Source of the DNA: Gemmatimonadales bacterium
GTDB lineage: Bacteria > Gemmatimonadota > Gemmatimonadetes > Gemmatimonadales > GWC2-71-9
Reading direction: 5' to 3'
Length of the DNA: 64,000 bases
Assembly (NCBI GenBank): GCA_035943095.1
Contig: DASZCN010000114.1
Span: 49,170-113,169 of the forward strand
Below the pieces are notes generated by a model. The model made no database searches. It was not told the DNA's origin and saw nothing but the letters and a program-made list of their open reading frames with translations. How positions within the stretch are numbered: the first letter of the stretch is position 1; each line of letters opens with the position of its first letter. Shown piece by piece: positions 1 through 64,000 of this stretch. The position numbers were made by a program, and so were the translations under genes.

Positions 1-563
1 GTCGCGTTGATCGCGATGTCCAGGTCGAGGGTTCCCCGCGCCGGCGCCGCACGCACGCCGCGCCCGCGCGCCCACTCGGCGAAATCGCCCGCTCTCGCGG
101 CGTCGCGGGACAGCACGTGCACCTCCGCCTTCACCTGGCTCGCGGCGACCGCCGCCGCTCGGGCCGCCCCGCCCGTGCCGATCAACAGCCAGCTCCCGCC
201 GCCGTCGACACCCAGCTGCCGCAGCGCCGCGAGGATTCCGGCCACGTCTGTGTTGTCGCCCACGAGCGCTCCGTGCTCGGTCCAGAACGTATTGCACGCG
301 CCAACGCGGGCGCACAGGTCCGTTTTGCGCGTGACGCATCGTTCCGCCGCCTCCTTGTGGGGCAGCGTCACGTTCCCCGCCCCGCCCACGGCCGCGAGCG
401 TGCCGAGCACGGTGGCAAGGGCGGTCGCCGGAGTTGGCAGCGCCACATAGACCGCGTCGAGCCCGAGGACGCGGATGGCCGCGTTGTGCATCGAGGGGGA
501 CAACGAATGTGTGACCGGATCGCCGATCACGCCGAGCAGCCGGGTGTCAGCGCTGACTTCCAC
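1..563 (-). CDS. aroE: shikimate 5-dehydrogenase (AroE), C-terminal part runs off the window
   Basis: Not in the ORF track because it is open at the window edge. Reverse translation from GTG at 563 reads VEVSADTRLLGVIGDPVTHSLSPSMHNAAIRVLGLDAVYVAL, a canonical AroE N-terminus. The NAD(P) loop LLIGTGGAARAAAVAA is encoded around 145-200. Confidence 0.8.
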   Translation of the reverse strand, partial: MEVSADTRLLGVIGDPVTHSLSPSMHNAAIRVLGLDAVYVALPTPATALATVLGTLAAVGGAGNVTLPHKEAAERCVTRKTDLCARVGACNTFWTEHGALVGDNTDVAGILAALRQLGVDGGGSWLLIGTGGAARAAAVAASQVKAEVHVLSRDAARAGDFAEWARGRGVRAAPARGTLDLDIAINA

Positions 564-1041
564 TCGCGAACTCTTTGACGATGCGCTCCACCGCCGCTTG
601 CAGCAGTCCCTCGAGCTCGGAGCAGGTGTCGCGATACACGTCCAGGTCGCCGCCAAAGGGATCGCTCACCTCCGCCTCGTCCCCCTCGCGCCCGGCGTAC
701 TCGCCGAGCACGAACACGCGTCCCTCGCCGCCGAGCTCGTCGACGCGCGCGCGATGGTGCCGCGCCATCGTGAGAATCAGGTCTGCTTGCTCGACCAGCT
801 CGCGCGTGAGCAGGCGCGCCCGGTGGCCCGACAGGTCGAGCCCCCGCTCGAGGCCGACCAGATAGGCGCCCTCGGAGACGGGAGCGCCGTCCCACGCGCC
901 GGTGCCCGCGGACGACACGGTGAGGCCCTCGGCCGCGCGCTCGCCCAGCGCCCGCTCGAGCAGGGAGGCGGCAAGCGGGCTGCGGCAGATGTTCCCGGTG
1001 CAGACCAACAGAATGCTTTTCGTGTTCACTTCCTCGTTCAC
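547..1041 (-). CDS. low-molecular-weight protein-tyrosine phosphatase
   Basis: 164-aa ORF with the CX5R(S) P-loop LLVCTGNICRSPLAA and a downstream DP motif (EVSDPFGGD). Confidence 0.9.
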   Translation of the reverse strand: MNEEVNTKSILLVCTGNICRSPLAASLLERALGERAAEGLTVSSAGTGAWDGAPVSEGAYLVGLERGLDLSGHRARLLTRELVEQADLILTMARHHRARVDELGGEGRVFVLGEYAGREGDEAEVSDPFGGDLDVYRDTCSELEGLLQAAVERIVKEFASGSQR

Positions 1042-1691
1042 GGCGCCAGTCGTCCCGCGGCGCGGCGCAGCTCCGCGAGTGTCAGCGCCCCTTCCCGGAT
1101 CAGCCGGGGCACTGGTTGCGTGCAGTCGACCACGGTGGAGGGAGGCGAGTTCCCCAGCACACCTCCGTCCAGGACGAGCAGCGCTCCTTTGTCGACCGCC
1201 GCCGCGAAATCCCGAACGATCGCCTCCGCACCGGGCGCCGGCGGGCCCCCCGGCAAGTTAGCCGAAGTGGACGTTACCGGCTCCCCCAGCGCCCGGACCA
1301 GACGCGCCATCGCGCGGTGCGAGGTCCAGCGGACGGCAATGCCACCCTCGGGGCCACGCAGCGTGTCCGGCAGGCGACCGCTCCCTCCCGGGAGGACCAG
1401 GGAAAGTGGCCCGGGCCAGAACGCCCGGGCCAGGGCGCTGGCGGACTCGTTGAACGCGAGCCCCTGCGCCTCCGCCATCGCCCGGTCCGCCACCAGCAGC
1501 AGGAACGGCTTGTCCGGTCGCCGCCCCTTGAGCGCGGCGAGCGCCTGGACGTCGGTTGGCCGCGCCCGCGAGCCGAGGCCATACACGGTTTCCGTCGGGT
1601 ACGCGAGCAGCCCGCCGGCGCCGAGATGCGCGATCACCCGAGGGATCGCCGCGGCGACCTCCTCGTCCGAGCGGAACGGAACGACCGTCAC
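1038..1691 (-). CDS. tsaC: L-threonylcarbamoyladenylate synthase, YrdC/Sua5/TsaC family
   Basis: 217-aa ORF with LAYPTETVYGLG and KGRRPDKPFLLLV motifs of the YrdC domain. It overlaps the next gene by 4 nt. Confidence 0.85.
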   Translation of the reverse strand: MTVVPFRSDEEVAAAIPRVIAHLGAGGLLAYPTETVYGLGSRARPTDVQALAALKGRRPDKPFLLLVADRAMAEAQGLAFNESASALARAFWPGPLSLVLPGGSGRLPDTLRGPEGGIAVRWTSHRAMARLVRALGEPVTSTSANLPGGPPAPGAEAIVRDFAAAVDKGALLVLDGGVLGNSPPSTVVDCTQPVPRLIREGALTLAELRRAAGRLAP

Positions 1692-2392
1692 CGGAGCTCG
1701 CGGGCGAGCGCTTCGGCGATCCGGAAGTCATCGGCCGTGGTCACCTTGAAGTTGTACGGAGAGTCCGCGACGACCTCCACGGGAAGGCCGGCGCGCTCGC
1801 AGAGCTCCGCATCATCGGTCGGCACCGCGTCGCCGTTCGCCAGCGCCGTGTACGCGCGCTCGATCATCCCGCGCGGGAACCCTTGCGGCGTCTGCGCCCG
1901 CCACAAGCGCTCCCGGGCGACGGTTCGAGTGATCCGCTCCTGATCGACGTCCTTGATCGTATCGCCTACCGGGATGGCTGCGACGGCCCCGACCCCGGCG
2001 CGGGCCCGGGCGATCACGGCGTCGATCGTCTCGCGACTCACGAATGGTCGCGCCCCGTCGTGCACGAGCACGATCTCCACGTCGCGGCCGAGCGCTCCCA
2101 GCCCGGCCCGCACCGAGTCGCTGCGTGTGCGACCGCCCGCAATCACCTGCAGACGCTCGCCGGCGAGCTTGGCGAGCCACTCCGGCGGACGCTCGGCGTG
2201 GCCGGCCGGCAGTGTCACCACGACGTGATCCACTTGAGGATGTGAAACGAACGGCCGGAGCGCGCGCAGCAGCATCGGAACGCCGAGGATAGGACGGAAT
2301 TGCTTGGGCTCCCCGGGACCGGCGCGGAGCCCGGCACCGGCCGCCACGATGACGACGGCGACGTCAGGCCGCGAGTCGCCGGGCGAGGTCAC
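1688..2392 (-). CDS. ispD: 2-C-methyl-D-erythritol 4-phosphate cytidylyltransferase
   Basis: 234-aa ORF with the VIVAAGAGLRAG...PKQF loop and IspD-like length. The exact start is uncertain, because the annotated start overlaps the radA end by 29 nt. Confidence 0.85.
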   Translation of the reverse strand: MTSPGDSRPDVAVVIVAAGAGLRAGPGEPKQFRPILGVPMLLRALRPFVSHPQVDHVVVTLPAGHAERPPEWLAKLAGERLQVIAGGRTRSDSVRAGLGALGRDVEIVLVHDGARPFVSRETIDAVIARARAGVGAVAAIPVGDTIKDVDQERITRTVARERLWRAQTPQGFPRGMIERAYTALANGDAVPTDDAELCERAGLPVEVVADSPYNFKVTTADDFRIAEALARELR

Positions 2393-3722
2393 CGATGCCC
2401 TCCACGCCGACCACGTCGAGGCCCGGCAGGTTCACCCGCGAGCGCGCCGACAGGAAGGCGCGGCGGAAACCCTGTCTCGCTGCCTCACCCAGGCGACGCT
2501 CGACTCCCGCGACCGGCCGGACCTCACCGCCGAGCCCGACTTCTCCGAGGAATACCGCATCGGCCGGCAACGGCCGGTCGTGCACGCTCGAGACGAGGGC
2601 CGCCAGCACGGCCAGATCGGTCGACGGTTCGATCAGCCGGATGCCGCCGGTCACGTTCACGAACACGTCGAGCGTGCCGAACGGCATTCCGCCGCGCCGC
2701 TCGAGCACGGCAAGCAGGACCGCCAAGCGCCGGTGGTCCAGGCCGGTGGCCACGCGCTGCGGCGTGCCGAAGCCGCTCTTCGAGGCGAGCGCCTGGATTT
2801 CGACGAGCATCGGGCGCGTACCCTCGAGCAGCGCCGTCACGGCGGAGCCCGAGACGCCCGACGCGCGTCCCGCGAGGAACGCCGCCGCGGGATCGACGAC
2901 TGGAGCGAGCCCCGCCCCGGTCATCTCAAAGACGCCGATTTCGTCAACCGACCCAAATCGGTTCTTCACTGCCCGCAGGACGCGGTGATCGAGCGTGCTC
3001 TCACCCTCGAAGTAGAGGACGGTGTCCACGATGTGCTCGAGCGTCCGGGGTCCGGCGATGCCACCGCCTTTCGTGACGTGGCCGACGAGCAACACCGCCG
3101 GTCCCTTTTCTTTGGCGAGCCGCATGAGCCGCGCCGCGCATTCCCGCACCTGGCCCACGTTGCCCGGAGCGCCCTCGAGATCGTCAGTGTACGTGGTCTG
3201 GATCGAGTCGATGAACACCACACGGGCCGCGAGGGCCTGGGCGTGGTGCACGATCGCCTCGAGGCGCGTCTCGCCCAGCACGTGGACCGGGCTGGCATCG
3301 ACGCTGAGGCGCTCGGCGCGCAACCGTATCTGGTCGGGCGATTCCTCGCCCGAGACGTACAGCGTGGGAATGCCGGCGAGCTCGAGACGGGCGGCGCACT
3401 GCAGTAACAGCGTGGACTTGCCGATGCCGGGCTCACCCCCCACGAGGACGACCGATCCGGGGACGATGCCTCCGCCCAACACGAAGTCGAACTCCGGAAG
3501 ACCGGTCTGCCACCGTTGCACGGCACCGCTTGGAAGGTTGGAAAGTTGGACAGGGGAGGAATCTCCCGGACCGGCTCTCCAACCTTCCGACCTTCCAACC
3601 TTCCGCCCTACCACCTCTTCGATCAAGGAATTCCACGCCCCGCACGCGTCGCACCGTCCGCCCCACTTCGGCTGCTCGGCACCGCATTCGCTGCAGCGAA
3701 ATACCGAGTGTCCCTTAGACAT
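2364..3722 (-). CDS. radA: DNA repair protein RadA/Sms
   Basis: 452 aa. It has the zinc finger FRCSECGAEQPKWGGRCDACGAWN, the Walker A GGEPGIGKSTLLLQ, the KNRFG motif (AVKNRFGS) and a Lon-like C-terminal domain. Confidence 0.95.
   Translation of the reverse strand: MSKGHSVFRCSECGAEQPKWGGRCDACGAWNSLIEEVVGRKVGRSEGWRAGPGDSSPVQLSNLPSGAVQRWQTGLPEFDFVLGGGIVPGSVVLVGGEPGIGKSTLLLQCAARLELAGIPTLYVSGEESPDQIRLRAERLSVDASPVHVLGETRLEAIVHHAQALAARVVFIDSIQTTYTDDLEGAPGNVGQVRECAARLMRLAKEKGPAVLLVGHVTKGGGIAGPRTLEHIVDTVLYFEGESTLDHRVLRAVKNRFGSVDEIGVFEMTGAGLAPVVDPAAAFLAGRASGVSGSAVTALLEGTRPMLVEIQALASKSGFGTPQRVATGLDHRRLAVLLAVLERRGGMPFGTLDVFVNVTGGIRLIEPSTDLAVLAALVSSVHDRPLPADAVFLGEVGLGGEVRPVAGVERRLGEAARQGFRRAFLSARSRVNLPGLDVVGVEGIGDLARRLAA
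3532..3604. repeat. imperfect palindrome of GGAAGGTTGG / CCAACCTTCC units lying inside the radA linker
   Basis: Left arm ggaaggttggaaagttgga (3532-3550). Right arm tccaaccttccgaccttccaaccttcc (3578-3604). There is a central mini-hairpin gggag-gaat-ctccc. It is related in unit sequence to the intergenic elements at 20.3, 42.1 and 56.1 kb. Confidence 0.6.
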
Positions 3723-5133
3723 GGCTCGCTTCTGGAGGGGCCGGGCGTGGTGTGTAGTTGTCGAACCGCGTGTATTCCTTCTTGAAGAAGAGCTTCACTG
3801 ACCCCGTCGGGCCGTTGCGCTGCTTCCCGACGATGAGCTCGGCGACCCCCTCGAGGCTCTCGTTGGTCTTCGGGTCGACCGGCCCATCGTAGAATTCCTG
3901 GCGGTAGATGAAACACACCACGTCCGCATCCTGCTCGATCGCACCCGATTCCCTCAAGTCCGAGAGTTGGGGACGCCGGTGCTCGCCGCCGCGCTGCTCC
4001 GGCGCGCGTGAGAGCTGGGACAGGGCGACCACCGGCACGTCCAGCTCTTTGGCCAGCGCCTTGAGCGATCGCGAGATGAACGAGATCTCCTGCTGCCGGC
4101 TCTCCGAGTCCGTGGGGCCCTGCATCATCTGCAGGTAATCCACGACCACCATCCCCACGTCGTGCTCCGCCTTGAGGCGACGTGCCTTGGAGCGCATCGC
4201 GAGCGGTGTGAGCATGGCGGAGTCGTCGATCCAGATCGGTGCCGTGCCGAGCAGGCCCGCGGCCCGCGCCAGCTTGGGATAATCGTCATCACGCAGCTGG
4301 CCGCGGCGCAGCCGCTGCGCGTCCACCAGCCCCTCCGAGCACAGCAGCCGCTGCACCAGCTGCTCCTTGGACATTTCGAGTGAGAAGACCGCGACACCGA
4401 CGTTGTGCTCGATGGCCGAATGCTGGACCACGTTGAGGGCCAGGGCCGTCTTCCCCATGGATGGTCGGGCGGCGACGATGACGAGGTCCCCCCGCTGGAA
4501 GCCGGCCGTGAGACGGTCCAGGTCGGTGAAGCCCGACGGCACGCCGGTGAGGGCGCCCTGGCTCGAATGGAGCTGCTCGATGCGCTCCATCGTCGGCCAG
4601 ATCAGCTCCTTGAGCCGGACGAACTCCTCGGAGCGGCGCAGCTGGGCGACTTGGAACACGCGATGCTCCGCGTTGTCGAGCACCTCGCTCGACGTGGTCC
4701 GTCCCTCGTACGCATCCTGGATGATGGAGGTGGCCGCCTCGATCAGCCGCCGTAAGACGGACTTGTCGCGGACGATCTTGGCATGATACTCGACGTTCGC
4801 GGCCGTGGGGACGACGTCGATCAGCGAGCCGAGGTATTCCATTCCCCCCGACCGGTCGAGATCGCCGCGGCGGACGAGCTCGTCGCGCAGCGTGACGGGA
4901 TCGATCACGTCGCCCCGCTCGGTGAGGGCCAACATCGAGCGAAACAGCAGCCGATGTCCCTCTCGATAAAACATCGTGTCGTCGAGCACTTCCGCGGCTT
5001 TTAGGGCCGCGTCCTGATCGAGCAGCATGGCGCCGAGGACCGCTTGCTCCGCTTCGTTGCTCCACGGAGTCTGGCGGCCGGCTAACTCGGTTGAACGCTC
5101 AGGCGATGAGACGGCGGGCGATGCGGACGTCAT
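3715..5133 (-). CDS. dnaB: replicative DNA helicase DnaB
   Basis: The track ORF is 3715-5238. It has the N-domain NEAEQAVLGAMLLD and the Walker A ARPSMGKTALALN. I chose the ATG at 5133 (MTSASP...) because the 35 upstream codons are low-complexity and overlap the UDG gene; 5238 remains possible. Confidence 0.9.
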   Translation of the reverse strand: MTSASPAVSSPERSTELAGRQTPWSNEAEQAVLGAMLLDQDAALKAAEVLDDTMFYREGHRLLFRSMLALTERGDVIDPVTLRDELVRRGDLDRSGGMEYLGSLIDVVPTAANVEYHAKIVRDKSVLRRLIEAATSIIQDAYEGRTTSSEVLDNAEHRVFQVAQLRRSEEFVRLKELIWPTMERIEQLHSSQGALTGVPSGFTDLDRLTAGFQRGDLVIVAARPSMGKTALALNVVQHSAIEHNVGVAVFSLEMSKEQLVQRLLCSEGLVDAQRLRRGQLRDDDYPKLARAAGLLGTAPIWIDDSAMLTPLAMRSKARRLKAEHDVGMVVVDYLQMMQGPTDSESRQQEISFISRSLKALAKELDVPVVALSQLSRAPEQRGGEHRRPQLSDLRESGAIEQDADVVCFIYRQEFYDGPVDPKTNESLEGVAELIVGKQRNGPTGSVKLFFKKEYTRFDNYTPRPAPPEASHV

Positions 5134-5818
5134 CCCAGGTCGGTTTTTTCCAGTTCGGGTTCCGGAGCAGGGCGGCCGGATGGTACGTAACGATAACGGG
5201 AATGCCTCGGAAGCGGTGGACCTGGTTCCGGAGCGCACCGAGGGACTGCTTGGTGTTGAGCAACGTCTGTGCGGCGGTCCCGCCCATCGCGAGGATCACG
5301 TGCGGCTTGATGAGCTCGATCTGCCTGAACAGGTATGGCACGCACGCCGCGATCTCGTCGAACTGCGGCAGTCGGTTCTCGGGCGGCCGGCACTTCACCA
5401 CGTTGCAGATGAACACCCGGTCGCGCGGCAGTTCGATCGCGCCGAGGATCTTGGTCAGGAGCTCGCCGGCCGGCCCCACGAACGGACGGCCGGTCTCGTC
5501 TTCCACGCGCCCCGGACCCTCACCCACCACGACGAGCCGCGCGTCCGAGGCGCCTTCGCCCGGCACCGTATGCCGGCGCCCGTCGCATAGCCGGCACTTG
5601 GTGCAGCCGGACACGAGCTGCGCGATCGCCGCGAGCGATGCGGCCTGCGGGACGGGATCGTCGGAGAAGAGATCGCCGCCCGGGGGGTCGTACGACAGAC
5701 CGGGCGGCGGGAGGTCGGCCGCCGGGGGTGATGGGGCAACGGAGAGGATGACCGGCTCTCCACCCAGCACCCGCTGCTGTTCCAGGAATTCGCGCGCCAG
5801 TTCCCGCCCGTCGCTCAC
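5099..5818 (-). CDS. uracil-DNA glycosylase, family 4
   Basis: 239 aa with GEGPGRVEDETGRPFVGPAG, the Cys cluster CTKCRLC, and YHPAALLRNP near the C-terminus. Confidence 0.9.
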   Translation of the reverse strand: MSDGRELAREFLEQQRVLGGEPVILSVAPSPPAADLPPPGLSYDPPGGDLFSDDPVPQAASLAAIAQLVSGCTKCRLCDGRRHTVPGEGASDARLVVVGEGPGRVEDETGRPFVGPAGELLTKILGAIELPRDRVFICNVVKCRPPENRLPQFDEIAACVPYLFRQIELIKPHVILAMGGTAAQTLLNTKQSLGALRNQVHRFRGIPVIVTYHPAALLRNPNWKKPTWDDVRIARRLIA

Positions 5819-7008
5819 GTCAGAGCTTGCTCCACCGCGTCGAGGATCTTGTCGGCCACGTCGCGCTTGGAAAGCAGCGGCAGCTCGGTCGGCTCGCCGC
5901 TCTTCCCGATGATCGTCACGCGATTCGTGGTCACTTCGAACCCCGCGCCGGGCTCGAGCGCGTCGTTCAAGATGACGAAATCGAGAGCCTTATCTTGCAG
6001 CTTCTTCCGTCCCTTTGCAACGCCGTCGCCTCCGGTCTCGAGCGCGAACCCCACCAGCACGCACCCCTTGCGCGGCTCGAGCGATCCGAGGATGTCCGGC
6101 GTGGCCTCGAGCTCGAGCGTGACACCACCGTTCGCGCGCGGGCGCTTCGAGGCGGCGGGCTTCGCCGGTCGATAGTCCGCTGGCGCGGCCGCCATGACGA
6201 GCAGATCCGCGCGTTTCACGAGCGCCTGCGTCGCGCGCTGCATGTCGGCCGTCGTCTCGACGCGATGGGCGGTCACACCGAACGGAAGCGGCAGCTCGCC
6301 GGGCCCGGCGATCAGCATGACGTCGGCACCGCGCGCATAGGCAGCCTCCGCGAGCGCGTAGCCCATGCGACCGGTGGAGGGATTCGTCACGACACGTACC
6401 GGGTCGAGATGCTCGCGCGTGGGACCCGCCGTGATGACGACGGTCTTTCCCACCCACGGTGCCCGCTGCATCAGCAGGCGCTCGGCGGCCGCCATGATCG
6501 CCTCCGGCTCGCTCATGCGGCCGGGCTGGTCGCTCGGTCCCTCCGCCAGCGGACCTGTCTCGGGACCAACGAAGTGCCATCCACGCGTGGCGAGTGTCTT
6601 CACGTTGGCGCGCGTGGCGGGGTGTGCGTACATCGCGTCGTTCATCGCGGGGGCGACGAGCACCGGTCCCGTGCGCGCGAGCAGCAAGGCGGTGAGGAGA
6701 TCGTCGGCGAGCCCCATGGCGGCGCGGGCGACCAGGTTCGCGGTGGCCGGGGCGACGATCACGAGATCCGGGTGCTTGGCGAGGCCGATGTGCGCGAGCG
6801 CCCGATCCCGCTCCCAGAGGGAGGTGAGCACCGGGCGCCCGGTGAGCGCCTCGAAGGTGACGGGCCGGACGAACTCCGCGGCGGCCGCCGTGAGCACGAC
6901 GTCCACCGTCGCCCCGTTCTCGGCCAGCCGCCGGGCGAGCGTGCAGCTCTTGTAGGACGCGATCCCGCCCGACACGCCGAGGACGACGTGTCGGCCGGCG
7001 AACGGCAT
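5815..7008 (-). CDS. coaBC: bifunctional phosphopantothenoylcysteine decarboxylase / phosphopantothenate-cysteine ligase
   Basis: 397 aa with the flavoprotein N-domain GVSGGIASYK and a synthetase C-domain (ITAGPTREHLDPVR). Confidence 0.92.
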   Translation of the reverse strand: MPFAGRHVVLGVSGGIASYKSCTLARRLAENGATVDVVLTAAAAEFVRPVTFEALTGRPVLTSLWERDRALAHIGLAKHPDLVIVAPATANLVARAAMGLADDLLTALLLARTGPVLVAPAMNDAMYAHPATRANVKTLATRGWHFVGPETGPLAEGPSDQPGRMSEPEAIMAAAERLLMQRAPWVGKTVVITAGPTREHLDPVRVVTNPSTGRMGYALAEAAYARGADVMLIAGPGELPLPFGVTAHRVETTADMQRATQALVKRADLLVMAAAPADYRPAKPAASKRPRANGGVTLELEATPDILGSLEPRKGCVLVGFALETGGDGVAKGRKKLQDKALDFVILNDALEPGAGFEVTTNRVTIIGKSGEPTELPLLSKRDVADKILDAVEQALT

Positions 7009-7220
7009 CAGCCTTCCTGGCGCCGCCGCCGGACCAGCTTGTACGTGAGCCGGCCGCGCACCAGCTCGTCGAACGCGCGTGTGGTGAGCTTCTCCTCGAA
7101 GTCCACCGACCGGTCGCGCGGGAATTCGTTCACAAAGCGGGCGAACTTCGCGGCGACCAGCACGCCGAGATACTTGTTCTGGGTCTGGTTCGCCACTTCG
7201 CTCGGGGTCACGATCCGCAT
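7008..7220 (-). CDS. rpoZ: DNA-directed RNA polymerase subunit omega
   Basis: 70 aa from the ATG at 7220, inside track ORF 7008-7691. It carries NKYLGVLVAAKFARF. It lies directly after gmk with a TAATG junction, which is the classical gmk-rpoZ pairing. Confidence 0.85.
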   Translation of the reverse strand: MRIVTPSEVANQTQNKYLGVLVAAKFARFVNEFPRDRSVDFEEKLTTRAFDELVRGRLTYKLVRRRRQEG

Positions 7221-7903
7221 TACCTGCTCCTTCGCGTTGAGTGCCGCAACTGTTCCGCCTCGCGCTCGAGCTCTTGCACGAAGCTCGTCAGGGTATTCGC
7301 CATATCCTCCACCGCAGGCCGCGCTACGTCGGGTCGCTGGACCAGCTCGATGACCTCGTTCACCGCGGTGTCCAGGTCGTCGTTCACCAGCACCCGATCG
7401 TACACCCTTGCCAGCTCCTGCCGGGCCGTGTCGACTTCTCGCGTCGCGATCTCGATCCTCTTCCGGAGCTGCGCTTCCGACTCCGTCCGGCGGTCGCGCA
7501 GCCGCTCGATCAATACCCGAGGCGACGGCGGAATTACGAACACGATGAGCGATGCCGGACTCGGGTACGCCTGGCGCACCTGCCGCGCCCCCTGCACCTC
7601 CACATCGAGCAAGACGTGCTTGCCGCTCTTCAGCACGCGGTCGACTTCGTCCCGCAACGTACCGTACAGCTTGCCGGCGTACTGAGCCCACTCGAGGAAC
7701 TCGCCTGCCTGCCGGCGCCGCAGGAACTCTTCCCGCGTGAGGAAGTGGTACGCTTCCCCGTCCCGCTCTCCGGGTCTCGCCTTGCGCGTCGTCGCCGACA
7801 CGGAGTACCCGAAGACGTCCGGCAGCCGCGTCCTGATCTCGCGCGTGATGGTCGTCTTGCCGCCGCCGGACGGAGCGGCGAGCACGACCACCCGCGGCGT
7901 CAC
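7220..7903 (-). CDS. gmk: guanylate kinase
   Basis: This is the 3' 684 nt of track ORF 7220-8809. The start is GTG at 7903, forming GTGA with the yicC stop. It has the P-loop APSGGGKTT and SATTRKARPGERDGEAYHF. Confidence 0.9.
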   Translation of the reverse strand: MTPRVVVLAAPSGGGKTTITREIRTRLPDVFGYSVSATTRKARPGERDGEAYHFLTREEFLRRRQAGEFLEWAQYAGKLYGTLRDEVDRVLKSGKHVLLDVEVQGARQVRQAYPSPASLIVFVIPPSPRVLIERLRDRRTESEAQLRKRIEIATREVDTARQELARVYDRVLVNDDLDTAVNEVIELVQRPDVARPAVEDMANTLTSFVQELEREAEQLRHSTRRSR

Positions 7904-8781
7904 TCCAGATTCTCGAGCTGCTCCCGAAACTTCTCGAGCTCGCCTTTCATCGCGATCACGGTCAGCGAAATCACCGCGTCGTTGGCCTTCGAGCCGATCG
8001 TGTTCACCTCGCGCAGTAGCTCCTGCCCGAGGAACCCGAGTTGCTTCCCCACGGCCGCGTCCGTGGCCAGCGCCGCCCGGCATGCCGCCAGGTGCGTCCG
8101 GAGCCGCACCAGCTCCTCGGTGATGTCCACGCGGTCGGCCATCAGCGCCACCTCGACTGCGAGCCGCTGCTCGTCCACCTGTGCACCCCCCGCGAGCTCC
8201 GCGACGGCCTTTTTCAGGCGCGCGAGCTCCGCGACCAGGCGTTCCGGTGCGCGTTGCTCGACCGTTTGAGCGGCGGTCTCGAGCGCGGCCAGCCGCCTCT
8301 CGAGGTCGACTGCCAGGACCGCGCCCTCGCGCGACCGCATGGCCAACAGCGCCTGCGTCGCACGGTCCACGATCGGCTCCAGCTCGCTCCACTGCGCCGC
8401 CGCAGCCCCCGTTCCGTCCCGCTGGACGGTGAGCACATCGGCCTGCCGCGCGACGAACGCGAGGTCCACGTCGCCTTTGAGCTTGAGCCGCTGCTTCAGC
8501 TCCTTGGCGGCCGCCAGCACCTGACGCGCCCGCGCCAGATCCACGGTGACGGTCGCCTCTGACTGCGGCCCCTCCAACCAGCGCGCCGAGACCGTGACGT
8601 GGCCTCGCTCGAGCACCTGGCGCAGGCGCTCGCGCAGCGGACCCTCGATCCCGGTGAGCTCGAACGGCAGCTTGAGCTGCGGGTTGTAGTACCGGTGGTT
8701 CACGGTGCGGATCTCGATCGAGAGCCGCCCGCCGAGGACGTCCCCTTCGGCCGAACCGAAACCCGTCATGCTCCGCGGCAC
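7900..8781 (-). CDS. YicC/YloC family stress-induced protein
   Basis: 293 aa. The N-terminus MPRSMTGFG (GTG start) matches the family N-terminus M.RSMTG(F/Y)G. The C-terminal half is helical. Confidence 0.85.
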   Translation of the reverse strand: MPRSMTGFGSAEGDVLGGRLSIEIRTVNHRYYNPQLKLPFELTGIEGPLRERLRQVLERGHVTVSARWLEGPQSEATVTVDLARARQVLAAAKELKQRLKLKGDVDLAFVARQADVLTVQRDGTGAAAAQWSELEPIVDRATQALLAMRSREGAVLAVDLERRLAALETAAQTVEQRAPERLVAELARLKKAVAELAGGAQVDEQRLAVEVALMADRVDITEELVRLRTHLAACRAALATDAAVGKQLGFLGQELLREVNTIGSKANDAVISLTVIAMKGELEKFREQLENLE

Positions 8782-8789
8782 AGAGTTTA

Positions 8790-8818
8790 AACGTAGCCAC
8801 GCGAAGCACTTAGGTCAA
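8790..8818 (-). promoter_or_regulatory. sigma70-like promoter candidate upstream of yicC
   Basis: On the minus strand TTGACC (8818-8813) is followed by a 17-nt spacer and TACGTT (8795-8790). Only 8 nt separate the -10 element from the GTG at 8781. This is one of the few AT-rich patches in the window (gtttaaac). Confidence 0.3.
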
Positions 8819-8828
8819 TTGGCCGGCC

Positions 8829-10607
8829 TCAGTTCGTGAACAGCCACCGTACCCCGTAGAACTGGAAGCGACGTGGGTAATTGAGGCCGGGCACGTAGCT
8901 GCCCTGAAACAGCGAGGCGTTGCGCTGGATCCAGAAGATGGTGACGCCGGCGATGCGCATCTCTACGTTGATCTCCCCGAAGCTCGCTCCGGGCAACGTG
9001 CGTAACGAGCCGGCCTGATCGAACCCCGCGGTCCCCGCGCTCCACGACTCCATCGCCAGCTCCCCTCTCAGGGCAAAGATGCCGCTCCGGTACACCCGCC
9101 AGAACTTCGAGTAAAACGTGATCGAGGTGCGGGCATGGTAGGGCGGCTCGAAGTCGTTCCCGCCGCGCACCAAGGGGTCGAAATACCACCCGGCAAGCCA
9201 GAGGCCCGGCAGCAGCCGGACGGCCCCGTGCATGGTGAAATAGCGCGTCTGCTGCGTTGCACTGAGCGAATCGACCGTCGAGAGCCCCGCGGGGCGGCCG
9301 ATCGGCGCGAACGGATCGCGGCTCGCTCCGCCGACCTCGAGTGTGATCCAGCTCCGGTCCCAGCGCACGGCTCCCGAGAAGTCGAGCGTTCGCTGGGGAG
9401 TGTCGGCGGAGTCGAGCGGCGATTGGAGATCGCGTGCCCACGCGGCGTCCCCGTGTATCGAGAAACCGGCCGGGAGCGCGAGCCCCGCGGCGAGGTGGGC
9501 GCGCTTGCCGGTACGGTCCAGGCTGTAATGCGCGTAGCGGGCGTCGCCCGAGAACGTGACCCACGGCAACGGGCTCCAGGCACCCGTGCCCTCGAGCTGC
9601 CAGGGTCGGGCGTGGTCCTGCGAGCGAAGGGCGAGGCCGAGGTGCGCGCGCGGCCAGTCGTTCTGTACCTCGAGGAGGCCCTGAGAGAGCGAGTGATCAG
9701 CCACGGCGGTGTCCTGGCTCGTGTGAGTCGTGGCGAACGTCGCTTGTACCCGCAGCCCGAGGCCGTCCGTACGGGCGGCCGCGAACGCGCGATAGATCGC
9801 GTCGCGCCGCTCCTGGTGAAAGTCGTCGGTCAGATCAGTTTGCGGGTCGCGGTGCCAGCTCGAGCTCAGGACCTGATACGACGCGCCGAGGCGCGGGCTC
9901 GGGAGGTACTCGGCCTTGAGCCACAGGTCGACTGAGTTGAAAGCGCTGCTCGACGTGCCGGCGATGCCGGCGGTATTGTTGTAGTCCGCGACGAGCGACA
10001 GCCCCACACCGGAGCGCCAGCGCTTGAGGAACGCACCGCGATAGTTGGCCGTGCTCACTTGGCCGGTGGCTACCCCCACGAGCGAGGCGGTCTCGGTCGA
10101 ACGTTGGCGCAGGGTGACGAGATAGACACGCAGGGTCCCCGGCAACACCACCACGTCGACGCGCTCGAGCGGCGCGAGCGAGATGCGCGCCGGATCGAGG
10201 AACACCGAGTCGCGTCCCACTGGGAGGTACGGAACGCCGTCCCAGTAAATCTCGAGCCCCGCCGCGCCACGGCCGCCGTAGAACACAGTTTCCGCGGTGC
10301 CATAGATCCCACCGCGCGCGACGTACACCCCGGGGATCCGCGCGAGCAGGTCCGAAAGTGTCTGCACGCTCGAGAAGGCGAACGAATCGGCGGTGAACGT
10401 GTAGCGCGCGCCCCGGGGCAGCGGGCCGGCCGGTGTCTGCGCTGGAAAGATCGGCTGATAGGCAGGCGTCGTGTCGCGGACGGTTGTGTCCCGGTGGGCG
10501 GTCGAGTCGCGGCGGGTGGTGTCGGGGTGAGCCGTGCTGTCGACTTGGGCGGCGGCTCCGGCCGCGGCGAGGTGCAGCGCGGCGGCGCAGACGAGACCGC
10601 GGGTCAC
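8829..10607 (-). CDS. outer-membrane beta-barrel protein with TonB-dependent-receptor-like plug
   Basis: The track ORF is 8829-10868. GTG at 10607 (GTGA with the pepA stop) gives the signal peptide [22 protein letters not shown] plug-like segment LSDLLARIPGVYV...LERVDVVVLPG is followed by a strand-rich remainder ending YGVRWLFTN. Confidence 0.7.
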   Translation of the reverse strand: MTRGLVCAAALHLAAAGAAAQVDSTAHPDTTRRDSTAHRDTTVRDTTPAYQPIFPAQTPAGPLPRGARYTFTADSFAFSSVQTLSDLLARIPGVYVARGGIYGTAETVFYGGRGAAGLEIYWDGVPYLPVGRDSVFLDPARISLAPLERVDVVVLPGTLRVYLVTLRQRSTETASLVGVATGQVSTANYRGAFLKRWRSGVGLSLVADYNNTAGIAGTSSSAFNSVDLWLKAEYLPSPRLGASYQVLSSSWHRDPQTDLTDDFHQERRDAIYRAFAAARTDGLGLRVQATFATTHTSQDTAVADHSLSQGLLEVQNDWPRAHLGLALRSQDHARPWQLEGTGAWSPLPWVTFSGDARYAHYSLDRTGKRAHLAAGLALPAGFSIHGDAAWARDLQSPLDSADTPQRTLDFSGAVRWDRSWITLEVGGASRDPFAPIGRPAGLSTVDSLSATQQTRYFTMHGAVRLLPGLWLAGWYFDPLVRGGNDFEPPYHARTSITFYSKFWRVYRSGIFALRGELAMESWSAGTAGFDQAGSLRTLPGASFGEINVEMRIAGVTIFWIQRNASLFQGSYVPGLNYPRRFQFYGVRWLFTN

Positions 10608-12112
10608 GCCCCCGCGCGCTTGAGGACGAGCTCGGAGAACAACCGCACGCCTACCCCGGTTGGGCCCTTCATCTGGTGCGGCGCCTCCCCTTCCGTGTAT
10701 GCCGTGCCGGCGATGTCGAGGTGCACCCAGGGGTATCCCTCCACGAACTCCCGCAGGAACCAGCCACCGGTGATCGACCCCGCGCCACGCCCACCTGAAT
10801 TCTTCACGTCCGCCGTGTCCGACTTGAGCATGTCGCGATAGTCGTCCCACAACGGCAGCGGCCAGCACCGCTCGCCCGCCCGCTCACCGGCGTCGCGCAC
10901 TTCCGCCAGCAGGGCTTCGTCGGTCCCCATGGCGCCGATCGCGTGCTGGCCGAGGGCGACGACCACGGCGCCAGTGAGGGTCGCGATGTCGATCACGGCG
11001 GCGGGCTTGTAGCGCCGCAGATACGACAGGGCGTCGCACAGGATGAGCCGGCCCTCGGCGTCGGTGTTGATGATCTCGATCGTCTTGCCGAGGTGGCTCT
11101 TCACGACGTCCCCCGGCTTCACGGCGGTGCCGGATGGGAGGTTCTCGGTCGACGGGATGATACCCACGACGTTGACCTTCGGCTTCAGACGGCCCAGGAC
11201 GTCGAACGTCCCGAGCACGGCGGCGGCGCCGGACATGTCGAACTTCATCTCCTCCATGTTCTGCGCCGGCTTGATCGAGATGCCGCCCGAGTCGAAGGTG
11301 ACGCCCTTACCGACGAGCACCACCGGTGCCGCGTCTCCGGCACCACGGTACTCGAGCACGATGAAGCGGGGCTCCTGCGTGCTGCCCTGTGCCACGGCGA
11401 GGAGCGCGCCCATCCCTTCGCGTTGCATTTGCGCTCGGTCGAGGACGGTCAGGGCGAACCCGTACTGGTCGGCGAGCTGCTTGGCGCGGTCGGCGAGGTA
11501 GCTCGGCGTGCACACGTTGCCCGGCAGCATCTGCAGGTAGCGCGTGAGGCGGTGCCCCGCGGCGATCGCATCGCCCACGCGGCGCCCGCTCGCGATCTCC
11601 TTTGCGTCCTTCGCGTCGGCGACGATCGTGATGCTCTCGACCTCGGGCTTCACCTCGTCCGGGGGCAGGGCGGCCTTCATCTCGGTGAAGGTCCACGCTC
11701 CCTGCGCGGCGCCCTCGACCACGACTTGCCCCAGTTCACGGGCAGACACGCCGTTCCGCGCCTCGGCGGCGACGGCCACCGCGACCTGGCGCACGCCGAG
11801 CGCCCGCGCGCGCTTGGCCGCCACGGCGGCCGCGCGGCGGATCGTGTTGCGTGTGATCTCACCGCCCTTCCCCATGCCGACGAGCAAGAGTCGCTCGGGC
11901 TTGGCGCCGCCCGGGTACAAGAGCGCGGTCTCGTCGCGCTTTCCTTTGAAATCCCCGCTCTTGATCGCCCGCGTCACCACGCCGCCCGCCGCGCGGTCGA
12001 GCTCGGCGAGCGACGCCGGGAGCGCGCTTCCCTGGGCGAGGGCGATGGCGAGGAGGGGGGTCTCGACCTGGGCGAGTGGCGCGCTGACGTCGTTGCTCTT
12101 GATCTCAGACAT
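10604..12112 (-). CDS. pepA: leucyl aminopeptidase (M17)
   Basis: 502 aa with [14 protein letters not shown] and [11 protein letters not shown] motifs. Confidence 0.93.
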
Positions 12113-13301
12113 GCTCGATTATGCACTCGGCAAAAGCGGAGGTCGAGACCTCCGTGGCGTTGGGCATGAGCCGCGCCAAATCGTACGTCACGCGCCGCGA
12201 GCGAATCGCACCCTCGAGCCCGCGCACGATCGCCGCCGCCACGTCGGTCCAGCCGAGCTCCTCGAACATCATGGCCCCGGACAGGATCACGCTGCCGGGA
12301 TTCACCTTGTCCTGACCGGCGTACTTGGGCGCCGTGCCGTGGGTCGCCTCGAACACGGCGAAACCGTCGCCCACATTGCCCCCGGGGGCCAGCCCGAGCC
12401 CACCCACCTGCGCCGCGGCCGCGTCCGAGAGGAGGTCGCCGTTCAGGTTCGGTGCCGCAATCACGGAGTATTCGTCGGGCCGCAGGACGAGTTGGGCGAA
12501 CATCGCATCCGTGATGCGGTCTTTCATGACGACCCGTCCCCCGTCCCCTTTCCCCGCGTCGGCTTCGGGGATCGTCCGCTCACCGAACCGCTCGCGCGCG
12601 ACCTCGTATCCCCACTCCCGGAAGCCGCCCTCGGTGAACTTCATGATGTTGCCCTTGTGCACGAGCGTCACGGACCGGCGCCCGGAGCGCAGCGCGTACT
12701 CGATTGCCTTCGCCACCAGGCGCTGTGAGCCGAACCGGGACATCGGCTTGATCCCGAGGGCGCTGCCGGGACGGATGTTCGCCTTGAAGCGCTCCGTCAG
12801 GAAGGCGATGAGCGCGTCGGCTTCCGGGCTCCCGGCCTTGTATTCCACGCCCGAGTAGACGTCCTCGATGTTCTCGCGGAAGATCACCACGTCCAGCTTC
12901 TGGGGCTCCCGCATCGGGCTGGGCACGCCCTCGAAGTAGCGCACCGGGCGGATGCACGCATACAGATCGAGCTGCTGACGCAGGGCCACGTTGAGGGACC
13001 GGATGCCGCCCCCGACGGGAGTGGTGAGTGGGCCCTTGATCGCCACGCGGTGTGTTCGGATCGCGTCAAGCGTGGCCTCCGGCAGCCAGTGTCCCGTCTG
13101 CTTGAACGCCTTCTCCCCGGCCAGGATCTCGAGCCAGTCGATCTGACGTTTGCCGCTGGAGGTGCGCGCCACGGAGGCGTCGAACACGCGGCGCGCCGCG
13201 CGCCAAATATCCGGGCCGGTGCCGTCTCCTTCGATGAAGGGGATGATCGGGCGGTCGGGTACCACCCAGCGGCCGCCATCGTATCGGATGCGCTCAGCCA
13301 T
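12105..13301 (-). CDS. icd: NADP-dependent isocitrate dehydrogenase
   Basis: The track ORF is 12105-13496 and I use the ATG at 13301 (MAERIRY). It carries [11 protein letters not shown] and [22 protein letters not shown]. The length is 398 aa. Confidence 0.92.
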
Positions 13302-13416
13302 CTCGGAAAGCTCCTGCAGGGAATACGCCGCATGCGCCGGCGGTCGTGGAGGGTGCAGTCTACACGGCCCGGCCGGGGTTGCGCCAGGCGAAACGACGAC
13401 CGTACACTTCAGCACG

Positions 13417-13758
13417 ATGCGGAGCATTTTGAGACTGACGTTCTTCTGCCTCGCTGCCGCCTGTTGGCTCGCGGCCGGTCCAGGTGGTGAGACCACCCGG
13501 GCGCTGCTCGCCTGCTCCCACGAGGCGATGCATCATGCCGGCGGGGCCCATCATTCGATGCCCACGGACGGCCCGTGTTTCTGCGATCAGATGGGCGGCG
13601 GGCTCGACCTCGCCGTCTCGACGGCCGTGCCGACGCCGCCCACGCCGCAGGTGGCGCTCACCGCCCCGATCGCCCGCGTAGCGGACGCAGCACCTTTCAC
13701 CCTTCCCCGTTCCCCGGCCTTTTCCCCGGTTCCACCCCCTCCGAATGTGGTCGGCTGA
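13417..13758 (+). CDS. small secreted His/Cys-rich protein (hypothetical)
   Basis: ATG at 13417 inside track ORF 13150-13758. The signal peptide is [21 protein letters not shown]. It continues [30 protein letters not shown] and has a Pro-rich tail. It is the first gene of a co-directional four-gene cluster. Confidence 0.55.
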
Positions 13759-13794
13759 CCTGATCCGGTAGCCACCTACAACTCGGAGGTATGC

Positions 13795-14853
13795 ATGCGC
13801 AGTGCGCTCTGGTGCGCCCTGCTCTGCGGCGTGGCAACCAGCGCCGCGGCGCAGGACAAGGAAGTCACGTTCGAGGAGCCGCAACCGGTCACGGTGTCGG
13901 GCTTTGCCGTGGGCCGCACCGATTACGATCGCGTCACCCGAAGCAACACGTTCACCGCCGGCAAGGTCGGCGTGAGCCTGTTCAAGCCGGTAGGGGACGT
14001 GTACCTGTTCGCGCAGCTCACGACCGCGCTCGAAGACGGCGCGTCGTCCACCGAGATCGACAACCTGCTCGTCAGCTGGACGCCGCACACCGCGAACAAG
14101 TGGTCGCTCGGGTTCGGGCGCTTCGATGCTCCGATCGGATTCGAGCGCGACGACGAGCCCCTGAATCTGATTTCCACCAACTCGTTCAACTTCACTTACG
14201 CCCGGCCCGCCAAGCTCACCGGCGTGCAGGTGCATTACACCGCTTCCTCGCGAGTCGATGTCTGGGCCGTCGCCGCCAACGGCTGGGACGTGACGGTGGA
14301 CAACAACCGCGGGAAGACCGCTCTGGCCCGCGTCCAGTGGATTCCCATTCCGTGGGTCACCGTCGGGTTCACAGGCGTCTACGGGCCGGAGCGCGATTCG
14401 AGCGATGCCAATCAGCGATCACTCTTCTCGACCGATCTCACGGTCGATCGTGGAGGGGGACGTCTCATTGTCGGCGCCGAGGCAAACATCGGCAAGGAGC
14501 AGCAGAGTGGCGGCAATCCGACCTGGCGCGGGGCCGCGGTGACCGGGTTCGTGCGCGTCGCGCGGCACCTCGGCCTGACCGCCCGCTACGATCAGATGGA
14601 AGACACCGACGGGCTGCTCACGGGCACGCCCCAGATCCTGCGGTCGGTGACCGCGGGCCCGATGTGGTACTTCTCCTCGGCCCACGAGGGGATCTTCAGC
14701 AATATCGAGCACACGCGCTTCCATCTGCCCCAGATCGCCGTGCGCGCCGCGATCCGGGCGGATTGGTCGTCCACGCCGTTCTTCGTCGACGCGGCCGGAG
14801 CGCCGCAACGCTCGGACACGAAAGCCGTGATCGAGCTGGTCTACGTGTTCTAG
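13795..14853 (+). CDS. outer-membrane porin-like beta-barrel protein
   Basis: 352 aa. The signal peptide is MRSALWCALLCGVATSAAAQ. It has alternating-hydrophobic strands throughout and a C-terminal ...ELVYVF (terminal Phe). Confidence 0.75.
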   Translation: MRSALWCALLCGVATSAAAQDKEVTFEEPQPVTVSGFAVGRTDYDRVTRSNTFTAGKVGVSLFKPVGDVYLFAQLTTALEDGASSTEIDNLLVSWTPHTANKWSLGFGRFDAPIGFERDDEPLNLISTNSFNFTYARPAKLTGVQVHYTASSRVDVWAVAANGWDVTVDNNRGKTALARVQWIPIPWVTVGFTGVYGPERDSSDANQRSLFSTDLTVDRGGGRLIVGAEANIGKEQQSGGNPTWRGAAVTGFVRVARHLGLTARYDQMEDTDGLLTGTPQILRSVTAGPMWYFSSAHEGIFSNIEHTRFHLPQIAVRAAIRADWSSTPFFVDAAGAPQRSDTKAVIELVYVF

Positions 14854-14870
14854 GAAGGGGACGGAACGCC

Positions 14871-15422
14871 ATGGTGTATGACCTGCGCCGTGCGGACGCC
14901 TCGATCAAGTGGCTCGTCACGTGCCTGCTCGCCACGCTCGGGCTCTCCTACATCTTCGGAGCCCTGATGGTCTCCCTGTATGCGGGCTTCACGCCCGCGC
15001 GCGTCGCGGCTACGTACGCGGGTCCCGAGATGTCCATGCCGATGCCGCCTGAATCTACGATGATCGTGACCCGACCCATGACCATGGCGGATTTCGCCAA
15101 GCCGGAGGTTCACGCCGTCGACACCAACCTGCTGATTCAGGACACGCACGTGCACGTGCCGATGTACGGGGTGATCGCGGCGGCCCTGAGTGTGGTGGTG
15201 CTCGGTCTGTCGTTGCCGCGCGGTTGGGCGTTCGGTCTCATCACCCTGCTCTTCGCGGCGCCCTGGCTGGACTTCGCGGGCATGTGGCTCACGAAGTTCG
15301 CCTCGCCGCGGTTCGCGATCCTCACGCTCATGGGCGGTTGGGCCATGGGCGCCGGCTACTTCATCGTCACGGTACTCGCCCTCCGCCAGATGTGGCGGTC
15401 ACCGAAAGGAGTCGCATCATGA
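14871..15422 (+). CDS. integral membrane protein, 4 predicted TM helices (hypothetical)
   Basis: ATG at 14871, forming the 3' part of track ORF 13791-15422. There are four hydrophobic segments and the motif QDTHVHVPMYG at the start of TM2. Confidence 0.65.
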   Translation: MVYDLRRADASIKWLVTCLLATLGLSYIFGALMVSLYAGFTPARVAATYAGPEMSMPMPPESTMIVTRPMTMADFAKPEVHAVDTNLLIQDTHVHVPMYGVIAAALSVVVLGLSLPRGWAFGLITLLFAAPWLDFAGMWLTKFASPRFAILTLMGGWAMGAGYFIVTVLALRQMWRSPKGVAS

Positions 15423-15979
15423 ACTGGCTGATTCGCGCGGCGACAGTTGCCGCGCTGCTGCACATCACGCCGGCCGTCGTACTGGTCAAGCGACCTGACG
15501 CGGTCCAGGCATTGCTGCCCGGGGCCGACGCCTACTTCGCGCGCGAGGTGCATCTGAGCGATGTGGATGCTCATCGGCTCCACGAAGTGGTGGACTGGAG
15601 CCCGGAAGACGGCGTGCTGGCGTTCTATACCGGCAAGACGGGGTCGACCGTGGTGGGCGCGCTCGAGTTCGTGCGGGTGGACACGCCTCACGGGCCGATC
15701 GAGGTCGCGGTCGGGTTCAGTCCCGAGGGGCGGATCCGAGGTGTGATCGTCACCAAGGCCACGGTGGAAATGAAGCCCTGGGTGCTCGAAGCCGTTTCGG
15801 CCGGATTGCCAAACGGGTATCGCGACCTGAAGCCGGGCGATACGGCGGGCGGCGCCGCGGCGTTGGCGCGCGCCGGGCAAGCCGGGAATCTGGCGGTCTA
15901 TATCGCTGGAGAGGTTGATAAAGGGGTGGCACGCGCTCTTGCGGCGTACGGTGCGTTTTACAATCATGTGAGGACGTAG
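15419..15979 (+). CDS. periplasmic FMN_bind-like domain protein (hypothetical)
   Basis: ATG at 15419, overlapping the upstream gene as ATGA. It has an N-terminal anchor MNWLIRAATVAALL. The segment GALEFVRVDTPHGPIEVAVGFSPEGRIRGVIVTKAT resembles the NosR/RnfG FMN_bind fold but lacks an obvious S/TGAT flavinylation motif. Confidence 0.55.
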   Translation: MNWLIRAATVAALLHITPAVVLVKRPDAVQALLPGADAYFAREVHLSDVDAHRLHEVVDWSPEDGVLAFYTGKTGSTVVGALEFVRVDTPHGPIEVAVGFSPEGRIRGVIVTKATVEMKPWVLEAVSAGLPNGYRDLKPGDTAGGAAALARAGQAGNLAVYIAGEVDKGVARALAAYGAFYNHVRT

Positions 15980-16041
15980 CCGGTTCGTCTTGAAACGGTT
16001 TCGGCTCCTGTTCGCAACATCTTCGGGTCGGAGCGCGTCAC

Positions 16042-16485
16042 ATGGGCATGAGAACCTCATATGCGATCGTGGCACTGGCGGCGCTAGTCAGCGTCGGCTG
16101 CCCCTACTCCGACCTGCTGTCGAGCAAGAATGGCGGGATCGCGATCGCCGGCGGCGGAGGCGGCACGGGGTCGGACGCGCTCCGCTTCACCGTCCAGCCG
16201 AGTGACGCCACTGCCGGCAACATCATCACGCCGGCGATTCAGGTGACGGTCTTCGACAGCCTGGGCGCTCCCGACTCGACCTTCACCAATCCCATCTCGA
16301 TAGCGATCGGGATCAACCCGGTCGGCGGGACCCTGTCCGGCACCCTCAGCGTCACGCCGGTGAACGCGATCGCCTCGTTCGGCGATCTCGTCATCTCCAG
16401 CTCCGGTGCGGGTTACACGCTCGCCGCGACGGCCTCGGGCGCAACCGGGGCATCGAGCGCGTCGTTCACAATCCTCGCGCCCTAG
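16042..16485 (+). CDS. lipoprotein with Ig-like (Big-type) domain (hypothetical)
   Basis: 147 aa. The lipobox is LVSVGC, followed by a Gly-rich linker and then LRFTVQPSDATAGNIITPAIQVTVFD...YTLAATASG, a beta-sandwich-like sequence. Confidence 0.6.
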   Translation: MGMRTSYAIVALAALVSVGCPYSDLLSSKNGGIAIAGGGGGTGSDALRFTVQPSDATAGNIITPAIQVTVFDSLGAPDSTFTNPISIAIGINPVGGTLSGTLSVTPVNAIASFGDLVISSSGAGYTLAATASGATGASSASFTILAP

Positions 16486-16588
16486 GTTACGGGTAGCGCG
16501 GTTTCAAAGTGGGTGAGGCCGACCCCACCATCGCGCCCACCAGTCCACCACCGAGCATGACGCCGAGGCTCTTCGCCACCGGACAGCA

Positions 16589-16951
16589 TCACCCAGCGGC
16601 GCGGGTCGGCTCGTTCCAGGCGATCTCGAAAAAGCCGTTGCAGCGGTGACAGCGCATGCTGGCGGGCTCGCCTTCGATTTTCGAGCGGTCGCGGCAATTG
16701 GGGCAAACGGCGTAACGCGCGCCCCAGGCCAGCGGGAAGCGGGGCGAATTCTTGGGACTCGGAACGACGGACCAGCGGAGCGCCGGTTCCGGTGAGAGCT
16801 GCAGTTGGCCCCGCGGTAGGGCCACCGGCTTGCCCTTCACGTCGACGGTCGCATCCGCGGCGGTCAACTTGAGGATGCGGTACCAAGCGCCCTTGCGGAG
16901 GGGGCATTTCACGTCCGCCTTGAGACGAGCCCATTGGAACGCAGCCGGCAT
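16589..16951 (-). CDS. small 'WAR-RKGAWYR' + C-terminal zinc-ribbon protein, paralogue 1 (unknown function)
   Basis: 120 aa with QWARL, LRKGAWYRI, RWSVVP and CPNC-x14-CHRC...IAWNE. It is homologous to ORFs 18162-18617, 52852-53175 and 53172-53522. Confidence 0.75.
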   Translation of the reverse strand: MPAAFQWARLKADVKCPLRKGAWYRILKLTAADATVDVKGKPVALPRGQLQLSPEPALRWSVVPSPKNSPRFPLAWGARYAVCPNCRDRSKIEGEPASMRCHRCNGFFEIAWNEPTRAAG

Positions 16952-17057
16952 GGCGTCCTCGCAGTCGGTGTGCTGGGAATGCGCCTGCTACGTTACGGCC
17001 GTGGGGGCGGCGCGGCTGTGGGGGGCGTCACAGGGGCGCTAACTGACGCAAGCGGTG

Positions 17058-17462
17058 TCAGTCTACGCGTTCGACCGCCTCCCGCTTGAGCCCCGGCCAG
17101 GCCTGGCACGCGCCGATCCACGCCCGTTTCCTTGGTGCGTCGAGCAGTCCGGCGTTGTCCCGCTTGAGCCACTCGACGAGATCCGGAGCCGTGTCATGCA
17201 CCGCGACGTGATGCTCTTCCTTGAACCCCTGCCCTTCGTTGAGTGTCCAGTAGCACACGTGGCCCACCAGTCGAAGCCCGACCGTCATGTAGATATCGAT
17301 ATCCACACCGCGCAGGGCGCCTGGGGAGCCTCCCCGCTCTTCGGCGTGGCTGAGCGGCCAGCCGCGGAAGGCGAGATCTCGGTCTCCGGTCCTGGGGATC
17401 CGGAAATCCCCGGGGTCGCCGCGGAGCTGATCCACGGCGTAGGGGGTGGTGCTTGGGCGCAC
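17058..17462 (-). CDS. hypothetical protein
   Basis: 134 aa. GC3 is high in this frame and the composition is balanced (W, H, Y, K present), unlike the overlapping plus-strand ORF. No family was recognised. Confidence 0.5.
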   Translation of the reverse strand: MRPSTTPYAVDQLRGDPGDFRIPRTGDRDLAFRGWPLSHAEERGGSPGALRGVDIDIYMTVGLRLVGHVCYWTLNEGQGFKEEHHVAVHDTAPDLVEWLKRDNAGLLDAPRKRAWIGACQAWPGLKREAVERVD

Positions 17463-17544
17463 TCAGGGAATATGCCTCGGGAAGCAAGAGTCGCCAGTCG
17501 GCGATGTGAGACGTCGGTTTTCGCTATGTGAGTGAGGAGCGCAG

Positions 17545-17627
17545 TGCCCGAGGAGAGAGTCGAACTCTCACGGGGTTGCCCCCGGGGGATTTTGAGTCCC
17601 CTGCGTCTGCCATTCCGCCACTCGGGC
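17545..17627 (-). tRNA. tRNA-Leu (anticodon CAA)
   Basis: Manual cloverleaf: acceptor GCCCGAG/CTCGGGC, D-arm GCG-GAATGGCAGA-CGC, anticodon stem GGGGA/TCCCC with loop CTCAAAA, long variable arm GGGG-GCAA-CCCC, T-arm GAGAG-TTCGACT-CTCTC, discriminator A. CCA is not encoded. Confidence 0.93.
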
Positions 17628-17632
17628 AACGA

Positions 17633-17953
17633 CTAGTGCTTCGGTGAGTCGAGCCGCTCAGCGTCCCGCTGCTTGGCGAGCAAGCGTTCCGTGAAATCGA
17701 GGCGTTCCTCGATCTCGCTGAGCCGGCTCTGCACGTTCTCCCCTGCCCCCTCTCCCAGCCGGCGCTGCGCCTCCTCGACCTCGCGGAGGCGCCGCTGGAT
17801 CTCTTCCATGCCTTCCGCCAGATCGCGCCGGGACGCGTTGCGCCCGCGGAGCGATCCGGATGGCGCGCCTCGGCCCGACAGCATTTTTCCAACCGAGATG
17901 GCCAACATGATGAAGGCCACTCCAACGGCCCACTCTGGGATTATTCCGAACAT
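17633..17953 (-). CDS. small membrane-anchored coiled-coil protein (PspB-like architecture)
   Basis: ATG at 17953, preceded by GGAGGAGG, inside track ORF 17633-18055. One N-terminal TM helix (WAVGVAFIMLAISVG) is followed by a charged helical region ending IEERLDFTERLLAKQRD. Confidence 0.6.
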   Translation of the reverse strand: MFGIIPEWAVGVAFIMLAISVGKMLSGRGAPSGSLRGRNASRRDLAEGMEEIQRRLREVEEAQRRLGEGAGENVQSRLSEIEERLDFTERLLAKQRDAERLDSPKH

Positions 17954-18161
17954 GCTCCTCCTCCGAGGCGGTGAACTTAGCGCTTCGTCGCCCCCTGCGG
18001 CAGCCTCGCTCAAGGCCAGCGCTCCACCGCAACTGAAACGCGGACCATGTGTCAAATGTCACAGCCTCGAGTGGCCGCTACCCGACATCCTGTACTACGC
18101 GCGACAGCCGGGCGCGCGGCGCCCTGCAGTGCCTCTCCTGGCCGTCCTTCGGAGGGCGCCC

Positions 18162-18617
18162 ATGCGCCAAGTGCAATATTGGGCCCGGGTACGGGCCCGG
18201 GCGGACTGTCCCCTGCGTCGCGGCGCGTGGTACCGCGTCGTGGACCTCACCCCCGTCGAAGCCCTGGTGGACGTCAATCACCGGCTGCTCCATATCCCTC
18301 GTGCCTTCGTGCAGGTGCTCCCGCTCCGACCCCCGATGTGGTCGGTGGTCCCTGGCCCGCGCGACAGCGAAGGACACGTCACCGGACCGGACCGGCCCTA
18401 TGGCGTGTGCCCCGCCTGCTGCGGCCGGGCGCCGCTGCAACGCTCTGCCGCTGCCATGCGCTGCCCGCGCTGCGGCACGGCGTCCGCCATCGCCTGGTCC
18501 GACTCGCCATGGCGGGCGTTCGAGGTGATGGGCGCCCTACCCTCGGCGGGCGCAATCGCCCGGGCGCGAGCGAGCGCGCTGCGAGCGCTGGCGACGGCAT
18601 TCGGGCTCGGGTCCTAG
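18162..18617 (+). CDS. small 'WAR-RRGAWYR' + zinc-ribbon protein, paralogue 2 (unknown function)
   Basis: ATG at 18162 with SD GGAGGG 6 nt upstream, inside track ORF 17673-18617. It has YWARV, LRRGAWYRVV, MWSVVP and CPACC-x13-CPRC...IAWSD, plus a 30-aa Ala-rich tail. Confidence 0.75.
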   Translation: MRQVQYWARVRARADCPLRRGAWYRVVDLTPVEALVDVNHRLLHIPRAFVQVLPLRPPMWSVVPGPRDSEGHVTGPDRPYGVCPACCGRAPLQRSAAAMRCPRCGTASAIAWSDSPWRAFEVMGALPSAGAIARARASALRALATAFGLGS

Positions 18618-18639
18618 GCCGATCGGGGTGGTATAAGGC

Positions 18640-18679
18640 AACGGGCGGCCGGCTCTCGCCGGTCGCCCGTTTTCGTTTG
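18640..18679 (+). terminator. rho-independent terminator after paralogue 2
   Basis: The stem is aacgggcggccgg / ccggtcgcccgtt (13 bp, 1 mismatch) with loop ctctcg. It is followed by TTTCGTTTG. Confidence 0.65.
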
Positions 18680-18690
18680 CAGCCGCGGCG

Positions 18691-19233
18691 TTACAGCCGG
18701 GGGCGTTTGCGCGGCCCCGCGCGCGGTCGCGGCAACTCCCCCCGGCGCTCTTCGCGACGCTGATGCCGCAGCACCTGCGCGACGCGCTCCTGGAACTTCC
18801 GCCGCTCCTCCTGATATCGGGCGTGCTGCACGGGCGTGAGGTAGCCCTGCATGTCACGTGCTTCGTCGTGATTGACCTGCTGCAGCTTGAGCTGATTGTC
18901 CTGCCGCTCGTTCACCAGCTGCTTGACCCGGTCCTGGTTCGGCGTTCCCGACGCCAGCTCGGCGTTCAGTGCCTGGTTGATCTCGCGCTGGCGGGCGCGG
19001 ATCGGTTGCCGCTGCCCGTCGAAGCGCGCTTCGGTCGCCTGCAGCTTCGTGGCTTGCTCGTCCGTCAGGTCGAGCGTCGTGCGGACGTGCTCGTTCCAGC
19101 GCTGGCGGATCTGCTTACGGATCTGCTGCGCCTCCGGCCCGTTCGCTGGCGGAGCGGCACCCGAGTCGCCCGGCTCTTGTCCAACGAGCACGGGAGTCAC
19201 GACGATCAGCAGCATCCATGCGAGTCGCTTCAT
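18691..19233 (-). CDS. periplasmic Spy/CpxP-like LTxxQ-motif protein
   Basis: ATG at 19233 (ATGA with the upstream stop), inside track ORF 18691-19497. The signal peptide is MKRLAWMLLIVVTPVLVG. It has LTDEQATKLQ and LTPVQHARYQ motifs and a basic tail. Confidence 0.7.
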   Translation of the reverse strand: MKRLAWMLLIVVTPVLVGQEPGDSGAAPPANGPEAQQIRKQIRQRWNEHVRTTLDLTDEQATKLQATEARFDGQRQPIRARQREINQALNAELASGTPNQDRVKQLVNERQDNQLKLQQVNHDEARDMQGYLTPVQHARYQEERRKFQERVAQVLRHQRREERRGELPRPRAGPRKRPRL

Positions 19234-19649
19234 CACCCCTCCAGGGACTCGAGCAGCGCGCGCAGCTCGACTGTGTTCAAGTCGTCGAGACTCACGTCTT
19301 GCGCCGAAACCATGATATCTCCGGCCGGTTGATCGACCGCATCGAGCACCCGGTGCAGCTGGTCGGCCGAGAGGCCGTCCAGGTCGGCGCCGGCGGCGGT
19401 AACGGGTGCCGAGCGCGGGTGGAACCTGCCCGTGATGCGCAATGCCAACGCGCCGCCCCCGACCGCGATCACCAGGGCCGCCGCGATTCGGAGCCACTGT
19501 CGCGGAACCGAGATGCCGATCCGCTCGCCCCGCGTGCGCTCCGCCCTCAGCCGCTCCACCACCGCCCGGGCGGTGGCTTCTACGTCGAGCCGCTCGGCTG
19601 CCCGCGCGCCGAGCCGCTGCGCCAGTTGCTCCAGTTCGTCGTCGGTCAC
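19233..19649 (-). CDS. putative anti-sigma factor (single TM)
   Basis: 138 aa. It is coupled by GTGA to the ECF sigma gene. It has a helical N-domain and one TM helix (WLRIAAALVIAVGGGALAL). Confidence 0.6.
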   Translation of the reverse strand: MTDDELEQLAQRLGARAAERLDVEATARAVVERLRAERTRGERIGISVPRQWLRIAAALVIAVGGGALALRITGRFHPRSAPVTAAGADLDGLSADQLHRVLDAVDQPAGDIMVSAQDVSLDDLNTVELRALLESLEG

Positions 19650-20224
19650 GCCAGTTGCTCCTTCAGTCGCTTGACGGCGTGGTGAAAATGCACTCGCGCG
19701 GCCCCGGGCGTGGTCCCGAGCGCCGCCGCAATCTCTTCGTATTCGAGCCCCTGTTGCGCCCGGAGCAAGAACACCTCACGCTGCATCCGGGGCAGTCGCC
19801 CCAGGCCGTCCGCCAGCCGCGCTTCCGTCTCGCCGGCCACGGCGTGCTCGTGCGGATCGCCGTCCGTATCTCGCAGCTCTTCCGCGAGCGGCACCACCCG
19901 TGCTCGACGGACCCGCCGGTACGCATCCTTCAGCACGTTCCCGCCGATCGTCATCAACCAGGTGCGAAACCGGCATTGGCCCCGGAACCGCCCGAGCGCC
20001 CGGAACGCTCGAATGAAGGTCTCCTGCACCAAATCGTCGACGTCTGCGTCCCCGCCCCCGCCCCGCCCCCCGCCCCCACCAGAGGCGCGCGCACCGAGGA
20101 ATCGGGCGAGCGCCCGCGCGTGACGGCGGACCAGCTCGGCTGCCGCTTGCTCGTCGCCGCCCTGCCAGGCGGCAATCAGCGCCGCATCGGTCGGGACGGC
20201 GGCGAGGGGCTCGGCGGGGGGCAT
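19646..20224 (-). CDS. ECF-type RNA polymerase sigma-70 family factor
   Basis: 192 aa. Region 2 is DDLVQETFIRAFRALGRFRG..FRTWLMTI and region 4 is LPRMQREVFLLRAQQGLEYEEIAAALGTTPGAARVHFHHA. It carries an unusual GGGGGRGGGG insert. Confidence 0.9.
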   Translation of the reverse strand: MPPAEPLAAVPTDAALIAAWQGGDEQAAAELVRRHARALARFLGARASGGGGGRGGGGDADVDDLVQETFIRAFRALGRFRGQCRFRTWLMTIGGNVLKDAYRRVRRARVVPLAEELRDTDGDPHEHAVAGETEARLADGLGRLPRMQREVFLLRAQQGLEYEEIAAALGTTPGAARVHFHHAVKRLKEQLA

Positions 20225-20262
20225 GCGTCGGAGGGTGGACGGTTGGGAGACGAGAATATTAA

Positions 20263-20306
20263 GGGTTGGGGAGGTTGGAGGAGGCTAGGGGACGTCCCCT
20301 AACCTT
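20263..20306. repeat. GGAGGTTGG-unit element (partial palindrome) in the divergent sigma/TetR intergenic region
   Basis: The sequence is gggttggggaggttggaggaggct-AGGGGACGTCCCCT-aacc. The centre is a perfect 14-bp palindrome (20287-20300). The C-rich arm is truncated. Confidence 0.6.
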
Positions 20307-20338
20307 GAATTCCCCGACGCCGGCCTGTAGCTTCCGAT

Positions 20339-20356
20339 TTCGAACGATCGTTCGAA
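20339..20356. promoter_or_regulatory. perfect 18-bp palindrome, candidate TetR operator
   Basis: TTCGAACGATCGTTCGAA ends 2 nt before the TetR ATG at 20359. Confidence 0.5.
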
Positions 20357-20358
20357 CT

Positions 20359-20964
20359 ATGCGCCCCTACGACGAGCGCCTCGATCAATTCCTGTCCCGA
20401 GCGGCGAGCGTCTTCGCCGACCAGGGATACCACTCGACCACGATGCGGGATCTGGCGGCAGCCACCGGCATGTCCCTCGCCGGCATGTATTACTACGTGC
20501 GGGGCAAGGAGGAGCTGCTGTACCGCATCCAGGAGCGCTGCTTCACGCAGGTGCTCGCGGGCGCCGAACAGGTGCTCGCCGGGCTGCGGGGCCACGACGT
20601 GGACGCGCTCGAGCGGCTGCAGGCGTTCATCCGGCACCACGTCGGGTTCTTCACGGCACACATGGCGGAGATGAAGGTCCTCTCGCACGAAGCGAACTCG
20701 CTCGGTGGCGAACGACTGCGCAAAGTGAGCGCGATCAAGCGACGGTACGTCGATTTGCTCGAGCGCTTGCTGCGCGACGTAGCCCCGGACGATCCGGCGG
20801 TGGAGCGCAGCGCCGCCGCCTACGTTCTGTTCGGCATGATGAACTGGATCTACAACTGGTACGACCCCACGGGCGAGATCGACCCCGAACGCCTGGCGGG
20901 ACTCATCGCGCGCATCTTCAGCGGCGGGTTTGCCGAGGCGCGTTCCACGGTACACGGAGGCTGA
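20359..20964 (+). CDS. TetR/AcrR family transcriptional regulator
   Basis: ATG at 20359 inside track ORF 20266-20964. The HTH is YHSTTMRDLAAATGMSLAGMYYYVRGKEELL. Confidence 0.9.
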   Translation: MRPYDERLDQFLSRAASVFADQGYHSTTMRDLAAATGMSLAGMYYYVRGKEELLYRIQERCFTQVLAGAEQVLAGLRGHDVDALERLQAFIRHHVGFFTAHMAEMKVLSHEANSLGGERLRKVSAIKRRYVDLLERLLRDVAPDDPAVERSAAAYVLFGMMNWIYNWYDPTGEIDPERLAGLIARIFSGGFAEARSTVHGG

Positions 20965-20970
20965 CGGCTC

Positions 20971-21786
20971 ATGGCGACGATGACGGAACCGAAAATCGAG
21001 ACCAAGACACTGGTGCACTATATGGTGGAAGGGGGCGTCGGGATCATCGAGCTCGACGATCCCCCGGCCAACACGTACACGTACGAGATGATGCGCCAGC
21101 TCGACGAGGCGATTCTCCGCGCGCGCTTCGACGAGAGCGTGCACGTCGTCGTGCTGCGCGGCCACGGGGACAAGTTTTTCTCCGCCGGCGCGAACATCGG
21201 GATGCTCAACACGGTGACGCCGCGCTTCAAATTCTTCTTCTGCCTGCACGCCAACGAGACGCTCAACCGCCTGGAGCAAACGCCCAAGCTCACGATTGCG
21301 GCACTCAACGGCCACACGGTGGGCGGCGGACTCGAGATCGCGATGGCGTGCGACATCCGCCTCGCCAAGGAGAACGCCGGCAAGATCGGCCTGCCTGAGG
21401 TGAATCTCGGCGTGCTCCCCGGAACGGGCGGGACCCAGCGGCTGGCGCGGCTCGTCGGCAAGGCCCGCGCGATCGAGCTGATGGCGAAGGGTGAGCTGTT
21501 TTCGTTCGACCGCGCCAAAGAGCTCGGCATCGTGCACGAGATCCTGCCGGCCAAGGAATTCTGGGAACAGGTCATGCTCTATGCCAATCAGTTCTGCCCG
21601 CCGCACAAGGCGTCGAAGGCGGTGGGCCTCATCAAGCGCTCGGTACAGACCGGCGCGGAGATCCCGTTCGAGTCGGCGCTGGCGCTCGAGCGCGAGCTGC
21701 AGCAGCAGCTGTTCCAGAGCGAAGACGCGAAGGAAGGGATCGCGGCCAACGTCGAGAAGCGCATGGCGGAGTTCAAGGGCCGGTGA
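20971..21786 (+). CDS. enoyl-CoA hydratase/isomerase (crotonase) family protein
   Basis: 271 aa with GDKFFSAGANI, GHTVGGGLEIAMACDIR and PEVNLGVLPGTGGTQRL. Confidence 0.9.
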   Translation: MATMTEPKIETKTLVHYMVEGGVGIIELDDPPANTYTYEMMRQLDEAILRARFDESVHVVVLRGHGDKFFSAGANIGMLNTVTPRFKFFFCLHANETLNRLEQTPKLTIAALNGHTVGGGLEIAMACDIRLAKENAGKIGLPEVNLGVLPGTGGTQRLARLVGKARAIELMAKGELFSFDRAKELGIVHEILPAKEFWEQVMLYANQFCPPHKASKAVGLIKRSVQTGAEIPFESALALERELQQQLFQSEDAKEGIAANVEKRMAEFKGR

Positions 21787-23210
21787 AGACCGACCTGCTC
21801 ATCGCGAACGAGTGGAAGAGCGCCCCTAAGCGCTACTGCCTCACGAACCCCGCGACGGAGGAGCCGCTCGCCGAGGTCGCCGAGGCGGGCGAGGCGGAGA
21901 TCGACGCCGCGGTGCAAGCGGCGCGCGCCTGCCTCGAGTCGAAACAGTGGCGCGAGCTCCCGGCCCGCCGGCGGGGCCAGCTGCTCTATCGGATCGCCGA
22001 ATTGCTCGAGGGGCGGTCCGGGCAGATCGCCGAGGTCGAGACCAAGAACAACGGGAAGCCGCTGTTCGAATCGAAGATCGACGTCGCAATGGCGATCGAG
22101 ACGTTCCGCTATTACGCCGGCTGGGCCGACAAGCTCACGGGCGACACGCTGCCCGTGAACGGCCCCTTCTTTACCTACACGTTGCGAGAGCCGGTGGGGG
22201 TGGTGGGCGCGATCGTGCCATGGAACTTCCCGTTGAACCTGGCGACGTGGAAGGTCGCCCCTGCCCTGGCCGCCGGGTGCACGGTGGTGCTCAAGCCGGC
22301 GCACGAGACGCCGCTCACCGCCCTGATGCTGGGGGAGATCGCGATCGAAGCCGGCCTGCCGCCCGGTGCCCTGAATGTCGTGCCCGGCCCCGGGGCGAGC
22401 GCGGGCGCCGCGCTCGTGCGCCACCCGCTGGTCGACAAGATTGCGTTCACAGGGTCCACCGAGGTCGGGCAATGGATCCAGCGGGAAGCGGCGGGGACGG
22501 TCAAACGCCTCACGCTCGAGCTCGGCGGCAAGAGCCCGAACATCATCTTCGCGGACGCGGATCTCTCGGCCGCGGTGCGGGGGGCCCAGAGCGGCATTTT
22601 CTACGGCAAGGGCGAAGTCTGCGCCGCTGGCTCCCGCCTCCTGGTCGAGCGCTCGGTGCACGACCAAGTGGTCGAGCAGCTCGCCGAGCGAGCCAAAAAG
22701 CTCACGCCCGGCGATCCCTTCGACAAGAACACGCGGCTCGGCGCCATCGTGTCCAAGCGACAGCAGGAGTCGGTGCTGTCCTACATTGCTGCGGGAACGA
22801 AGGACGGGGCCCGGCTCGTGGCCGGCGGCAAGGCCGCCAAGGTGAATGGGAAGGGCTTCTACGTCGAGGCGACGGTGTTCGACGGCGCCGCACCCGGGAT
22901 GAAGATCGTGGACGAGGAAATCTTCGGCCCCGTATTGGCGGTGCTCACGTTCGAGAACGAAGCCGAAGGCATCGAGCTCGCCAACCGCTCGCGGTACGGA
23001 CTCGCGGCGGGCGTCTGGACCAAGGACGTGCAGAAGGCCCACCGTGTAGCCCGCGCGATCAAGGCGGGCACCGTCTGGGTGAACACGTACAACTTCTACG
23101 ATCCCGCGGCGCCGTTCGGCGGCTACAAGTTCTCGGGGTTTGGGCGGGACCTGGGACGGGAAGCGCTCGACCACTATACGGAGACCAAGACGGTTTGGGT
23201 GGGGCTGTGA
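21783..23210 (+). CDS. NAD(P)-dependent aldehyde dehydrogenase
   Basis: 475 aa with a GTG start overlapping the upstream stop. It has FTGSTEVG, ELGGKSP and the catalytic Cys in GEVCAAGSR. Confidence 0.92.
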   Translation: MKTDLLIANEWKSAPKRYCLTNPATEEPLAEVAEAGEAEIDAAVQAARACLESKQWRELPARRRGQLLYRIAELLEGRSGQIAEVETKNNGKPLFESKIDVAMAIETFRYYAGWADKLTGDTLPVNGPFFTYTLREPVGVVGAIVPWNFPLNLATWKVAPALAAGCTVVLKPAHETPLTALMLGEIAIEAGLPPGALNVVPGPGASAGAALVRHPLVDKIAFTGSTEVGQWIQREAAGTVKRLTLELGGKSPNIIFADADLSAAVRGAQSGIFYGKGEVCAAGSRLLVERSVHDQVVEQLAERAKKLTPGDPFDKNTRLGAIVSKRQQESVLSYIAAGTKDGARLVAGGKAAKVNGKGFYVEATVFDGAAPGMKIVDEEIFGPVLAVLTFENEAEGIELANRSRYGLAAGVWTKDVQKAHRVARAIKAGTVWVNTYNFYDPAAPFGGYKFSGFGRDLGREALDHYTETKTVWVGL

Positions 23211-23248
23211 GGACGGTAGAAGACGGTAGAGGACGGTAGAGGACGGTA
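23209..23248 (+). repeat. 4 x 10-bp tandem repeat GA(G/A)GACGGTA filling the ALDH-thiolase spacer
   Basis: The sequence is gaggacggta gaagacggta gaggacggta gaggacggta. It starts inside the TGA stop (23208-23210) and ends in the ATG (23248-23250). Three of the four units carry a GAGGA Shine-Dalgarno core; the second unit reads GAAGA. Confidence 0.9.
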
Positions 23249-24438
23249 TGAGCGATCGCGAAGCGTACATCTGCGCCGCGTTGCGCACGCCCGTGGGGAA
23301 ACATGGGGGAGCCTTGGCGTCCGTCCGGGCGGATGATCTGGCCGCGATTCCGATCAAGGCGATGGTCGAGCGCTCCGGGATCGATCCGTCCACCATCGAC
23401 GACGTGATCCTCGGGTGTACGAACCAGGCGGGCGAGGATAACCGCAACGTGGCGCGCATGGCCCTGCTCCTCGCGGGCCTGCCGGTCGACGTCCCGGGCC
23501 AAACCGTGAATCGGCTGTGCGGGTCGGGGCTGCAGGCGGCCGCGAGCGCGGCGCAGGCGATCAAGGCGGGCGAAGGCGAGGTCTTTATCGCCGGCGGCGT
23601 CGAGAACATGACCCGCGCACCCTACGTGACGCTGAAGTCGGGCGAGGCGTGGAGCCGTAAGGCGCCCGAGACGGCGGATACCACTGTAGGATGGCGCTTC
23701 ACCAATCCTCGACTCAAGAAAGAGTGGACCATCGCACTGGGCGAGACCGCCGAAGTGGTGGCGGAGCGCTACAAGATCACCCGCGCCGAGCAGGATGCAT
23801 TCGCGGTCGAGAGCCAGCGACGGGCCGAGGTCGCGCTCAAGGCGTGCGTCTTTACCGACGAGCTCGTGGCCGTCCCCCTCCCCGACGGGACGACGTTCGC
23901 CAAGGACGAGTACCCGCGCTCGGGCGTGACGCTCGAGAGCGTCGCGAAGCTCAAGCCGGCGTTCCGTCCAGATGGTACTGTGACCGCCGCCACGTCGAGT
24001 GGCATCAACGACGGCGCGGCAGCATTGCTCCTGGCGGGGGACGTTGGAGGAGGACGGGGGAGGCTGACGCCGATTGCGCGTGTGATTGCGACGGCTGTCG
24101 CGGGCGTCGATCCGAGCTGCATGGGGCTCGGGCCGATTCCGGCCACCCAGAAGGTGTTGAAGCGGGCGAGCATGAAGATCGACCAGATCGACCTGATCGA
24201 GCTCAACGAGGCGTTCGCGGCCCAGGCGATCGCCTGCATTCGCGAGCTCAAGCTCGACCCGGCCAGGGTGAACATCTATGGCGGCGCGATCGCGCTGGGG
24301 CATCCCTTGGGTGCGACCGGCGCGAGAATCTTGACGACGCTGGTACACGCCCTCCGTCGCACCAACTCGCGCTACGGTCTCGCGACGATGTGCATCGGCG
24401 TGGGACAAGGAATCGCGATGCTCGTGGAGCGCGCTTGA
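23248..24438 (+). CDS. acetyl-CoA C-acyltransferase (thiolase II, 3-oxoadipyl-CoA-thiolase-like)
   Basis: 396 aa with VNRLCGSGLQA (active Cys), NEAFAAQ, GGAIALGHPLGATG and CIGVGQG. Confidence 0.93.
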   Translation: MSDREAYICAALRTPVGKHGGALASVRADDLAAIPIKAMVERSGIDPSTIDDVILGCTNQAGEDNRNVARMALLLAGLPVDVPGQTVNRLCGSGLQAAASAAQAIKAGEGEVFIAGGVENMTRAPYVTLKSGEAWSRKAPETADTTVGWRFTNPRLKKEWTIALGETAEVVAERYKITRAEQDAFAVESQRRAEVALKACVFTDELVAVPLPDGTTFAKDEYPRSGVTLESVAKLKPAFRPDGTVTAATSSGINDGAAALLLAGDVGGGRGRLTPIARVIATAVAGVDPSCMGLGPIPATQKVLKRASMKIDQIDLIELNEAFAAQAIACIRELKLDPARVNIYGGAIALGHPLGATGARILTTLVHALRRTNSRYGLATMCIGVGQGIAMLVERA

Positions 24439-25196
24439 TGGCCGCCTACGATCGGGTACTCGTCGAAATCGTGAATGGCATCGGGACGGTCACCTTGAAC
24501 CGGCCCGAGAAGCTCAATGCGCTGGATCGGGCGCTCTGCGACGACCTGCGCGAGGCACTCACCATGCTCACTACGAGCGACGGTGTGCGCGTCGTGGTGA
24601 TCACGGGGGCGGGCCGCGCCTTCTGTGCCGGCGCGGACCTCGACGTTCTCGGGGCGGACGGGCCGGCGCTGGTCGCCGCCGGGAAGGAGGTAGCGCTCGC
24701 GCTCCGCGCGGCGCCGCAGCCGGTGCTCGCCGTGGTGAACGGACCGGCCGCGGGAGGCGGGGCGAACCTCGCCCTTGCCTGCGACTACCGGATCGCGTCC
24801 GAACACGCGTCGATCGGACAAGTGTTCGCCAAGCTCGGGCTGGTCCCCGATTGGGGCGGCTCGTTCTTCCTGCCACGCCTTGTGGGGCCCTCCAAGGCGC
24901 TCGAGCTGGTCTGGAGCGCGCGCATGGTGCCCGCCGCTGAGGCGCTGGCGCTCGGGCTGTTCGATCGCGTCGTGCCACACGGTGAGCTGCACACGGAGGC
25001 CCGTCGCCTCGGCGAGCTGTGGGCCGGACACCCGGCGGGCGCCGTGCGACGGGCCAAGGAAGCCCTGTACCGAAGCGACGCCAGCTCCCTCGGATCGATG
25101 CTCGATCTCGAGATCAGGCAGCAGACCGAACTCTTTGCCTCCCCCGAAGCGCGCGAGCGCATCGAGGGAGCGTCACTCGCCAAGAGGAGCCGCTGA
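24438..25196 (+). CDS. enoyl-CoA hydratase/isomerase family protein
   Basis: ATG at 24438 (TGATG junction) inside track ORF 23691-25196. It has GAGRAFCAGADLD and GPAAGGGANLALACDYR. Confidence 0.9.
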   Translation: MAAYDRVLVEIVNGIGTVTLNRPEKLNALDRALCDDLREALTMLTTSDGVRVVVITGAGRAFCAGADLDVLGADGPALVAAGKEVALALRAAPQPVLAVVNGPAAGGGANLALACDYRIASEHASIGQVFAKLGLVPDWGGSFFLPRLVGPSKALELVWSARMVPAAEALALGLFDRVVPHGELHTEARRLGELWAGHPAGAVRRAKEALYRSDASSLGSMLDLEIRQQTELFASPEARERIEGASLAKRSR

Positions 25197-26320
25197 TGGT
25201 TCGCAAACTGAACAACTTCGACGAATGGATCGACTACTTCCGCTACTGGCAGGACTCGATCGGCCTGCCCCAGGGCGAGATCCGGAGCTTCAAGTTCGAG
25301 GCCAAGTTCGGCGATCCGGAAGTGCCGCACATCGAGTTCGGTCATTACAAGGGCCAGCGGAAGTGGCCCACGGTGATGCACATTCCCGACCAGCGCATCC
25401 GCGACGCGCTGCTCAACCTCATCGTCTATCAGGGCGACACCGAATTCGCGTCCGTGGAGCAGCAGCGCAGCCTGTTGACGCACGCCCCCTCGGACTACGA
25501 TCTCTTGGCGCTGATGCGCGTGATGACTGAAGAGATGCGGCACGGGTGGCAGATGTCCTACCTGCTGTGCACGCACTTTGGGGACGAAGGCAAGCGCGAG
25601 GCGGCCAAGCTGCTCGAGCGCCGCGCCGACGACGGCGAACGGCTGCTCGGCTCCTTCAACGAGCTGGTCGACAACTGGCTCGATTTCTTCACGTACACGC
25701 AGTTCATCGATCGGGATGGAAAGTTCCAGCTCACCATGCTCTCGGTTTCCGCATTCGACCCGTTGTCGCGCTCGATGAACCCCATGCTCAAGGAGGAATC
25801 CTTCCACCTCGGCACCGGCAACAACGGGCTGCTCCGCATCGTGAAGGCCGGCAAGATGCCTCCCGAGGTGATCCAGCGCTTCTTCTATAAGTGGATTCCG
25901 ACGGCGTTCGACCTGTTCGGCACGGATAATTCGTCGTCGGCGCACTGGGCATACGTATGGGGCCTGAAGGGCCGCTACGACGAGCGTGAGCACCAGACCG
26001 AGCCGGACAAGGCGAAGCTGAACGAGCTGAGCCGGGAGCTGTACCGGCAGGAGATTGCGAAGCTGATCGAGCGCCTCAACATGTTCATCCCCGAGCGCGA
26101 TCGCTGGCTGCGGGTACCCGATACGAAATTCAACCGCAGGATCGGCGTCCACGCACACCAGCGGTACACAGTCGACGGCCAGCCGATCGACGACCCGACG
26201 AAATACACGGCGTATCTCACCACCGTCTTGCCTCAGCCCGAGCATTACGAGACGGTGCGCGGCATCGAGAAAGAGCCGGGCTGGATCGAGGCGAAGAAGG
26301 CGGATAGCCTGCTCAAGTGA
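25196..26320 (+). CDS. BoxB-like di-iron oxygenase (benzoyl-CoA oxygenase component B family), short form
   Basis: ATG at 25196 (TGATG) inside track ORF 25019-26320. It has QGDTEFASVEQQRSL, MTEEMRHGWQMSYLL, FIDRDGKFQL and LKEESFHLGTG, giving an E / ExxH / D / ExxH ligand pattern and strong resemblance to BoxB as I recall it. Confidence 0.75.
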   Translation: MVRKLNNFDEWIDYFRYWQDSIGLPQGEIRSFKFEAKFGDPEVPHIEFGHYKGQRKWPTVMHIPDQRIRDALLNLIVYQGDTEFASVEQQRSLLTHAPSDYDLLALMRVMTEEMRHGWQMSYLLCTHFGDEGKREAAKLLERRADDGERLLGSFNELVDNWLDFFTYTQFIDRDGKFQLTMLSVSAFDPLSRSMNPMLKEESFHLGTGNNGLLRIVKAGKMPPEVIQRFFYKWIPTAFDLFGTDNSSSAHWAYVWGLKGRYDEREHQTEPDKAKLNELSRELYRQEIAKLIERLNMFIPERDRWLRVPDTKFNRRIGVHAHQRYTVDGQPIDDPTKYTAYLTTVLPQPEHYETVRGIEKEPGWIEAKKADSLLK

Positions 26321-27015
26321 CCCTTGTCATCGCGCACCGGGGCGCGTCGGGCTACGAGTACGAGAACTCGCGGGCTGCGTTCCGGGCAGCCCGCGCCCGC
26401 GGCGCCGACGCGATCGAGCTGGACATCCACGCCGCCGCGGACGGCGTGCCGTTCGTGCACCATGACGAGGTCGTGAGCGGCACGCACATCACGCGCTCGA
26501 GCGCCGCGCAGGTGCGCTCCCTGCGACTGCCGAACGGCGAGTCCATCCCGACGCTCGAGGACGCCCTGGGCGTGATCGATCGGGCGCTGCAGGTCTTCAT
26601 CGAGGTCAAATCCCTGCCGCCGCAATTCGACGATCAGTTGTTTGCGGCGCTGGACAGCCCGGCGGGAGCGGGGTCAGGGGGCGGGACGCGCTGCGCCGTC
26701 CACGCGTTCGACCATCGGATCGTGCAGCGGCTCGGGCTCGCGCGCCCGGCCCTGGTGCGGGGCGTACTGTTGGCCTCCTATCCGCTCCGACCCCTGGAGG
26801 CGCTCCAGGACACCGGCGCCACCGTGCTGTGGCAGGAGCAGAGTCTCATCGACGCGGCGTTGGTCGACGCGCTGCATGGCGCGGGCTACCGGATCCACGC
26901 CTGGACCGTAAACGATCCTGAAGACATGCGAACCCTGCTCGGGCTCCACGTGGATGGACTGTGCACCAACGCTCCAGATGTGGGCCGGCACGCCGTCCAA
27001 CAGGGGCCGGGATGA
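26317..27015 (+). CDS. glycerophosphodiester phosphodiesterase family protein
   Basis: 232 aa with a GTG start (GTGA junction). It has IAHRGASGYEYENSRAAF and ELDIHAAADGVPFVHHDE. Confidence 0.85.
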   Translation: MTLVIAHRGASGYEYENSRAAFRAARARGADAIELDIHAAADGVPFVHHDEVVSGTHITRSSAAQVRSLRLPNGESIPTLEDALGVIDRALQVFIEVKSLPPQFDDQLFAALDSPAGAGSGGGTRCAVHAFDHRIVQRLGLARPALVRGVLLASYPLRPLEALQDTGATVLWQEQSLIDAALVDALHGAGYRIHAWTVNDPEDMRTLLGLHVDGLCTNAPDVGRHAVQQGPG

Positions 27016-27869
27016 GCGCCGGTCGTGTGGCGGTGATTGGCGCGGGCACGATGGGGCACGGGATCGCCTACGCCGCGGCCCTTGCGGGCTTCGAGGTGCG
27101 GCTCACCGACAGCAAGCCGGATGCGCTGCGCCTCGCCATGGGGCGCCTAAACGACCTCCTGGCGATCGCCGTGCGCCGCGGGAAGCTCACCGAACCCGAT
27201 CGGGACGCCGCCTCGACCCGGCTGCACGCGGAGGCGGACTTCGCGCCGGCGGTGCTCGAGGCGGACGTCGTGATCGAGGCCGTGCGCGAGCACCTGGGCA
27301 CCAAACAGCAGGTCTTCGCGGAGGTCGAGCGGGCGGCGCCGGCGAGCGCGCTGCTCGCGACGAACACCTCCTCACTCTCCGTGACCGCGATCGCCGCCGC
27401 CGTGCAGGACCCCGCCCGCGTGCTCGGCATGCACTTTTTCAATCCGGTGCACGCGATGAAGCTCGTCGAGGTGGTGACGCATCCGCAGACGGCGTCCCAG
27501 TCCGTCGAGCGGGCGGTGACGTTCGCCAAGGCTCTCGGGAAGGAGCCGATCGTGGTGAAGGATTCTCCGGGCTTCGCGTCCAGCCGCCTGGGCGTCGCGC
27601 TCGGTCTCGAAGCGATGCGGATGCTCGAGGAAGGCGTCGCATCCGCCGAGGACATCGACAAGGCGATGGAGCTCGGCTACAACCACCCGATGGGGCCGCT
27701 CAAGCTCACGGACATGGTCGGCCTCGACGTCCGCCTGGCGATCGCCGAGTATCTGTTCCAGGCGCTCGACGACCGCCGCTTCGAGCCCCCCCAGATCCTC
27801 CGCGACAAGGTCGCCCGAGGGGAGCTCGGCCAAAAGAGCGGAAAAGGGTTCTACAACTGGAGCGCGTGA
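27012..27869 (+). CDS. 3-hydroxyacyl-CoA / 3-hydroxybutyryl-CoA dehydrogenase
   Basis: ATG at 27012 (ATGA) inside track ORF 26961-27869. It has VIGAGTMGHGIA, LATNTSSLS, and HFFNPV followed by M.LVEV. Confidence 0.92.
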   Translation: MSAGRVAVIGAGTMGHGIAYAAALAGFEVRLTDSKPDALRLAMGRLNDLLAIAVRRGKLTEPDRDAASTRLHAEADFAPAVLEADVVIEAVREHLGTKQQVFAEVERAAPASALLATNTSSLSVTAIAAAVQDPARVLGMHFFNPVHAMKLVEVVTHPQTASQSVERAVTFAKALGKEPIVVKDSPGFASSRLGVALGLEAMRMLEEGVASAEDIDKAMELGYNHPMGPLKLTDMVGLDVRLAIAEYLFQALDDRRFEPPQILRDKVARGELGQKSGKGFYNWSA

Positions 27870-27894
27870 AAGGCCGCGGCGGCTCACCTCGCGG

Positions 27895-29346
27895 TCACGT
27901 GCCCGAACAGATCCTTGGACCCCCCGTCTGCGTCGCGATGGCCGTGTGATCGTCCTGCCCGTCGTTCCCCGGCTGGTCGTCGCTGTACGTAATGGACGCG
28001 AGCCCCGTCGTTGGGGACACGGCGATCCCGAAGTCGTCGAATAGGTCCCGGTTCCCCGTGCACGATACCCCGCCCTCGCACACTCCGCCGAAGTGGATGA
28101 TGGGAGTGGCCGCGACCTGCGTGAACTTGCTGCCCACCGTCGTCGCGTTCTTGTTCTGCGCAAAGAAGACATACCACGCCGCGGACGCCGGATAGTTGTC
28201 TGGCGCGCTCCCGTCGAAGAACGAGGTCCCGTACCACACGATGTTCAGCTCGCCGGGAGCGCACGCCACGCTCCAGGGAAAGATCGCCGTGGCGGACGGG
28301 GGCTGGTTCACCTGGATCGGGCCGGTCCAGGTGAGTCCGCTGTTGGTCGAAAAGCTGTAGAACATATTGTGATTGTCGTTGTACACGACGTACACCGTCC
28401 CGGCCCGGTCCACGGTCGCGTTGATGAACTGATGCCCGTACGAGACGGAGGCGTCCGGATTCACATAGACGGTTTGGTCGGTGAAGGTCTGACCGCCGTC
28501 GCGCGAAATGGCGATCCAAACGGCATGGAAGTTGGTTGGAACGACGGCCTCGACGGCGTTGGCGATGCCGCTGAACACCTGATAGATGACGTGGCTATTC
28601 GGGTCGATCGTGAGGTTGCCGGTCGAGTTCTCCTCGAGCAGGAACGCGTGCGCGGCGTCGATCGCCGACCCTGGCTGTAGGAAGCTGGCGCCCGCGTCGA
28701 AGCTGCAATTGACGTCGATGTTGAATGTCACGATGTCGTGGTACGAGATGCAGACCTTGGTCGCCTGGTCGGCCGCGATCCACTCGCGGTCGTCGCCCGG
28801 AACGGTGGCGCTGAGGACGTTCTTGCTCCAGGTCTTGCCACCGTCCTGGCTGGTCGAGACCGTGACGTTTGCGAGACTCAGGCTCGCCACGTAGACGTTG
28901 TGGACGCCGCTCGCGTTTGCTTGGGGCGCGACACCGAGATCGGTGTCACCGCCCCCCGTTGCCAGGCCCCCGGCCGCCTGCGAGATCTGGTTCGGGGATA
29001 GGAGCGCCGTGTAATGCAGCCCACCGTCAGTCGATTTCCAGGCGAGCGTCCCAGCGGCAAGGCCGAGCTCGGAGGAGACGTAGAACGTTCCCGTGGCGTC
29101 CGCGCGAATCGCGGGTTCTGCGGCGCCGTTGGTGCAGCCCGACGCGCCGGGGCAGACCGTGCCGGGCGCGGCGCCAAGCTCGAAGGTGGTAAACGCGAAC
29201 GGTCCCCCGGTGACCGACTGCGCGGCATTCACGCGGCCCGCCGTCGCGGGTGACCCAAGCGACCTACCGTCGTCGCAGGACGTCATGAGCACTACGCAGG
29301 CAAGCACGACTACCGTGGCGATCGCGCGCTGCAGGTCGGTCCTCAC
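27895..29346 (-). CDS. BNR/Asp-box repeat (sialidase-like beta-propeller) lipoprotein
   Basis: 483 aa with lipobox LMTSC. The Asp-boxes are STDGGLHYT, SQDGGKTWS, SRDGGQTFT and STNSGLTWT. Confidence 0.8.
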   Translation of the reverse strand: MRTDLQRAIATVVVLACVVLMTSCDDGRSLGSPATAGRVNAAQSVTGGPFAFTTFELGAAPGTVCPGASGCTNGAAEPAIRADATGTFYVSSELGLAAGTLAWKSTDGGLHYTALLSPNQISQAAGGLATGGGDTDLGVAPQANASGVHNVYVASLSLANVTVSTSQDGGKTWSKNVLSATVPGDDREWIAADQATKVCISYHDIVTFNIDVNCSFDAGASFLQPGSAIDAAHAFLLEENSTGNLTIDPNSHVIYQVFSGIANAVEAVVPTNFHAVWIAISRDGGQTFTDQTVYVNPDASVSYGHQFINATVDRAGTVYVVYNDNHNMFYSFSTNSGLTWTGPIQVNQPPSATAIFPWSVACAPGELNIVWYGTSFFDGSAPDNYPASAAWYVFFAQNKNATTVGSKFTQVAATPIIHFGGVCEGGVSCTGNRDLFDDFGIAVSPTTGLASITYSDDQPGNDGQDDHTAIATQTGGPRICSGT

Positions 29347-29614
29347 AGGTCGTCCTCCCTATCTTGTCCGGGGGTTCGGGCTGGCATCGCGGCCGGAAGT
29401 CGCTCGCGCGCAAGTTCCGCACCCCGATGGGGCGCGGGAACCACGTGGGTTGGGAGACACATCGCCGCGTGTGCGTCTGCTCCGGGTGTGTCCCAGAAGG
29501 CGGGACGGCGCATGTGCATGTCGCGGCAGTGCAACTCCTTGTGTGGCGACCGCTCGGCGCGGGACGTTCGTTGCGGTTGAACGCGCCCCCGTCAGACGGT
29601 ACCTTCTGCGCCCC

Positions 29615-30511
29615 ATGAGTCGCCCTCCGCAGGCAACCCAGCCCGCACTGACCCGGATCACCGACGTCCACATTCATGTCCAGCCGTGGCGCGAGCTCAA
29701 GCCGCACGTCCTGGAGGTGATGTGGCGCGGCCTCGGGGAGGGCAACGACCGCGACCGGATGATCCAAGTCATGGATGACCCCCGTGCCCTGCTCGAGATC
29801 ATGGATCGGTCGGGGGTGTGGCGCGTGGGGCTCGTGAATTACCCGTCACCGGATGTGATGGGGTTCACCGACGCGACCAACACGTTCGCCGCGAAGTACG
29901 CCCAAGCCGATCCGGTACGCCTGCTCCCCTACGGCGGGGTGCATGCCCGGTTCACGAAGGATCCAGCGGGCGACGTGGATCGGCTCGTCGATCTCGGGAT
30001 CCGCCTGATGAAGGTGCATCCGCCGCATCAGGGCTTTCCGGCCAACGCCTACACCGACGGGCTCGAGGCACTGGGACGGATCTACCGCCGCTGCGAAGAG
30101 CGCGGGCTGCCGGTGATGATCCATACCGGCACGAGCATCTTTCCGGGCGCCCGATCCAAGTACGGCAACCCCATGGAGCTCGACGATGTCGCGATCGACT
30201 TCCCAGACCTCCAGATCGTCATGGCACACGGCGGCCGACCGCTCTACATGGAGGAGGCGTTCTTCATCTTGCGACGTCACCACAAGGTGTGGCTCGATCT
30301 CTCCGGGATACCGCCGGTTCGGCTGTTGGAGTACTTTCCGCGACTTCCGGAGCTCGCGGATCGGGTCGTGTGGGGCACCGACTGGCCGAGCCCGGGGGTG
30401 AAGGACTTGCGTGCGAACATCGATCAATTCCTGGCCCTGCCGTTGAGCGACCCGCACAAGAAGGCGATGCTCGAGACGAATGCGCTGGCTCTGTTTCCTC
30501 CTGCTCGGTAG
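29615..30511 (+). CDS. amidohydrolase-2 (TIM-barrel metal-dependent hydrolase) family protein
   Basis: ATG at 29615 inside track ORF 29093-30511. It has ITDVHIHV, IVMAHGG and VWGTDWP. Confidence 0.85.
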   Translation: MSRPPQATQPALTRITDVHIHVQPWRELKPHVLEVMWRGLGEGNDRDRMIQVMDDPRALLEIMDRSGVWRVGLVNYPSPDVMGFTDATNTFAAKYAQADPVRLLPYGGVHARFTKDPAGDVDRLVDLGIRLMKVHPPHQGFPANAYTDGLEALGRIYRRCEERGLPVMIHTGTSIFPGARSKYGNPMELDDVAIDFPDLQIVMAHGGRPLYMEEAFFILRRHHKVWLDLSGIPPVRLLEYFPRLPELADRVVWGTDWPSPGVKDLRANIDQFLALPLSDPHKKAMLETNALALFPPAR

Positions 30512-31232
30512 TCCGGCGCTGGCGCGCGGCCAGACGGCGGCCCCTGGCCGGAAGCCGCTTCGGTTCGATTTCGCCGATCTCCCCGCGACCCGCGATTCGT
30601 TCGTGTTCCGCTTGAAGGGGCAGGATCGCGGCTGGGCGGTCTGGCAGTACGAGATCAAGACGCTCGAGATGACCCAAGAGTTGATTTACACGGCGAGCAC
30701 GGCGTTTGAACCGGTCGAGGAGGAGCACCTCAAGGTGGTGGTGAACCGCCAAACGGGTGAGCCGATCTCCACTTTCCATCACATCGACGTCTTCTCCCCT
30801 CAGAGCGACACCGTGATGATGGAGCACGATTTGGAGGTGCGACGCGGGGAGATCTCGGGTCGCCGCCGGATCGGCACCAAGAGCGGCGAGGTGAAGATCG
30901 TGCCGGTCAGTCATCCGTTTCCGCCCGGCACGGTGCTCGGCGACTATTACCTGTTTGCGAGCGCGGCGACCGACGCGGCCCCCGGCGATTCACTCGCCGT
31001 GTCGTGTTACAAGGAGTTCACCGATTCGCTGACCACGCTCAGCATCATCGCCGAGCCGCCGACGACCATCGACGTTCCGGCCGGCCGCTTCGACGTGTTG
31101 CCGCTCCGGAGCGGCGGCTTCCGGATCTATACGACGCGCACGCCCCGGCGCGTCATCAAGGGAGAGACGCTGGATGGGGCGTTCTCGTTCGAGTTGGTGC
31201 ACTCGGGACCCGTGGTCCCGACGCCCGACTGA
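30480..31232 (+). CDS. secreted hypothetical protein (DUF3108-like barrel suspected)
   Basis: 250 aa with signal peptide MRWLCFLLLGSPALARGQ. Its C-terminal half is homologous to the C-terminal extension of the M16 protein at 32636-34726 (PPGT...VPAG.F...ELV). Confidence 0.65.
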   Translation: MRWLCFLLLGSPALARGQTAAPGRKPLRFDFADLPATRDSFVFRLKGQDRGWAVWQYEIKTLEMTQELIYTASTAFEPVEEEHLKVVVNRQTGEPISTFHHIDVFSPQSDTVMMEHDLEVRRGEISGRRRIGTKSGEVKIVPVSHPFPPGTVLGDYYLFASAATDAAPGDSLAVSCYKEFTDSLTTLSIIAEPPTTIDVPAGRFDVLPLRSGGFRIYTTRTPRRVIKGETLDGAFSFELVHSGPVVPTPD

Positions 31233-31265
31233 GCCCGTCCCATTCGGTAACGGAGTCCGCCTTCT

Positions 31266-32639
31266 ATGCGTACACGTCGCATGCGCGTCCCGCCGCTGGT
31301 TGGAGGTGTGCTGCTCCTCATCGCCAGCATCCCACCCACCTTGGGCGCTCAGGGCGGTCGCATCTCCTACGAAGCCTTCGCGCTGCCCAACGGGCTGCGG
31401 GTCCTCTATTCCGAAGACCATTCGACTCCCATCGTATCGGTTGACGTGTGGTACAACGCCGGCTCCCGGAACGAGCGGCCCGGTCGCTCGGGGTTCGCCC
31501 ACCTGTTCGAGCACATGATGTTCGAGGGCTCGGCCCACGTGAAGAAGGGCGAGCACTTCCAGCTGATCTCGCGCGCCGGCGGCTCGGAGAACGGCAGCAC
31601 CGCGGAAGACCGCACGAACTACCACGAGACGGTGCCATCCAATCGGCTGAACCTCGCATTGTGGCTCGAGGCGGACCGGATGCGCGCGCTCGCCATCACG
31701 GATGAGAACTTCCACAACCAGCGGGAGACGGTGAAGGAAGAGCGTCGGCTGCGGATCGACAACCCGCCGTACGCCGCGGCGTTCGTGGACGGTATGACGT
31801 GGCCGTTCGACAGCGTCGGGTGCTTCGCCTACGCGCACACGGTCATCGGCTCGATGGACGATCTCAACGCCGCGCAGCTCGCCGACGTGCAGGCGTTCTT
31901 CGACACTTACTACGCCCCCAACAACGCGACCCTCGTCGTCGTCGGCGATTTCCGAGCGCTCGAGCTGCGCCGACTCGTGAACCAGTACTTCAGCGACATC
32001 CCCCGCCACGCCGATCCGCCGCCGGTGGCCTGCGCCGTGCGCTTCTCACCGGGCCTGATGCGCCGGGAGGTGACGGACCAGCATGCGAATCTGCCCGCGG
32101 TCGTGCGCATCTACCGGGTCCCATCTCACGCCGACCCGGATACGCCGGCGCTCGAGTTGCTGAACATCATCCTCGGTCAGGGAGAGAGCTCACGGTTGAA
32201 CGTCGCCATCGTGCGCCGCGAGAAGGCCGCCGTGGGGGCACAGGTGGCCATGAATCCCTTCGATTCGCGCCGCGGGCCCGGCGTGCTGCTCGCCTTGGCG
32301 ATCGCCAACCAAGGCATCGACGTCGCGCGGCTGGATACCCTGCTCGCGGCCCAGCTCGATACGGTGCGCGCCGCCGGAGTCACGGCGGACGAGTTGACGA
32401 AGGCGAAGAACACATTCCGCGCGAACTTCATCCACAACCGCGAGACCACACTCGGCCGGGCGGAGGAGCTCCATCACTACGACATGTTCCATGCCTCCGT
32501 CGGCGAGCTCAACACGGATTTGGATCGTTACATGGGATTGACTGCAGATGATGTCCGACGAGTCGCCGCGAAGTACCTCGACCCCGCGAACGCGCTGGTG
32601 GTCATCGTGAAGCCCCCCAAGGCCGGGAGCGCCCAATGA
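31266..32639 (+). CDS. M16 (pitrilysin/insulinase) family zinc peptidase, catalytic type
   Basis: 457 aa with a signal peptide, the inverted zinc motif HLFEHMMFEG, and NGSTAEDRTNY downstream. Confidence 0.92.
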   Translation: MRTRRMRVPPLVGGVLLLIASIPPTLGAQGGRISYEAFALPNGLRVLYSEDHSTPIVSVDVWYNAGSRNERPGRSGFAHLFEHMMFEGSAHVKKGEHFQLISRAGGSENGSTAEDRTNYHETVPSNRLNLALWLEADRMRALAITDENFHNQRETVKEERRLRIDNPPYAAAFVDGMTWPFDSVGCFAYAHTVIGSMDDLNAAQLADVQAFFDTYYAPNNATLVVVGDFRALELRRLVNQYFSDIPRHADPPPVACAVRFSPGLMRREVTDQHANLPAVVRIYRVPSHADPDTPALELLNIILGQGESSRLNVAIVRREKAAVGAQVAMNPFDSRRGPGVLLALAIANQGIDVARLDTLLAAQLDTVRAAGVTADELTKAKNTFRANFIHNRETTLGRAEELHHYDMFHASVGELNTDLDRYMGLTADDVRRVAAKYLDPANALVVIVKPPKAGSAQ

Positions 32640-34726
32640 GCCGGCGGCTGCTGGTGGCCGCCGCTCTCCTTTCGGTCGTTCCGTCGTTCCCTCGCCTCTC
32701 GGCCCAAGGGTTTCCCACCACGCCCCCGAAGCCGACCCGGCTCGCTCCCGCCCGCTTCCCGCCGTTCAAGGAAGCGACGCTCCCGAACGGGTTGCAGCTC
32801 GTGGTGGTCGAGCAGCATGAGCAGCCGGTGGTTTCGGTGAGCCTCGCGTTCCGGGCGGGCGAGACCTACGACCCCGCCGGCAAGGAAGGGCTGGCCGAGC
32901 TCACCGCGGAGCTGCTGTCGAAGGGTACGGAGTCGAGGACGGCGGACCAGATCGCGGCAACCATCGAGGGGGTCGGTGGCTCGCTCTCGGCGTCGGCGGG
33001 GCCCGACTTCCTGACGATTTCGGTCGATGCGCTGAGTGACCAGGCAGAGCTCGTGTTCGCGCTGCTCGGGGACGTCACGCTGCACTCGACCTTCCCCGAA
33101 GGCGAGCTCGCGCTCGCCCGCACGCGCGCGCTCTCGGCATTGGCGCTGCAGTTGTCGCAACCCGGCACCGTGGCGCAGCGGTTTTTCTCGAGTGAGGTCT
33201 ACGGGCGCAATCCCTATGGTAGAAGCGCGACGCGTGAGAGCTACCAGGCCGTCACCCGCGACGACGTGATCCAGTTCGCCCGGGTGCGGCTGCGGCCGTC
33301 CGGGGCCTTGCTCGTGGTTGCGGGCGATGTGACGGACGCGCAGGCGCGTGAGCTTGCCACCAAAGCGTTCGCGGACTGGCACGGAGCCGCACCGGCGAAC
33401 CCCGCCCTGCCGACGCCCCCGGCTCACCCCGCGACCAGCATCCTGCTCGTGCACCGGCCCGGCTCCGCGCAGGCCAACATCGCGCTCGGCAACACGACGA
33501 TCGCGCCGACCGACCCGATCTATTACTCGGGACGAGTCGCCACGCAGGTGCTGGGCGGAGGGGCGGACGCACGGCTCTTCCTTATTCTGCGAGAGCAGAA
33601 GAGCTGGACCTACGGCGCCTACGCCTCGCTGCATCGGTACCGCGGGCTTGGTTACTGGGAGGCGACCGCCGAAGTGAGAACGGACGTGGCGGACAGCGCG
33701 CTCGCCGAGCTGCTCCGCCAAGTGGAACGGATTCGGACGGATGCGATTCCGGATTCCGAGCTCGTGGCCGCGAAGGGGTTTCTGGTCGGGTCGTTCCCGC
33801 TCACCATCGAAACGGCGAGTCAGATCGCGGGCCAGGTGGCGAACGCCAAGCTGCTCGGCCTGGGGGACGACTATCTGCGGCTCTACCGGGAGCGGCTCAG
33901 CGCTGTGACCGCCCTGCAAGCGCGCGCGGCCGCCGCGCGCCTGTACCGGGCTCGTGCGCTGACCATCGTGGTGGTGGGCGACGGAGCGAAGCTCTACGAT
34001 CGGCTCAAGGCGCTCGCCCCGGTGCGCGTGGTCGATGTCGATGGAAAGCCGCTCACGCCCGCCGACCTCACTCCTCCGGCGGCGCCCGTCGCGCTCGACC
34101 CGAGGCAGTTTGTGCCTCACACGGATAGCTCGCGCGTGCTGCTTCAGGGCAACCCGGCGGGGTTCACGGTGTCCGAGGTGCGGCGGTCCGGGGATTCGCT
34201 CGCGTACGCTGAGCGTTCGAATCTGGCGGGGGGTGTGTTCCAGCAACAGACGACGGTGTTGTTGAATCCGACGGATGGATCGGTCCAGCAGGTCGATCAG
34301 GAAACCACTCAGCAGGGGCAGAAGGCGGAGACGCACCTCACGTACCGCGGGGGCCGTGTGAAGGGCTCGAGCGCCTCTCCACAGCAGGACGGCTCCGTCA
34401 AGCGCTTCGATATCGACACGACCTTGCCGCCCGGCACGATGGATGAGAACGCCGTACCGTTCCTCGTCCCCGCCCTGCCCCTCGCCTCCGGCAAGTCGTT
34501 CACCCTGACGTTCTTCACGCCGAGCGAGAACGCCATCAAGACGCTCACGTTCAAGGTCACCGGGCCCGCGTCGATCACGGTGCCGGCCGGCTCCTTCCAG
34601 GCGTACCAGATCGATGTCACCGGATCGCGATTGCCGTTCACCATGTACGTCAGTACGGATTCTCTGCGAAAGGTCGTGAAGACAGAGTTTGTCGGGCAGC
34701 CGTTCGTCGTCGAGCTCGTCAAGTAA
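32636..34726 (+). CDS. M16 family peptidase-like protein (no HxxEH) with extra C-terminal domain
   Basis: 696 aa, coupled by ATGA. It has the M16 fold (GLAELTAELLSKGT replaces HxxEH) plus a roughly 230-aa C-terminal extension homologous to ORF 30480-31232. Confidence 0.88.
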   Translation: MSRRLLVAAALLSVVPSFPRLSAQGFPTTPPKPTRLAPARFPPFKEATLPNGLQLVVVEQHEQPVVSVSLAFRAGETYDPAGKEGLAELTAELLSKGTESRTADQIAATIEGVGGSLSASAGPDFLTISVDALSDQAELVFALLGDVTLHSTFPEGELALARTRALSALALQLSQPGTVAQRFFSSEVYGRNPYGRSATRESYQAVTRDDVIQFARVRLRPSGALLVVAGDVTDAQARELATKAFADWHGAAPANPALPTPPAHPATSILLVHRPGSAQANIALGNTTIAPTDPIYYSGRVATQVLGGGADARLFLILREQKSWTYGAYASLHRYRGLGYWEATAEVRTDVADSALAELLRQVERIRTDAIPDSELVAAKGFLVGSFPLTIETASQIAGQVANAKLLGLGDDYLRLYRERLSAVTALQARAAAARLYRARALTIVVVGDGAKLYDRLKALAPVRVVDVDGKPLTPADLTPPAAPVALDPRQFVPHTDSSRVLLQGNPAGFTVSEVRRSGDSLAYAERSNLAGGVFQQQTTVLLNPTDGSVQQVDQETTQQGQKAETHLTYRGGRVKGSSASPQQDGSVKRFDIDTTLPPGTMDENAVPFLVPALPLASGKSFTLTFFTPSENAIKTLTFKVTGPASITVPAGSFQAYQIDVTGSRLPFTMYVSTDSLRKVVKTEFVGQPFVVELVK

Positions 34727-34746
34727 CGTCACAGGGAGGGCGTCAC

Positions 34747-36192
34747 ATGCGGCACGCGTGGTCAATGTTGCTCGTACTCACCAGTGCCTGTGCAGCAGGC
34801 GGCGCGCATCCCGCGCAGTCGCCCGCGCCCGCTCAGGCCGCTCCTGCCCCGGCCCCCGAAGCGACACCCGCCGTTTCCACGGCCGAGAGCATGAGCGTCA
34901 ACCGGCCCCAATATCCGTCCACATACCAGCGCCATCCCAATCCACCGGTCTTGATCCGCAACGCCACGATCATGACCGCCACGGGTCAGGAAATCCCGAA
35001 CGGCGCCATCCTGTTCAAGGACGGGCGCATCGTGGCGGTCGGTACCAAGGTGGACCCGCCGACGGGCGCCGTGATCGTGGACGGGACTGGCCGCTACGTG
35101 ACACCGGGCTTGATCGACGATCACTCGCACTTGGGCGTTTACGCCGCGCCTGGAACCGACGCGGAGTCCGACGGCAACGAGGCGACGAACCCCGTGACCG
35201 CCGAGGTATGGGCCGAGCACTCGTTCTGGCCTCAGGACCCCCAGATTCCCCTGGCGATCGCGGGCGGGATCACGACGATCGAAGCATTGCCGGGGTCGGC
35301 GAACCTGATCGGCGGTCGGAGCGCGATTCTGAAGCTGATCCCGGCGCGCACGGTGCAGGAGATGAAATTCCCCGGCGCGCGCTACGGGTTGAAAATGGCC
35401 TGCGGCGAGAACCCCAAACGCGTGTATGGGAAGAAGGGCGGGCCGTCCACGCGAATGGGGAACATGGCGGGGTACCGTGCGGCGTTCATCCAGGCCGAGG
35501 CGTACCGGCGTCGCTGGGACGCGTGGAACAAGGACCACAAGGGCGATCCCCCGGAGCGGAACCTCCGGCTGGAGTCGCTGGCCGAAGTACTCCGCGGCAA
35601 CATGTACGTGCAGAACCATTGCTACCGCGCCGACGAGATGGCAGAGATGCTCGATCTGGCGCGCGAGTTCGGCTTCAAGATCCGATCATTCCACCACGCG
35701 GTAGAGTCCTACAAGATCGCCGACTTGATCGCGAAGGCAGGAACATCAGTCTCCGTATGGGCGGACTGGTGGGGCTTCAAGGAAGAGGCAATGGACGGCA
35801 TCCGGCAGAACGCTGCGCTCAACCAGCAGGCCGGCGGTCGTGTGGTGATCCACTCCGACGACCCCAGCGGCATCCAGCGTCTCAACCAGGAGGCGGCCAA
35901 AGCGATGTACGCGGGCCAGCGGTCGGGCATCCCCATCACGCGCGACCAGGCCATTCGCTGGGTCACGGCGAACCCGGCGTGGACGCTCGGGCTCGATTCA
36001 GTCGTGGGGACGCTTGAGCCCGGCAAGATGGCGGACGTGGTCGTCTGGTCCGGGGATCCGTTCTCCGTCTACTCGAAGGCGATACAGGTCTATAACGACG
36101 GCTGGCTGCTGTACGACCGGAACGATCCGGCGCACCAGCCGCGCACCGACTTTGAGATCGGCCAGGAGCCTGCACCCGGGAGCGACCGATGA
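34747..36192 (+). CDS. amidohydrolase family lipoprotein
   Basis: 481 aa with lipobox LTSAC, the metal motif LIDDHSHLG, HSDDPSGIQRL, and a composite beta-sandwich N/C domain. Confidence 0.88.
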   Translation: MRHAWSMLLVLTSACAAGGAHPAQSPAPAQAAPAPAPEATPAVSTAESMSVNRPQYPSTYQRHPNPPVLIRNATIMTATGQEIPNGAILFKDGRIVAVGTKVDPPTGAVIVDGTGRYVTPGLIDDHSHLGVYAAPGTDAESDGNEATNPVTAEVWAEHSFWPQDPQIPLAIAGGITTIEALPGSANLIGGRSAILKLIPARTVQEMKFPGARYGLKMACGENPKRVYGKKGGPSTRMGNMAGYRAAFIQAEAYRRRWDAWNKDHKGDPPERNLRLESLAEVLRGNMYVQNHCYRADEMAEMLDLAREFGFKIRSFHHAVESYKIADLIAKAGTSVSVWADWWGFKEEAMDGIRQNAALNQQAGGRVVIHSDDPSGIQRLNQEAAKAMYAGQRSGIPITRDQAIRWVTANPAWTLGLDSVVGTLEPGKMADVVVWSGDPFSVYSKAIQVYNDGWLLYDRNDPAHQPRTDFEIGQEPAPGSDR

Positions 36193-37397
36193 TCGCGTTC
36201 TTGCTCGCGCAGACCATCGCCATCACGGGCGGGACCGTCTATCCCGTGTCCGGTCCCAAGCTCACGAATGCCACGGTCCTGATTCGGGACGGGCGGATCG
36301 CCGCGGTGGGCACGAACCTCTCGATTCCCTCGGATGCGACGCGGATCGACGCCACAGGCAAGTGGGTCACGCCGGGCCTGATCGACGGTGCGGGTCAGTT
36401 GGGGTTGGTCGAGATCGGCGCGGTGCCGGGCACCCGCGAGGCCAGCCTACGGGGGGACACGATCGCGGCGGCCTTCAACGTCGCGGAGGGCATCAACCCT
36501 GCGTCCACGCTCATCCCGGTTACCCGGATCGAAGGAATCACGACGGCCCTCGCCGTGCCCACCGGCAACCTGGTGAGCGGTCAGGCGGTGCTGATCGACT
36601 TGGACGGCGCGACCATCGAACAGATGGTGGTGAAATCTCCGGCCGGGATCGTCGCCGACCTGTCCGAGAGCGGCAAGGAGGACGCCGGCGGCTCGCGGGC
36701 CGGAACCGCGGCGCGCCTGCGCCAAGTATTCCGCGACGCGCTCGAGTATGAGCGACGCAAGGCCGACTTCGGCCGGGCGCAACTGCGCCCGCTGTCGGCC
36801 TCGGCCGGGGACCTCGAGGCGCTGCTGCCCGTGCTGCACGGCCGGGTTCCCCTCATCGCCTTCGCCAATCGACGCAGCGACCTCGAGACCGCGTTGCGGC
36901 TCGCAAAGGAGTTCAAGCTCAAACTGGTGCTTGCAGGCGGCGCCGAAGGCTGGGAGGTCGCTCCCGAGATCGCGGCGGCCGGGGTGCCTGTGCTGGTCGA
37001 GCCATTGGACAACATCCCGAGCTACGACGCGCTCGGCATCCGTTACGAGAACGCCGCGCTGCTGGCGAAAGCGGGCGTGACCGTCGCGCTGCTCGAGACC
37101 GACACGCACCAGTCGCGCAACCTGCGGCAGCAGGCGGGCAACGCGGTCGCGTATGGCATGACGTGGGACCAGGCGCTCCACGCGGTGACGATCGCTCCGG
37201 CGCAGATCCTCGGCGTCGCGGACCGCTACGGCTCGCTCGAGGCCGGCAAGGTCGCGAACGTGGTGGTGTGGTCGGGTGACCCCTTCGAGTTCACGACCGG
37301 GGTGGAGCACGTGCTGATTCGGGGGAAAGAGATTCCGCTCAAGAGCCGGCAGACGGAGTTGTTCGAACGCTACAAGAAGCTGCCACCAAGCTACTAG
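36189..37397 (+). CDS. amidohydrolase family protein (second, partner type)
   Basis: 402 aa, coupled by ATGA. It has [14 protein letters not shown] and [10 protein letters not shown], with no HxH in that position. Confidence 0.85.
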
Positions 37398-37657
37398 GCG
37401 GTCACCTTCGGATACACGCTCACGCGATACCGCTTCTTGTTCTTGTGCTCGAATTTTACTTGTCCGTCCACCACGGTGAATAGGCTGTCGTCGGACGCCC
37501 GGCGGACGTTCAGCCCCGGATGAAATTTGGTCCCGCGCTGCTTCACGAGAATGCTTCCAGCCGTCACGAACTCTCCGGCGAAGCGCTTCACCCCGAGGTA
37601 CTTGGGCCCCGAGTCGCGCCCGTTGCGCGAGGAGCCGACACCCTTCTTGTGAGCCAT
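37394..37657 (-). CDS. rpmA: 50S ribosomal protein L27
   Basis: 87 aa starting [16 protein letters not shown], with GTKFHPG. Confidence 0.97.
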
Positions 37658-37667
37658 GGCTGTCTAC

Positions 37668-37988
37668 TCAGTCCTTGAGCTTGACGTCAGCGATTTTGAC
37701 TTCGGTGAAGGGCTGCCGGTGGCCGGCATGGCGGCGATAGCCGCTGCGCCGCGCGAATCGATAGATCTTGATCTTCGAGCCCTTTCCGTGGCGCACCACC
37801 TCGGCCGTGACCTTCGCGCCCTTGAGCACCGGCTTGCCGGCCTGGACCTGCTTGCCGTCGCTTGCGAGCAAGACACGGTCGAACGTCACCTTTGTCCCCG
37901 GCTCGGCGGCGAGGAGCGGGATCTTGATCGTGATCCCCGGCTCGGCGCGGAATTGCGCGCCACCGGTGGAAAAAATGGCGTAGGACAT
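37668..37988 (-). CDS. rplU: 50S ribosomal protein L21
   Basis: 106 aa starting MSYAIFSTGGAQF, with HGKGSKIKIYRFARRSGYRRHAGHRQ. Confidence 0.97.
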   Translation of the reverse strand: MSYAIFSTGGAQFRAEPGITIKIPLLAAEPGTKVTFDRVLLASDGKQVQAGKPVLKGAKVTAEVVRHGKGSKIKIYRFARRSGYRRHAGHRQPFTEVKIADVKLKD

Positions 37989-38026
37989 TGGGCCGGAACG
38001 CTAATCTGGGCTTACGGTTCGGTCAA

Positions 38027-38094
38027 GGGAGCCGGGAGCCGGGAGCGGTACCCTCCGCTGCATCGGACGGGACCGCTCCCCGCTCCCTGCTCCC
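38027..38094. repeat. long hairpin of GGGAGC(C) units between rng and rplU
   Basis: gggagccgggagccgggagcggt (38027-38049) pairs with accgctccccgctccctgctccc (38072-38094) over 23 bp with 2 mismatches and a 22-nt loop. It begins 3 nt after the rng stop. Confidence 0.75.
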
Positions 38095-38097
38095 GTC

Positions 38098-39669
38098 TTA
38101 CGCGACCGCGTACAGCTCCGTCACGTCCCGGCCCGCCGGCTTGGCCATCATCCGGAACTCATCCAACCGCATCATTGGATCGTCGCGCACCTCGAGCTCG
38201 AGGCCCGTCTGTTTCTCGAGCTGGCGCAGGAAGTTGGGCTCCTGCTCCACGAGATAGAGAGCGACATCCGGATGGAGGCGCACGGCCAGCTGGCGCTCCT
38301 TGTGGTCAGCCCCGGCTCGCTTGAGCGAGCGTTCCATGCGGCGCACGACCACCTCGGGTCGGAACACGCGTCCCGTGCCGTGGCAGGTGGGGCATTCGGC
38401 CGTCATGGAGTGCCACAGCGACGGCCGCACCCGCTGGCGGGTCATCTCGATGAGTCCGAGCTCCGAGACGGCGAACGCCTTGGTGCGCGCCCGATCCCTT
38501 CCCAGATGGGTCCGCAGCTCCTGCAACACCTTGTCGCGATTGCCGCGTGACTCCATGTCGATGAAGTCCACCACGATGATGCCACCGATGTCGCGCAGCC
38601 GGAGCTGGCGCGCCACCTCCCGGGCGGCCTCGACGTTGGTCTTCAAGATGGTGCTCTCGGGATCCTTCTTGCCGGTGTAGCGCCCCGTGTTCACGTCGAT
38701 CGAGACGAGCGCCTCGGTGGGCTGGATGATCAGGTAGCCTCCGGTGGGCAGCTCGACGCGCGGCTTGAAAAGGCTCCGGATTTCGGCTTCGATGTCATAC
38801 TCATCGAATAGCGACGTCTCGGCCTGATAAAACTTCACGCGCTCCAGCAGATCGGGCTCGATCTGCTTCAAGTACTGCACGATCTCATTGTGCAGGACCT
38901 TGGAATCGACGAGGAGGGAGTCGACCTTGTCGGAGAAAAGGTCACGGATGATGCCGCGCGTGAGCGACGTCTCCTGCTGGAGCAGGGCCGGTGGGCGCAC
39001 GGAGCCCGACTTGCGCTTGATCTTCTTCCACAAGCCGAAGAGGTGATCGATCTCCCGCTTGCAGCTCTGCTCCGTCAGATCCTCCGCCACGGTGCGGATG
39101 ATCCAGCCGCCCGAGCCCGGCTCCTTGGGGACGAGCTTCGAGACCATGTCGCGCAGCTTGGCGCGCTGGTCCCGATTCTCGATTTTTCGGGAGACCCCCA
39201 CCTTGGAGGCGAAAGGCATATAGACCAGGAACCGGCCGGCGAGCGAGATCTGCGCGGTGACGCGCGGACCCTTGGTGCCCATCGGCTCCTTGATGACCTG
39301 GACGATGCGGGCTTCGCCGCGCTTCAGCTCGTCCGCGACGTTCGGTAGGCGGCGCCGAGAGAGGCGGTTGCCACCGTTGCCGGCGCCGCCTCCCCCATTG
39401 CCGTTTTCGTCTTCGTGGTCGGACGGCTCTTCGTCGTCCTCCGCCTCGATCAGGTCGGAGGCGTGGAGAAAGGCGCTCTTTTCGGCGCCGATGTTGACGA
39501 AGGCCGCTTGTATCCCCGGAAGCACGGCCTCGACCGTGCCGAGGTAGATATCGCCCACCATACGGCGGGCGTCGGGACGATCCACCAGGAGCTCAACAAG
39601 GCGGTCGTCCTCCAGGATCGCGACGCGCGTCTCGCGCGCGCTCCCGCTGATGAGAATTTCCCGTTTCAA
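38098..39669 (-). CDS. rng: ribonuclease E/G family protein (Rng/CafA-like)
   Basis: The track ORF is 38098-39813. I favour TTG at 39669 (LKREILIS..., GAGGGA upstream) but the start is uncertain. It has the S1 domain VGDIYLGTVEAVLPGIQAAFVNIG, VDFIDM and CPTCHGTG. Confidence 0.88.
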   Translation of the reverse strand: MKREILISGSARETRVAILEDDRLVELLVDRPDARRMVGDIYLGTVEAVLPGIQAAFVNIGAEKSAFLHASDLIEAEDDEEPSDHEDENGNGGGGAGNGGNRLSRRRLPNVADELKRGEARIVQVIKEPMGTKGPRVTAQISLAGRFLVYMPFASKVGVSRKIENRDQRAKLRDMVSKLVPKEPGSGGWIIRTVAEDLTEQSCKREIDHLFGLWKKIKRKSGSVRPPALLQQETSLTRGIIRDLFSDKVDSLLVDSKVLHNEIVQYLKQIEPDLLERVKFYQAETSLFDEYDIEAEIRSLFKPRVELPTGGYLIIQPTEALVSIDVNTGRYTGKKDPESTILKTNVEAAREVARQLRLRDIGGIIVVDFIDMESRGNRDKVLQELRTHLGRDRARTKAFAVSELGLIEMTRQRVRPSLWHSMTAECPTCHGTGRVFRPEVVVRRMERSLKRAGADHKERQLAVRLHPDVALYLVEQEPNFLRQLEKQTGLELEVRDDPMMRLDEFRMMAKPAGRDVTELYAVA

Positions 39670-39900
39670 AGCAATTTCCCTCGATCCCGTTCGGCCAACA
39701 GCCGGTCGGGATCCCGCGATTGTACCAGCAAGAACTCTTTCCGAGTGTATAGACTGAGGATGCGTCGAACCGATTGGACGGGTCGTCCGTGCGCGGCGCG
39801 CGGATGGCGCCACGGAGCGCGGACAGGCCCAGAACCCAATGCATCCCTAAATATAAGTGGGCTTGCGACTTACGTCAACTGCTTCGAGATTACCAGGCAA

Positions 39901-42039
39901 ATGACCACTTCACCGATCCGATTTTTCGCAGCGGGGGTCCTCCTGACCGGCATGTTCACGAGCGCGCCCGGCCGGGCGCAGACGCTCCAGTACCCAAGCG
40001 CTCGCAAGAGCGACGTCGTGGACGACTACCACGGCACCAAGGTCGCCGATCCGTATCGCTGGCTCGAGGATCCCGATTCCCCCGAGAGCCGCGCCTGGAT
40101 CGACGCCGAAAACCGCCTCACCAACGCCTACCTCGCCGGAATCACGTCGCGCGGCGCCATTCGGGACCGGCTCACGAAGCTGTGGAACTATCCCAAGTTT
40201 GGCGCGCCGTTCCGGAAGGCGGGACGCTACTTCTTCTTCAAGAACGACGGGCTCCAGAACCAGTCGGTGCTGTACAAGCAGGCAGCCCTCTCCGCCAACC
40301 CCGAGACGCTGCTCGATCCGAATCTTCTGTCCGAAGACGGCACGGTCGCGCTCTCAACCCTGGCGGTTTCGGACGACGGGCGTCTGCTCGCCTACGGAAC
40401 GGCGGCGAGCGGCTCCGACTGGGAGGAGTTCCGCGTGCGCGACGTCGCCACGGGAAAAGACCGGGCCGATCATCTCAAGTGGATCAAATTCTCGGGCGCC
40501 TCGTGGACCAAGGACGGCGCTGGGTTCTTCTACAGCCGGTATCCGGAGCCCACGGACAAGGCGCTTACCGACGTCAATCGGTTTCAGAAGCTCTACTACC
40601 ACCGGTTGGGCACCGACCAGGCGCAGGATGTGCTCGTCTACGAGCGGCCCGATCAGCCCGACTGGGGCATGAATGCCCTAGTCACCGACGACGGTCGCTA
40701 CGCAGTGCTGAACGTGTGGCTCGGCACCGACCGGCGGAACCGGGTCTACTACCTCGATCTGAAGAGCGCGAAACGGCCGGCGGTAAAGGGAGATGTGGTA
40801 CGGCTGCTCGACGACTTCGACGCGAGCTACGGGTTCGTCGGGAACGACGGGCCCGTGTTCTACTTCCTCACGGATTTGGACGCTCCCCGCAAGCGCGTGA
40901 TCGCGATCGACACGCGTCATCCCGAGCGTGCACGGTGGCGGGAGGTAATCGCTCAGGGCACTGATGTGCTCGAAGGGGTCCAGATTATCCACGACACGTT
41001 CGTGGCCAATTACATGCATGATGCAGCGTCGCGGCTACGGCTGTTCGGCCTCGACGGCCACATGCTCAAGGACCTCGAGCTACCCACGCTGGGCTCGATC
41101 GGCTCGATCACCGGGGAGCGGAAGGACGACGAGATGTTCTATGCATTCACGTCGTTCCTGTATCCGACCACCATCTTTCGCTATGACTTCCGGAGCGGCA
41201 CCACCAGCGTGTTCAAGGCGCCAACCATCGACTTCGATCCGTCAGGGTACGAGACGAAGCAGGTGTTCTATACGAGTAAAGACGGCACGCGCGTGCCGAT
41301 GTTCATCACGCACAAGAAAGGGCTGGCGCTCGACGGATCCAACCCGACCCTGCTGTACGGGTACGGCGGCTTCAATATCAGCCTCACGCCCAGCTTCTCC
41401 GTGGCCAATCTCGTGTGGCTCGAGATGGGTGGCGTTTATGCCGTGCCGAACTTGCGGGGCGGCGGCGAGTACGGCGAGGAGTGGCATCAGGCGGGCATGC
41501 TCGAGCGGAAGCAGAACGTGTTCGACGACTTCATCGCCGCGGCGGAATTCCTGATTGCCGAGCGCTACACCTCTTCCCAGAAACTCGCCATCGCCGGCGG
41601 ATCGAACGGAGGCCTGCTCGTAGGCGCCGCGATGACCCAGCGGCCGGACTTATTCGGTGCGGCGCTGCCCGCCGTGGGCGTGATGGACATGCTCCGGTTC
41701 CACAAGTTCACGATCGGCTGGGCCTGGGTGACGGACTACGGGTCGGCGGACAGCGCGTCGCAGTTCCCCTATTTGTACAAGTACTCGCCGTTGCACAACA
41801 TCCGGCCGGGCACCACGTACCCTCCCACGCTCGTTACGACGGCCGATCACGACGATCGCGTGGTGCCGGGGCACTCGTTCAAGTTCACGGCGACGCTTCA
41901 GGCGGCCCAGGCGGGGCCCGAACCGGTGCTGATCGAGATCGAGACCAAGGCGGGGCACGGCGCGGGCAAACCGACGAGCAAGATCATCGAGGAGCAGGCG
42001 GACCGGTTCGCGTTCTTGGTGAAAAATCTAGGAATGTAA
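39901..42039 (+). CDS. prolyl oligopeptidase (S9A)
   Basis: ATG at 39901 inside track ORF 39415-42039. It has a signal peptide, DPYRWLED, the catalytic IAGGSNGGLL, and the His in AGHGAGKP. Confidence 0.93.
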   Translation: MTTSPIRFFAAGVLLTGMFTSAPGRAQTLQYPSARKSDVVDDYHGTKVADPYRWLEDPDSPESRAWIDAENRLTNAYLAGITSRGAIRDRLTKLWNYPKFGAPFRKAGRYFFFKNDGLQNQSVLYKQAALSANPETLLDPNLLSEDGTVALSTLAVSDDGRLLAYGTAASGSDWEEFRVRDVATGKDRADHLKWIKFSGASWTKDGAGFFYSRYPEPTDKALTDVNRFQKLYYHRLGTDQAQDVLVYERPDQPDWGMNALVTDDGRYAVLNVWLGTDRRNRVYYLDLKSAKRPAVKGDVVRLLDDFDASYGFVGNDGPVFYFLTDLDAPRKRVIAIDTRHPERARWREVIAQGTDVLEGVQIIHDTFVANYMHDAASRLRLFGLDGHMLKDLELPTLGSIGSITGERKDDEMFYAFTSFLYPTTIFRYDFRSGTTSVFKAPTIDFDPSGYETKQVFYTSKDGTRVPMFITHKKGLALDGSNPTLLYGYGGFNISLTPSFSVANLVWLEMGGVYAVPNLRGGGEYGEEWHQAGMLERKQNVFDDFIAAAEFLIAERYTSSQKLAIAGGSNGGLLVGAAMTQRPDLFGAALPAVGVMDMLRFHKFTIGWAWVTDYGSADSASQFPYLYKYSPLHNIRPGTTYPPTLVTTADHDDRVVPGHSFKFTATLQAAQAGPEPVLIEIETKAGHGAGKPTSKIIEEQADRFAFLVKNLGM

Positions 42040-42045
42040 GCGAAA

Positions 42046-42126
42046 GGTTAGGGAGATTGGGGGAGGTTGGAGGAGGTTGCGACGTACCTCCCCCAACCTC
42101 CGAAACCTCCTCCAACCTCCCAAACC
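42046..42126. repeat. GGAGGTTGG/CCAACCTCC palindromic element (probable bidirectional terminator)
   Basis: The G-rich arm is ggttagggagattgggggaggttggaggaggt, the centre is tgcgacgt, and the C-rich arm is acctcccccaacctccgaaacctcctccaacctcccaaacc. The inner 16-bp stem has 1 mismatch and the outer ~16-bp stem has 3. The element fills the convergent gap. Confidence 0.8.
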
Positions 42127-42134
42127 TTCTTCAG

Positions 42135-43355
42135 CTAGTCGACGAGATCTCCCAGCAGCTGCCTCGCAATCACGATTCGCTGGATCTCACTCGTCCCCTC
42201 CCCGATCTCGCAGATCTTGGCGTCGCGCATCATGCGCTCGACCGGGTAGTCGGTGGTGTAGCCATAGCCGCCGTGCAGCTGGACCGCCTTGGTGGTGGCG
42301 CGCATGGCGAGCTCCGAAGCGTAGAGCTTGGCCATCGCGGCCTCCTTCTTGAACGGCCGGCCCTGCTGCTTGAGCCACGCGGCGTGGTACACGAGGTGTG
42401 TGGCCGCCTCGATCTCGGTGGCCATGTCGGCGAGCGCGAAGTGGACGCCCTGGAAGGCGGCTATCGGCTTGCCGAATTGCCGCCGAGTCGTCGTGTAGCG
42501 CAGGCACTCTTCGAGCGCGCCTTCCGCGATCCCTAGCGCCAGCGCGCCCAGACCGATTCGGCCACCGTCGAGCGTATGGAGGAACTGCCGGAACCCATTG
42601 TTCACGGGTCCCAGGACGTTTTCCTTGGGGACGATCGCGTCCTGGAAGACCAGCTCGCGCGTATCCGACGCCCGCCAGCCGAGCTTGTCCTCCTTTTTCG
42701 CCGCCGCTACGCCGCGGCACTTGGGGAGAGAGGCCTCGTGGCCGACCCCGACGCGCTTCGCTTCCTCGAGGTCGGTCGTGTCCTTCGTGACGATGAATGC
42801 GGTGATCCCGTGCGTTTTCTGCGCTGCGGGATCGGTGCGGGCGGTCACGACGAAGATCTCGCCGACGCCGGCGTGGGTGATGAAGATCTTCGAGCCGTTC
42901 AGGACGTAGTGATCCCCCTGCTCTTCCGCCATCGTGCGGGTGCCCCCGGCATCCGACCCGGCGCCCGGCTCGGTGAGGCCGAACCCGCCCAGCACTTTGC
43001 CAGCGGCGAGCAGCGGCACGAATCTCCTCTTTTGCTCATCCGTTCCAAAATCCACAATGGGCGACGTGCCGAGCGTCGTGTGGGCGCTGATCGTGATGGC
43101 GTGGCTCGCATCGACCTTGGCGAGCTCGTGAATCACCATGATGTATGACAGGTAGTCCATGCCGCTGCCGCCCAAATGCTCTGGCCAGGGAATACCGAAC
43201 AGCCCCAGGTCGGCCATCTGACGCACGTTGTCCCACGGGAACGTGCTGTCGAGGTCGTGGCGACGGGCGCTGGGCTTCACGACCTGTTGCGCGAAGTCGC
43301 GCACCATGTCGCGCACTTGGAAATGATGATCGGTGAAATAGAGGGAGTCGTGCAT
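42135..43355 (-). CDS. acyl-CoA dehydrogenase
   Basis: 406 aa with [24 protein letters not shown] and [15 protein letters not shown]. Confidence 0.93.
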
Positions 43356-43376
43356 GGGTTAAATCTAGTTACACGT

Positions 43377-43448
43377 TTGCACGACGGCACGTTATCAGGG
43401 GGCACCAGGTAGTGGACGTCGGGCAACGTGCCGTCATGTGTCGTGCAA
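43377..43448 (-). terminator. bulged hairpin immediately downstream of ppc (terminator or operator candidate)
   Basis: ttgcacgac+ggcacgtt (43377-43393) pairs with aacgtgcc ... gtcgtgcaa (43425-43448), which carries a 7-nt bulge. It ends 4 nt after the ppc stop. There is no clear T-tract. Confidence 0.35.
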
Positions 43449-43452
43449 CGCC

Positions 43453-46164
43453 TTACCCCGTGGTCCCAAACCCCGCCGCGATGCAATTGATCGACATCAG
43501 GAGCGCGGCCAGGTGGTCCTGGGCCTGTTCCGGCGGCGCGGCGCGATAGCGACGCAGTAGCTCGATCTGCTGGCGGTTCACCTGATTGAGTGTCGGGAGG
43601 CGGCGCGCGAGCCGCTGGCGGAACTGGGGGAATCGCTCGGCGAGCCCCGCGCACCCGGTGAGGCGGCGCACGACGTCCAGCGTGCGATGGTACTCGTCCG
43701 TCACGAGCGTGAAGATTTCCTGGCGCACCCAGGGGTCCGCTACGAGGTCGGCGTACTGGCGGGCCAGCTCGAGATCCACATAGGCGAGCGTCTTTTCGGC
43801 CTCGTCCACGATCAGCCGAAACAGGCGGAAGTCGTTGAACATCCGTTTGAGCAGCGCCTCCCCGCGTGCGCCGCGGACTTCGAGAAAGGTTGCCACACCC
43901 GTTCCGACGCCGAACCACCCGGGAATGAAGTGCCGGTTCTGGGTCCAGGCGAACACCCACGGAATCGCACGCAGATCAGCCAGCGTCCGCACGCCGGTAC
44001 GGCGCGCGGGCCGCGACCCAATGTTCAAGAGCGCGATTTCCTCCACCGGGCTCGCGGCCTGAAAGTATGTCACGAGGTGCGGGTGCTCGACGACGCGGCG
44101 GTAGGCGGCGTGCGCGGCGCCCGACAACGCTTCCATCGCCTCGTCGAACTCGGTGGTGGGGACGAGCGCCTCCTCCCGCTCGGACTTGAGCGAATGCTCG
44201 AGGACGCTCGCCGCCAGGAGCTCGGTCTGGTACGCCGCGGTGCCGCGGTTGGCGTACTTGAATGACACGACCTCGCCCTGCTCGGTGAGGCGCAATCGGC
44301 CCTGGATGGATCCGGCCGGCTGGGCCGCGATCGCGCGTCCCGTGGGCGCGCCTCCCCGGCTGACGGAGCCGCCGCGGCCGTGGAAGAACGCGATCGGCAC
44401 GCCGCACTCCCGTCCCAGGCGTGTGAGTCGGAGCTGCGTCTTGGCAAGCTCCCAGTTAGAAGACAGGAAGCCACCGTCCTTATTCGAGTCCGAGTAGCCG
44501 ATCATCACTTCGAACACTCCGCCCTGCGCCCGGACGCTGCGACGCACGAGCGGCACCTGGAGGAGCTCGCGCATGATGTCGGGCGCCCGGCGCAGATCGT
44601 CGATGGATTCGAACAGTGGGACGATCGGGAGCGTACAGCTCTCCGTGCCCGCCGCGTCTGCGAAGAGGCCTGCGTGCTTGGCCAGGAGGTGGACACCCAG
44701 CACGTCCGCCGCGTCGTGCGTCATGCTGAGGACAAAGCTCCCGATCGCTTCGCGGTCGAGCCGGTCGCGCATCTCATGGATGAGCTGGAAGAGGCCGCAC
44801 AGCTCCGCGGCTTCCGGTGGTGGCGCGGCACGATCTCCCTGCAGGGGGCGGCCCAGCTCGGTCACGAGCCAGGCGCGCCAGGCGGCCGATGTTGGTTCCG
44901 GGAGGGGGGGCTCGCCGGGATGGCGCGCGCGCCACAACGCCGCCAGGGCCGCGGTCACGCGGGGTGAGTTATCCCGTACGTCGAGCCGGAACGTGCTGAA
45001 CCGGAAGGCTTCGACCTCACGGCGCAGCGGCCGCACCAGGAGATTCGCGACGGTGGCACAGCCTGCGGCGATCAGGCCCGCCTCGAGCGTGCGCAAGTCC
45101 GCGACGAGCTCGTCGGCCGTCGCGTACCCGCCGTGACCCGCCTCGCTCGCCAGCGCCTGGTCCAGCCGGCGAAGCATGCAGGTCGCGTATTGCCGGAAGA
45201 CCTCACCCGGGTTGCGCCGCTGGATGCGCTCCGCGTCGCCCGACTCGGCGAGCAGACGGTTCAGCGCGTCACGAAACTGCGGTGCGATCGGCGTCGCCCG
45301 CTCGGTCGGACTCAACGCCCGGAGAAGGTCGCCGAGGCGCTGGCGATACCGCCGCAGGCTGGCCGTCCGGTTTTCCAGCAGCGTGCGGCGCGTGACATCG
45401 TTCGTGACGAAGGGATTGCCGTCCCGGTCGCCACCGATCCACGAGCCGAACTGGAAGAACGGCGGCACGTCGTATTGCTCTTCCGGATAGGCCTGCCGCA
45501 GGGCGCGCTCGAGCTTTTCCACCAGCTCGGGGACGACCTCAAAGAGATTCTCGTTGACGAAGTACAGCCCCCAGGCGAGCTCCTGGTCCACGGTAGGCTT
45601 CTCGAGGCGTAGCTCGCCGCTGAGCCACAACAGCTCGATCTCGGTCCGGAGATTGTCCACGAGGGCGGTGCGCTCCCGCGGGGTCCACCGCGGGGTCTCG
45701 AGATCCACCAATCGCCGATAGATGCGGCGATGCTTCTCGAGCACGGTCACGCGCTTGGCCTCGGTGGGGTGCGCCGTGATCACGGGCCGCACGCGCAGAC
45801 TGGCGACCAAGGCGCGCACTTCTTGCGGTGCGAGGCCCGCCCGTGCGGCGGACGAGACCACGTGTGCGAACGTCCCCCGGACTTGCTCGTGGCCGCGCTC
45901 GACCTCGCTCTGGCGTCGCTGGCGCATCGCGGCGTTCTGCTCCGCGATGGACAGCAGCTGGAACCACATCCCCTGGGCTTGAATGGCTCGAGCCACGAGG
46001 TCGGGTGGCGCGCCCGCATCGAGCGGCTCGCCCTGGAGCACGCGCTCGATCTCCGGATGGTGCGTGCGAATGACGTCGAGAAGGCAATCGTGCAGCAGAC
46101 CCGCCGTGCCTCTCAGGTACTCGGCGGTGTCGACGAGGACGAAGGCAGCCGCGGGTGACGTCAC
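43453..46164 (-). CDS. ppc: phosphoenolpyruvate carboxylase
   Basis: 903 aa with VITAHPTEAKR, GYSDSNKDGG, and a C-terminal ...AAGFGTTG. Confidence 0.95.
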   Translation of the reverse strand: MTSPAAAFVLVDTAEYLRGTAGLLHDCLLDVIRTHHPEIERVLQGEPLDAGAPPDLVARAIQAQGMWFQLLSIAEQNAAMRQRRQSEVERGHEQVRGTFAHVVSSAARAGLAPQEVRALVASLRVRPVITAHPTEAKRVTVLEKHRRIYRRLVDLETPRWTPRERTALVDNLRTEIELLWLSGELRLEKPTVDQELAWGLYFVNENLFEVVPELVEKLERALRQAYPEEQYDVPPFFQFGSWIGGDRDGNPFVTNDVTRRTLLENRTASLRRYRQRLGDLLRALSPTERATPIAPQFRDALNRLLAESGDAERIQRRNPGEVFRQYATCMLRRLDQALASEAGHGGYATADELVADLRTLEAGLIAAGCATVANLLVRPLRREVEAFRFSTFRLDVRDNSPRVTAALAALWRARHPGEPPLPEPTSAAWRAWLVTELGRPLQGDRAAPPPEAAELCGLFQLIHEMRDRLDREAIGSFVLSMTHDAADVLGVHLLAKHAGLFADAAGTESCTLPIVPLFESIDDLRRAPDIMRELLQVPLVRRSVRAQGGVFEVMIGYSDSNKDGGFLSSNWELAKTQLRLTRLGRECGVPIAFFHGRGGSVSRGGAPTGRAIAAQPAGSIQGRLRLTEQGEVVSFKYANRGTAAYQTELLAASVLEHSLKSEREEALVPTTEFDEAMEALSGAAHAAYRRVVEHPHLVTYFQAASPVEEIALLNIGSRPARRTGVRTLADLRAIPWVFAWTQNRHFIPGWFGVGTGVATFLEVRGARGEALLKRMFNDFRLFRLIVDEAEKTLAYVDLELARQYADLVADPWVRQEIFTLVTDEYHRTLDVVRRLTGCAGLAERFPQFRQRLARRLPTLNQVNRQQIELLRRYRAAPPEQAQDHLAALLMSINCIAAGFGTTG

Positions 46165-47147
46165 GCCACGCGGTCGCGTGGAGGCGCGCCCGCGAAGAAG
46201 GTCTTCAAGTTGTCGAGTGCCCGCAGACCCATCGCCACACGGGTCTCCTCGGTCGCGCTCCCCAGGTGAGGGAGCAGCACGACGTTCTCCATCGTCAGGA
46301 GCTCGGGGGACACGGCGGGCTCCCGCTCAAAGACGTCGAGCCCCGCTCCGGCGATCGTGCCCTGCGTGAGCGCCGCCACGAGGGCAGCTTCATCCACGAT
46401 GTCCCCGCGGGCATTGTTGATGAGAAACGCCCCGCGCTTCATCAAGCCGAGCCGTCGGGCGTCGATCAGGTGGCGGGTTTCTGGTGTGGCGGGCGAATGT
46501 AGCGAGACAAAATCCGCCTCCCGCAGCACGTCGTCCACGGTGGCACGTGGCTCCGCCCCCAGCGCCGCTACCACGGTGGGTGGAGGGGCGTAAGGATCGT
46601 GGAAGATCACGCGCATGCCGAAGCCGTGGTGCGCGCGGTGCGCCACCGCGCGGCCAATCCGGCCGAGTCCGATGAGTCCCAGAGTCTTACCGCTCACCCG
46701 GGTGCCGAGCAGGTAGGTCGGTCGCCACCCGGTCCACGCGCCCGCCCGTAACTGACGCTCCCCTTCCCCACCGCGCCGCGCCACCATCAGCATGAGCAAG
46801 ATCGCGTCGTCGGCGGTATCGTCGGTGAGCACGTCGGGCGTGTTGGTCACGACCAACCCGCGGGCCTTCGCGGTCGCGGTTTCGATGTTGTTGAACCCCA
46901 CGCCGTAGTTGGCGATGATGCGGACCTTCAGTGGCTCGACGCTGAGCACCTGCGCCGTGAGCCGGTCGCTGACGGTGGGCACCAGCGCATCGGCGGTCCG
47001 CAACGCCTCGGCGAGCTCCGTAGCGCTGAAGGTATGGTCATCTGCGTTCAACCTGGCGTCGAACGCGTTGATCATCTGCTCCTCCACGGGCCCGGGCAGC
47101 CGGCGGGTGACGACCACCGTCGGGCGCCCGGAGCGTCCCGCGCTCAC
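46161..47147 (-). CDS. D-isomer-specific 2-hydroxyacid dehydrogenase (glyoxylate/hydroxypyruvate reductase type)
   Basis: 328 aa with GLIGLGRIGRAVA, NNARGDIVDE and PHLGSAT. It overlaps both neighbours by 4 nt. Confidence 0.9.
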   Translation of the reverse strand: MSAGRSGRPTVVVTRRLPGPVEEQMINAFDARLNADDHTFSATELAEALRTADALVPTVSDRLTAQVLSVEPLKVRIIANYGVGFNNIETATAKARGLVVTNTPDVLTDDTADDAILLMLMVARRGGEGERQLRAGAWTGWRPTYLLGTRVSGKTLGLIGLGRIGRAVAHRAHHGFGMRVIFHDPYAPPPTVVAALGAEPRATVDDVLREADFVSLHSPATPETRHLIDARRLGLMKRGAFLINNARGDIVDEAALVAALTQGTIAGAGLDVFEREPAVSPELLTMENVVLLPHLGSATEETRVAMGLRALDNLKTFFAGAPPRDRVA

Positions 47148-48058
47148 CGCTCGACCATCACCGGCCGGGACGGCTGCCGCGCGAGGGCGTGCGCCACCGT
47201 GGCTCCGAGCTCGGCAGGGCTGGGTGCCACGGTCAGCCCGGCCGACCGCATGATCTCGGCTTTCTCGGCGGCGGTGTCACCGAACGCGGAAATGATCGCG
47301 CCGGCGTGCCCCATGCGGCGCCCCTTGGGTGCGGTGAGGCCCGCGACGTACCCGATCACCGGCTTGGTCATCTGTTCCTTGACGAACATCGCGGCGTCGG
47401 CCTCCTGAGGACCGCCGATCTCACCGATCATCACCACTGCCTGCGTCTCCGCGTCCTGCTCGAACAGGGCGAGCATATCGACGAAGGAGCTCCCGTTGAT
47501 CGGATCGCCGCCGATCCCGACGCTGGTCGTGATGCCGATGCCCAGCGCCTGCATTTGGGCCGCCGCCTCGTAGCCGAGCGTCCCGGACCGCGTGACGACA
47601 CCGACCGTGCCGCGCGTATAGATGTGTCCCGGCATGATGCCCATCATCGCCTGGCCCGCGCTGATCACTCCGGCGCAGTTCGGCCCAATGAGCGTGGTGC
47701 GCCGGTCCTTGGCGTAGCGCCAGAGATACCGTTTCACACGAATCATGTCCTGCGCGGGCACGCCGTCGGTGATCGTCACCACGAGGCGGAGCCCCGAGTC
47801 CGCCGCCTCCATGATCGCGTCGGCACAGAACGGCGCGGGAACGAGGATGAGGCTCGCGGCGGCGCCGGTGCGCTCCACTGCCTCCTTCACCGTGTTGAAG
47901 ACCGGCCGCCCGAGATGCTCGCCGCCACCCTTGCCTGGCGTCACGCCGCCGACGACGTTCGTCCCGTAGGCGATCATCTCCTTGGCGTGGAAGGTGCCCT
48001 TGTCGCCCGTGAAGCCCTGGACGATGACGCGTGTCTTCTCGTCGAGCAGGATGCTCAT
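47144..48058 (-). CDS. sucD: succinate/malate--CoA ligase alpha subunit (SucD/MtkB family; context suggests malate thiokinase)
   Basis: ATG at 48058 (ATGA) inside track ORF 47144-48259. It has [23 protein letters not shown] and the phospho-His loop [10 protein letters not shown]. Confidence 0.92.
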
Positions 48059-49230
48059 GCGGCGAGGCCCGCGTCGCGGGCGGCCACGACACGCTCGGCG
48101 GCTTCCGAGAGCGTGTCCGCCGTGTGGATCGCGAGACCGCTCTCCTTGAGGATGCGGCGTCCCTCTTCGACGTTGGTTCCCGCGAGGCGTACCACCAGCG
48201 GTACGGGCACCCGAACTTCCCGCACCGCCTGCACGACCCCTTGAGCCACCCAGTCGCACCGATTGATTCCCGCGAACACGTTCACGAGGATCGCGCGGAC
48301 GTTCTTGTCGGAGAGAACGAGCCGAAACGCGGCAGCGACGCGATCGGGGCTCGCGCCGCCTCCGATGTCGAGGAAGTTCGCGGGCTCGCCCCCGGCGTGC
48401 TTGATCATGTCCATCGTCGCCATGGCGAGTCCGGCCCCATTGATGATGCAGCCGATGTCGCCCTCCAGCGCCACGTAGTTCAGGCCGTGCTCTGCCGCCT
48501 CCACCTCGCGCGGATCCTCTTGCGCGTAGTCACGCAGCTCGGCCACGTTGGGACGCCGGAACATCGCGTTGTCGTCGAAGCTCATTTTCACGTCGAGGGC
48601 GAGGACCTGGCCCTCCTTGGTGACGACGAGCGGATTGATCTCGACCATGGTCGCGTCGAGCTCGCGAAACGCCTGATAGGCACCGAGGATGGCGGTCACC
48701 GCCTGGCTGACCCGTGCTGGGGCGAGACCCAGGCCGAACCCGAGCTCCCGGGCCTGGAACGCCTGCATCCCGACGGCGGGCTCTACCACCTCGCGCAGGA
48801 TCGCCGCGGGCTCCCGCTGCGCGATCTCTTCGATCTCCATGCCGCCGTGCGGGTGGGCCACGACGACGATGCGCTCGCGCTTGCGGTCGAGCACCAACCC
48901 GACGTATAGCTCGCGTTCGATCGGGAGTGCCTGCTCGACGAGCAGGCGATGGACGGGGAGACCTTCCGGGCCGGTCTGGGTGGTGACGAGCGTCTTGCCG
49001 AGCAGCTCCTTTGCGGCCTGGCGCACGTCGGCGTCGGTCGAGCACAGTCGGATGCCACCTGCCTTGCCACGGGCGCCGGAATGGATCTGCGCCTTCACCA
49101 CCCACCGCAGGCCGCCGATCTCGCTGGCGCGATACACCGCCTGCTCGGCACTGTAAGCGACCCCGCCCTTCGGGACAGGGACCCCGAACCCGGTGAGCAG
49201 CTCCTTGGCCTGGTACTCGTGAATGTCCAC
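48055..49230 (-). CDS. sucC: succinate/malate--CoA ligase beta subunit (SucC/MtkA family; context suggests malate thiokinase)
   Basis: 391 aa with a GTG start. It has [12 protein letters not shown] and an ATP-grasp domain. The segment [14 protein letters not shown] deviates from the E. coli SucC FGGIVRCDLIA. Confidence 0.92.
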
Positions 49231-49233
49231 GGG

Positions 49234-50211
49234 CTATGCTCGTGCCGCGGCAAGCGGAGCGGGAGCGCCTTTCGAGCGGGCCGCGATCGCGGAGGCGATC
49301 TGGACGATGTTCTGAGCCATGCGCGCCGAGGCGGCGTCGATCATGCGGCCGTCGAGCTGCGCGGCTCCCCGGCCCGCCCGCGCCGCCTCGTCCAAGGCGA
49401 GGAGGATGCGGCGGGCGCGGTCCACCTCCGCGGGGGGCGGCGTGAACACATCGTTGGCGAGCGGTATCTGCGATGGGTGGATGGCCCACTTCCCCTCGTA
49501 GCCAAGGGCGGCTGCTCGCCGCGCGGCGGCCACGTATCCGTCCGGGTCCTTGAAGTCGCCGTAGGGGCCGTCGATCGGACGCAGGCCGTAGGCACGGCAG
49601 GCGGTTACCATGCGCGCGAGCGCGGCGTGCCATTGATCGCCCGGGTAATCGGGATTCAGCCCGCCAATGCTCACCGTCCGGGCCCGGAGGCTCGCGGCGA
49701 GATCCGCGACGCCGAAGTGCATCGCCTCGAGCCGGCGGCTCGCCTGCGCGATCGCCTCGACGTTGGCCATGCCGAGTGCCGTCTCGATCAGGACGTCGAT
49801 CCCGATGCGGTGGGGGATCTGCCGCGCCGTCTCGATCTGGGTGAGGAGGGCGTCCACGAGATACACGTCGGCAGGGACCCCGACCTTCGGCACGAGGACG
49901 ACGTCGAGCCTGTGGCCCGCCTGCTCGACCACGTCGACCATATCCCGGTACATGTAGTGCGTGTCGATCCCGTTGACGCGAACCGAGACCGTCTTGCCCC
50001 GTCCCTTCCAGTCGTGCTCGAGCAAGCCGGCCACCACGTTCTTCCGGGCCTGCTCCTTGTCGGCGGGCGCGACGGCATCCTCGAGATCGAGAAAGACGTA
50101 GTCGGCCTCCCCGTCCAGCGCCTTCTGGAACATCGCGGGCTGTGAGCCGGGTACTGCGAGCTCGCTGCGCTGCAGCCGGGGATGCGCCGGCTCGTACCGA
50201 GTGAGACTCAT
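49234..50211 (-). CDS. malyl-CoA lyase-like HpcH/CitE family aldolase
   Basis: ATG at 50211 (ATGA) inside track ORF 49234-50613; 325 aa. It has SELAVPGSQPAMFQKA, FLDLEDAVAP, VRVNGIDT..YRD, GKWAIHPSQI..AN.VFTP. It is collinear with Mcl1-type malyl-CoA lyases as I recall them. Confidence 0.85.
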   Translation of the reverse strand: MSLTRYEPAHPRLQRSELAVPGSQPAMFQKALDGEADYVFLDLEDAVAPADKEQARKNVVAGLLEHDWKGRGKTVSVRVNGIDTHYMYRDMVDVVEQAGHRLDVVLVPKVGVPADVYLVDALLTQIETARQIPHRIGIDVLIETALGMANVEAIAQASRRLEAMHFGVADLAASLRARTVSIGGLNPDYPGDQWHAALARMVTACRAYGLRPIDGPYGDFKDPDGYVAAARRAAALGYEGKWAIHPSQIPLANDVFTPPPAEVDRARRILLALDEAARAGRGAAQLDGRMIDAASARMAQNIVQIASAIAARSKGAPAPLAAARA

Positions 50212-51467
50212 GCCCTCACGGCCGCGCGCGGAGTCGCCTTCCCGCCGACCGGCTGCTGCGGGTCGGGCGACTGGGGCGTGGCGGCGCGCCCCGGGAGCGG
50301 GGCGGCCGTGCCGCGATAGTATTCGGCGGCGGCGGCCACACCGCTCCCCGGGGTGACCTGGATGCCGACGTCCCGCATCGCCATTTCCGCGCCGGCGATC
50401 GCGCCGAGCAGCATCAGCTCGTTCAGGTCTCCGAGGTGGCCGATGCGGAACAGCTTGCCCGCCATGCGGGCCAGACCAGCTCCGAGCGCGAGGTTGTAGC
50501 GTCGGTACGCGACGTCGATGACGTCGGCGCCGTTCGCACCCTCCGGGACCAGGATCGCGCTCACCGTGTCCGAATGCCATTTCGGGGCTCGGGCGCAGAG
50601 CTTCAACCCCCACGCGCGCACGGCGGCGCGCACACCCTCGGCCAACCGATGATGGCGGGCGAAGATGGTGTCGAGCCCTTCCTCGAACATGATGGCGAGC
50701 GATTCCCGCAGTCCGTACAGCATGGGGATGGACGGTGTGTAGGGGAAGTAGCCGCTCGCGTTGGCCTTGAGCATGTCACCGAAATCGAAGAACACGCGGG
50801 GGCAGCGGGCGCTCTCACGAGCGGCGAGTGCCTTCGGGCTCGCGCACACGATGCCCAACCCGGCGGGCAGCATGAGCCCCTTCTGAGAACCGGTGATCGC
50901 GAGGTCGACCTTCCATTCGTCCATCCGGAAATCAATGGAGCCGATCGAGCTGACGCCGTCCACATAGAGCAGCGCGGGATGACGCGCGGCGTCCATCGCC
51001 GTTCGCACGGCGCCAATGTCGCTCGTGACACCGGTGGCCGTCTCATTATGCACGATCAGCACGCCCTTGATCTCATGGCTGTTGTCCTGCGACAGGATCT
51101 CACCGATGCGATCGGCCGGAGCACCCTCGCCCCACTCCACGTCGACGATGTCCACGCGCAGGCCGTGGCGCTGCGCCAAGTCGATCCAGAGATGACTGAA
51201 CTGACCGTACCGCGGGGCGAGCACCCGGTCCCCCGGGGAGAGCGTGTTGACGAGGGCCGCTTCCCACCCGCCCGTGCCGGTGGCCGGGAAGATGAAGGCC
51301 TGCCCTGTCGCGGTCTGGAAGACGCGCTTCAAGTCCCGAAATAGTGGAACAGCGAGCTCGGGAAACGCGGACGAGCGGTGATCCTCCATGGCGCGATTCA
51401 TCGCGCGCAGGATTCGCTCGGGCACGTTGGTGGGGCCAGGGACGAACAGGAAATTGCGGCCGGGCAT
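50208..51467 (-). CDS. class V aminotransferase, serine--glyoxylate / alanine--glyoxylate aminotransferase type
   Basis: ATG at 51467 inside track ORF 50208-51938. It has NFLFVPGPTNVPERIL, HNETATGV and the PLP-Lys motif ITGSQKGLMLPAGLG. There is a roughly 30-aa Pro/Ala tail. Confidence 0.88.
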   Translation of the reverse strand: MPGRNFLFVPGPTNVPERILRAMNRAMEDHRSSAFPELAVPLFRDLKRVFQTATGQAFIFPATGTGGWEAALVNTLSPGDRVLAPRYGQFSHLWIDLAQRHGLRVDIVDVEWGEGAPADRIGEILSQDNSHEIKGVLIVHNETATGVTSDIGAVRTAMDAARHPALLYVDGVSSIGSIDFRMDEWKVDLAITGSQKGLMLPAGLGIVCASPKALAARESARCPRVFFDFGDMLKANASGYFPYTPSIPMLYGLRESLAIMFEEGLDTIFARHHRLAEGVRAAVRAWGLKLCARAPKWHSDTVSAILVPEGANGADVIDVAYRRYNLALGAGLARMAGKLFRIGHLGDLNELMLLGAIAGAEMAMRDVGIQVTPGSGVAAAAEYYRGTAAPLPGRAATPQSPDPQQPVGGKATPRAAVRA

Positions 51468-51487
51468 AAGACACGTCCTCGAGAAAG

Positions 51488-51522
51488 GAGAAAAACAAAG
51501 CGAGAACCGCCGGCTCTCGCTT
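51488..51522 (-). terminator. rho-independent terminator after recQ
   Basis: On the minus strand the stem aagcgaga/tctcgctt (8 bp, 9-nt loop) is followed by TTGTTTTTCTCC. It sits in an AT-richer patch between recQ and the aminotransferase. Confidence 0.65.
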
Positions 51523-51615
51523 AAGCTACTCGCGCTAACGTATTCCGCGACCCCGACGCCGCAACCACACGGATGGGTAGGAATCGCCCCGCCTAAGTTG
51601 AGGGGCAACAACTCA

Positions 51616-52776
51616 CTATCCGCACACGTCACAGCCAGCGCAGCCGGTGGCGCGCTCCCCGAAATACGCGAGCAGCGCGCCACGCCGGCACGCGCGGCTC
51701 TCCACGTAGCGGCGCATCTCCGTCGCGTGGTCACCCCACTCGAAGTCGGTCCGGCGCCACAGGACCACGCACTCGGCCTCGCGGCCGTCTCGGCCGGCCC
51801 GCCCCGCCTCCTGATAGTAGGACTCGAGCGTACGCGGCGGTCCCCAATGGAGCACGCGACGCACGTCGGCCTTGTCGATGCCCATGCCGAACGCGCTCGT
51901 CGCGACCACGACCGGGGCCCGGTCGGCGAGAAACGCACGCAGCACCCGCCGGCGGGTCGCCGCGCTCAAGCCTGCATGATATGGAGCAGCGCGAACTCCC
52001 ATCCGCAACAAGGCCCGCGTGACGACCTCGGTCAAGCGGCGGGTCGGCGTGTACACGATGACGGAGCCGTCCACGACGCGAAGCAGCTCCCGGATGCGGG
52101 CGAATCGCTCGTGGTCGTGCCGCACCTCCTCGACCCGAAATCGGAGGTTCGGGCGATCGAACGAGGTCACGACCACCTCGGCGTCGGGCATGCGGAGGAC
52201 CCGGAGAATTTCGGCTCGGGTGGGCGGTGTCGCGCTGCCCGTGAGCGCGATCGTCACCGGGTCGCCGAGCAGGTAGCGAGAGCGGTCCAGTCGGCGATAG
52301 ACCGGCCGGAATTCGTTCCCCCACTCGACAATGCAGTGCGCCTCGTCCACCGCGAGCAGCGACACGGCTCGACCGGCGTGGGTGAGCCGCCGCACGAGGC
52401 TGTCCAGTCGCTCGGGCGCACAGTAGAGCAGCGTGAGACTTCCCGAGAGCGTGGCCTCGAGAATCGCGCGGCGGTCCTCGGGCGCGAGCAAGCTGTTCAG
52501 GAACGCCGCCGCGATACCTCGTCGCCTGAGAGCACCTACCTGGTCCTGCATGAGTGAGATCAGCGGTGAGATGACGAGCGTGAGCCCGCCCGCCATCAGC
52601 GCGGGGAGCTGGTAGCAAAGAGACTTACCCGCTCCAGTGGGAAGCACCGCCAGGACACTCCGACCCGCGAGGAGCGGTCCCACCACCTTGAGCTGATGGA
52701 CCCGAAACGTGGCGTGCCCGAACCGCTCACTCAGGAGCACGCGCGCGCGAGCGAATCCGCCGCTGAACGGGGACAT
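51616..52776 (-). CDS. recQ: RecQ-family ATP-dependent DNA helicase, minimal core (no WH/HRDC)
   Basis: 386 aa with LPTGAGKSLCYQLPAL, DEAHC and the zinc motif C-x17-CAGCDVC. The protein ends one residue after the last Cys. Confidence 0.9.
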   Translation of the reverse strand: MSPFSGGFARARVLLSERFGHATFRVHQLKVVGPLLAGRSVLAVLPTGAGKSLCYQLPALMAGGLTLVISPLISLMQDQVGALRRRGIAAAFLNSLLAPEDRRAILEATLSGSLTLLYCAPERLDSLVRRLTHAGRAVSLLAVDEAHCIVEWGNEFRPVYRRLDRSRYLLGDPVTIALTGSATPPTRAEILRVLRMPDAEVVVTSFDRPNLRFRVEEVRHDHERFARIRELLRVVDGSVIVYTPTRRLTEVVTRALLRMGVRAAPYHAGLSAATRRRVLRAFLADRAPVVVATSAFGMGIDKADVRRVLHWGPPRTLESYYQEAGRAGRDGREAECVVLWRRTDFEWGDHATEMRRYVESRACRRGALLAYFGERATGCAGCDVCG

Positions 52777-52851
52777 GGAGCCTAAAGAAAACGGGCCCCG
52801 GCGAAAGGACGGGGCCCGAACTATGCGGAAGCGAACGAATCTATGCGGGAC

Positions 52852-53175
52852 CTAGGCGCGGTCGCTCCAGTCCACGGCGTAGGAGTTGCCGCACTCGTGG
52901 CACTTCACTTCCTTCGGCTGCCCTCCGACGTGCTGGCGCTTGTGACACCCGGGACAGACCAGATGGGGCTCGTGGACCACGCTCCATGATTTGGGGCGAT
53001 CCTTGCGGACTTCGAGGCTCTCTTTGGGAACGCGGAGCTCCACGTGGTGCACCTCGAGCACCACCCACGGTTGCCCGGACTCCTCCACGATGCGATACCA
53101 AGCGCCGCGGCGGAGGCCTTCCTTCTCTGCGCGATCTCCGCGGCTCCGTGCCCATCCGCTGTCGGTCCGACTCAT
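52852..53175 (-). CDS. small 'WAR-RRGAWYR' + zinc-ribbon protein, paralogue 3 (unknown function)
   Basis: 107 aa with GWARS, GLRRGAWYRIV, PKSWSVV and LVCPGCHKRQH-x8-CHECG...VDWSDRA. Confidence 0.8.
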   Translation of the reverse strand: MSRTDSGWARSRGDRAEKEGLRRGAWYRIVEESGQPWVVLEVHHVELRVPKESLEVRKDRPKSWSVVHEPHLVCPGCHKRQHVGGQPKEVKCHECGNSYAVDWSDRA

Positions 53176-53522
53176 GCGCGGTCACTCCAGTCCACAGGAT
53201 AGGTTTTGTGGCACTTCGGACACTCCGACTCCTTCGGACGGCCGCTCAAGTGCTGGCGCGTGTGGCAGCCGGGACAGACGAAATACATGCGATGAGCCTC
53301 GTCGGCGCCCTGTGCGGGGGTGAGTCGAACCAGGCTCCAGGTCTTCGGCTGGCTGCGCCGAACGAGCAGGTGGTCACGTGTGATGCGGACGTGCACGTCG
53401 TTGACGTCGAGCAGCAACCAGCCTTCGCCCTGGTCATCCAGCACCTGGTACCACTCGCCCCGGCGCAGCCCCCGCTCCTCGGCGAACGCTCCGCTGCCGC
53501 GCGCCCACCCGATTGCGCTCAT
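53172..53522 (-). CDS. small 'WAR-RRGEWYQ' + zinc-ribbon protein, paralogue 4 (unknown function)
   Basis: 116 aa from the ATG at 53522 (TTG at 53525 is also possible). It overlaps paralogue 3 as ATGA. It has GWARG, GLRRGEWYQVL, PKTWSLV and FVCPGCHTRQH-x8-CPKCH...VDWSDRA. Confidence 0.8.
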   Translation of the reverse strand: MSAIGWARGSGAFAEERGLRRGEWYQVLDDQGEGWLLLDVNDVHVRITRDHLLVRRSQPKTWSLVRLTPAQGADEAHRMYFVCPGCHTRQHLSGRPKESECPKCHKTYPVDWSDRA

Positions 53523-53527
53523 CAACC

Positions 53528-53914
53528 CTACGCCTGTTCCTCCGTGGCTCCGTCGCGGACGAGCACCAGGATCGCCGCTTGTGGCACCACGAGGTACCTG
53601 GCGCCGTCGAAGGTGATTTCCACCGCTGCCTTACGGAAAAACAGTGCATAGTCGCCCATGCGGGCCTGCATCGGCAGATACTTCACGTCGGGCCCGCGAA
53701 TCTTCCACGGCTCGTCGTCCATGCTAGCGGGCTCGGTCGTCGGGGTGCCCGGGCCCGTTGCGACGACGCGGCCACCCTGCACCTGCCGCGCCTCCACTGC
53801 GGTCGGCGGCAGGTAGAGACCGACGTTCGTGCGCTCTTCCCCCTCCTCGGGGGCGATCAGCACACGGTCGCCCACGACGATCAGCCGTTTGGGCGAAGAA
53901 GGCTCATCCGGCAT
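53528..53914 (-). CDS. GroES/Cpn10-like protein (orphan, no groEL adjacent)
   Basis: ATG at 53914 inside track ORF 53528-54028; 128 aa. GDRVLIAPEEGEERTNVGLYLP...GGRVVATGPG...MGDYALF...LVVPQAAILVLV parallels GroES (DRVIVK...GGIVL...GEVLAVG...GD.V.F...ILAIV). Confidence 0.65.
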   Translation of the reverse strand: MPDEPSSPKRLIVVGDRVLIAPEEGEERTNVGLYLPPTAVEARQVQGGRVVATGPGTPTTEPASMDDEPWKIRGPDVKYLPMQARMGDYALFFRKAAVEITFDGARYLVVPQAAILVLVRDGATEEQA

Positions 53915-54122
53915 GGGCACCAGTATACCACTTCGGTTCGACTGCAGGCGAGGCAGAAGGCTAGAGGAGTGGCGCAGTTCGGTCGTTTTGGCGGCTCCTT
54001 CGGGGATGGTGATGTAGATCACGCTCACAGGCGGAGCAGCACCTTAATAATGCGCCCCTGCCGCGGAGCTACCGCGGCCGCCCCATCCGCGTTCCCCCCC
54101 TTTTGGGAAGGGACTAAAGACA

Positions 54123-55352
54123 ATGCAAAGCCCGCTGCCCGCAGCCCAGACCGAACAGTGGAGCTGGATCCTCCAGACGGTATGGGGTTGGATCTGGGGT
54201 GGCCTCTCCTGGATTCTCGTCTGGGAGTCGTTCCTCTTTCGGTTCGTGCTTACGGGCAGCTCGTTCTGGGAGGAGTTCTTCAAGTTCCTCTTCCTGTTCT
54301 TCCCCACGACGGTGCTGGTGGCGGGTGTGTGGGGGACGATGGTCTCGCTCTATACGATCCCGTTCCGTTCGGGGCGCGGGCGCTTCCTTGCGGCGCTGCT
54401 CATGTCGTGGTGGGACGTGGCGCGCATGGCGTGGTTCTATTGGTTCGGCCTCGTGCGATTCCTGGTCGTGTTTATCGGCTCGGTCTGGGGTCTGCTCCGG
54501 CTCGCCCTCAACATGATCTGGCGAACGCTTAAGAACGTGGTCACGTCGCCGTTCGCCATGCTCGATTCGACTTCACGGGAGGGGGGAGTTCCCTGGATCG
54601 CGTTCGTGCTCCTCGTGTTCTGGTCCGCGATCGAGGCCACGATCTTCACGTTCACGCTGCGGCCAACCATGGCCGAGCTCCTGGCGGACCTGACGGGGTA
54701 CGCGGTCAACCCGTTGGCGCTCGTCGTGCTCCTGTGGTTCTTCCTATTCATCATCATTGGCGGCAGCTTCGCGTGCATCCAGGTGCTGAACGAGGCGATC
54801 CGCACCCGTGCCATCGGGCAGATCGTGTCAATGGTCCTCGTCGAAGTCACGGTAGCCCTGTTCGAGGTGTTGTTTCTGTACCGCGAGCTGATCGACGCGA
54901 TCACTCCCTGGCTCGCCCAGCAAGGATTTCAGCTCGGCATCGGTGGGACTCTGGGGTTGGCCTTCCTCGGCTGGGTGGGTGTGCGCGGCATGACCTGGTT
55001 CCTGTTCGGGCGCTTCGGTACGCCGGCCCTCCTCTCGGTCCTCGGGCGCAAGGCGATGGAAGGCATCGGGGGGGGGGCCCCACTTGCCGCCGATGCCGGG
55101 GCCGACGCGGAGCTTTGGCGCGGGCCCATCAACGCGCTTAAGGCGGAGCACGAATGGTTCAAGAAGGAGGCGCAACACTTGGTGGAGCTGCTTACGCTGC
55201 CCGTGCTCCAGCTGCTCGCTGCCGGCTTCAATTTCGGCGTGGTCGCGATCCTCGGTAAGCCGCACTTCACGCTGCCGTTCCGGTCCCTCGATCAGGTGCT
55301 CGCGAGCACGCCGTTCGTCAGCACCAAGAGTGGCGAGGAGCGGACCGTATGA
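54123..55352 (+). CDS. polytopic integral membrane protein, Trp/Phe-rich, ~8 TM (hypothetical)
   Basis: 409 aa with roughly eight hydrophobic segments (for example WSWILQTVWGWIWGGLSWILVW). No family was recognised. It contains a G10 homopolymer at 55068-55077. Confidence 0.7.
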   Translation: MQSPLPAAQTEQWSWILQTVWGWIWGGLSWILVWESFLFRFVLTGSSFWEEFFKFLFLFFPTTVLVAGVWGTMVSLYTIPFRSGRGRFLAALLMSWWDVARMAWFYWFGLVRFLVVFIGSVWGLLRLALNMIWRTLKNVVTSPFAMLDSTSREGGVPWIAFVLLVFWSAIEATIFTFTLRPTMAELLADLTGYAVNPLALVVLLWFFLFIIIGGSFACIQVLNEAIRTRAIGQIVSMVLVEVTVALFEVLFLYRELIDAITPWLAQQGFQLGIGGTLGLAFLGWVGVRGMTWFLFGRFGTPALLSVLGRKAMEGIGGGAPLAADAGADAELWRGPINALKAEHEWFKKEAQHLVELLTLPVLQLLAAGFNFGVVAILGKPHFTLPFRSLDQVLASTPFVSTKSGEERTV

Positions 55353-56098
55353 CGCGCCGAATCGCGGCGATGGTGTGCGCGCTGAGTCTCATCGCCTGCG
55401 CGCCATCGGAGCGCGCCGGCCCGCCCCGCTCGACCCTGGTCATCGGCCTCGACATCAGCGGCTCGTTCCGCCGTAACCCGGCGTTCGCTGGAGCGATCGA
55501 CTTCGCGGCGATTTACATCTACGGTCACTTGAACGGCGTCGGAGGCCTCCCGCAGAACACGGCCATCTTCGTGGGCGAATTGGGGGGCGAACGGCCGGGC
55601 CAGGCCAAGGTGTTCCACCCCATTCAGGACCTCACCGGCCTTTCACCCGAGCAGATCGCCGCCAACCTCCGGGCGTGGTTCCCGCAGGAAGACCCGATCA
55701 CCGACTTCAATGCGTTCTTCCAGCGGGCGGCCACGCACGTCCGGCGCAATAACCTCGCCCTCGCGCCTTTGAACGTCGTCCTATTTTCGGACGGCGAGCC
55801 GGACTACCCCGGCCACATCACGGGCGACCAGAAATACACCAGCATCGACCTGAGCCCGCTCGAATACCTGGCGCGCAACGTCACCGTGCGGCTCCTCTAC
55901 GCCTCCCCACCCATCGCCCAGCTGTGGGAGAAGAAGGTCCCGCGCAAGCGCGTGCGGCTCTGGACCCAGGACGCGGACGTCATGCGTGGTTGGCGGCGAC
56001 ACGTGGTCGAGGGCCTGCCGATGGCGAAGCAGGATTCCCTGTGGTCGTGGGTGCAGAACGTGGTGGACATGCGGGTGGCGCGCGAACGGGTGCTCTAA
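55349..56098 (+). CDS. vWA-domain lipoprotein (hypothetical)
   Basis: 249 aa, coupled by ATGA. The lipobox is LSLIAC. MIDAS-like elements are LVIGLDISGSF, ITDFNAF and VVLFSDGEPD. Confidence 0.7.
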   Translation: MTRRIAAMVCALSLIACAPSERAGPPRSTLVIGLDISGSFRRNPAFAGAIDFAAIYIYGHLNGVGGLPQNTAIFVGELGGERPGQAKVFHPIQDLTGLSPEQIAANLRAWFPQEDPITDFNAFFQRAATHVRRNNLALAPLNVVLFSDGEPDYPGHITGDQKYTSIDLSPLEYLARNVTVRLLYASPPIAQLWEKKVPRKRVRLWTQDADVMRGWRRHVVEGLPMAKQDSLWSWVQNVVDMRVARERVL

Positions 56099-56107
56099 AA
56101 ACAAACA

Positions 56108-56217
56108 GGTTTGGGGAGGTTGTGGAGGTTGGTGGAGGCTAGGGGAGGTTGATCGCGGGCGGAACAGCCTCCCCCGTCCTTCACCAACCTCCCAAACCTC
56201 CTCCAACCTCGCCTAGC
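56108..56217. repeat. GGAGGTTGG/CCAACCTCC palindromic element (probable bidirectional terminator)
   Basis: The G-rich arm is ggtttggggaggttgtggaggttggtggaggctaggggaggttg. A spacer follows. The C-rich arm is agcctcccccgtccttcaccaacctcccaaacctcctccaacctcgcctagcc. The element fills the convergent gap between the vWA and bacilliredoxin genes. Confidence 0.75.
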
Positions 56218-56650
56218 CGCAGTAGCGGTCAAATGCCGTCGTCAAGTCCGCCGCAATGTCCCGGGCGTCCCGGCCCTCGATATTCTTCCGCTCCAGCATG
56301 AACACGAGCTCGCCGTCCTTGAACAGCGCCATCTGAGGCGACGACGGAGCGTATCCTGTGAAATAGCTTCGCGCGCGGGCGGTCGCGTCGGCGTCCTGTC
56401 CGGCGAACACGGTCAGCAGGCGATCGGGCCGGCGCGCGTGCTCGAGGGCGAGCGTGGCCGCCGGTCGGGCATTGCGCGCCGCGCACCCGCACACCGAGTT
56501 CACCACGACGAGCGTCACCTCCTGGCTCACCCCAAGCGCGGCATCGACCTCCGCCGGGGTGCGGAGCTCCTGGAAGCCGATCCGAGTCAGCTCCTCACGC
56601 ATCGGTTGGACGAGACGCGGGTCATATAACGGCACGTTGATACCGGCCAT
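56213..56650 (-). CDS. bacilliredoxin (BrxA/BrxB, YphP/YqiW, DUF1094) family protein
   Basis: 145 aa with the thioredoxin-like CGC active site in VVNSVCGCAARNARPA. Length and layout are typical of the family. Confidence 0.8.
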   Translation of the reverse strand: MAGINVPLYDPRLVQPMREELTRIGFQELRTPAEVDAALGVSQEVTLVVVNSVCGCAARNARPAATLALEHARRPDRLLTVFAGQDADATARARSYFTGYAPSSPQMALFKDGELVFMLERKNIEGRDARDIAADLTTAFDRYCG

Positions 56651-56710
56651 CTAGTCCTCATGCGAAAGTAGTCTTCGCAATATATACTGGCGCGACGGGG
56701 GCGAGCCGCG

Positions 56711-57379
56711 ATGCGCGTACTGATCGTCGAAGACGACGCCGAGCTGGCGGGGTTGTTACGGGATGGGCTGCGGGCCGAGCGCGTGGACCCGACGCTGGCT
56801 GGGACGTGGGCGGAGGGTCTCGAGCGTGCCGGCCTCGCGAGCTTCGACGTGATCGTGCTGGATGTCCGCCTCCCGGGTGGCGACGGCTTCGCGCTCTGTG
56901 GGGAGCTGCGTCGTCGCGGCGTCACCACACCGGTGCTCATGTTGACGGCGCTCGACGCCGTGGACGATCGCGTGCGGGGGCTCGAGGTCGGCGCGGACGA
57001 CTACGTCACGAAGCCGTTCGCCTTCCGGGAGTTGGTTGCCCGGCTGAAGGCCCTGGCACGGCGGCGGCCCGCCCTGGCGCCGGCGGTGTACCGCACTGCG
57101 GATCTGGAGGTCGATCTCGTGGCGCGGCACGTTCGTCGCGGAGGACGGGAGCTCAGTCTCTCCGCCAAGGAATTCGCCCTGCTCGAGCTATTTGTCAGCC
57201 ATCCGGGGCAGGTTCTCGACCGCGCGACCATCACCGCCCACGTCTGGGACGACAATCACGATCCCTTCGCTAACCTGCTGGAGGTCCTGGTGCGACGGCT
57301 GCGGCGGAAGGTCGACGATGGGTTCGAGCCAAAGTTGATCACGACGCTTCGCGGCGCCGGCTATCGGTTCGGCGCGTGA
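56711..57379 (+). CDS. OmpR-family response regulator
   Basis: 222 aa with a receiver domain (VIVLDVRLPGGDG, DDYVTKPF) and a winged-helix domain (LSAKEFALLELF, TLRGAGYRF). Confidence 0.93.
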   Translation: MRVLIVEDDAELAGLLRDGLRAERVDPTLAGTWAEGLERAGLASFDVIVLDVRLPGGDGFALCGELRRRGVTTPVLMLTALDAVDDRVRGLEVGADDYVTKPFAFRELVARLKALARRRPALAPAVYRTADLEVDLVARHVRRGGRELSLSAKEFALLELFVSHPGQVLDRATITAHVWDDNHDPFANLLEVLVRRLRRKVDDGFEPKLITTLRGAGYRFGA

Positions 57380-58671
57380 CGCGGGCCATGACGGATCCGC
57401 TGGCCCGCGTCCGGTGGCGGTTAACTGTCTGGTACGTCGGCATCCTTCTCTCGATCCTCGGCATCCTGGGCGGCGGCCTGTATCTCGCCGTCAGGCATCG
57501 GTTCTCCCAGCAGCTCGACGCTTCGCTCCGCTCCGCGACCGCGGCGCTCATTCACGCGGCCCGGATTCGCGAGGCCGAGCAGGCGGCGGCTAAAGGTGTG
57601 GTGGCGGACGCGGTCGACGAGCTGCACATCCCGGACCGGTCGCTCTACCTCTTCGCGGCGGGCGCCGCACCCGTTCGGCCCAGTGCCGCTCCCGAATGGA
57701 TCCGGGACGCCGCTCGGGAGGCGGAGCGGACCGGCCACGCCGATCGGGACTTCGAGACTCCCGAGGACCGCATCGTACGGCTGCATGCCGAGCGGTTCAC
57801 GGGTGCCGATGGCCGTCCGTACGTAGGCGTTGCCGTGGCAGACCGCCTGGAGCTCGAGGACGAGTACGCGTCCCTGATCCGGGCGTTCGTGGCGGCGGCC
57901 CTGATCGCCGTCGTACTGGTGGCGGGTGGCGCCTACGTGCTCGTACGCCAGGCGATGGCACCGATCGAGCGCACGATGGACCGGATGCGGCGCTTCATGG
58001 CGGACGCGGCCCACGAGCTGCGCACCCCCGTCACCATTCTGCGCACCCGCGCCGACCTCGCGGCGGGGCAAGCACGGGATCCGGCTCGGGATGCCGCGAC
58101 GCTCGCCGCCATCGAACGAGAGGCCGCACGGGTCGGCGCAATCGTGGGCGAATTGCTGACCCTGGCGCGCGCGGACGCAGGCGAACGCCCGGTGGCCCGG
58201 GAGACCCTGTATCTCGACGACGCGGCGGCTGGGGCTGTCGAAGGGATACGCGCCTTGGCTGCGCAGAAGGGCGTACATCTCGAGGTCGGCGCCTTCGAGG
58301 AGGCGAAGATCGCCGGTGACCCGGTCCTCATCCGGCAGCTGCTCCTCATCGTGTTGGACAACGCCGTGAAGTTCACGCCGCGCGGCGGCCGCGTGGACGT
58401 CGCCGTCACCGCGCGCGACGGGGGGGGGGCAGCCGGAGAGGGGGCCACGCTCGTGGTGCACGACACGGGTATCGGAATCCCCGCCGACCAGCTGCCCCAC
58501 GTGTTCGACCGGTTTTACCGCGGCGATCCGGCGCGCCACGAAGCCGAGGGTGCGGGCCTCGGTCTCGCCATCGCCCGGTGGATCGCCGACACGCACGGTG
58601 CGCGGATCGTCATCGACTCGCAACCGGGAACGGGCACGCGGGTCACGCTGACCTTCCCCAGCACCGTCTAG
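57376..58671 (+). CDS. sensor histidine kinase (CusS/CzcS-like architecture)
   Basis: 431 aa, coupled by GTGA. It has two TM helices, the H-box DAAHELRTP, DNAVKFTP, HDTGIGIP and GAGLGLAI. It contains a G10 run at 58420-58429. Confidence 0.92.
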   Translation: MTRAMTDPLARVRWRLTVWYVGILLSILGILGGGLYLAVRHRFSQQLDASLRSATAALIHAARIREAEQAAAKGVVADAVDELHIPDRSLYLFAAGAAPVRPSAAPEWIRDAAREAERTGHADRDFETPEDRIVRLHAERFTGADGRPYVGVAVADRLELEDEYASLIRAFVAAALIAVVLVAGGAYVLVRQAMAPIERTMDRMRRFMADAAHELRTPVTILRTRADLAAGQARDPARDAATLAAIEREAARVGAIVGELLTLARADAGERPVARETLYLDDAAAGAVEGIRALAAQKGVHLEVGAFEEAKIAGDPVLIRQLLLIVLDNAVKFTPRGGRVDVAVTARDGGGAAGEGATLVVHDTGIGIPADQLPHVFDRFYRGDPARHEAEGAGLGLAIARWIADTHGARIVIDSQPGTGTRVTLTFPSTV

Positions 58672-58740
58672 CCGGACGACGGTGTACTATTCGCCCGGCC
58701 ATTGAAATACGTCACCGTCACAGTTCGCAACGGAGCCATT

Positions 58741-59766
58741 GTGAACCACACTCGGCGCCTGCTCACGTCGATCCTTTGCCTGGCATTCGGCCTCCCCTTC
58801 CCCGCCCCGGCGCAGTCCTATCACGTCGCCCATACCTACAAGCTCCCGGGTGACGGCGGGTGGGACTACCTCGCGCTGGACACCGTGGGGCATCGGCTGT
58901 TCATCGCGCACCAGGACCGGGTGATCGTGGTGGACCCGGGGACCGGGAAACAGCTCGGCGAGATCCTGGGACTGAACCGCGCGCATGGAATTGCGTTCGC
59001 GTATGAGGCGCAGCACGGCTTTGCGACGTCGGGCGCGGACAGCACGGTCACGATGTTCGACCTGAAGACGCTGCACGTCCGACGTCACACCATCGTCGCC
59101 CCGGACGACGACGCGATCCTGTTCGACCCGGCCACGAAACGGATCTTCACATTCAACGGTGACGCGCACTCCGCGACCGCGATCGACGCGGTCTCGGGTA
59201 AGCGAATCGGCGACATCGACCTCGGCGCCGGGCCCGAGTTCGCCGTGTCTACAGGCGACGGCAAGCTCTACGTGAACCTCGAGGATAAGAGCGCCGTGGC
59301 TGAGATCGACGCCGCCGCCCTGCGCGTGACGCGTCAGTGGCCCCTCGCGCCATGCGAGAATCCGAGCGGACTGGCGATCGACCGGGAACACCACCGGCTG
59401 TTCAGCGGCTGCCGGAACCAGGTCATGGCGATCTCGGATGCGACCGCGGGTGCCCTCGTGACGACACTGCCGATCGGTCAGGGAGTGGACGCCTGTCGCT
59501 TCGATCCCGCCACGCAGCTGGCGTTCGCCTCGAACGGTGATGGGACCCTCACGGTGATTCACGAGGAGTCCCCGGCAACGTTCGTCGTGGTGGGGAACGT
59601 CGCGACGAAGCGCGGCGCGCGGACCATGGAGGTCGACCCGCAGACGCACCGCGTGTACACCGTCACGGCTGACTTCGGCCCGCCACCCGCTCCGACGCCG
59701 GAGCGGCCCCGCCCCCGGCCCAGCATCATGCCGGGGACGTTCGCCCTGCTCGTCCTCGAGCCGTGA
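58741..59766 (+). CDS. YncE-like (YVTN-type) beta-propeller secreted protein
   Basis: The track ORF begins at 58702 (TTG). GTG at 58741 gives the signal peptide VNHTRRLLTSILCLAFGLPFPAPAQS. Propeller blades repeat (LFIAHQDRVIVVD, KLYVNLEDKS, HRLFSGCRNQ, RVYTVTADF). Confidence 0.75.
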   Translation: MNHTRRLLTSILCLAFGLPFPAPAQSYHVAHTYKLPGDGGWDYLALDTVGHRLFIAHQDRVIVVDPGTGKQLGEILGLNRAHGIAFAYEAQHGFATSGADSTVTMFDLKTLHVRRHTIVAPDDDAILFDPATKRIFTFNGDAHSATAIDAVSGKRIGDIDLGAGPEFAVSTGDGKLYVNLEDKSAVAEIDAAALRVTRQWPLAPCENPSGLAIDREHHRLFSGCRNQVMAISDATAGALVTTLPIGQGVDACRFDPATQLAFASNGDGTLTVIHEESPATFVVVGNVATKRGARTMEVDPQTHRVYTVTADFGPPPAPTPERPRPRPSIMPGTFALLVLEP

Positions 59767-59789
59767 GGCGGTCTCCGAGCTCGGTCCGC

Positions 59790-62700
59790 TCAGCGCCCCG
59801 GTAGGACGTACCCGCGGCCGCGAATCGCGACGAGGAGTGTCGGCACCGCAAAGAGGGTGATGGGCGTCGAGAGCGCGAGGCCGCCGATGACCGCCAGGGC
59901 GAGCGGGCGCTGCAGCTCGCTCCCGGCGCCGATGCCGAGCGCAAGGGGCAGCAGGCCGAACAGGGTGCAGAGCGTCGTCATGAGGATCGGCCGGAGTCGC
60001 ACACGCGCCGCCTCGCGGATCGCGACCTCGAGCGTCACCCCTTCGGCCTGCATCCTGAGTCGGGTGAAGTCGAGGAGGATGATTCCGTTTTTCACGATCA
60101 GACCGACCAGCAGGATCAGCCCCATGAATGATGAGACGTTCAGCGCCGTGCCCGTGGTCAGGAGCAGCGTGAGCGCGCCTACGAACGAGACTGGGGCGAC
60201 GAGGAGCACGATCAGGGGCTCGACGAACGATTCGAACTGCACGACCATCACGGCGCATACACTCATGACCGCAATCCCGAGCACGAGCAGCAACGCCCGA
60301 AACGCCTCCTGCTGACTCGCGTACTGGCCGCCCAGGGCGACGCGCACGCCGCCGGGTGGCGGCTGGGCGCCGAGCACCCGCTGTACGTCTCCCATTACGC
60401 CGCTGAGCGAGCGGCCGGTTACGTCGGCGGTCATCGCGACCATCTGCTGCTGGTTCTCACGTTCCAACGCGAGCCGAGACTCGGCGGGGTCGAAGCGCGC
60501 GAGGCTCCCGAGCGGCGTCACGCGGCGCGCGCGGGCGCCGAGCAGGGGGAGGGCGCGTAGACGCAGCGGGTCGAACCGCACCGAGTCGGGCGCCCGCACG
60601 CGCACGGCGATCGGGCGGTCGCCGATGCGGACCTCGCCGGCCCGGACCCCCAGCAGCGCCGCGGTGACCGCATTGCCCACGTCCGCGGGCGTCATCCCGA
60701 TACGATCCGTCTCGGCCTGGTTCATCCGCATCATCAGCTCGGCCGATGGCTCGCTCACGCCGTTGTAGAGGTCGGCCAGGCCGTCGATCCGCTGGAGATC
60801 TGGAGCCAAACGCCGCGCGTACGCTTCGAGGGTGTCCAAGTCCGGGCCGAACAGCTTGATCTCGACGGGTCGCGCCGCACCGGCGAGGTCATTGATCACG
60901 TCGGAGAGGATCTGTACGAACTCGATGTGCAGGCGCGGGACGGCCGCCGTGACCTTGTCGCGGACGTCGTCCATGACGGCGAAGATGTCGCGGGAGCGCT
61001 CGCCGATGGGTCGCAGACGCGCGACGATGTCGCCCCGGTTCTGCTCGGTGGCGAAGAGGCCGAGCTCGGCGCCCGTGCGGCGCGAGGTGCCCGTGATTTC
61101 GGGCGTGGCGGCGAGAATACGCTCGGCGATTCCTACTTGGCGATTCGTTTCGGCGAGGGCCGTGCCGCCCGGCGTGAAGTAATCGAGCACGAACGCGCCT
61201 TCGTCCATCTCGGGCAGGAAGCCGGAGCCGACGAACTGCCCGAGGCCGACCCCCGCGGCTGCGAGCACGAGGGCGGCGACGACGATCCGCCGCGGATGAT
61301 GCAGCACAGCGGCGAGTGCCCCTTCGTACTGGGGGCCAAGCGCGTCGAGGGCCCGCTGCGCGCGGGCGAGAGGGCCGGCGGCAGTGGCGGCCACCTCGTG
61401 CGGTGTGACGAACTGCTCGGCGAGGAGCGGGATAATCGTGAGGGCCAAGCCGAGGGACACGAGCACGGCGACCGTGAGTGTGGTCGCGAGCGCGGCGAAA
61501 AACTGCCCGACGACACCCTGCAGCAAGCCGAGCGGAAGGAAGACCACGACGGTCGTGATGGTGGAGGTCGTGACCGGCCAGATCAGCTCTTGAACCGCGC
61601 CGCGAATCGCGGCACTGCGGTTAGCCGCGAGCGCGAGATGCCGCGCGATATTCTCGGTGATGACGACGGCGTCGTCGATCACCAACCCGATCGCAATGGC
61701 CATCGCACCCAGCGTCATCAGGTTGAAGGACTGCCCCAGGAGGCGCATCACGAAGACCGTGATCACGAGCGTGAGCGGGATCGACGTGGCGCTGATCGCC
61801 GTGATCCGGGCGTGTCGCAGAAACAGGAGCAGCACCAGGACGGCGAGCGCCGCGCCGACAAGCATCGCGTCTCGGACGGCCCTCACGGCATCGCGCACCA
61901 GCGCCGCCTGGTCGTAGACCGCCTTGAGGTGTACGCCCGGCGGCAAACTCGGCGCGAGCGTTGCGGCGATCCGTGCCACGCTGTCCGCGATCGCGACGGA
62001 GTTACCGCCGATCTGGCGCGTGATGTTGAGAAGGGCCGCCGGCTTACCGTCCCCGGCGATGATCCGCACGTGATCCTCGGTGCCGAGCCGCACGCCGGCG
62101 AGATCCCGCACGCGGAGGCCGTTCCGAACCACGACGGCGCCGATGTCGTCCGCGCTGCGCGCTTCCTGGTCGGTGACGATCAGGTACTGGCGGTAGTCCT
62201 GGGCGACCCGGCCCACCGCCTGCACCGTGACCGCCTGCCGGATCGCGTCGGCTAGATCCTCGTAGGTCAACTCCTCCGCCGCAAGGCGCGCCGGGTCGGC
62301 GATGACCTCGATTTCCCGTACGTCCGCCCCCTGCACGTCCACGCGGCCCACCCCCGGGACGCGGGAAATCAGCGGCTTGATATCGTAGCGGGCGATGTCG
62401 TACAGCGTCGCCGGATCGCCGCCCTCGAGGTTGTAGGACAGCACCGGAAAGAGCGATGGCGTGAGCTGCTCGACTTCGACGTCGAGATCGGGCGGCAGCT
62501 GGCTCTGGACCTGGTTGACGCGCGCCCGCACGAGCTGCAGGGCGTACGTCATGTCGGTGCGCGGCGCGAACGTAATCTGGATCTCCGCGGCGCCGCGGAT
62601 CGAGTGCGAGCGTACTCGGGTCACCCCGGGGACTACACTGACGGCTTCCTCGATCGGTCGGGTGACGCTGAACACCACCTGGCGGGCGCCCAGGCTCGAG

Positions 62701-62852
62701 CCCTCGGCCACCACCGTGACGCGGGAGAACTGGAGCTCGGGATAGATGGCCGACGGCAGCGCGAGGGCCGCCCATACGCCGGCCGCGCTGAGCACCGTCA
62801 CCACGAGGTAGACGAACCGCCGCTGGCGGGACAGGACGTCGAACAGGTTCAC
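59790..62852 (-). CDS. RND efflux transporter permease (CzcA/CusA/AcrB superfamily)
   Basis: 1020 aa with 12-TM RND topology and two large periplasmic loops. It is coupled to the adaptor gene by 4 nt. Confidence 0.93.
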   Translation of the reverse strand: MNLFDVLSRQRRFVYLVVTVLSAAGVWAALALPSAIYPELQFSRVTVVAEGSSLGARQVVFSVTRPIEEAVSVVPGVTRVRSHSIRGAAEIQITFAPRTDMTYALQLVRARVNQVQSQLPPDLDVEVEQLTPSLFPVLSYNLEGGDPATLYDIARYDIKPLISRVPGVGRVDVQGADVREIEVIADPARLAAEELTYEDLADAIRQAVTVQAVGRVAQDYRQYLIVTDQEARSADDIGAVVVRNGLRVRDLAGVRLGTEDHVRIIAGDGKPAALLNITRQIGGNSVAIADSVARIAATLAPSLPPGVHLKAVYDQAALVRDAVRAVRDAMLVGAALAVLVLLLFLRHARITAISATSIPLTLVITVFVMRLLGQSFNLMTLGAMAIAIGLVIDDAVVITENIARHLALAANRSAAIRGAVQELIWPVTTSTITTVVVFLPLGLLQGVVGQFFAALATTLTVAVLVSLGLALTIIPLLAEQFVTPHEVAATAAGPLARAQRALDALGPQYEGALAAVLHHPRRIVVAALVLAAAGVGLGQFVGSGFLPEMDEGAFVLDYFTPGGTALAETNRQVGIAERILAATPEITGTSRRTGAELGLFATEQNRGDIVARLRPIGERSRDIFAVMDDVRDKVTAAVPRLHIEFVQILSDVINDLAGAARPVEIKLFGPDLDTLEAYARRLAPDLQRIDGLADLYNGVSEPSAELMMRMNQAETDRIGMTPADVGNAVTAALLGVRAGEVRIGDRPIAVRVRAPDSVRFDPLRLRALPLLGARARRVTPLGSLARFDPAESRLALERENQQQMVAMTADVTGRSLSGVMGDVQRVLGAQPPPGGVRVALGGQYASQQEAFRALLLVLGIAVMSVCAVMVVQFESFVEPLIVLLVAPVSFVGALTLLLTTGTALNVSSFMGLILLVGLIVKNGIILLDFTRLRMQAEGVTLEVAIREAARVRLRPILMTTLCTLFGLLPLALGIGAGSELQRPLALAVIGGLALSTPITLFAVPTLLVAIRGRGYVLPGR

Positions 62853-63913
62853 CGTGGCGGACGGACGATCTTCGCGCCGTCGTCGATGCCGTAGGCACCG
62901 GTCGCGACCACGGTCTCGCCGGCCTCGAGGCCCGAAACGATCTCGACCACGGCCTCGCCCCGCGCGCCCGGTGTGACCGCCCGGGCGTGCGCCACACCGG
63001 CGCTGTCGACCACGAACACGCGGTAGCCGTCGCCCGCGGGCACGAGTGCCTCGAGCAGGATCGTCACCGCGTGGAGGTGCACGGCGGTGATGATACGGCC
63101 GAACAAGGACTCACCAATCCGGAGGGGTCGCGTGGGGTGGGCGAGTCTGGCGCGCACGAGGACGGCGCGCGACGCCGAGTCCACCGCTGCTCCCACGGCG
63201 GAGAGCGCTCCCTGCCCCAGCGGCTCCCCGCCCGCCCCTTCCCCGGCGCTCACCCGCACCGAATCCCCGACGCGCATCCCCGCCGCCTCAGCGGGGGCGA
63301 CGTTGAAGACGACGTCCAACGCACGCGGATCCGCCACGGCCACGAGCGGCTGACTCGGGTCAACCGACGCTCCGAGCACGGCGCTCATGCGGGTGACGAC
63401 GCCGGCGAGCGGCGCGCGCAGCGTCGCGAGCTGCTGAGCGCGGCGAGCGAGGACCGCCGCCGATTGAGCCTGCGCCAAGTCCGCCGCGGCCTGATCGGCG
63501 TCTTTCTGCGGCAGGATGCCGGCTTCGACGAGCCGGACGGCCCGAGCGTGGGCGTGCTCGGCCGCTTCGAGCGCCGCCTCCGCGCTCCGCGCCGCCGCGT
63601 CGAACGGGGCGCGCTCGAACTCGATCAACGAGTCCCCCTCGGCCACTTGCTGGCCGGGTGAGACGAAAATCCCCGCTACGCGGGTCGGGGCCGGCGCTGC
63701 GAGCTCGGCGAACCGTCCCGGCCGCGGGAGGACCGTGCCGATGGCGCGCACGACCTGAGGGAATGCCTGGAGGGTCGCCACGGCGGTGCCGACCCCGACG
63801 ACGGGTTGAGAGTCCGAGGGCGCTCCCGCCGGCGAGTCCTCGTCGCCGTGCGCGCGGTTCCGGCACGCGGCGACCGCCAGCGCGATCGCGACGAGCAGCG
63901 TTCCCCGGGTCAC
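62849..63913 (-). CDS. RND efflux periplasmic adaptor (membrane fusion protein)
   Basis: 354 aa with a GTG start and lipobox LAVAAC. It has a coiled-coil hairpin (AAARSAEAALEAAEHA...AAADLAQAQSA) and beta-barrel domains. Confidence 0.88.
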   Translation of the reverse strand: MTRGTLLVAIALAVAACRNRAHGDEDSPAGAPSDSQPVVGVGTAVATLQAFPQVVRAIGTVLPRPGRFAELAAPAPTRVAGIFVSPGQQVAEGDSLIEFERAPFDAAARSAEAALEAAEHAHARAVRLVEAGILPQKDADQAAADLAQAQSAAVLARRAQQLATLRAPLAGVVTRMSAVLGASVDPSQPLVAVADPRALDVVFNVAPAEAAGMRVGDSVRVSAGEGAGGEPLGQGALSAVGAAVDSASRAVLVRARLAHPTRPLRIGESLFGRIITAVHLHAVTILLEALVPAGDGYRVFVVDSAGVAHARAVTPGARGEAVVEIVSGLEAGETVVATGAYGIDDGAKIVRPPR

Positions 63914-64000
63914 GGTTGGTCCGACATCGAGGTGAGTTGGACCGCGGCCGCGGCATTATTCGCCGTTGCGACGTCATCGATGTAGCGCCCGAGCGCCTCT
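63910..64000 (-). CDS. 3' end of an upstream gene, possibly the outer-membrane factor of the RND system
   Basis: The reverse frame reads ...EALGRYIDDVATANNAAAAVQLTSMSDQP-stop, with TGA overlapping the adaptor GTG (GTGA). The assignment rests on operon position only. Confidence 0.35.
   Translation of the reverse strand, partial: EALGRYIDDVATANNAAAAVQLTSMSDQP

Follow-up and report, generated by a model that had tools for sequence, protein, structure and literature searches.

A TetR-headed operon around a short BoxB-like oxygenase in Gemmatimonadota, with a predicted role in aerobic aromatic acyl-CoA breakdown

Introduction

What substrate is degraded by an operon that sets a BoxB-like di-iron oxygenase among crotonases, a thiolase and a phosphodiesterase? 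In a soil Gemmatimonadota bacterium, eight co-directional genes on the + strand (20359-27869) pose this question. Our preferred answer, which we hold with somewhat better than even confidence, is repressor-controlled, O2- and CoA-dependent breakdown of an aromatic acyl-CoA, most likely benzoyl-CoA. We refer to the whole 64-kb stretch of DNA analyzed as the window and to the oxygenase as mini-BoxB. The features discussed are:

20339-20356, no strand: 18-bp perfect palindrome TTCGAACGATCGTTCGAA, predicted TetR operator
20359-20964, +: TetR-family repressor gene (TetR_N and TetR_C_24)
20971-21786, +: ECH1, crotonase with both catalytic Glu (2PPY, 233 bits)
21783-23210, +: aldehyde dehydrogenase, ALDH (Aldedh, 601 bits)
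23209-23248, no strand: tandem repeat, four copies of GAGGACGGTA, at the ALDH-thiolase junction
23248-24438, +: thiolase, nearest to 3-oxoadipyl-CoA thiolase (PcaF/PaaJ)
24438-25196, +: ECH2, PaaG-like crotonase-fold enzyme lacking both catalytic Glu
25196-26320, +: mini-BoxB, PaaA_PaaC/BoxB-like di-iron oxygenase (PF05138)
26317-27015, +: GDPD-family phosphodiesterase, catalytic set intact
27012-27869, +: short 3-hydroxyacyl-CoA dehydrogenase, PaaH-like in function
29615-30511, +: amidohydrolase_2 gene (PF04909, 123 bits)

Results

Operon structure. The eight genes and their families are as an earlier note on this DNA had named them, and the overlaps that it listed (GTGA, TGATG, TGATG, GTGA and ATGA) are found at the junctions. 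Two junctions do not overlap: 6 nt separate TetR from ECH1, and 37 nt separate ALDH from the thiolase, the latter gap being taken up by the four copies of the 10-bp repeat. The ALDH-thiolase gap is 6 nt in most relatives; two loci (L004 and L009) carry short tandem repeats at the same junction, unrelated to GAGGACGGTA. The same note had reported no aryl-CoA ligase, BoxA/PaaE-type reductase or BoxC, which holds for the 64-kb window in motif and Pfam scans. The real ORFs of the window lack AMP-binding ligase, 4Fe-4S and 2Fe-2S/FNR motifs, a CoA-transferase is likewise absent, and the remaining large ORFs are housekeeping genes only.

Synteny of the operon holds in all 45 of the Gemmatimonadota loci that have flanks of 5 kb or more in both directions, so the arrangement is more than chance. 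TetR and ALDH are present in every locus, GDPD in 43 and the 3-hydroxyacyl-CoA dehydrogenase in 42. A third crotonase (ECH3), present in most relatives, is missing from the window lineage.

The amidohydrolase_2 gene is also a conserved member (43/45 loci), a ninth one that the earlier note missed. Relatives have it immediately 3' of the dehydrogenase or of the third crotonase; in L163 it directly follows the latter and overlaps it by 4 nt. The window differs in having a reverse-strand gene (27895-29346) between amidohydrolase_2 and the rest of the operon. On this gene order, amidohydrolase_2 is the operon's conserved final gene, moved away in the window through insertion of the reverse-strand gene. 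It is 49% identical to a Terriglobales cluster member, and in L161 it overlaps the gene for a reductase FAD subunit by 8 nt. The closest structure is 3IRS, an uncharacterized protein; the product is predicted from its family to be a metal hydrolase or decarboxylase.

Operator. The palindrome TTCGAACGATCGTTCGAA, which had been overlooked, ends 2 nt before the TetR ATG and is the sole match in the window, against an expectation of 0.03. In 86/86 loci from two phyla, TTCGAAC-N4-GTTCGAA precedes the TetR gene. With up to two mismatches allowed, 2.05 Mb holds 77 sites in front of TetR, 7 in front of the di-iron gene and 11 at other positions. The TetR protein is predicted to bind this palindrome. 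Its best PDB relatives are 5K7F/5K7Z (96 bits), which we take to be the isovaleryl-CoA-binding AibR, and it is predicted to be an acyl-CoA-responsive repressor.

The palindrome also fits the published consensus of Thermus thermophilus PaaR, CNAACGNNCGTTNG. PaaR senses phenylacetyl-CoA, and the match counts against benzoyl-CoA and for an alternative in which the architecture is the same and the substrate is phenylacetyl-CoA. The lone mini-BoxB subunit would then stand in for the five-component PaaABCDE epoxidase, and the remaining genes would make up a complete lower Paa pathway; we rate this reading as unlikely. In L083, L084 and L125 a PaaX-like regulator gene facing away from the oxygenase gene points the same way (TIGR02277, 252 bits in L084, cut-off 264.6).

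Oxygenase. Mini-BoxB is a 374-aa ferritin-like di-iron protein. It scores 217.5 bits against the BoxB model TIGR03225 (cut-off 499) and 45.6 bits against the PaaA profile (cut-off 280). The earlier view of the protein as a BoxB relative is borne out by sequence comparison with the BoxB structure 3PER (E = 5e-50) and by its predicted fold, which Foldseek places at TM 0.75-0.78 to BoxB versus 0.42-0.44 to PaaA; this proximity argues against phenylacetyl-CoA. We mapped the iron-ligand and benzoyl-contacting positions of BoxB (PMC5489048) through the 3PER alignment. All six iron ligands are kept (E120, E150, H153, D211, E240 and H243 of BoxB), as are five of the seven benzoyl-contacting residues (Q116, T119, S123, F193 and F203). 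All eleven are invariant across 33 sequences from two phyla. Retention of most residues that place the benzoyl ring directly on the thioester also speaks against phenylacetyl-CoA, and mini-BoxB is predicted to be an aryl-CoA epoxidase, most likely acting on benzoyl-CoA.

The two changed contacts are F206Y and T210I. Position 206 is Tyr in 33/33 of the aligned sequences, a side chain that could form a hydrogen bond with a substituent on the ring; the window protein has Ile at the Thr210 position. More than 7000 of 8000 scored candidates are mini-BoxB homologues. By sequence the protein is clearly one of a large group of short proteins distinct from true BoxB, rather than a peculiarity of this genome, a point that the earlier note missed. 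A literature search found no experimental paper on this family. The two substitutions and the separateness from true BoxB speak for a substrate that is another cyclic acyl-CoA, such as a substituted (hydroxy-, amino- or methyl-) benzoyl-CoA or a heteroaromatic or alicyclic carboxyl-CoA, with downstream enzymes handling a correspondingly different ring-opened product. The amidohydrolase_2 family, many of whose members are decarboxylases or lactonases acting on substituted aromatics, is consistent with this, as is the activity of xanthine-oxidase-family enzymes, which also hydroxylate heteroaroyl-CoAs, e.g. 2-furoyl-CoA. We consider such a substrate quite unlikely, given the genomic contexts and the thiolase described below.

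Genomic context. The enzyme core occurs widely across two phyla, Gemmatimonadota and Acidobacteriota. Comparing the context of the oxygenase gene across taxa, as had been proposed, revealed aryl-CoA neighbors beside orthologs that are 51-86% identical. In Terriglobales the neighbor is a 4-hydroxybenzoyl-CoA reductase. Its alpha subunit scores 1017 (TIGR03194 cut-off 994.6), and its beta subunit can be aligned over its full length with Thauera aromatica HcrB (1RM6_B), with the diagnostic Cys-rich [4Fe-4S] loop preserved. This loop is specific to the reductive enzyme, whose product is unsubstituted benzoyl-CoA, which argues against other cyclic substrates. A two-subunit CoA-transferase or an AMP-binding ligase (L143) can also adjoin the oxygenase gene, and in L089 and L155 a 299-aa HTH-XRE plus shikimate-kinase regulator lies beside it, an architecture shared with BzdR, which senses benzoyl-CoA (PMC3602430). 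The reductase and BzdR/BoxR-type links fit benzoyl-CoA rather than phenylacetyl-CoA. In the seven loci where the operator directly precedes the oxygenase, a [2Fe-2S] ferredoxin and a NuoF-like flavoprotein follow or are expected to; they are candidates for the missing reductase.

ECH1 is the most constant neighbor of the di-iron gene (45/45 Gemmatimonadota loci, 16/19 others; 67-73% identity between phyla). The pair persists in contexts without the dehydrogenase and thiolase, which weighs against an ordinary fatty-acid beta-oxidation operon with the di-iron and GDPD genes as unrelated passengers. Crotonase, 3-hydroxyacyl-CoA dehydrogenase, thiolase and an acyl-CoA-type TetR are the usual set for beta-oxidation. 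However, an acyl-CoA dehydrogenase and a ligase are both missing from the operon (the closest such dehydrogenase gene lies at a distance of 14 kb and on the opposite strand), ALDH and amidohydrolase_2 are constant members, and the operator also precedes an oxygenase-ferredoxin-flavoprotein operon. We regard beta-oxidation as very improbable.

Another explanation starts from the GDPD enzyme, in which H7, R8, E34, D36, H49, E96 and K98 are at least 95% conserved in 36 orthologs. In glycerophosphodiester or ether-lipid salvage, GDPD would strip the head group and the di-iron enzyme would cleave the ether or alkyl chain oxidatively to an aldehyde, which ALDH would oxidize for beta-oxidation. This would give the intact, conserved GDPD a role and suits the good ALDH scores against betaine-aldehyde and fatty-aldehyde-type models. 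We find it highly doubtful, because versions of the cluster in Terriglobales and elsewhere lack GDPD yet keep the oxygenase, ECH1, ALDH and amidohydrolase; because the oxygenase keeps Gln116 and its neighbors, which hold the benzoyl-CoA thioester in BoxB; and because there is no ligase that could activate the resulting acid. The known ether-lipid monooxygenases are, to our knowledge, of a different, membrane-bound family.

Acyl-CoA enzymes. Alignment shows hydratase-type active sites in ECH1 and ECH3 and an isomerase-type site in ECH2. ECH1 carries GGGLE and LPE motifs; besides 2PPY it matches BoxC (2W3P, 95 bits), and it is a candidate hydrolase/hydratase for the oxygenase product. ECH2 has a VPDWGG motif, scores 172.6 bits against PaaG TIGR02280 (under the cut-off of 345) and has E. 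coli PaaG (4FZW_C) and 6SL9/3HRX as structural relatives (134 bits each); we predict from these matches a PaaG-like enoyl-CoA isomerase. ALDH is closest to the StyD, BADH and HpaE types, each under its cut-off, and is a candidate NAD(P)-dependent dehydrogenase for a ring-cleavage semialdehyde. The thiolase scores 549.9 bits against NF006551 (cut-off 605) and 543.4 against TIGR02430 (cut-off 597). This 3-oxoadipyl-CoA type is expected for an unsubstituted C6 chain, which again disfavors other cyclic substrates.

For phenylacetyl-CoA, the enzymes map one to one onto a PaaZ-less Paa pathway, and a deformylating step is unnecessary: ECH2, with its likeness to PaaG, as PaaG, ECH1 as a crotonase-type oxepin-CoA hydrolase, ALDH as PacL, the thiolase as PaaJ, the third crotonase or ECH1 as PaaF and the dehydrogenase as PaaH. 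Against this, no crotonase reaches the cut-off for 'oxepin-CoA hydrolase, alternative type' (122-155 bits versus 300).

Discussion

The Box/Paa-like ring-cleavage reading of the earlier note is upheld by the oxygenase, the enzyme types and the ortholog contexts (4-hydroxybenzoyl-CoA reductase, BzdR/BoxR-like and PaaX-like regulators, acyl-CoA ligase), and its lower-pathway logic agrees with the thiolase and the isomerase-type ECH2. The analysis establishes the gene content with its conservation and active-site residues, the fold, the conserved palindrome and the association in genomes with aryl-CoA enzymes and regulators. For benzoyl-CoA-type ring oxidation, we infer the substrate, every catalytic assignment, TetR binding to the palindrome, the electron donor and the role of the amidohydrolase. 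With no substrate, TetR would sit on the palindrome, overlapping its own promoter or start, until released by an aryl-CoA. Mini-BoxB would epoxidize the thioester's ring with O2 and two electrons from a reductase encoded elsewhere. ECH1, with its complete two-glutamate site, would add water to the epoxide/oxepin and open the ring, ALDH would oxidize the resulting semialdehyde, and amidohydrolase_2 may perform a further hydrolytic or decarboxylating step. ECH2 would shift the double bond, with hydration by ECH1 here and by the third crotonase in most relatives, and the dehydrogenase and thiolase would yield succinyl-CoA and acetyl-CoA.

Several observations count against this benzoyl-CoA scheme. 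The conserved, catalytically intact GDPD has no step in it; the 4-hydroxybenzoyl-CoA reductase link is from Terriglobales rather than the window organism; and the window has no reductase, ligase or CoA-transferase. The PaaX-like regulators, the PaaR-like operator, the two substitutions, missing residues and low BoxB score of mini-BoxB, the missing third crotonase, the lack of a BoxC-like enzyme and the lack of experimental papers in the literature search are further points on that side.

Compared with true BoxB, mini-BoxB is about 100 aa shorter and far under the BoxB cut-off. The classical Box pathway has a 555-aa BoxC, whereas no BoxC-like ring-cleaving enzyme was identified in the mini-BoxB operon, and the steps from ring opening to amidohydrolase_2 are therefore assigned to ECH1, ALDH and amidohydrolase_2 by elimination, the last possibly replacing part of the BoxC role. 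The wide distribution of the core in two phyla suggests a form of the aerobic aryl-CoA epoxidase route not described before.

Operon content and extent

The eight co-directional genes that the earlier note had claimed at 20359-27869 are all present as ORFs, with translations matching the families it gave. The features are as follows (Pfam domains in parentheses):

20339-20356, 18-bp palindrome, candidate operator
20359-20964, plus strand, TetR-family regulator (TetR_N/TetR_C_24)
20971-21786, plus strand, crotonase ECH1 (ECH_1)
21783-23210, plus strand, aldehyde dehydrogenase, ALDH (Aldedh)
23209-23248, tandem repeat at the ALDH-thiolase junction
23248-24438, plus strand, thiolase (Thiolase_N/C)
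24438-25196, plus strand, crotonase ECH2 (ECH_1)
25196-26320, plus strand, 374-aa di-iron oxygenase related to BoxB, here called mini-BoxB (PaaA_PaaC)
26317-27015, plus strand, phosphodiesterase-family gene, GDPD (GDPD)
27012-27869, plus strand, 3-hydroxyacyl-CoA dehydrogenase (3HCDH_N/3HCDH)
27895-29346, minus strand, secreted protein with weak BNR/sialidase-like repeats
29615-30511, plus strand, amidohydrolase_2 gene

The start/stop overlaps that had been described (GTGA, TGATG, TGATG, GTGA, ATGA) are found in the sequence. TetR and ECH1 are 6 nt apart, and the 37-nt ALDH-thiolase spacing is occupied by four copies of a 10-bp tandem repeat, GAGGACGGTA. Most relatives have a plain 6-nt gap at this junction; one locus (L004) carries a different tandem repeat of 7-bp GGAACGC units with inverted copies and another (L009) 8-bp GGATTGCG-like units, so the junction looks like a recurrent hotspot for repeat insertion.

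The absence of an aryl-CoA ligase, a BoxA/PaaE-type reductase and a BoxC-length crotonase, also claimed earlier, holds for the 64-kb window (64-72% G+C). Motif scans of all six frames found no ligase or reductase motifs, and the other large ORFs encode DnaB, RadA, IspD, SucC, M16 peptidases, an RND pump, a two-component system and similar housekeeping functions by Pfam. Beyond the operon, the window encodes just one CoA enzyme, an acyl-CoA dehydrogenase at a distance of 14 kb and on the opposite strand.

The di-iron protein has its closest relatives, with identities of up to 95%, in Gemmatimonadota MAGs. By tblastn, the TetR, ECH1, ALDH, thiolase and di-iron genes occur in the same order in 45/45 Gemmatimonadota loci that extend for 5 kb or more in each direction; GDPD is present in 43 of these, the dehydrogenase in 42, amidohydrolase_2 in 43 and a third crotonase in 24. 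All per-gene counts are tblastn-based. Counts from a GC3-guided greedy ORF caller were set aside, as it under-counted in high-GC loci, fused thiolases with crotonases and overlooked the window amidohydrolase. A closed 3.86-Mb contig with independent gene calls (L163, ERZ26167216 ctg495846) has a tightly packed, canonical ten-gene operon in the order TetR-ECH-ALDH-thiolase-ECH-PaaA_PaaC-GDPD-3HCDH-ECH-Amidohydro_2.

The window amidohydrolase_2 gene thus belongs to the conserved operon, and the feature runs past the end given in the earlier note. The third crotonase was not found in the window. The BNR-like gene, inserted between the dehydrogenase and amidohydrolase_2 genes, separates the last operon gene from the TetR-controlled promoter; the insertion is also in L002 and is absent from most relatives. 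Upstream of the operon, two paralogous small proteins (16589-16951, minus strand; 18216-18617, plus strand) are 40% identical over 96 aa. Each ends in a CPxC...CxRC zinc-ribbon-like motif, and homologues occur in a few related loci.

The oxygenase

Mini-BoxB scores 52.5 bits against PF05138 (cut-off 28.5). It matches the BoxB profile TIGR03225 at 217.5 bits, split over three stretches and under the cut-off of 499.1, and the PaaA profile TIGR02156 at 45.6 bits (cut-off 280). Sequence matches to PDB entries likewise rank BoxB (E = 5e-50) over PaaA (about 1e-5). An AlphaFold model built from an alignment spanning two phyla (pLDDT 73, pTM 0.77) replaced an earlier run with 35 close homologues, which was discarded at pLDDT 56. 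Foldseek aligned the newer model to BoxB (3Q1G/3PM5) with query-normalised TM-scores of 0.75-0.78, compared to 0.42-0.44 for PaaA, and the model indicates the ferritin-like di-iron fold of the PaaA_PaaC superfamily.

Identity to BoxB over the catalytic core is about 44%. For active-site mapping we used the BoxB residue numbering of PMC5489048. In the alignment, all six BoxB iron ligands (E120, E150, H153, D211, E240, H243) are identical in mini-BoxB, where they are E83, E113, H116, D172, E201 and H204. Five of the seven residues that place benzoyl-CoA in BoxB are also identical (Q116, T119, S123, F193, F203); these hold the thioester and the benzoyl ring (PMC5489048). The other two differ: F206 is Tyr and T210 is Ile (Ile171). 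Apart from Ile171, none of the mapped iron-ligand and substrate residues varies among 33 sequences from two phyla. BoxB uses O2 and electrons derived from NADPH to epoxidise benzoyl-CoA, and mini-BoxB is predicted to act likewise on an aryl-CoA, most likely benzoyl-CoA. The substrate may also be a substituted or heterocyclic acyl-CoA, as suggested by the invariant Tyr where BoxB has Phe206.

At 374 aa versus about 473, mini-BoxB is about 100 residues shorter than BoxB. Three BoxB segments have no counterpart in it: the N-terminus, a stretch of about 19 aa that follows the second pair of Fe-ligand helices, and another of about 40 aa within the C-terminal half.

Gene neighbourhoods of orthologues

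The earlier note had proposed comparing the context of the BoxB-like gene across taxa. In this comparison, some orthologues adjoin genes for aryl-CoA enzymes or for BzdR- and PaaX-type regulators. The oxygenases of the metagenomic loci are 51-86% identical to the window protein.

The Terriglobales cluster reads TetR-ECH1-ALDH-oxygenase-CoA_trans-ECH-CoA_trans-[2Fe-2S]-MoCo-FAD-Amidohydro_2. Its MoCo subunit scores 1017 against the equivalog for the alpha subunit of 4-hydroxybenzoyl-CoA reductase (cut-off 994.6). Its FAD subunit aligns end to end with Thauera aromatica HcrB at 232 bits, versus 131 for CO-dehydrogenase flavoproteins, and keeps the cysteine-rich insertion of HcrB. This insertion reportedly binds, according to the 1RM6 study, the extra [4Fe-4S] cluster that characterises 4-hydroxybenzoyl-CoA reductase. 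The product of that enzyme is benzoyl-CoA.

These neighbourhoods bear on two readings that do not involve an aromatic substrate. The beta-oxidation-type genes could make this a plain beta-oxidation operon, and the GDPD gene could point to a glycerophosphodiester or ether-lipid function. Both are unlikely, since an oxygenase-ECH1-ALDH-amidohydrolase core is retained where the dehydrogenase, thiolase or GDPD is missing; the operon also has no acyl-CoA dehydrogenase, which further argues against beta-oxidation.

Elsewhere, an AMP-binding ligase gene comes next after the oxygenase (L143), and divergent PaaX-like regulators occur in three loci (L083, L084, L125). Two loci (L089, L155) have a divergent 299-aa regulator combining HTH-XRE and shikimate-kinase domains, the architecture of the benzoyl-CoA sensor BzdR (PMC3602430). 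In five loci (L102, L123, L127, L129, L133), the oxygenase gene is directly followed by genes for a thioredoxin-like [2Fe-2S] ferredoxin and a NuoF-like flavoprotein, with the L129 contig stopping after the ferredoxin. The candidate operator precedes the oxygenase in the first four. This pair is the best candidate for the missing reductase.

Several other neighbours recur. In most Terriglobales loci (L161/L162 370-6330, many L09x-L16x), the TetR gene is directly preceded by carA, carB and a DHDPS-family gene, probably as conserved synteny with no functional link. A macro-domain gene frequently follows the reductase genes (L080, L156). Two Terriglobia loci (L078 7458-9048, L079 614-1878) have peptidase-C26/glutamine-amidotransferase-like and uracil-DNA-glycosylase-superfamily genes between ECH1 and the second crotonase. 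A locus annotated as Rokubacteria (L027 8242-13699) has a 79% identical oxygenase with ECH1. Genes for a zinc-type alcohol dehydrogenase/enoyl reductase and a FabH-like ketosynthase-ACP fusion accompany this pair, a hint that in this lineage it serves biosynthesis and not catabolism.

Partner enzymes

ECH1 accompanies the oxygenase in 45/45 Gemmatimonadota loci and 16/19 other loci, and is the more conserved of the two across phyla (67-73% identity versus 51-65%). It keeps both crotonase glutamates in the alignment and is most similar to the Geobacillus kaustophilus hydratase 2PPY; the BoxC crotonase domain is also matched, at 95 bits.

ECH2 lacks both glutamates: GGGAN and QVF stand where hydratases have GGGxE and PE, and VPDWGG is present. 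The catalytic Asp of PaaG lies in a PD-GG segment. By these motifs ECH2 resembles PaaG-type enoyl-CoA isomerases, at 172.6 bits against TIGR02280 (cut-off 345). The second crotonase of Terriglobales was considered as an ECH2 orthologue and rejected, as the alignment shows both glutamates kept; its second-best NCBIfam match is a dienoyl-CoA hydratase. The third crotonase, where found, is an ordinary short-chain hydratase.

The best family for the thiolase is 3-oxoadipyl-CoA thiolase (PcaF/PaaJ), just under both cut-offs (NF006551, 549.9 versus 605; TIGR02430, 543.4 versus 597). Amidohydrolase_2 scores 123 bits against PF04909 (cut-off 26.4). No NCBIfam equivalog was found for its Terriglobales orthologue, and NCBIfam and structure comparison gave no characterised close relative; the closest structure, 3IRS, carries no assigned function.

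The GDPD product scores 113.3 bits against PF03009 (cut-off 23.6). Residues H7, R8, E34, D36, H49, E96 and K98, which we take to be the catalytic set (His/Arg, Glu-x-Asp metal site, His, Glu/Lys), are at least 95% conserved in 36 orthologues. Among the versions of the cluster, only that of Gemmatimonadota includes the gene. A 565-aa joined di-iron-GDPD protein from an ENA metagenome (P0021) was weighed as a Rosetta-stone link and rejected as a singleton; its di-iron part has no C-terminus and its GDPD part no HRG motif, so that an artefact of deletion or assembly is more probable than a functional fusion.

Candidate operator and regulation

The candidate operator is a perfect 18-bp palindrome, TTCGAACGATCGTTCGAA, with its 3' end 2 nt ahead of the TetR start. 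In 86/86 loci the TetR gene has TTCGAAC-N4-GTTCGAA ahead of it, even where the regulator is only 35-44% identical. Scanning 2.05 Mb of fetched loci with up to two mismatches gave 77 sites upstream of TetR and 7 immediately in front of the oxygenase gene. Another 11 lie elsewhere, where chance alone predicts about 7. A promoter/terminator consensus scan of 20000-30700 found none above shuffled expectation; a putative -35/-10 pair ahead of the operator is TTGAAT, 17 nt, TAGCTT. A second, near-perfect 24-bp palindrome without spacer (20282-20305, 92% complementary, AGGCTAGGGGAC/GTCCCCTAACCT) is intergenic, between the TetR gene and a divergent ECF sigma-factor gene (19646-20224, minus strand).

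The best structural relatives of the TetR protein are acyl-CoA-type TetR regulators. PaaR (TTHA0973) of Thermus thermophilus is a phenylacetyl-CoA-responsive TetR repressor whose operator, with consensus CNAACGNNCGTTNG, abuts its own start codon (PMC6651687). The predicted operator appears to match this consensus in both core and position.

Phenylacetyl-CoA is the main rival substrate. Besides the PaaR-like operator, it has in its favour the PaaX-like regulators in relatives and an enzyme set that exactly matches a PaaZ-less lower Paa pathway. We favour benzoyl-CoA because most of the BoxB active-site residues are conserved, the fold is like that of BoxB, and some relatives carry a 4-hydroxybenzoyl-CoA reductase or BzdR-type regulators.

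Proposed pathway

The scheme gives every pathway enzyme a putative catalytic role, starting from observed gene content, residues, fold, site conservation and genomic associations. An aryl-CoA, most likely benzoyl-CoA, would free the TetR repressor from the operator. Mini-BoxB would epoxidise the aromatic ring of the thioester with electrons from a reductase encoded elsewhere, ECH1 would hydrate and open the epoxide/oxepin, and ALDH would oxidise the aldehyde. BoxC performs a deformylation, and amidohydrolase_2 may provide its counterpart, an additional hydrolytic or decarboxylating step. Isomerisation by ECH2 would move the 3,4-double bond to 2,3, and hydration, dehydrogenation and thiolysis would yield succinyl-CoA and acetyl-CoA. 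The scheme leaves the GDPD gene without explanation.

Family size and annotation

Counted as clusters at 50% identity, an exhaustive search found 885 at E <= 0.001 and 138 (about 140) at E <= 1e-30. Of 8000 candidates scored, more than 7000 passed as homologues; these counts take in true BoxB relatives. Full-length short members go down to 33-46% identity, and BoxB-length proteins of 465-495 aa form a separate group. The most divergent branches (P0130, P0137, P0182) are 39-46% identical to the window protein, and a metagenome scan seeded with P0130 returned loci only 43-47% identical to it. Scattered members are annotated as other phyla, e.g. Rokubacteria and Betaproteobacteria. Source labels for the short proteins vary between ‘hypothetical’, ‘PaaI’, ‘BoxB’ and ‘PaaA’ or ‘PaaA catalytic subunit’.

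One short-family homologue from a Myxococcota MAG (P0189) has most iron ligands replaced, with ENVTSA and QQHGEH where the family has EEMRHG and KEESFH. In this it is reminiscent of PaaC, which partners PaaA and is not catalytic.

Literature searches for a short BoxB, or for the cluster in Gemmatimonadota or Acidobacteria, found nothing relevant. The mini-BoxB pathway is conserved and uncharacterised in Gemmatimonadota and Acidobacteriota, which are abundant soil phyla.

Significance

In the ‘hybrid’ strategy, an acid is activated as a CoA thioester and its ring is then epoxidised. To our knowledge, only two systems do this, BoxAB for benzoyl-CoA and PaaABCDE for phenylacetyl-CoA; mini-BoxB would be a third oxygenase lineage with a different partner set. 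We tentatively suggest, with rather more doubt than confidence, that it represents a third type of aerobic aryl-CoA dearomatisation and the main CoA-dependent aromatic route in Acidobacteriota and Gemmatimonadota. Three differences would define this type. First, the oxygenase would be a single short di-iron subunit drawing electrons not from BoxA/PaaE but from the thioredoxin-like [2Fe-2S] ferredoxin and NuoF-like NADH flavoprotein, or from general ferredoxins. Second, a 270-aa crotonase and amidohydrolase_2 would open the ring in place of BoxC, and the product after aldehyde oxidation may be CO2, not formate. Third, a 4-hydroxybenzoyl-CoA reductase would feed the Terriglobales system in an aerobe.

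If the family acts on benzoyl-CoA, metagenome surveys that rely on boxB labels count an uncharacterised enzyme, and surveys that demand boxA or boxC overlook the pathway. For experiments, the results supply the precise sequence of the predicted operator, a gene pair that may encode the reductase, and a putative substitute for BoxC.

Comparison with known systems

The closest known system is Box. Mini-BoxB and BoxB of Azoarcus/Aromatoleum evansii (3PM5) have in common the fold, six iron ligands and five of seven benzoyl residues. The oxygenase likewise sits among crotonase, aldehyde dehydrogenase and beta-oxidation-type genes, with a BzdR/BoxR-type regulator in some relatives. However, mini-BoxB is shorter, falls under the TIGR03225 cut-off and carries F206Y and T210I. 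No 2x[4Fe-4S]/FAD reductase or 555-aa crotonase was found in the window, and no boxA or 555-aa boxC within 10 kb of an orthologue in about 160 loci. Instead, the mini-BoxB clusters have a 271-aa crotonase and amidohydrolase_2, and some lineages add the [2Fe-2S] ferredoxin and NuoF-like flavoprotein. We do not place it in the BoxB equivalog family, because it is below the cut-off, about 100 residues short and without BoxA or BoxC. As judged from sequence, the system probably operates like the Box pathway, with an oxygenase of shared ancestry with BoxB.

The lower-pathway enzyme types correspond one to one with those of the Paa pathway, which uses PaaG, PaaZ or a crotonase hydrolase plus PacL, PaaJ, PaaF and PaaH. 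The operator fits the T. thermophilus PaaR consensus, likewise at the regulator start, and some relatives have PaaX-like regulators. The oxygenase has the same Pfam domain, PF05138, yet matches PaaA weakly, and the crotonases, thiolase and dehydrogenase are all under the Paa cut-offs. PaaB, PaaC, PaaD, PaaE and PaaK were not found in the window; because PaaB-E are absent, this is not a Paa system.

SSO1313 of Sulfolobus solfataricus (4MUD) has the RHGWQ(M/L) iron-site motif of the short family, where BoxB has RHLWAM. Its match to mini-BoxB (E = 1e-15; TM 0.77, target-normalised) is intermediate between those of BoxB and PaaA, and at only 235 aa it amounts to the four-helix core. The deposit, titled ‘ring oxidation complex/phenylacetic acid degradation-like protein’, names no function, and we know of none for this protein.

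Compared to HcrABC of T. aromatica (1RM6), the Terriglobales cluster encodes all three subunits, with a beta subunit collinear with HcrB including the cysteine loop; the reductase is absent from the window and the Gemmatimonadota loci. 4-Hydroxybenzoyl-CoA reductase is known from anaerobic benzoyl-CoA pathways and is regarded as an anaerobic enzyme. Its coupling with an O2-dependent oxygenase in Terriglobales is an unexpected link and sets this cluster apart from the HcrABC setting.

Follow-up and report, generated by a model that had tools for sequence, protein, structure and literature searches.

Gene organization of the locus

The gene under study is a real open reading frame on the forward strand (25196..26320), which runs from an ATG at 25196 to a stop at 26320 of the window, the whole 64-kb stretch of DNA analysed, and encodes a product of 374 amino acids. 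The product is identical to the database entry HEV2751467.1, which NCBI names [quoted passage not shown]. The start codon was backed by hundreds of homologues opening with MVRKL or MxRI..FD.W, and its ATG shares bases with the stop codon of the upstream crotonase gene in a TGATG overlap. The GC content at the codon positions was that of a normal gene, with a GC3 of 0.84. The gene is embedded in the following operon, the order of which is conserved in Gemmatimonadota.

20359..20964, + strand: TetR-family regulator, first gene of the conserved block (Pfam TetR_N and TetR_C_24)
20971..21786, + strand: crotonase-family protein ECH1, 271 aa, a candidate for hydrolytic ring opening or for the hydration of dehydroadipyl-CoA (Pfam ECH_1, 180 bits)
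21783..23210, + strand: NAD(P)-dependent aldehyde dehydrogenase (ALDH), in the functional position of BoxD (Pfam Aldedh, 601 bits)
23248..24438, + strand: thiolase of the 3-oxoadipyl-CoA (PcaF/PaaJ) type (Pfam Thiolase_N and Thiolase_C; NCBIfam)
24438..25196, + strand: crotonase-family protein ECH2, 252 aa; its stop overlaps the BoxB-like start, in translational coupling (Pfam ECH_1, 192 bits)
25196..26320, + strand: compact BoxB-type carboxylate-bridged di-iron protein, putative oxygenase component of a benzoyl-CoA 2,3-epoxidase (PF05138; TIGR03225 below cut-off; AF2 model; six ligands)
26317..27015, + strand: GDPD, glycerophosphodiester-phosphodiesterase family (Pfam GDPD, 113 bits)
27012..27869, + strand: 3-hydroxyacyl-CoA dehydrogenase, expected to act at the PaaH step; the operon ends with this gene (Pfam 3HCDH_N, 215 bits; 3HCDH, 110 bits)

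The next gene (27895..29346) lies on the opposite strand. Pfam and NCBIfam placed CoA-ester enzymes on both sides of the BoxB-like gene, in agreement with the preliminary description, which had assigned it to a β-oxidation-type operon. A scan of positions 20100-28100 for promoters and terminators gave counts not above the shuffled expectation. A palindrome at 20282-20305 is a candidate binding site for the TetR protein.

The best NCBIfam matches of the TetR protein were weak and belonged to acyl-CoA/fatty-acid-type TetR regulators; of the 80 genome loci, 51 had a TetR gene upstream, as had 27 of the 87 other loci. For ECH1, every best NCBIfam match fell below its cut-off. ECH1 was 39% identical to the N-domain of BoxC over 181 aa, and BoxC ranked only 33rd among the crotonases of the PDB. 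On account of this rank, and of the lack of a specific match for ECH2, the idea of ECH1 as a “split BoxC” was dropped. The matches of ECH2 included PaaG-like (173 bits) and “oxepin_alt” (155 bits) models, both below cut-off, and a crotonase gene directly upstream of the BoxB-like gene recurred across phyla. The ALDH gene, the start of which overlaps the ECH1 stop, was kept in 56 of 80 loci; its top NCBIfam model was of the StyD type (572 bits; cut-off 800), and its 25 highest-ranking NCBIfam matches contained none of the BoxD/PaaN type. The top NCBIfam models of the thiolase, NF006551 (550 bits, cut-off 605) and TIGR02430 pcaF (543 bits, cut-off 597), were both just under their cut-offs. The GDPD gene was coupled on both sides, with its GTGA start overlapping the BoxB-like stop and its own stop overlapping the downstream ATG. 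Of the 80 genome loci, 55 had it in this place; it was absent from the Acidobacteriota-type and NuoEF-type contexts described below. The 3-hydroxyacyl-CoA dehydrogenase gene was kept in 56 of the 80 loci. A fusion of BoxB-like and GDPD sequences (P0021) was considered as a Rosetta-stone link and discarded, as a deletion in it removes the BoxB-like C-terminus and the HRG motif of GDPD; it occurred in a single cluster and is possibly an assembly artefact.

Metal site, length and fold in comparison with BoxB

A 374-residue frame with four BoxB motifs had been recognized in the preliminary description, and the frame, its coordinates and all four motifs were recovered: QGDTEFASVEQQR at residue 79, MTEEMRHGW at residue 110, DRDGKFQL at residue 172, and LKEESFHLG at residue 198. 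The ligands predicted from these motifs were E83, E113/H116, D172, and E201/H204. All six aligned with Glu120, Glu150/His153, Asp211, and Glu240/His243, which are the metal ligands of BoxB (PMC5489048), so that the E/ExxH/D/ExxH di-iron site proposed earlier is identical to the ligand set of that enzyme. The six ligands were invariant across 146 homologues of the short form. The protein also matched PF05138, the ferritin-like di-iron domain of the PaaA/PaaC/BoxB superfamily, with 52.5 bits (gathering score 28.5).

In a sequence search, the BoxB entry 3PER of the PDB was matched with an E-value of 5e-50, and the identity to BoxB was about 37-39%; this match is far beyond chance. The NCBIfam equivalog model of BoxB (TIGR03225) was matched in three stretches with 217.5 bits vs a cut-off of 499.1, and the PaaA model (TIGR02156) with 45.6 bits vs a cut-off of 280. 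The profile comparison thus placed the protein closer to BoxB than to PaaA, with both scores below cut-off. Its TIGR03225 score sets it apart from ordinary members of the characterised BoxB subfamily, and canonical BoxB formed a clade of its own.

The alignment gave BoxB 106 extra residues relative to our protein, and our protein 5 relative to BoxB, which bears out the earlier estimate of a protein about 100 aa shorter. The location of the shortening had been described mostly wrongly. Only about 28 of the 106 residues were terminal (N-terminus about 18, C-terminus about 10), and the rest formed internal segments of 4+21 residues after residues 32/40, 19 after residue 217, and 23 after residue 263, plus small ones; altogether, five BoxB-specific segments were absent. 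Hence, the open reading frame, motifs, shorter length and operon of the preliminary description stood, and its shortening at both termini for the most part did not. The two proteins aligned end to end and a homologous C-terminal region was present in both. The internal BoxB-only segments were likewise lacking in the outgroup PaaA, which suggests that canonical BoxB gained them by insertion, and the 374-aa protein is a compact form rather than a truncated BoxB.

The AlphaFold (AF2) model of the protein had a pLDDT of 95. With Foldseek, it superposed over the whole chain length on the BoxB structures 3PM5 and 3Q1G, with a TMq of 0.88-0.89, an rmsd of 2.5-3.7 Å, and E-values of about 1e-22 (3e-22 for a match with a TMq of 0.88). 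The structure 3PM5 contains bound benzoyl-CoA. BoxB of Azoarcus evansii (3PER, 3PF7, 3PM5, 3Q1G) therefore has the ferritin-like di-iron fold in common with the compact protein along the whole chain. Both are single-subunit oxygenases without partners of the PaaB/PaaC type, and BoxB itself, a monomer, does without a structural subunit (PMC4498308). The “stand-alone” character pointed out earlier for our protein is accordingly not unusual for this type.

The next-best Foldseek matches, SSO1313 and PaaA, reached a TM of only about 0.5. SSO1313 of Sulfolobus solfataricus (PDB 4MUD, 235 aa) was the second-best solved relative both by sequence (E 1e-15) and by fold; it has the four-helix di-iron core in common with our protein and covers only residues ~53-223, without the N- and C-terminal parts. 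Its label, [quoted passage not shown], comes from structural genomics. PaaA, the catalytic subunit of PaaABC(D)E (3PW1, 4IIT), belongs to PF05138 as well, has a di-iron site of the same kind as BoxB-type proteins, and likewise acts on a CoA thioester. It differs from the compact protein in sequence (about 23% identity) and lacks an equivalent of the C-terminal region that the short forms share with BoxB. The PaaC-like non-catalytic subunits have lost the metal ligands, whereas the compact protein keeps all six.

The family of short forms, its substrate pocket and its partner genes

The short forms constitute a large family of 365–387 aa, with the same length in hundreds of species. The family was matched in at least 596 of the species-representative genomes scanned. 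It occurs in Gemmatimonadota, Acidobacteriota, Planctomycetota, Verrucomicrobiota and other phyla, and is phylogenetically broader than BoxB. The gene order of the operon was kept across Gemmatimonadota loci with 64-95% identity. The TetR-ECH-ALDH trio was kept in Gemmatimonadota, Acidobacteriota-type and Planctomycetota loci, and the core TetR-ECH-ALDH...ECH-BoxB-like recurred in other phyla. Many Gemmatimonadota loci had a third crotonase, whereas the operon in the window had two only. Many family members were solitary, with no CoA-ester neighbours, and unrelated neighbours were found at L082, L083, L084 and L088. The wider family also contains paralogues with lost ligands, such as P0189, in which 5 of the 6 ligands are missing, and P0136, which has Gln in place of His116; ligand-less paralogues of the P0189 kind are sequences distinct from our protein. 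JGI labels the family as BoxB, and NCBI as “Phenylacetic acid catabolic protein” or “PaaI”; no paper characterising the short BoxB-like clade was found in the literature searched.

In a neighbour-joining tree rooted with PaaA, canonical BoxB was monophyletic in 98 of 100 bootstraps, with our protein outside. All short forms together were monophyletic in 1 of 100, and a clade of our protein plus all context-typed short forms excluded BoxB in 15 of 100. Only the monophyly of BoxB is robust in this tree, and the order of the short forms, sister or ancestral to BoxB, has little bootstrap support. Of the separate short-form clade with conserved neighbours that the preliminary description wished to look for, the large family and its conserved neighbours were found, and a single clade had little bootstrap support.

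Among the residues that position the benzoyl ring in BoxB, Q116, T119, S123 and F193 were invariant in the 146 short forms, and the counterpart of F203 was kept in 142 of them. The second-shell set of BoxB (Gln116, Thr119, Ser123, Phe193, Phe203/206, Thr210) was retained in part. Five positions in or near the pocket were consistently unlike BoxB: F84 (Pro121 in BoxB), G117 (Leu154), Q119 (Ala156), Y167 (Phe206), and I/V171 (Thr210). The changes of Phe206 to Tyr and of Thr210 to Ile or Val were family-wide; Thr210 of BoxB has been implicated in regio- and stereo-selectivity (PMC5489048). These five differences may reflect a changed specificity.

Short forms 63-65% identical to our protein (L078-L080), together with metagenomic relatives, were encoded on the same strand as genes for the gamma, alpha and beta subunits of 4-hydroxybenzoyl-CoA reductase. 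In each of the 7 loci tested, the alpha subunit scored above the equivalog cut-off of TIGR03194, and genes for CoA-transferase subunits adjoined the reductase genes in these loci. The pocket of this reductase-linked clade was the same as that of the clade of the window, except for I/V171 and Q/D169. 4-Hydroxybenzoyl-CoA reductase is familiar from anaerobic aromatic degradation, and its product is benzoyl-CoA. The occurrence of homologues of about 64% identity beside a true 4-hydroxybenzoyl-CoA reductase therefore favours benzoyl-CoA as the substrate. Together with the ring-positioning residues kept in the 146 short forms, this link speaks against the different substrate class that the preliminary description had proposed. 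Of its interpretation, the part that stands is a protein that is not an ordinary BoxB, in a large family with conserved neighbours.

Partner genes were searched for with BoxA, BclA and BoxC of Mycetohabitans, and with PaaB, PaaC, PaaD and PaaE of Saprospira; the CoA-transferase and NuoE/NuoF-like proteins of other clades served as further queries. No tblastn match to BoxA was found in the window or in the 80 loci, and the BoxC query gave only crotonase-level similarity. The Saprospira PaaB, PaaC, PaaD and PaaE queries had no match in the window or in any of the 167 related loci; overall, neither BoxA nor BoxC, PaaBCDE or an aryl-CoA ligase was found in the 64-kb window and these 167 loci. The window likewise contained no NuoEF-like reductase, CoA-transferase, benzoate-CoA ligase or PaaE, and Pfam scans of 20 further window proteins revealed no ferredoxin, reductase or aryl-CoA ligase. 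The NuoE/NuoF-like, CoA-transferase and other partner queries had no match in the Gemmatimonadota loci. One clade of short forms had genes for a 2Fe-2S ferredoxin-like (NuoE-like) protein and a NuoF-like FMN/4Fe-4S protein directly downstream, a pair seen in 10 loci by ORF clustering and in 14-16 loci by tblastn. A canonical boxB locus in Nonomuraea had no boxA within 6 kb either, so the absence of a reductase in cis is weak evidence.

Proposed function and alternative readings

On balance, the gene product is probably the oxygenase component of a di-iron acyl-CoA epoxidase, compact and of the BoxB type, with benzoyl-CoA as its most likely substrate, a reading that we put somewhat above an even chance. 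We favour a compact enzyme with the same function as BoxB, acting on benzoyl-CoA within a variant of the box pathway, over a new substrate class. By analogy with BoxB, the diferrous site would bind O2 and insert one oxygen atom at C2-C3 of the CoA-bound ring to give 2,3-epoxybenzoyl-CoA, with two electrons per turnover supplied by a reductase that would be encoded elsewhere in the genome. One crotonase would then open the ring hydrolytically to dehydroadipyl-CoA semialdehyde, which the aldehyde dehydrogenase would oxidise, and the second crotonase, the 3-hydroxyacyl-CoA dehydrogenase and the 3-oxoadipyl-CoA-type thiolase would lead to succinyl-CoA and acetyl-CoA. The TetR repressor probably controls the operon.

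An operon with two crotonases, an ALDH, a 3-hydroxyacyl-CoA dehydrogenase and a 3-oxoadipyl-CoA-type thiolase fits the steps that must follow ring epoxidation of the box type. Its logic is like that of the box pathway (BclA, BoxA, BoxB, BoxC, BoxD, and β-oxidation-like steps to 3-oxoadipyl-CoA), with a CoA-ester ring epoxidase, crotonase, ALDH, hydratase, 3-hydroxyacyl-CoA dehydrogenase and 3-oxoadipyl-CoA-type thiolase in common. It differs in having two single-domain crotonases of ~250-270 aa in place of the two-domain BoxC of 556 aa, an ALDH that is not of the BoxD/PaaN type, no ligase or BoxA in the cluster, and an inserted GDPD gene. In the Acidobacteriota-type loci, 4-hydroxybenzoyl-CoA reductase and CoA-transferase are proposed as feeders, in contrast to the box pathway. 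The points counted against benzoyl-CoA epoxidation were the failure of the equivalog model, the five pocket changes, the lack of a reductase or ligase in the window, and the solitary relatives, and also that neither crotonase is specifically BoxC-like and that the ALDH is not BoxD/PaaN-like.

These genes could also belong to a phenylacetyl-CoA-type route, and the enzyme types of the lower paa pathway resemble the crotonases, ALDH, 3-hydroxyacyl-CoA dehydrogenase and thiolase of the operon. The protein could thus be an epoxidase or hydroxylase for another CoA thioester (phenylacetyl-CoA, a substituted benzoyl-CoA, or another aromatic or alicyclic acyl-CoA), with the same di-iron O2 chemistry in a re-shaped pocket and an operon that processes the ring-opened product. 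We regard this reading, which is that of the preliminary description, as rather unlikely. It would account for the family-specific invariant changes at F84, G117, Q119, Y167 and I/V171, which could matter even if small since strict substrate specificity has been reported for BoxB and PaaA (PMC4498308), and for the score far under the BoxB equivalog cut-off. The similarity of ECH2 to PaaG and to the “alternative oxepin-CoA hydrolase”, the phenylacetaldehyde-dehydrogenase-type best models of the ALDH, and the third crotonase of many Gemmatimonadota loci, as a paa-type lower pathway would need, point the same way. However, the operon in the window has only the two crotonases, the ring-positioning residues of BoxB are kept, and the protein is far nearer to BoxB than to PaaA (217 vs 46 bits; TM 0.88 vs ~0.5), the partners of which, PaaB, PaaC, PaaD and PaaE, are missing from the window and the 167 loci. 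The repeated clustering with a true 4-hydroxybenzoyl-CoA reductase again points to benzoyl-CoA.

A main role outside ring epoxidation in this operon seems improbable. Such a protein might deoxygenate or detoxify epoxides, might oxidise or desaturate a CoA or ACP ester that is not aromatic, or might be a housekeeping di-iron enzyme with no tie to the Gemmatimonadota operon other than its place there. BoxB-type enzymes have been discussed as also deoxygenating their own epoxide product (PMC5489048), the gene is solitary or has unrelated neighbours in several lineages, and the translationally coupled GDPD is of no obvious relevance. The tight translational coupling within a coherent CoA-ester operon that is kept over deep divergence, the recurrence of the ECH-ALDH-BoxB-like core in other phyla, and the retained benzoyl-binding residues argue against it, and the lack of a reductase in cis in Gemmatimonadota loci, which could favour it, has its parallel in the canonical boxB of Nonomuraea. 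Finally, the deficit of 100 aa and the ligand-less paralogues P0189 and P0136 might suggest a truncated, decaying or non-catalytic (PaaC-like) remnant of BoxB. This is effectively refuted by the intact ligands, invariant in 146 homologues, the end-to-end alignment and the confident full-length model, the constant length of 365-387 aa in hundreds of species, the normal GC3, and the absence of the BoxB-only segments from PaaA as well.

A broader proposal extends the reading of a compact benzoyl-CoA epoxidase to the whole family, and we advance it tentatively, at less than an even chance. Among CoA-ester ring epoxidases, the form of ~370 aa would be the ancestral architecture and the one that dominates in the environment, and it would define a box-type aerobic pathway without BoxA or BoxC. 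Its electrons would come from other modules (the NuoE/NuoF-like pair in one clade, another donor in Gemmatimonadota), single-domain crotonases would open the ring, and 4-hydroxybenzoate would enter via 4-hydroxybenzoyl-CoA reductase in Acidobacteriota. In a stronger version, the five pocket changes may shift the regiochemistry or the substrate range from those of BoxB. For enzymology, the compact form offers a smaller natural scaffold for studying the dispensable parts of BoxB and the electron supply of such di-iron enzymes. For annotation, gene surveys of aromatic degradation count “boxB” automatically, and this family fails the curated BoxB model yet is labelled BoxB by JGI. If the compact protein is an active benzoyl-CoA epoxidase, an O2-dependent CoA-thioester route for benzoate and 4-hydroxybenzoate would be widespread in poorly cultured soil phyla, and it would use accessory enzymes unlike those of the textbook box pathway.

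The compact BoxB-like protein and its family

The open reading frame at window positions 25196..26320 (+) was translated into a 374-aa protein with an N-terminus common to hundreds of homologues. Its ATG overlapped the crotonase stop codon just before it (TGATG), and its codon-position GC was as in the real genes of the window (64-72% GC), with a GC3 of 0.84. A long antisense ORF (24785..26245) was rejected as a gene, being a high-GC artefact. The protein was identical to NCBI HEV2751467.1, [quoted passage not shown], and its cluster-mates were named "benzoyl-CoA 2,3-dioxygenase component B" or "benzoyl-CoA 2,3-epoxidase subunit B" by JGI. In Pfam it matched PF05138 (PaaA_PaaC) with 52.5 bits. 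Its best NCBIfam model was TIGR03225 (BoxB, the oxygenase component of benzoyl-CoA 2,3-epoxidase), yet its 217.5 bits fell short of the cut-off (499.1); the model of PaaA, the catalytic subunit of phenylacetyl-CoA epoxidase, gave 45.6 bits (cut-off 280). The closest solved relative by sequence was Azoarcus evansii BoxB (3PER, E 5e-50), followed by SSO1313 (4MUD, 1e-15) and then PaaA (about 1e-5).

The four motifs quoted in the preliminary description were present at residues 79, 110, 172 and 198, and the di-iron site that it proposed was borne out by alignment. The metal ligands of BoxB are Glu120, Glu150, His153, Asp211, Glu240 and His243, and its benzoyl site is shaped by Gln116, Thr119, Ser123, Phe193, Phe203/206 and Thr210 (PMC5489048). 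Mapping through a 475-aa canonical BoxB (numbering offset +2) and a ten-sequence alignment placed the six ligands at E83, E113, H116, D172, E201 and H204, all invariant across the aligned family members (n=146). Q79, T82, S86 and F154 (BoxB Q116, T119, S123, F193) were invariant in 146/146, and F164 (BoxB F203) was kept in 142/146. Family-wide departures from the BoxB pocket were F84 (Pro121), G117 (Leu154), Q119 (Ala156), Y167 (Phe206) and I/V171 (Thr210). The AlphaFold2 model, for which the 146-member alignment was the input, was confident (mean pLDDT 95.0, pTM 0.91). Foldseek aligned it along its whole length with every PDB BoxB chain, at a TMq of 0.87-0.89, an rmsd of 2.5-3.7 Å and E-values near 1e-22, whereas SSO1313 and PaaA reached a TMq of only about 0.5; none of the short forms was among the solved structures of the PDB fold library searched. 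Within the wider family, the homologue P0189 kept only one of the six ligands, and in P0136 His116 was replaced by Gln; these may be PaaC-like non-catalytic paralogues inside the compact family.

The protein had been described as about 100 aa shorter than BoxB, with shortening at both termini. End-to-end alignment of the short forms with BoxB agreed with the first part, since 106 BoxB residues were unmatched in the protein and 5 of its residues were unmatched in BoxB, while the second part did not hold: the ends explained under a third of the difference, and the rest was internal.

BoxB-only residues, by position in the 374-aa protein
N-end: 18
After residues 32 and 40: 4 + 21
After residue 144: 2
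After residue 217: 19
After residue 263: 23
After residue 301: 2
After residues 359-361: 7
C-end: 10

Because the large BoxB-only segments were all missing from the PaaA outgroup too (the PaaA alignment being weak near the ends), the comparison favours insertions in the canonical BoxB lineage rather than deletions in the short forms.

In a word-indexed search with the protein, 7159 proteins reached E<=1e-5. The top 120 of these, which included a few fragments or mis-extended ORFs, were 68-94% identical to it, mostly 365-390 aa long and nearly all from Gemmatimonadota MAGs. An exhaustive search of 50%-identity representatives found more clusters of ~350-385 aa at 39-62% identity (P0121, P0124, P0130, P0137, P0182); the canonical BoxB proteins (P0162, P0169, P0243; about 445-475 aa) appeared at only 41-45% identity over the matched stretches. 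Members of 365-387 aa from Acidobacteriota, Verrucomicrobiota, Planctomycetota, Zixibacteria, Eisenbacteria and others were recovered by a profile of distant short forms, and a one-genome-per-species scan gave at least 596 matches. In a neighbour-joining tree rooted on PaaA, canonical BoxB was monophyletic in 98/100 bootstraps, and the short forms made up more diverse lineages around it, with their branching not settled.

The window operon and neighbourhoods in other genomes

Embedding in a beta-oxidation-type operon, as first described, was confirmed: the BoxB-like gene was the sixth of eight close-packed genes on the + strand, with start and stop codons overlapping at five junctions.

Genes of the window operon
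20359-20964, +, TetR regulator
20971-21786, +, crotonase ECH1
21783-23210, +, aldehyde dehydrogenase (ALDH)
23248-24438, +, thiolase; best models 3-oxoadipyl-CoA thiolases, just below cut-off
24438-25196, +, crotonase ECH2
25196-26320, +, BoxB-like protein
26317-27015, +, GDPD-family phosphodiesterase; N-terminal HRG motif intact
27012-27869, +, 3-hydroxyacyl-CoA dehydrogenase (HADH)

Compared with the ring-cleavage enzyme BoxC, neither crotonase was specifically BoxC-like. No match to BoxA (the reductase partner of BoxB), PaaB/C/D/E, a NuoE/F-like pair or CoA-transferase was found in the window or the Gemmatimonadota loci, nor to benzoate-CoA ligase, save a weak one in locus L059 (25% identity); Pfam scans of 20 other window proteins gave no reductase, ferredoxin or aryl-CoA ligase. 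Two short palindromes, one shortly before the TetR start codon (20282-20305, AGGCTAGGGGACG/CGTCCCCTAACCT) and one overlapping it (20347-20360, ATCGTTCGAACTAT), are possible operator sites. The GDPD gene, between the BoxB-like and HADH genes and overlapping both with its start and stop, occupied the same position in Gemmatimonadota (55/80 genome loci) and was absent from other context types; what it would do in a CoA-ester pathway is not obvious. P0021 was a 565-aa BoxB-like/GDPD fusion in which the last ~25 BoxB-like and first ~15 GDPD residues, HRG motif included, were deleted; as a single cluster, it represents a deletion variant or else an artefact of assembly. Elsewhere in the window, the run at 43453-52776 (-) encoded PEP carboxylase, D-2-hydroxyacid dehydrogenase, malate-thiokinase-like succinyl-CoA-ligase-like alpha and beta subunits, an HpcH/citrate-lyase-beta-like (malyl-CoA-lyase-like) lyase and a class-V aminotransferase (Pfam). 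It looks like a putative serine-cycle or glyoxylate-assimilation cluster, and is adjoined by an acyl-CoA dehydrogenase gene (42135-43355).

Neighbourhoods were typed at 80 metagenomic loci, seven loci fetched by protein identity and non-Gemmatimonadota genome loci, and the recurrent types tracked the BoxB-like protein tree. Type A was the Gemmatimonadota operon, in which the window gene order was kept with BoxB-like proteins 64-95% identical to the query; many of these loci had a third crotonase after the dehydrogenase. Type B (Terriglobia/Acidobacteria-like) read TetR-ECH-ALDH-(UDG-family)-ECH-BoxB-like-CoA-transferase-ECH-CoA-transferase-ArsC-like, followed by three molybdenum hydroxylase genes, amidohydrolase, HADH and a macro-domain gene. 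By its model scores the molybdenum enzyme is a 4-hydroxybenzoyl-CoA reductase: the alpha subunit exceeded the TIGR03194 equivalog cut-off (994.55) in 7/7 loci tested (1000-1055 bits), and reductase models were best or near-best for the beta and gamma subunits. Its genes lay downstream of the compact gene at L078 (11322-15915) and likewise in L079, L122, L130, L140, L146, L151, L154, L156 and L160 (Acidobacteriota-type). This reductase, familiar from anaerobic aromatic degradation, yields benzoyl-CoA. Its position beside the BoxB-like gene implies a route joining reductive dehydroxylation to an O2-dependent epoxidase. The L078 BoxB-like protein was 64% identical to the query, and the pocket was alike in type A and type B proteins save I/V171 and Q/D169. 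In Acidobacteriota-type operons the UDG-superfamily gene (about 175 aa) separated ALDH or crotonase from the crotonase/BoxB-like pair (L078 8509-9048; also L079, L122, L125, L132, L146, L151, L152, L156, L161, L163-L165, L167); it and the cluster-closing macro-domain gene are unexpected partners for an aromatic CoA pathway.

In type C (L086/L087 9131-10723; also L091, L094, L096, L103, L104, L136 and others), the genes immediately downstream of the BoxB-like gene encoded a thioredoxin-like [2Fe-2S] ferredoxin and then a NuoF-like FMN/[4Fe-4S] protein (442 bits to nuoF_fam), and radical-SAM and GAF-PtsP genes preceded it. The ferredoxin/NuoF pair was found in 10 loci by ORF clustering and 14-16 by tblastn, and is a plausible candidate for a dedicated NAD(P)H-to-di-iron electron chain, a functional analogue of BoxA. 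Type D comprised solitary BoxB-like genes. A few genes from otherwise solitary copies lay a fused E1-alpha/beta thiamine-diphosphate 2-oxoacid dehydrogenase of about 700 aa, and a Saprospira plasmid had a 30%-identical homologue adjoining paaE-paaA (L082 16896-19076, L084 12069-14168, L088 10875-13013, L132; L169 1-1533); the dehydrogenase may be a feeder from aryl-2-oxoacid to aryl-CoA. On the Planctomycetota contig L085, two small ORFs (7242-7987; 141 and 112 aa, no Pfam match) between ECH-ALDH and the BoxB-like gene could encode accessory or electron-transfer proteins. At L170 5740-9829 of Nonomuraea gerenzanensis, a canonical 62%-identical boxB had boxC 1 kb downstream and no boxA within 6 kb on either side, so the absence of boxA in cis is not peculiar to the compact family.

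Probable function and relation to known systems

The protein belongs to the BoxB type of di-iron oxygenases and is judged intact and catalytic; a truncated remnant is effectively excluded. Benzoyl-CoA 2,3-epoxidation is its most likely function, a reading we hold somewhat above even confidence with the substrate inferred, because the ring-positioning residues were kept, a benzoyl-CoA-producing enzyme was repeatedly clustered with homologues, and the operon supplied every enzyme type required downstream of box-type epoxidation. The main rival, an altered substrate or altered regiochemistry, draws on the five family-specific pocket changes and appears rather unlikely; the different substrate class first suggested was ranked below benzoyl-CoA on the strength of the ring-positioning residues and the clustered benzoyl-CoA-producing enzyme. 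Less probable again is a function that has nothing to do with ring epoxidation. PaaA identity was rejected on score, fold and missing partner subunits.

The compact form is predicted to work as BoxB does, but to class it with the ordinary BoxB proteins would be wrong, because it missed the curated model cut-off, fell outside the canonical clade, was without the BoxB-only segments and was never found with boxA or boxC in the loci examined. The preliminary view that it is no ordinary member of the characterised BoxB subfamily thus stood. A literature search found no paper characterising the compact clade, and MAG surveys mentioned Gemmatimonadota benzoyl-CoA genes only at annotation level. For aromatic catabolism and di-iron enzymes, the relevance of the family would lie in its breadth across soil phyla, its candidate alternative reductase module and its link to 4-hydroxybenzoyl-CoA reductase.

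What the first reader, a model, noticed from the sequence alone, without database searches (positions are those of the whole stretch)
43453..51467. Six translationally coupled genes matching the signature set of the serine cycle (sga-mcl-mtkA-mtkB-hpr-ppc)
The minus-strand order is: class V serine/alanine-glyoxylate aminotransferase, malyl-CoA-lyase-like HpcH/CitE aldolase, CoA-ligase beta subunit, CoA-ligase alpha subunit, D-2-hydroxyacid (hydroxypyruvate/glyoxylate) reductase, and PEP carboxylase. The junctions are ATGA, a 3-nt gap, ATGA, a 4-nt overlap and a 4-nt overlap. In Methylobacterium-type methylotrophs the genes sga, hprA, mtkA, mtkB, ppc and mcl are the diagnostic serine-cycle genes and are clustered. 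Here all six form one apparent operon, with no C1-transfer genes (mtdA, fch) and no methanol or methylamine oxidation genes in the window. That points to a glyoxylate/C2 interconversion module rather than a TCA-cycle sucCD locus: glyoxylate + serine -> hydroxypyruvate -> glycerate ... PEP -> OAA -> malate -> malyl-CoA -> glyoxylate + acetyl-CoA.
Basis: partly seen in the sequence, partly recalled or inferred. Interest (0 to 1): 0.65.

Follow-up and report, generated by a model that had tools for sequence, protein, structure and literature searches.

The report
Serine-cycle operon in a soil Gemmatimonadetes
Six tightly packed genes in this soil Gemmatimonadetes genome encode the core enzymes of the serine cycle, a known route for building biomass from one-carbon compounds such as methanol, and both the gene set and its order have been described before.

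Summary
Window 43453-51467 (minus strand) holds sga, mcl, mtkA, mtkB, hpr and ppc, with junctions of -4, +3, -4, -4 and -4 nt. The ligase beta subunit passes NCBI's malate--CoA ligase model (692 bits, cutoff 604; SucC model 547). The lyase is 66% identical to the solved Methylobacterium extorquens malyl-CoA lyase. Five proteins are collinear and 56-70% identical with the methylamine-induced serine-cycle operon of Aminobacter pMET1.

The organism is a soil Gemmatimonadetes. The operon and its flanks are conserved across dozens of relatives' contigs. The same six-gene order also occurs in uncultured Gammaproteobacteria, and it matches the published 'type I' order of Mesorhizobium, Sinorhizobium and Hyphomicrobium, which likewise lacks mtdA/fch.

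So missing C1 genes in the window do not argue against C1 assimilation. A named relative, 13_1_20CM_69_28 (MtkA 90% identical), is listed in Butterfield et al. 2016 with PQQ dehydrogenase, Fae/H4MPT and serine-cycle genes.

Verdict: an ordinary new member of a known kind; low interest. Side observations: a conserved promoter block upstream of sga with a CCTACCC box resembling the alphaproteobacterial SecR operator but no SecR gene nearby; a variable 5'-UTR hairpin; and an acyl-CoA dehydrogenase conserved after ppc.

The parts
50208..51467 (-). sga: class-V PLP serine--glyoxylate aminotransferase (419 aa)
   Evidence: Pfam Aminotran_5. Best PDB match is Arabidopsis serine--glyoxylate aminotransferase 6pk1, E 1.5e-150. 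It scores 616 bits on the BhcA model, below the 650 cutoff. Sga proteins from Mesorhizobium, Hyphomicrobium, Roseovarius and Methylococcaceae serine-cycle clusters score in the same range, 572-619. 61% identical to the Aminobacter pMET1 operon-IV Sga. The SQK PLP-lysine motif is present.
49234..50211 (-). mcl: malyl-CoA lyase (325 aa)
   Evidence: Best PDB hit is 5ugr, M. extorquens malyl-CoA/beta-methylmalyl-CoA lyase: E 1.2e-124, 66% identity over 309 aligned residues. The CitE model scores 168 bits against a cutoff of 443. 70% identical to the pMET1 lyase.
48055..49230 (-). mtkA: malate--CoA ligase (malate thiokinase) beta subunit (391 aa)
   Evidence: NCBIfam NF010647 'malate--CoA ligase subunit beta' scores 691.7 bits, above the 604 cutoff; the SucC model scores 547. 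68% identical to pMET1 'malate--CoA ligase subunit beta'.
47144..48058 (-). mtkB: malate--CoA ligase alpha subunit (304 aa)
   Evidence: CoA_binding + Ligase_CoA domains. The GHAGA phosphohistidine motif is present. ATGA-coupled to mtkA. 67% identical to the pMET1 alpha subunit. No model specific to the Mtk alpha subunit matched, so the assignment rests on pairing and synteny.
46161..47147 (-). hpr: D-2-hydroxyacid dehydrogenase, inferred hydroxypyruvate (glyoxylate) reductase (328 aa)
   Evidence: 2-Hacid_dh + 2-Hacid_dh_C domains. The NCBIfam glyoxylate reductase model scores 301 bits, below cutoff. hpr genes from Mesorhizobium, gammaproteobacterial and Methylococcaceae clusters score the same, 301-315. 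56% identical to pMET1 'D-glycerate dehydrogenase'. PDB matches: 1gdh Hyphomicrobium glycerate dehydrogenase 213 bits, Pyrococcus glyoxylate reductase 252 bits.
43453..46164 (-). ppc: phosphoenolpyruvate carboxylase (903 aa)
   Evidence: Pfam PEPcase scores 796 bits over nearly the full length. The NCBIfam PEPC model scores 760 bits, below the 815 cutoff. The TAHPTE, GYSDSNKDGG and FHGRGGSVSRGG motifs are present. The start overlaps the hpr stop (GTGA).
51468..51615 (-). recQ-sga intergenic region with a conserved promoter-like block and 5' leader
   Evidence: Elements in order: CCTACCC box, 9 nt, TTGCGG (-35-like), 16 nt, TACGTT (-10-like), hairpin 51522-51498 plus a T-run, GAGGAC ribosome-binding site, ATG. 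The block is conserved in 38 distinct upstream variants from relatives' contigs. No Rfam family matches.
42135..43355 (-). acd: short-chain-type acyl-CoA dehydrogenase (406 aa), possible seventh co-transcribed gene
   Evidence: Four Acyl-CoA_dh domains. Best NCBIfam match is acryloyl-CoA reductase AcrC, 445 bits, below the 640 cutoff. It lies on the same strand 97 nt after ppc in the window, and about 18-50 nt after ppc in relatives L001, L004, L008 and L015. No terminator-like site is predicted between ppc and acd. It is absent after ppc in L007, so membership in the operon is uncertain.

Best explanation
The six genes are one operon encoding the dedicated enzymes of the serine cycle in a soil Gemmatimonadetes bacterium.

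Proposed route:
- Sga transfers the amino group of serine to glyoxylate, giving hydroxypyruvate and glycine.
- Hpr reduces hydroxypyruvate to D-glycerate.
- Glycerate kinase and enolase, encoded elsewhere, give PEP.
- Ppc carboxylates PEP to oxaloacetate.
- Malate dehydrogenase, encoded elsewhere, gives malate.
- MtkAB activates malate to malyl-CoA at the cost of ATP.
- Mcl cleaves malyl-CoA to acetyl-CoA, the product, and glyoxylate, which is recycled.
- Glycine plus methylene-H4F is converted back to serine by GlyA, encoded elsewhere. This is where C1 units enter, most likely from lanthanide-dependent (XoxF) methanol oxidation.

Translational coupling gives balanced co-expression. Transcription probably starts from a conserved sigma-70-like promoter in the recQ-sga spacer, possibly under an activator that binds the CCTACCC box.

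Shown here: gene identities, orthology, operon structure, conservation, and gene complements of relatives. Inferred: enzyme activities, direction of flux, the C1 source, and regulation.
For: Gene structure and coupling.

Enzyme identity:
- MtkA passes the equivalog model (692 bits, cutoff 604) and beats SucC by 145 bits.
- Mcl is 66% identical to M. extorquens Mcl 5ugr.
- Sga and Hpr score on the NCBIfam models like the Sga and Hpr of proteobacterial serine-cycle clusters.
- Five proteins are collinear and 56-70% identical with Aminobacter NyZ550 pMET1. That operon (sga, mcl, mtk, mtk, hpr, gck) is methylamine-induced and SecR-dependent (PMC13199381).

Conservation:
- The same operon and flanks occur in relatives, including NCBI MAG GCA_003220795.1 and about 45 metagenome contigs.
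- Gemmatimonadota form their own clade in an Mcl+MtkA+MtkB tree.
- In sister Gemmatimonadota (L007, L009, L011, L012, L032) a MOFRL/DUF4147 glycerate-2-kinase gene sits divergently next to sga. This adds another serine-cycle step to the locus.

C1 link:
- An MtkA 90% identical to the window's belongs to Gemmatimonadetes bacterium 13_1_20CM_69_28.
- Butterfield 2016 Fig. S4 lists that genome with PQQ biosynthesis, PQQ-dependent dehydrogenase, Fae, H4MPT genes and serine-cycle genes.
- The paper states that these Gemmatimonadetes have the H4MPT pathway, the H4F-to-serine route and the canonical malate-intermediated serine pathway. It also reports that their methanol dehydrogenase was the most abundant soil protein.
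Against: No C1-oxidation, H4F or H4MPT gene, and no glyA, gck, eno or mdh, lies in this 64-kb window. The C1 link for this particular genome therefore rests on relatives and the literature. No Gemmatimonadetes has been shown experimentally to grow on or assimilate methanol through this pathway. Hpr belongs to a family whose members also reduce glyoxylate, and Sga-type enzymes are promiscuous, so substrate assignments are inferential. The route of glyoxylate regeneration (isocitrate lyase or the ethylmalonyl-CoA pathway) was not established. mcl-mtkAB modules also occur in organisms not known as serine-cycle methylotrophs, such as SAR11, Nitrosomonas and Thioglobus, so these enzymes can serve other purposes.
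Confidence: 0.7

Rival explanations
1. C1-independent glyoxylate/C2 module. The operon assimilates glycolate- or glyoxylate-derived carbon, or converts C3 plus CO2 into acetyl-CoA plus glyoxylate (a natural analogue of the synthetic malyl-CoA-glycerate idea), with no net C1 input.
For: No C1 genes lie in the window. The operon lacks mtdA/fch, unlike the Methylobacterium cluster. Related mcl-mtkAB modules occur in non-methylotrophs. Hpr-family enzymes also reduce glyoxylate.
Against: Clusters of the same order without mtdA/fch are bona fide C1-assimilation operons in Aminobacter, Mesorhizobium and Hyphomicrobium. Genomes of relatives are reported to encode XoxF, PQQ, Fae/H4MPT and H4F-to-serine genes. 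Turning glycine back into serine needs a C1 unit in any case, so the chemistry is the serine cycle whichever substrate feeds it. The two roles are not mutually exclusive.
Confidence: 0.2
2. Reverse, energy-conserving malate-synthase-like operation. Mcl condenses acetyl-CoA and glyoxylate to malyl-CoA, and MtkAB runs backwards to give malate plus ATP. This would serve acetate or fatty-acid growth; an acyl-CoA dehydrogenase gene lies next door.
For: Mcl is reversible and acts as the condensing enzyme in the ethylmalonyl-CoA pathway (established biochemistry, cited from memory). An acyl-CoA dehydrogenase is conserved just after ppc.
Against: This does not explain why sga, hpr and ppc are translationally coupled to mcl-mtkAB, nor the linkage to glycerate kinase in sister lineages. 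The acd gene is not linked in all Gemmatimonadota.
Confidence: 0.07
3. An ordinary TCA-cycle succinyl-CoA synthetase locus that happens to sit next to a CitE-type lyase.
For: Public annotation of the relatives' protein reads 'succinate--CoA ligase subunit beta'. The alpha subunit matches only SucD models.
Against: The malate--CoA ligase equivalog model passes its cutoff and outranks SucC by 145 bits. The neighbours are sga, mcl, hpr and ppc, not TCA genes. The lyase matches Mcl at 1e-124 against CitE-type chains at 1e-35 or worse.
Confidence: 0.02

Closest known systems
[quoted passage not shown] NyZ550 pMET1 operon sga-mcl-mtk-mtk-hpr-gck (PMC13199381)
   Same: Same genes in the same order, and no mtdA/fch in the cluster. 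Proteins are 56-70% identical and collinear. A CCYACCC-type motif lies about 85-118 nt upstream of the sga start codon in both groups.
   Different: No SecR (NarL/LuxR-type) gene lies next to the operon, anywhere in the 64-kb window, or in relatives' flanks. ppc is fused into the operon by a 4-nt overlap, and gck is not in it. The host is a different phylum, and the proteins form a separate deep clade.
[quoted passage not shown]
   Same: The same six serine-cycle enzymes. Mcl is 66% identical to the solved M. extorquens enzyme.
   Different: The gene order differs, and mtdA and fch are absent here (for the reference order; for their absence). The window's Mcl lacks a loop of about 15 residues after the NPDYP motif.
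Soil Gemmatimonadetes MAGs of Butterfield et al. 2016 and Diamond et al. 2019 (e.g. 13_1_20CM_69_28, GCA_003220795.1)
   Same: Same operon, same flanks (recQ upstream; acd, S9 peptidase, RNase G and L21 downstream). Proteins are 74-96% identical. Already described as putative XoxF methylotrophs with a serine pathway.
   Different: The window is a distinct genome: its exact MtkA sequence is not on record, and the best match is 97%. The papers I read report pathway presence; my term searches in them found no description of the operon structure.
Uncultured Gammaproteobacteria with sga-mcl-mtkA-mtkB-hpr-ppc (L013, L014, L016, L020, L037, L042, L049, L052, L055, L059)
   Same: Identical six-gene order.
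   Different: Only 48-75% identity. The intergenic gaps are larger rather than 4-nt overlaps (coordinates). No CCYACCC box was found in the expected position, about 85-130 nt upstream of sga.

Membership tests
Serine cycle (core gene set sga, hpr, mtkA, mtkB, mcl, ppc) | Malate--CoA ligase beta subunit distinct from SucC | tested here: met
   NF010647 scores 691.7 bits, above the 604 cutoff; the SucC model scores 547.
Serine cycle (core gene set sga, hpr, mtkA, mtkB, mcl, ppc) | Malyl-CoA lyase of the Mcl type, not CitE or a citramalyl-CoA lyase | tested here: met
   5ugr at E 1e-124 and 66% identity. CitE-type chains score 1e-35 or worse; the CitE model gives 168 bits against a 443 cutoff.
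Serine cycle (core gene set sga, hpr, mtkA, mtkB, mcl, ppc) | Serine--glyoxylate aminotransferase ortholog | tested here: met
   6pk1 SGAT at 1.5e-150. Its score on the BhcA model falls in the same sub-cutoff range as Sga from proteobacterial serine-cycle clusters. 61% identical to pMET1 Sga. Substrate preference was not tested.
Serine cycle (core gene set sga, hpr, mtkA, mtkB, mcl, ppc) | Hydroxypyruvate reductase and PEP carboxylase linked to the above | tested here: met
   hpr and ppc are joined to the operon by 4-nt overlaps. hpr is orthologous to cluster hpr genes. PEPcase matches over nearly the full length.
Serine cycle (complete pathway) | glyA, glycerate kinase, enolase and malate dehydrogenase present in the genome | not testable with these tools
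   None lies in the window, and the rest of the genome is not available. gck sits next to sga in sister Gemmatimonadota. Relatives are listed with these genes in Butterfield Fig. S4.
Serine cycle (complete pathway) | A C1 supply: methanol/methylamine oxidation plus H4MPT and H4F modules | not testable with these tools
   Absent from the window. Reported for relatives 13_1_20CM_69_28 and others.
Serine cycle (complete pathway) | Glyoxylate regeneration from acetyl-CoA (isocitrate lyase or the ethylmalonyl-CoA pathway) | not tested
   No icl, ccr or ecm gene was seen in the window. Only an NADP-isocitrate dehydrogenase is present, at 12105-13532.
SecR-regulated serine-cycle clusters (types I-IV, PMC13199381) | A secR gene adjacent to the cluster | tested here: not met
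   tblastn with two SecR proteins (from L054 and L041) found nothing in the window, in Gemmatimonadota loci or in 120 metagenome loci.
SecR-regulated serine-cycle clusters (types I-IV, PMC13199381) | A CCYACCCG operator upstream of sga | tested here: inconclusive
   CCTACCCA lies at about -115 from the ATG and is conserved in the window's clade. The full palindrome matches with 3 mismatches. Five such matches occur in the window against 2.7 expected by chance, so it is significant only by position.
TCA-cycle succinyl-CoA synthetase locus | SucC is the best model and the context is TCA genes | tested here: not met
   The MtkA model outranks SucC, and the neighbours are sga, mcl, hpr and ppc.
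Beta-hydroxyaspartate cycle (bhcABCD) | BhcA above its cutoff, with bhcB, bhcC and bhcD adjacent | tested here: not met
   The BhcA model scores 616 bits, below the 650 cutoff. No bhcBCD-type genes appear in the window-wide Pfam scans.

The most novel reading that the evidence does not exclude
The serine-cycle operon of soil Gemmatimonadetes may be switched on through a SecR-like operator: a CCTACCC box 9 nt upstream of the -35-like hexamer, bound by a regulator encoded elsewhere in the genome. That would mean the cis-regulatory logic of the serine cycle is shared between Alphaproteobacteria and a distant phylum. Alternatively or in addition, the operon may run as a C1-independent glyoxylate/acetyl-CoA module in members that lack methanol dehydrogenase.
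Probability: 0.15. Interest if true: 0.45.

Novelty: new member of a known kind. Interest (0 to 1): 0.22.

Why it matters
Soil Gemmatimonadetes are abundant, and their XoxF methanol dehydrogenase was the most abundant protein in one grassland soil proteome. This operon is the assimilatory half of that putative methylotrophy. The window adds a clean, fully coupled example and a well-defined promoter region that could be used for reporter or expression studies. It does not change what is known. A practical point: public annotations of the relatives' MtkA as 'succinate--CoA ligase' are misleading and can hide the pathway in automated metabolic reconstructions.

Tried and rejected
- Exact-sequence look-up of the window's MtkA found nothing on record, so the source genome could not be identified.
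- The first genome scan, with a 17-sequence Mcl alignment, failed because no stretch was conserved enough. A 5-sequence alignment worked.
- A riboswitch or attenuator in the sga leader: no Rfam match. The hairpin is missing from about 40% of relatives' variants and lacks a T-run in the L004-type clade. Rejected as a conserved regulatory RNA.
- A regulon search with the box plus -35 pattern in metagenomes: all non-sga hits fall inside long ORFs, so they are coding or chance matches.
- The full SecR palindrome with fixed 2-nt spacing is not enriched, even upstream of alphaproteobacterial sga. Only the 7-mer half-site is enriched.
- SecR homologs: none in the window or in any Gemmatimonadota flank.
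- The BHAC, CitE and sucCD readings were considered and rejected.
- Recent horizontal transfer from a proteobacterial genus was rejected: Gemmatimonadota form their own deep clade (a neighbour-joining tree without support values).

Full report
**Observation.** The region 43453-51467 carries six minus-strand genes.

| Gene | Coordinates | Length | Start codon |
|---|---|---|---|
| sga | 50208-51467 | 419 aa | ATG |
| mcl | 49234-50211 | 325 aa | ATG |
| mtkA (beta) | 48055-49230 | 391 aa | GTG |
| mtkB (alpha) | 47144-48058 | 304 aa | ATG |
| hpr | 46161-47147 | 328 aa | GTG |
| ppc | 43453-46164 | 903 aa | GTG |

The junctions are an ATGA overlap, a 3-nt gap, an ATGA overlap, a GTGA overlap and a GTGA overlap. 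The sequence is about 68% G+C, and the chosen frames have high third-position G+C.

**Enzyme identities.**
- Pfam gives Aminotran_5, HpcH_HpaI, ATP-grasp_2+Ligase_CoA, CoA_binding+Ligase_CoA, 2-Hacid_dh and PEPcase.
- The ligase beta subunit scores 691.7 bits on NCBIfam NF010647 'malate--CoA ligase subunit beta' (cutoff 604). It scores 547 on the SucC model.
- The lyase's best solved relative is Methylobacterium extorquens malyl-CoA lyase 5ugr: E 1.2e-124, 66% identity over 309 aligned residues, with one loop of about 15 residues missing. CitE-type chains are at 1e-35 or worse.
- The aminotransferase's best solved relative is plant serine--glyoxylate aminotransferase 6pk1, at 1.5e-150.
- Its best NCBIfam hit is BhcA, at 616 bits, below the 650 cutoff. 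I calibrated this: Sga proteins from the serine-cycle clusters of Mesorhizobium, Hyphomicrobium, Roseovarius, a gammaproteobacterium and a Methylococcaceae MAG score 572-619 on the same model. Their Hpr proteins score 301-315 on the glyoxylate-reductase model, like the window's 301. The window's Sga and Hpr therefore behave as orthologs of the cluster enzymes, not as BhcA.
- Motifs expected for activity are present (residue roles cited from memory): GHAGA in the alpha subunit, SQK in Sga, and TAHPTE, GYSDSNKDGG and FHGRGGSVSRGG in Ppc.

**Organism and conservation.**
- MtkA homologs of 88-97% identity are numerous in soil metagenomes. Where named, they are Gemmatimonadetes or Gemmatimonadales. 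The window's exact protein is not on record.
- Long contigs of relatives keep the whole neighbourhood: recQ, then sga-mcl-mtkA-mtkB-hpr-ppc-acd, then S9 peptidase, RNase G and L21. These include NCBI MAG GCA_003220795.1.
- A genome-collection scan with an Mcl alignment returned 80 loci. tblastn of the window proteins on them gave these patterns:
  - The identical six-gene order in other Gemmatimonadales and in at least ten uncultured Gammaproteobacteria.
  - The sga-mcl-mtkA-mtkB core in Hyphomicrobium, Mesorhizobium, Ensifer and roseobacters.
  - mcl-mtkAB alone in SAR11, Nitrosomonas and Thioglobus.
- In a neighbour-joining tree of Mcl+MtkA+MtkB, the Gemmatimonadota form their own deep clade, plus one MAG labelled Actinobacteria. 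The operon therefore looks vertically inherited within the phylum.
- In five sister Gemmatimonadota loci, a DUF4147+MOFRL glycerate-2-kinase gene lies divergently next to sga. The window has no such gene.

**What is already known.**
- A 2026 paper classifies alphaproteobacterial serine-cycle clusters (PMC13199381). [quoted passage not shown] The Methylobacterium type V is the one that contains mtdA and fch.
- In Aminobacter sp. NyZ550 the plasmid operon sga-mcl-mtk-mtk-hpr-gck is induced by methylamines and depends on SecR. I fetched that locus. The window's proteins are collinear with it and 61, 70, 68, 67 and 56% identical.
- Butterfield et al. 2016 (PMC5103831) reported three things for soil Gemmatimonadetes. 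[quoted passage not shown] They have the H4MPT pathway and the H4F-to-serine route. They contain the canonical malate-intermediated serine pathway.
- The MtkA cluster P0078, 90% identical to the window's, is the protein of Gemmatimonadetes bacterium 13_1_20CM_69_28. That genome is listed in their Fig. S4 with PQQ biosynthesis, PQQ-dependent dehydrogenase, Fae, H4MPT and serine-cycle genes. The column headers in that file are garbled by machine reading, so I use only the clearly legible ones.

**Interpretation.** The hint that missing mtdA/fch and C1-oxidation genes point to a special glyoxylate/C2 module is not. I confirmed that the window has no C1 gene, no second CoA-ligase pair and no LuxR-type regulator. 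But that is the normal state of the widespread type I cluster, and relatives keep their C1 modules elsewhere in the genome. The best explanation is therefore the ordinary serine cycle, most likely fed by XoxF-dependent methanol oxidation. A C1-independent glyoxylate role is a minority alternative and is compatible with it. Activities, flux direction, C1 source and glyoxylate regeneration remain inferred.

**Regulatory region.** The 148-nt recQ-sga spacer is conserved. In order it holds:
- a CCTACCC box;
- 9 nt, then TTGCGG (-35-like);
- 16 nt, then TACGTT (-10-like);
- an 11-bp hairpin followed by a T-run (51522-51498);
- a GAGGAC ribosome-binding site and the ATG.

A metagenome scan with the box plus -35 pattern returned 120 loci. 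About 45-50 of them are this same recQ-sga spacer from Gemmatimonadetes, and the rest lie inside long ORFs. The 38 distinct spacer variants keep the box and both hexamers. The hairpin is absent from about 40% of variants, partly duplicated in one, and shows one A-T to C-G compensatory change. No Rfam family matches.

The box resembles the SecR operator half-site CCYACCCG. The 7-mer has a background of 0.16 per kb. It is found within 250 nt upstream of sga in the window's clade and in many alphaproteobacterial loci, several at a similar distance from the start codon. The full palindrome matches only with three mismatches, and five such matches occur in the window against 2.7 expected by chance. 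No SecR homolog is present in the window or in any Gemmatimonadota flank. I treat this as a lead, not a finding.

**Verdict.** The feature is real, correctly read at the gene level, and ordinary. It is a new member of a known kind of operon in a lineage where the pathway has already been reported.

Noticed in passing
window 51550-51581 (minus strand), within the recQ-sga spacer 51468-51615: Conserved block CCTACCCATCCGTGTGGTTGCGG: a CCTACCC box 9 nt upstream of a -35-like TTGCGG, followed 16 nt later by a -10-like TACGTT. The box resembles the alphaproteobacterial SecR operator half-site CCYACCCG and lies at a similar distance from the sga ATG. No SecR gene lies in the window or in relatives' flanks.
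   Followed up: partly
window 51498-51522 (minus strand): Terminator-like 11-bp hairpin plus a T-run, 31 nt before the sga start codon and downstream of the putative promoter. It is present in about 60% of relatives' spacer variants, deleted in others and partly duplicated in L140. It shows one compensatory A-T to C-G change, and there is no Rfam match.
   Followed up: partly
window 42135-43355 (minus strand): A short-chain-type acyl-CoA dehydrogenase (best match AcrC-like, below cutoff) directly follows ppc on the same strand with no predicted terminator between them. The position is conserved in L001, L004, L008 and L015 but not in L007. It may be a seventh operon gene of unknown relevance.
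   Followed up: partly
window 52852-53175 and 53172-53525 (minus strand): Two tandem paralogous small ORFs (107 and 117 aa) that overlap by 4 nt. Both end in a CPGCH...C..C...VDWSDRA zinc-ribbon-like tail and have no Pfam hit. Genes of similar size occupy the same position between a GroES-like gene and recQ in relatives (L001, L004).
   Followed up: no
window 53528-54028 (minus strand): A Cpn10/GroES-like protein of 166 aa with an N-terminal extension of about 50 residues. No adjacent groEL gene appears in the window.
   Followed up: no
window 20263-27869 (plus strand): A CoA-dependent degradation cluster: TetR regulator, enoyl-CoA hydratase, aldehyde dehydrogenase (StyD/BADH-like), thiolase, a PaaA/BoxB-like di-iron protein (the BoxB model matches only residues 115-288, 216 bits against a 499 cutoff), GDPD, and 3-hydroxyacyl-CoA dehydrogenase.
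   Followed up: no
L007 1822-3198, L009, L011, L012, L032 (sister Gemmatimonadota loci): A DUF4147+MOFRL glycerate-2-kinase gene lies divergently next to sga. In L007 an IS-type DDE transposase gene is beside it. The window's clade has recQ in this position instead.
   Followed up: partly
P0078 / OLB50845.1 and relatives: Public records name the relatives' MtkA 'succinate--CoA ligase subunit beta'. JGI and newer NCBI records name it malate--CoA ligase. This annotation inconsistency can hide the serine cycle in automated reconstructions.
   Followed up: yes
L010 (MAG labelled Actinobacteria, CANGPO010000011.1): It carries mcl-mtkA-mtkB that are 72-77% identical to the window's and branches inside the Gemmatimonadota clade. 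This suggests mis-binning, mislabelling or horizontal transfer.
   Followed up: no
L023, L024, L035, L038 and others (Pelagibacteraceae); L056, L057, L067, L069 (Nitrosomonas); L036, L077 (Thioglobus): mcl-mtkA-mtkB occur as a three-gene module without an adjacent sga (one Pelagibacter locus, L029, has a divergently oriented sga-like gene at 45% identity), hpr or ppc. None of these organisms is known as a serine-cycle methylotroph. The role of the module there was not examined.
   Followed up: no
window 49234-50211 (Mcl), after the NPDYP motif: Relative to M. extorquens Mcl (5ugr), the window's enzyme lacks a surface loop of about 15 residues (SVLTDKDEAGNRQTHWQ region). Some database homologs share the deletion and others keep the loop.
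   Followed up: no
window 17544-17627 (minus strand): tRNA-Leu(CAA), the only RNA gene detected in the window. The surrounding 15-19.6 kb region contains several ORFs without any Pfam match.
   Followed up: no
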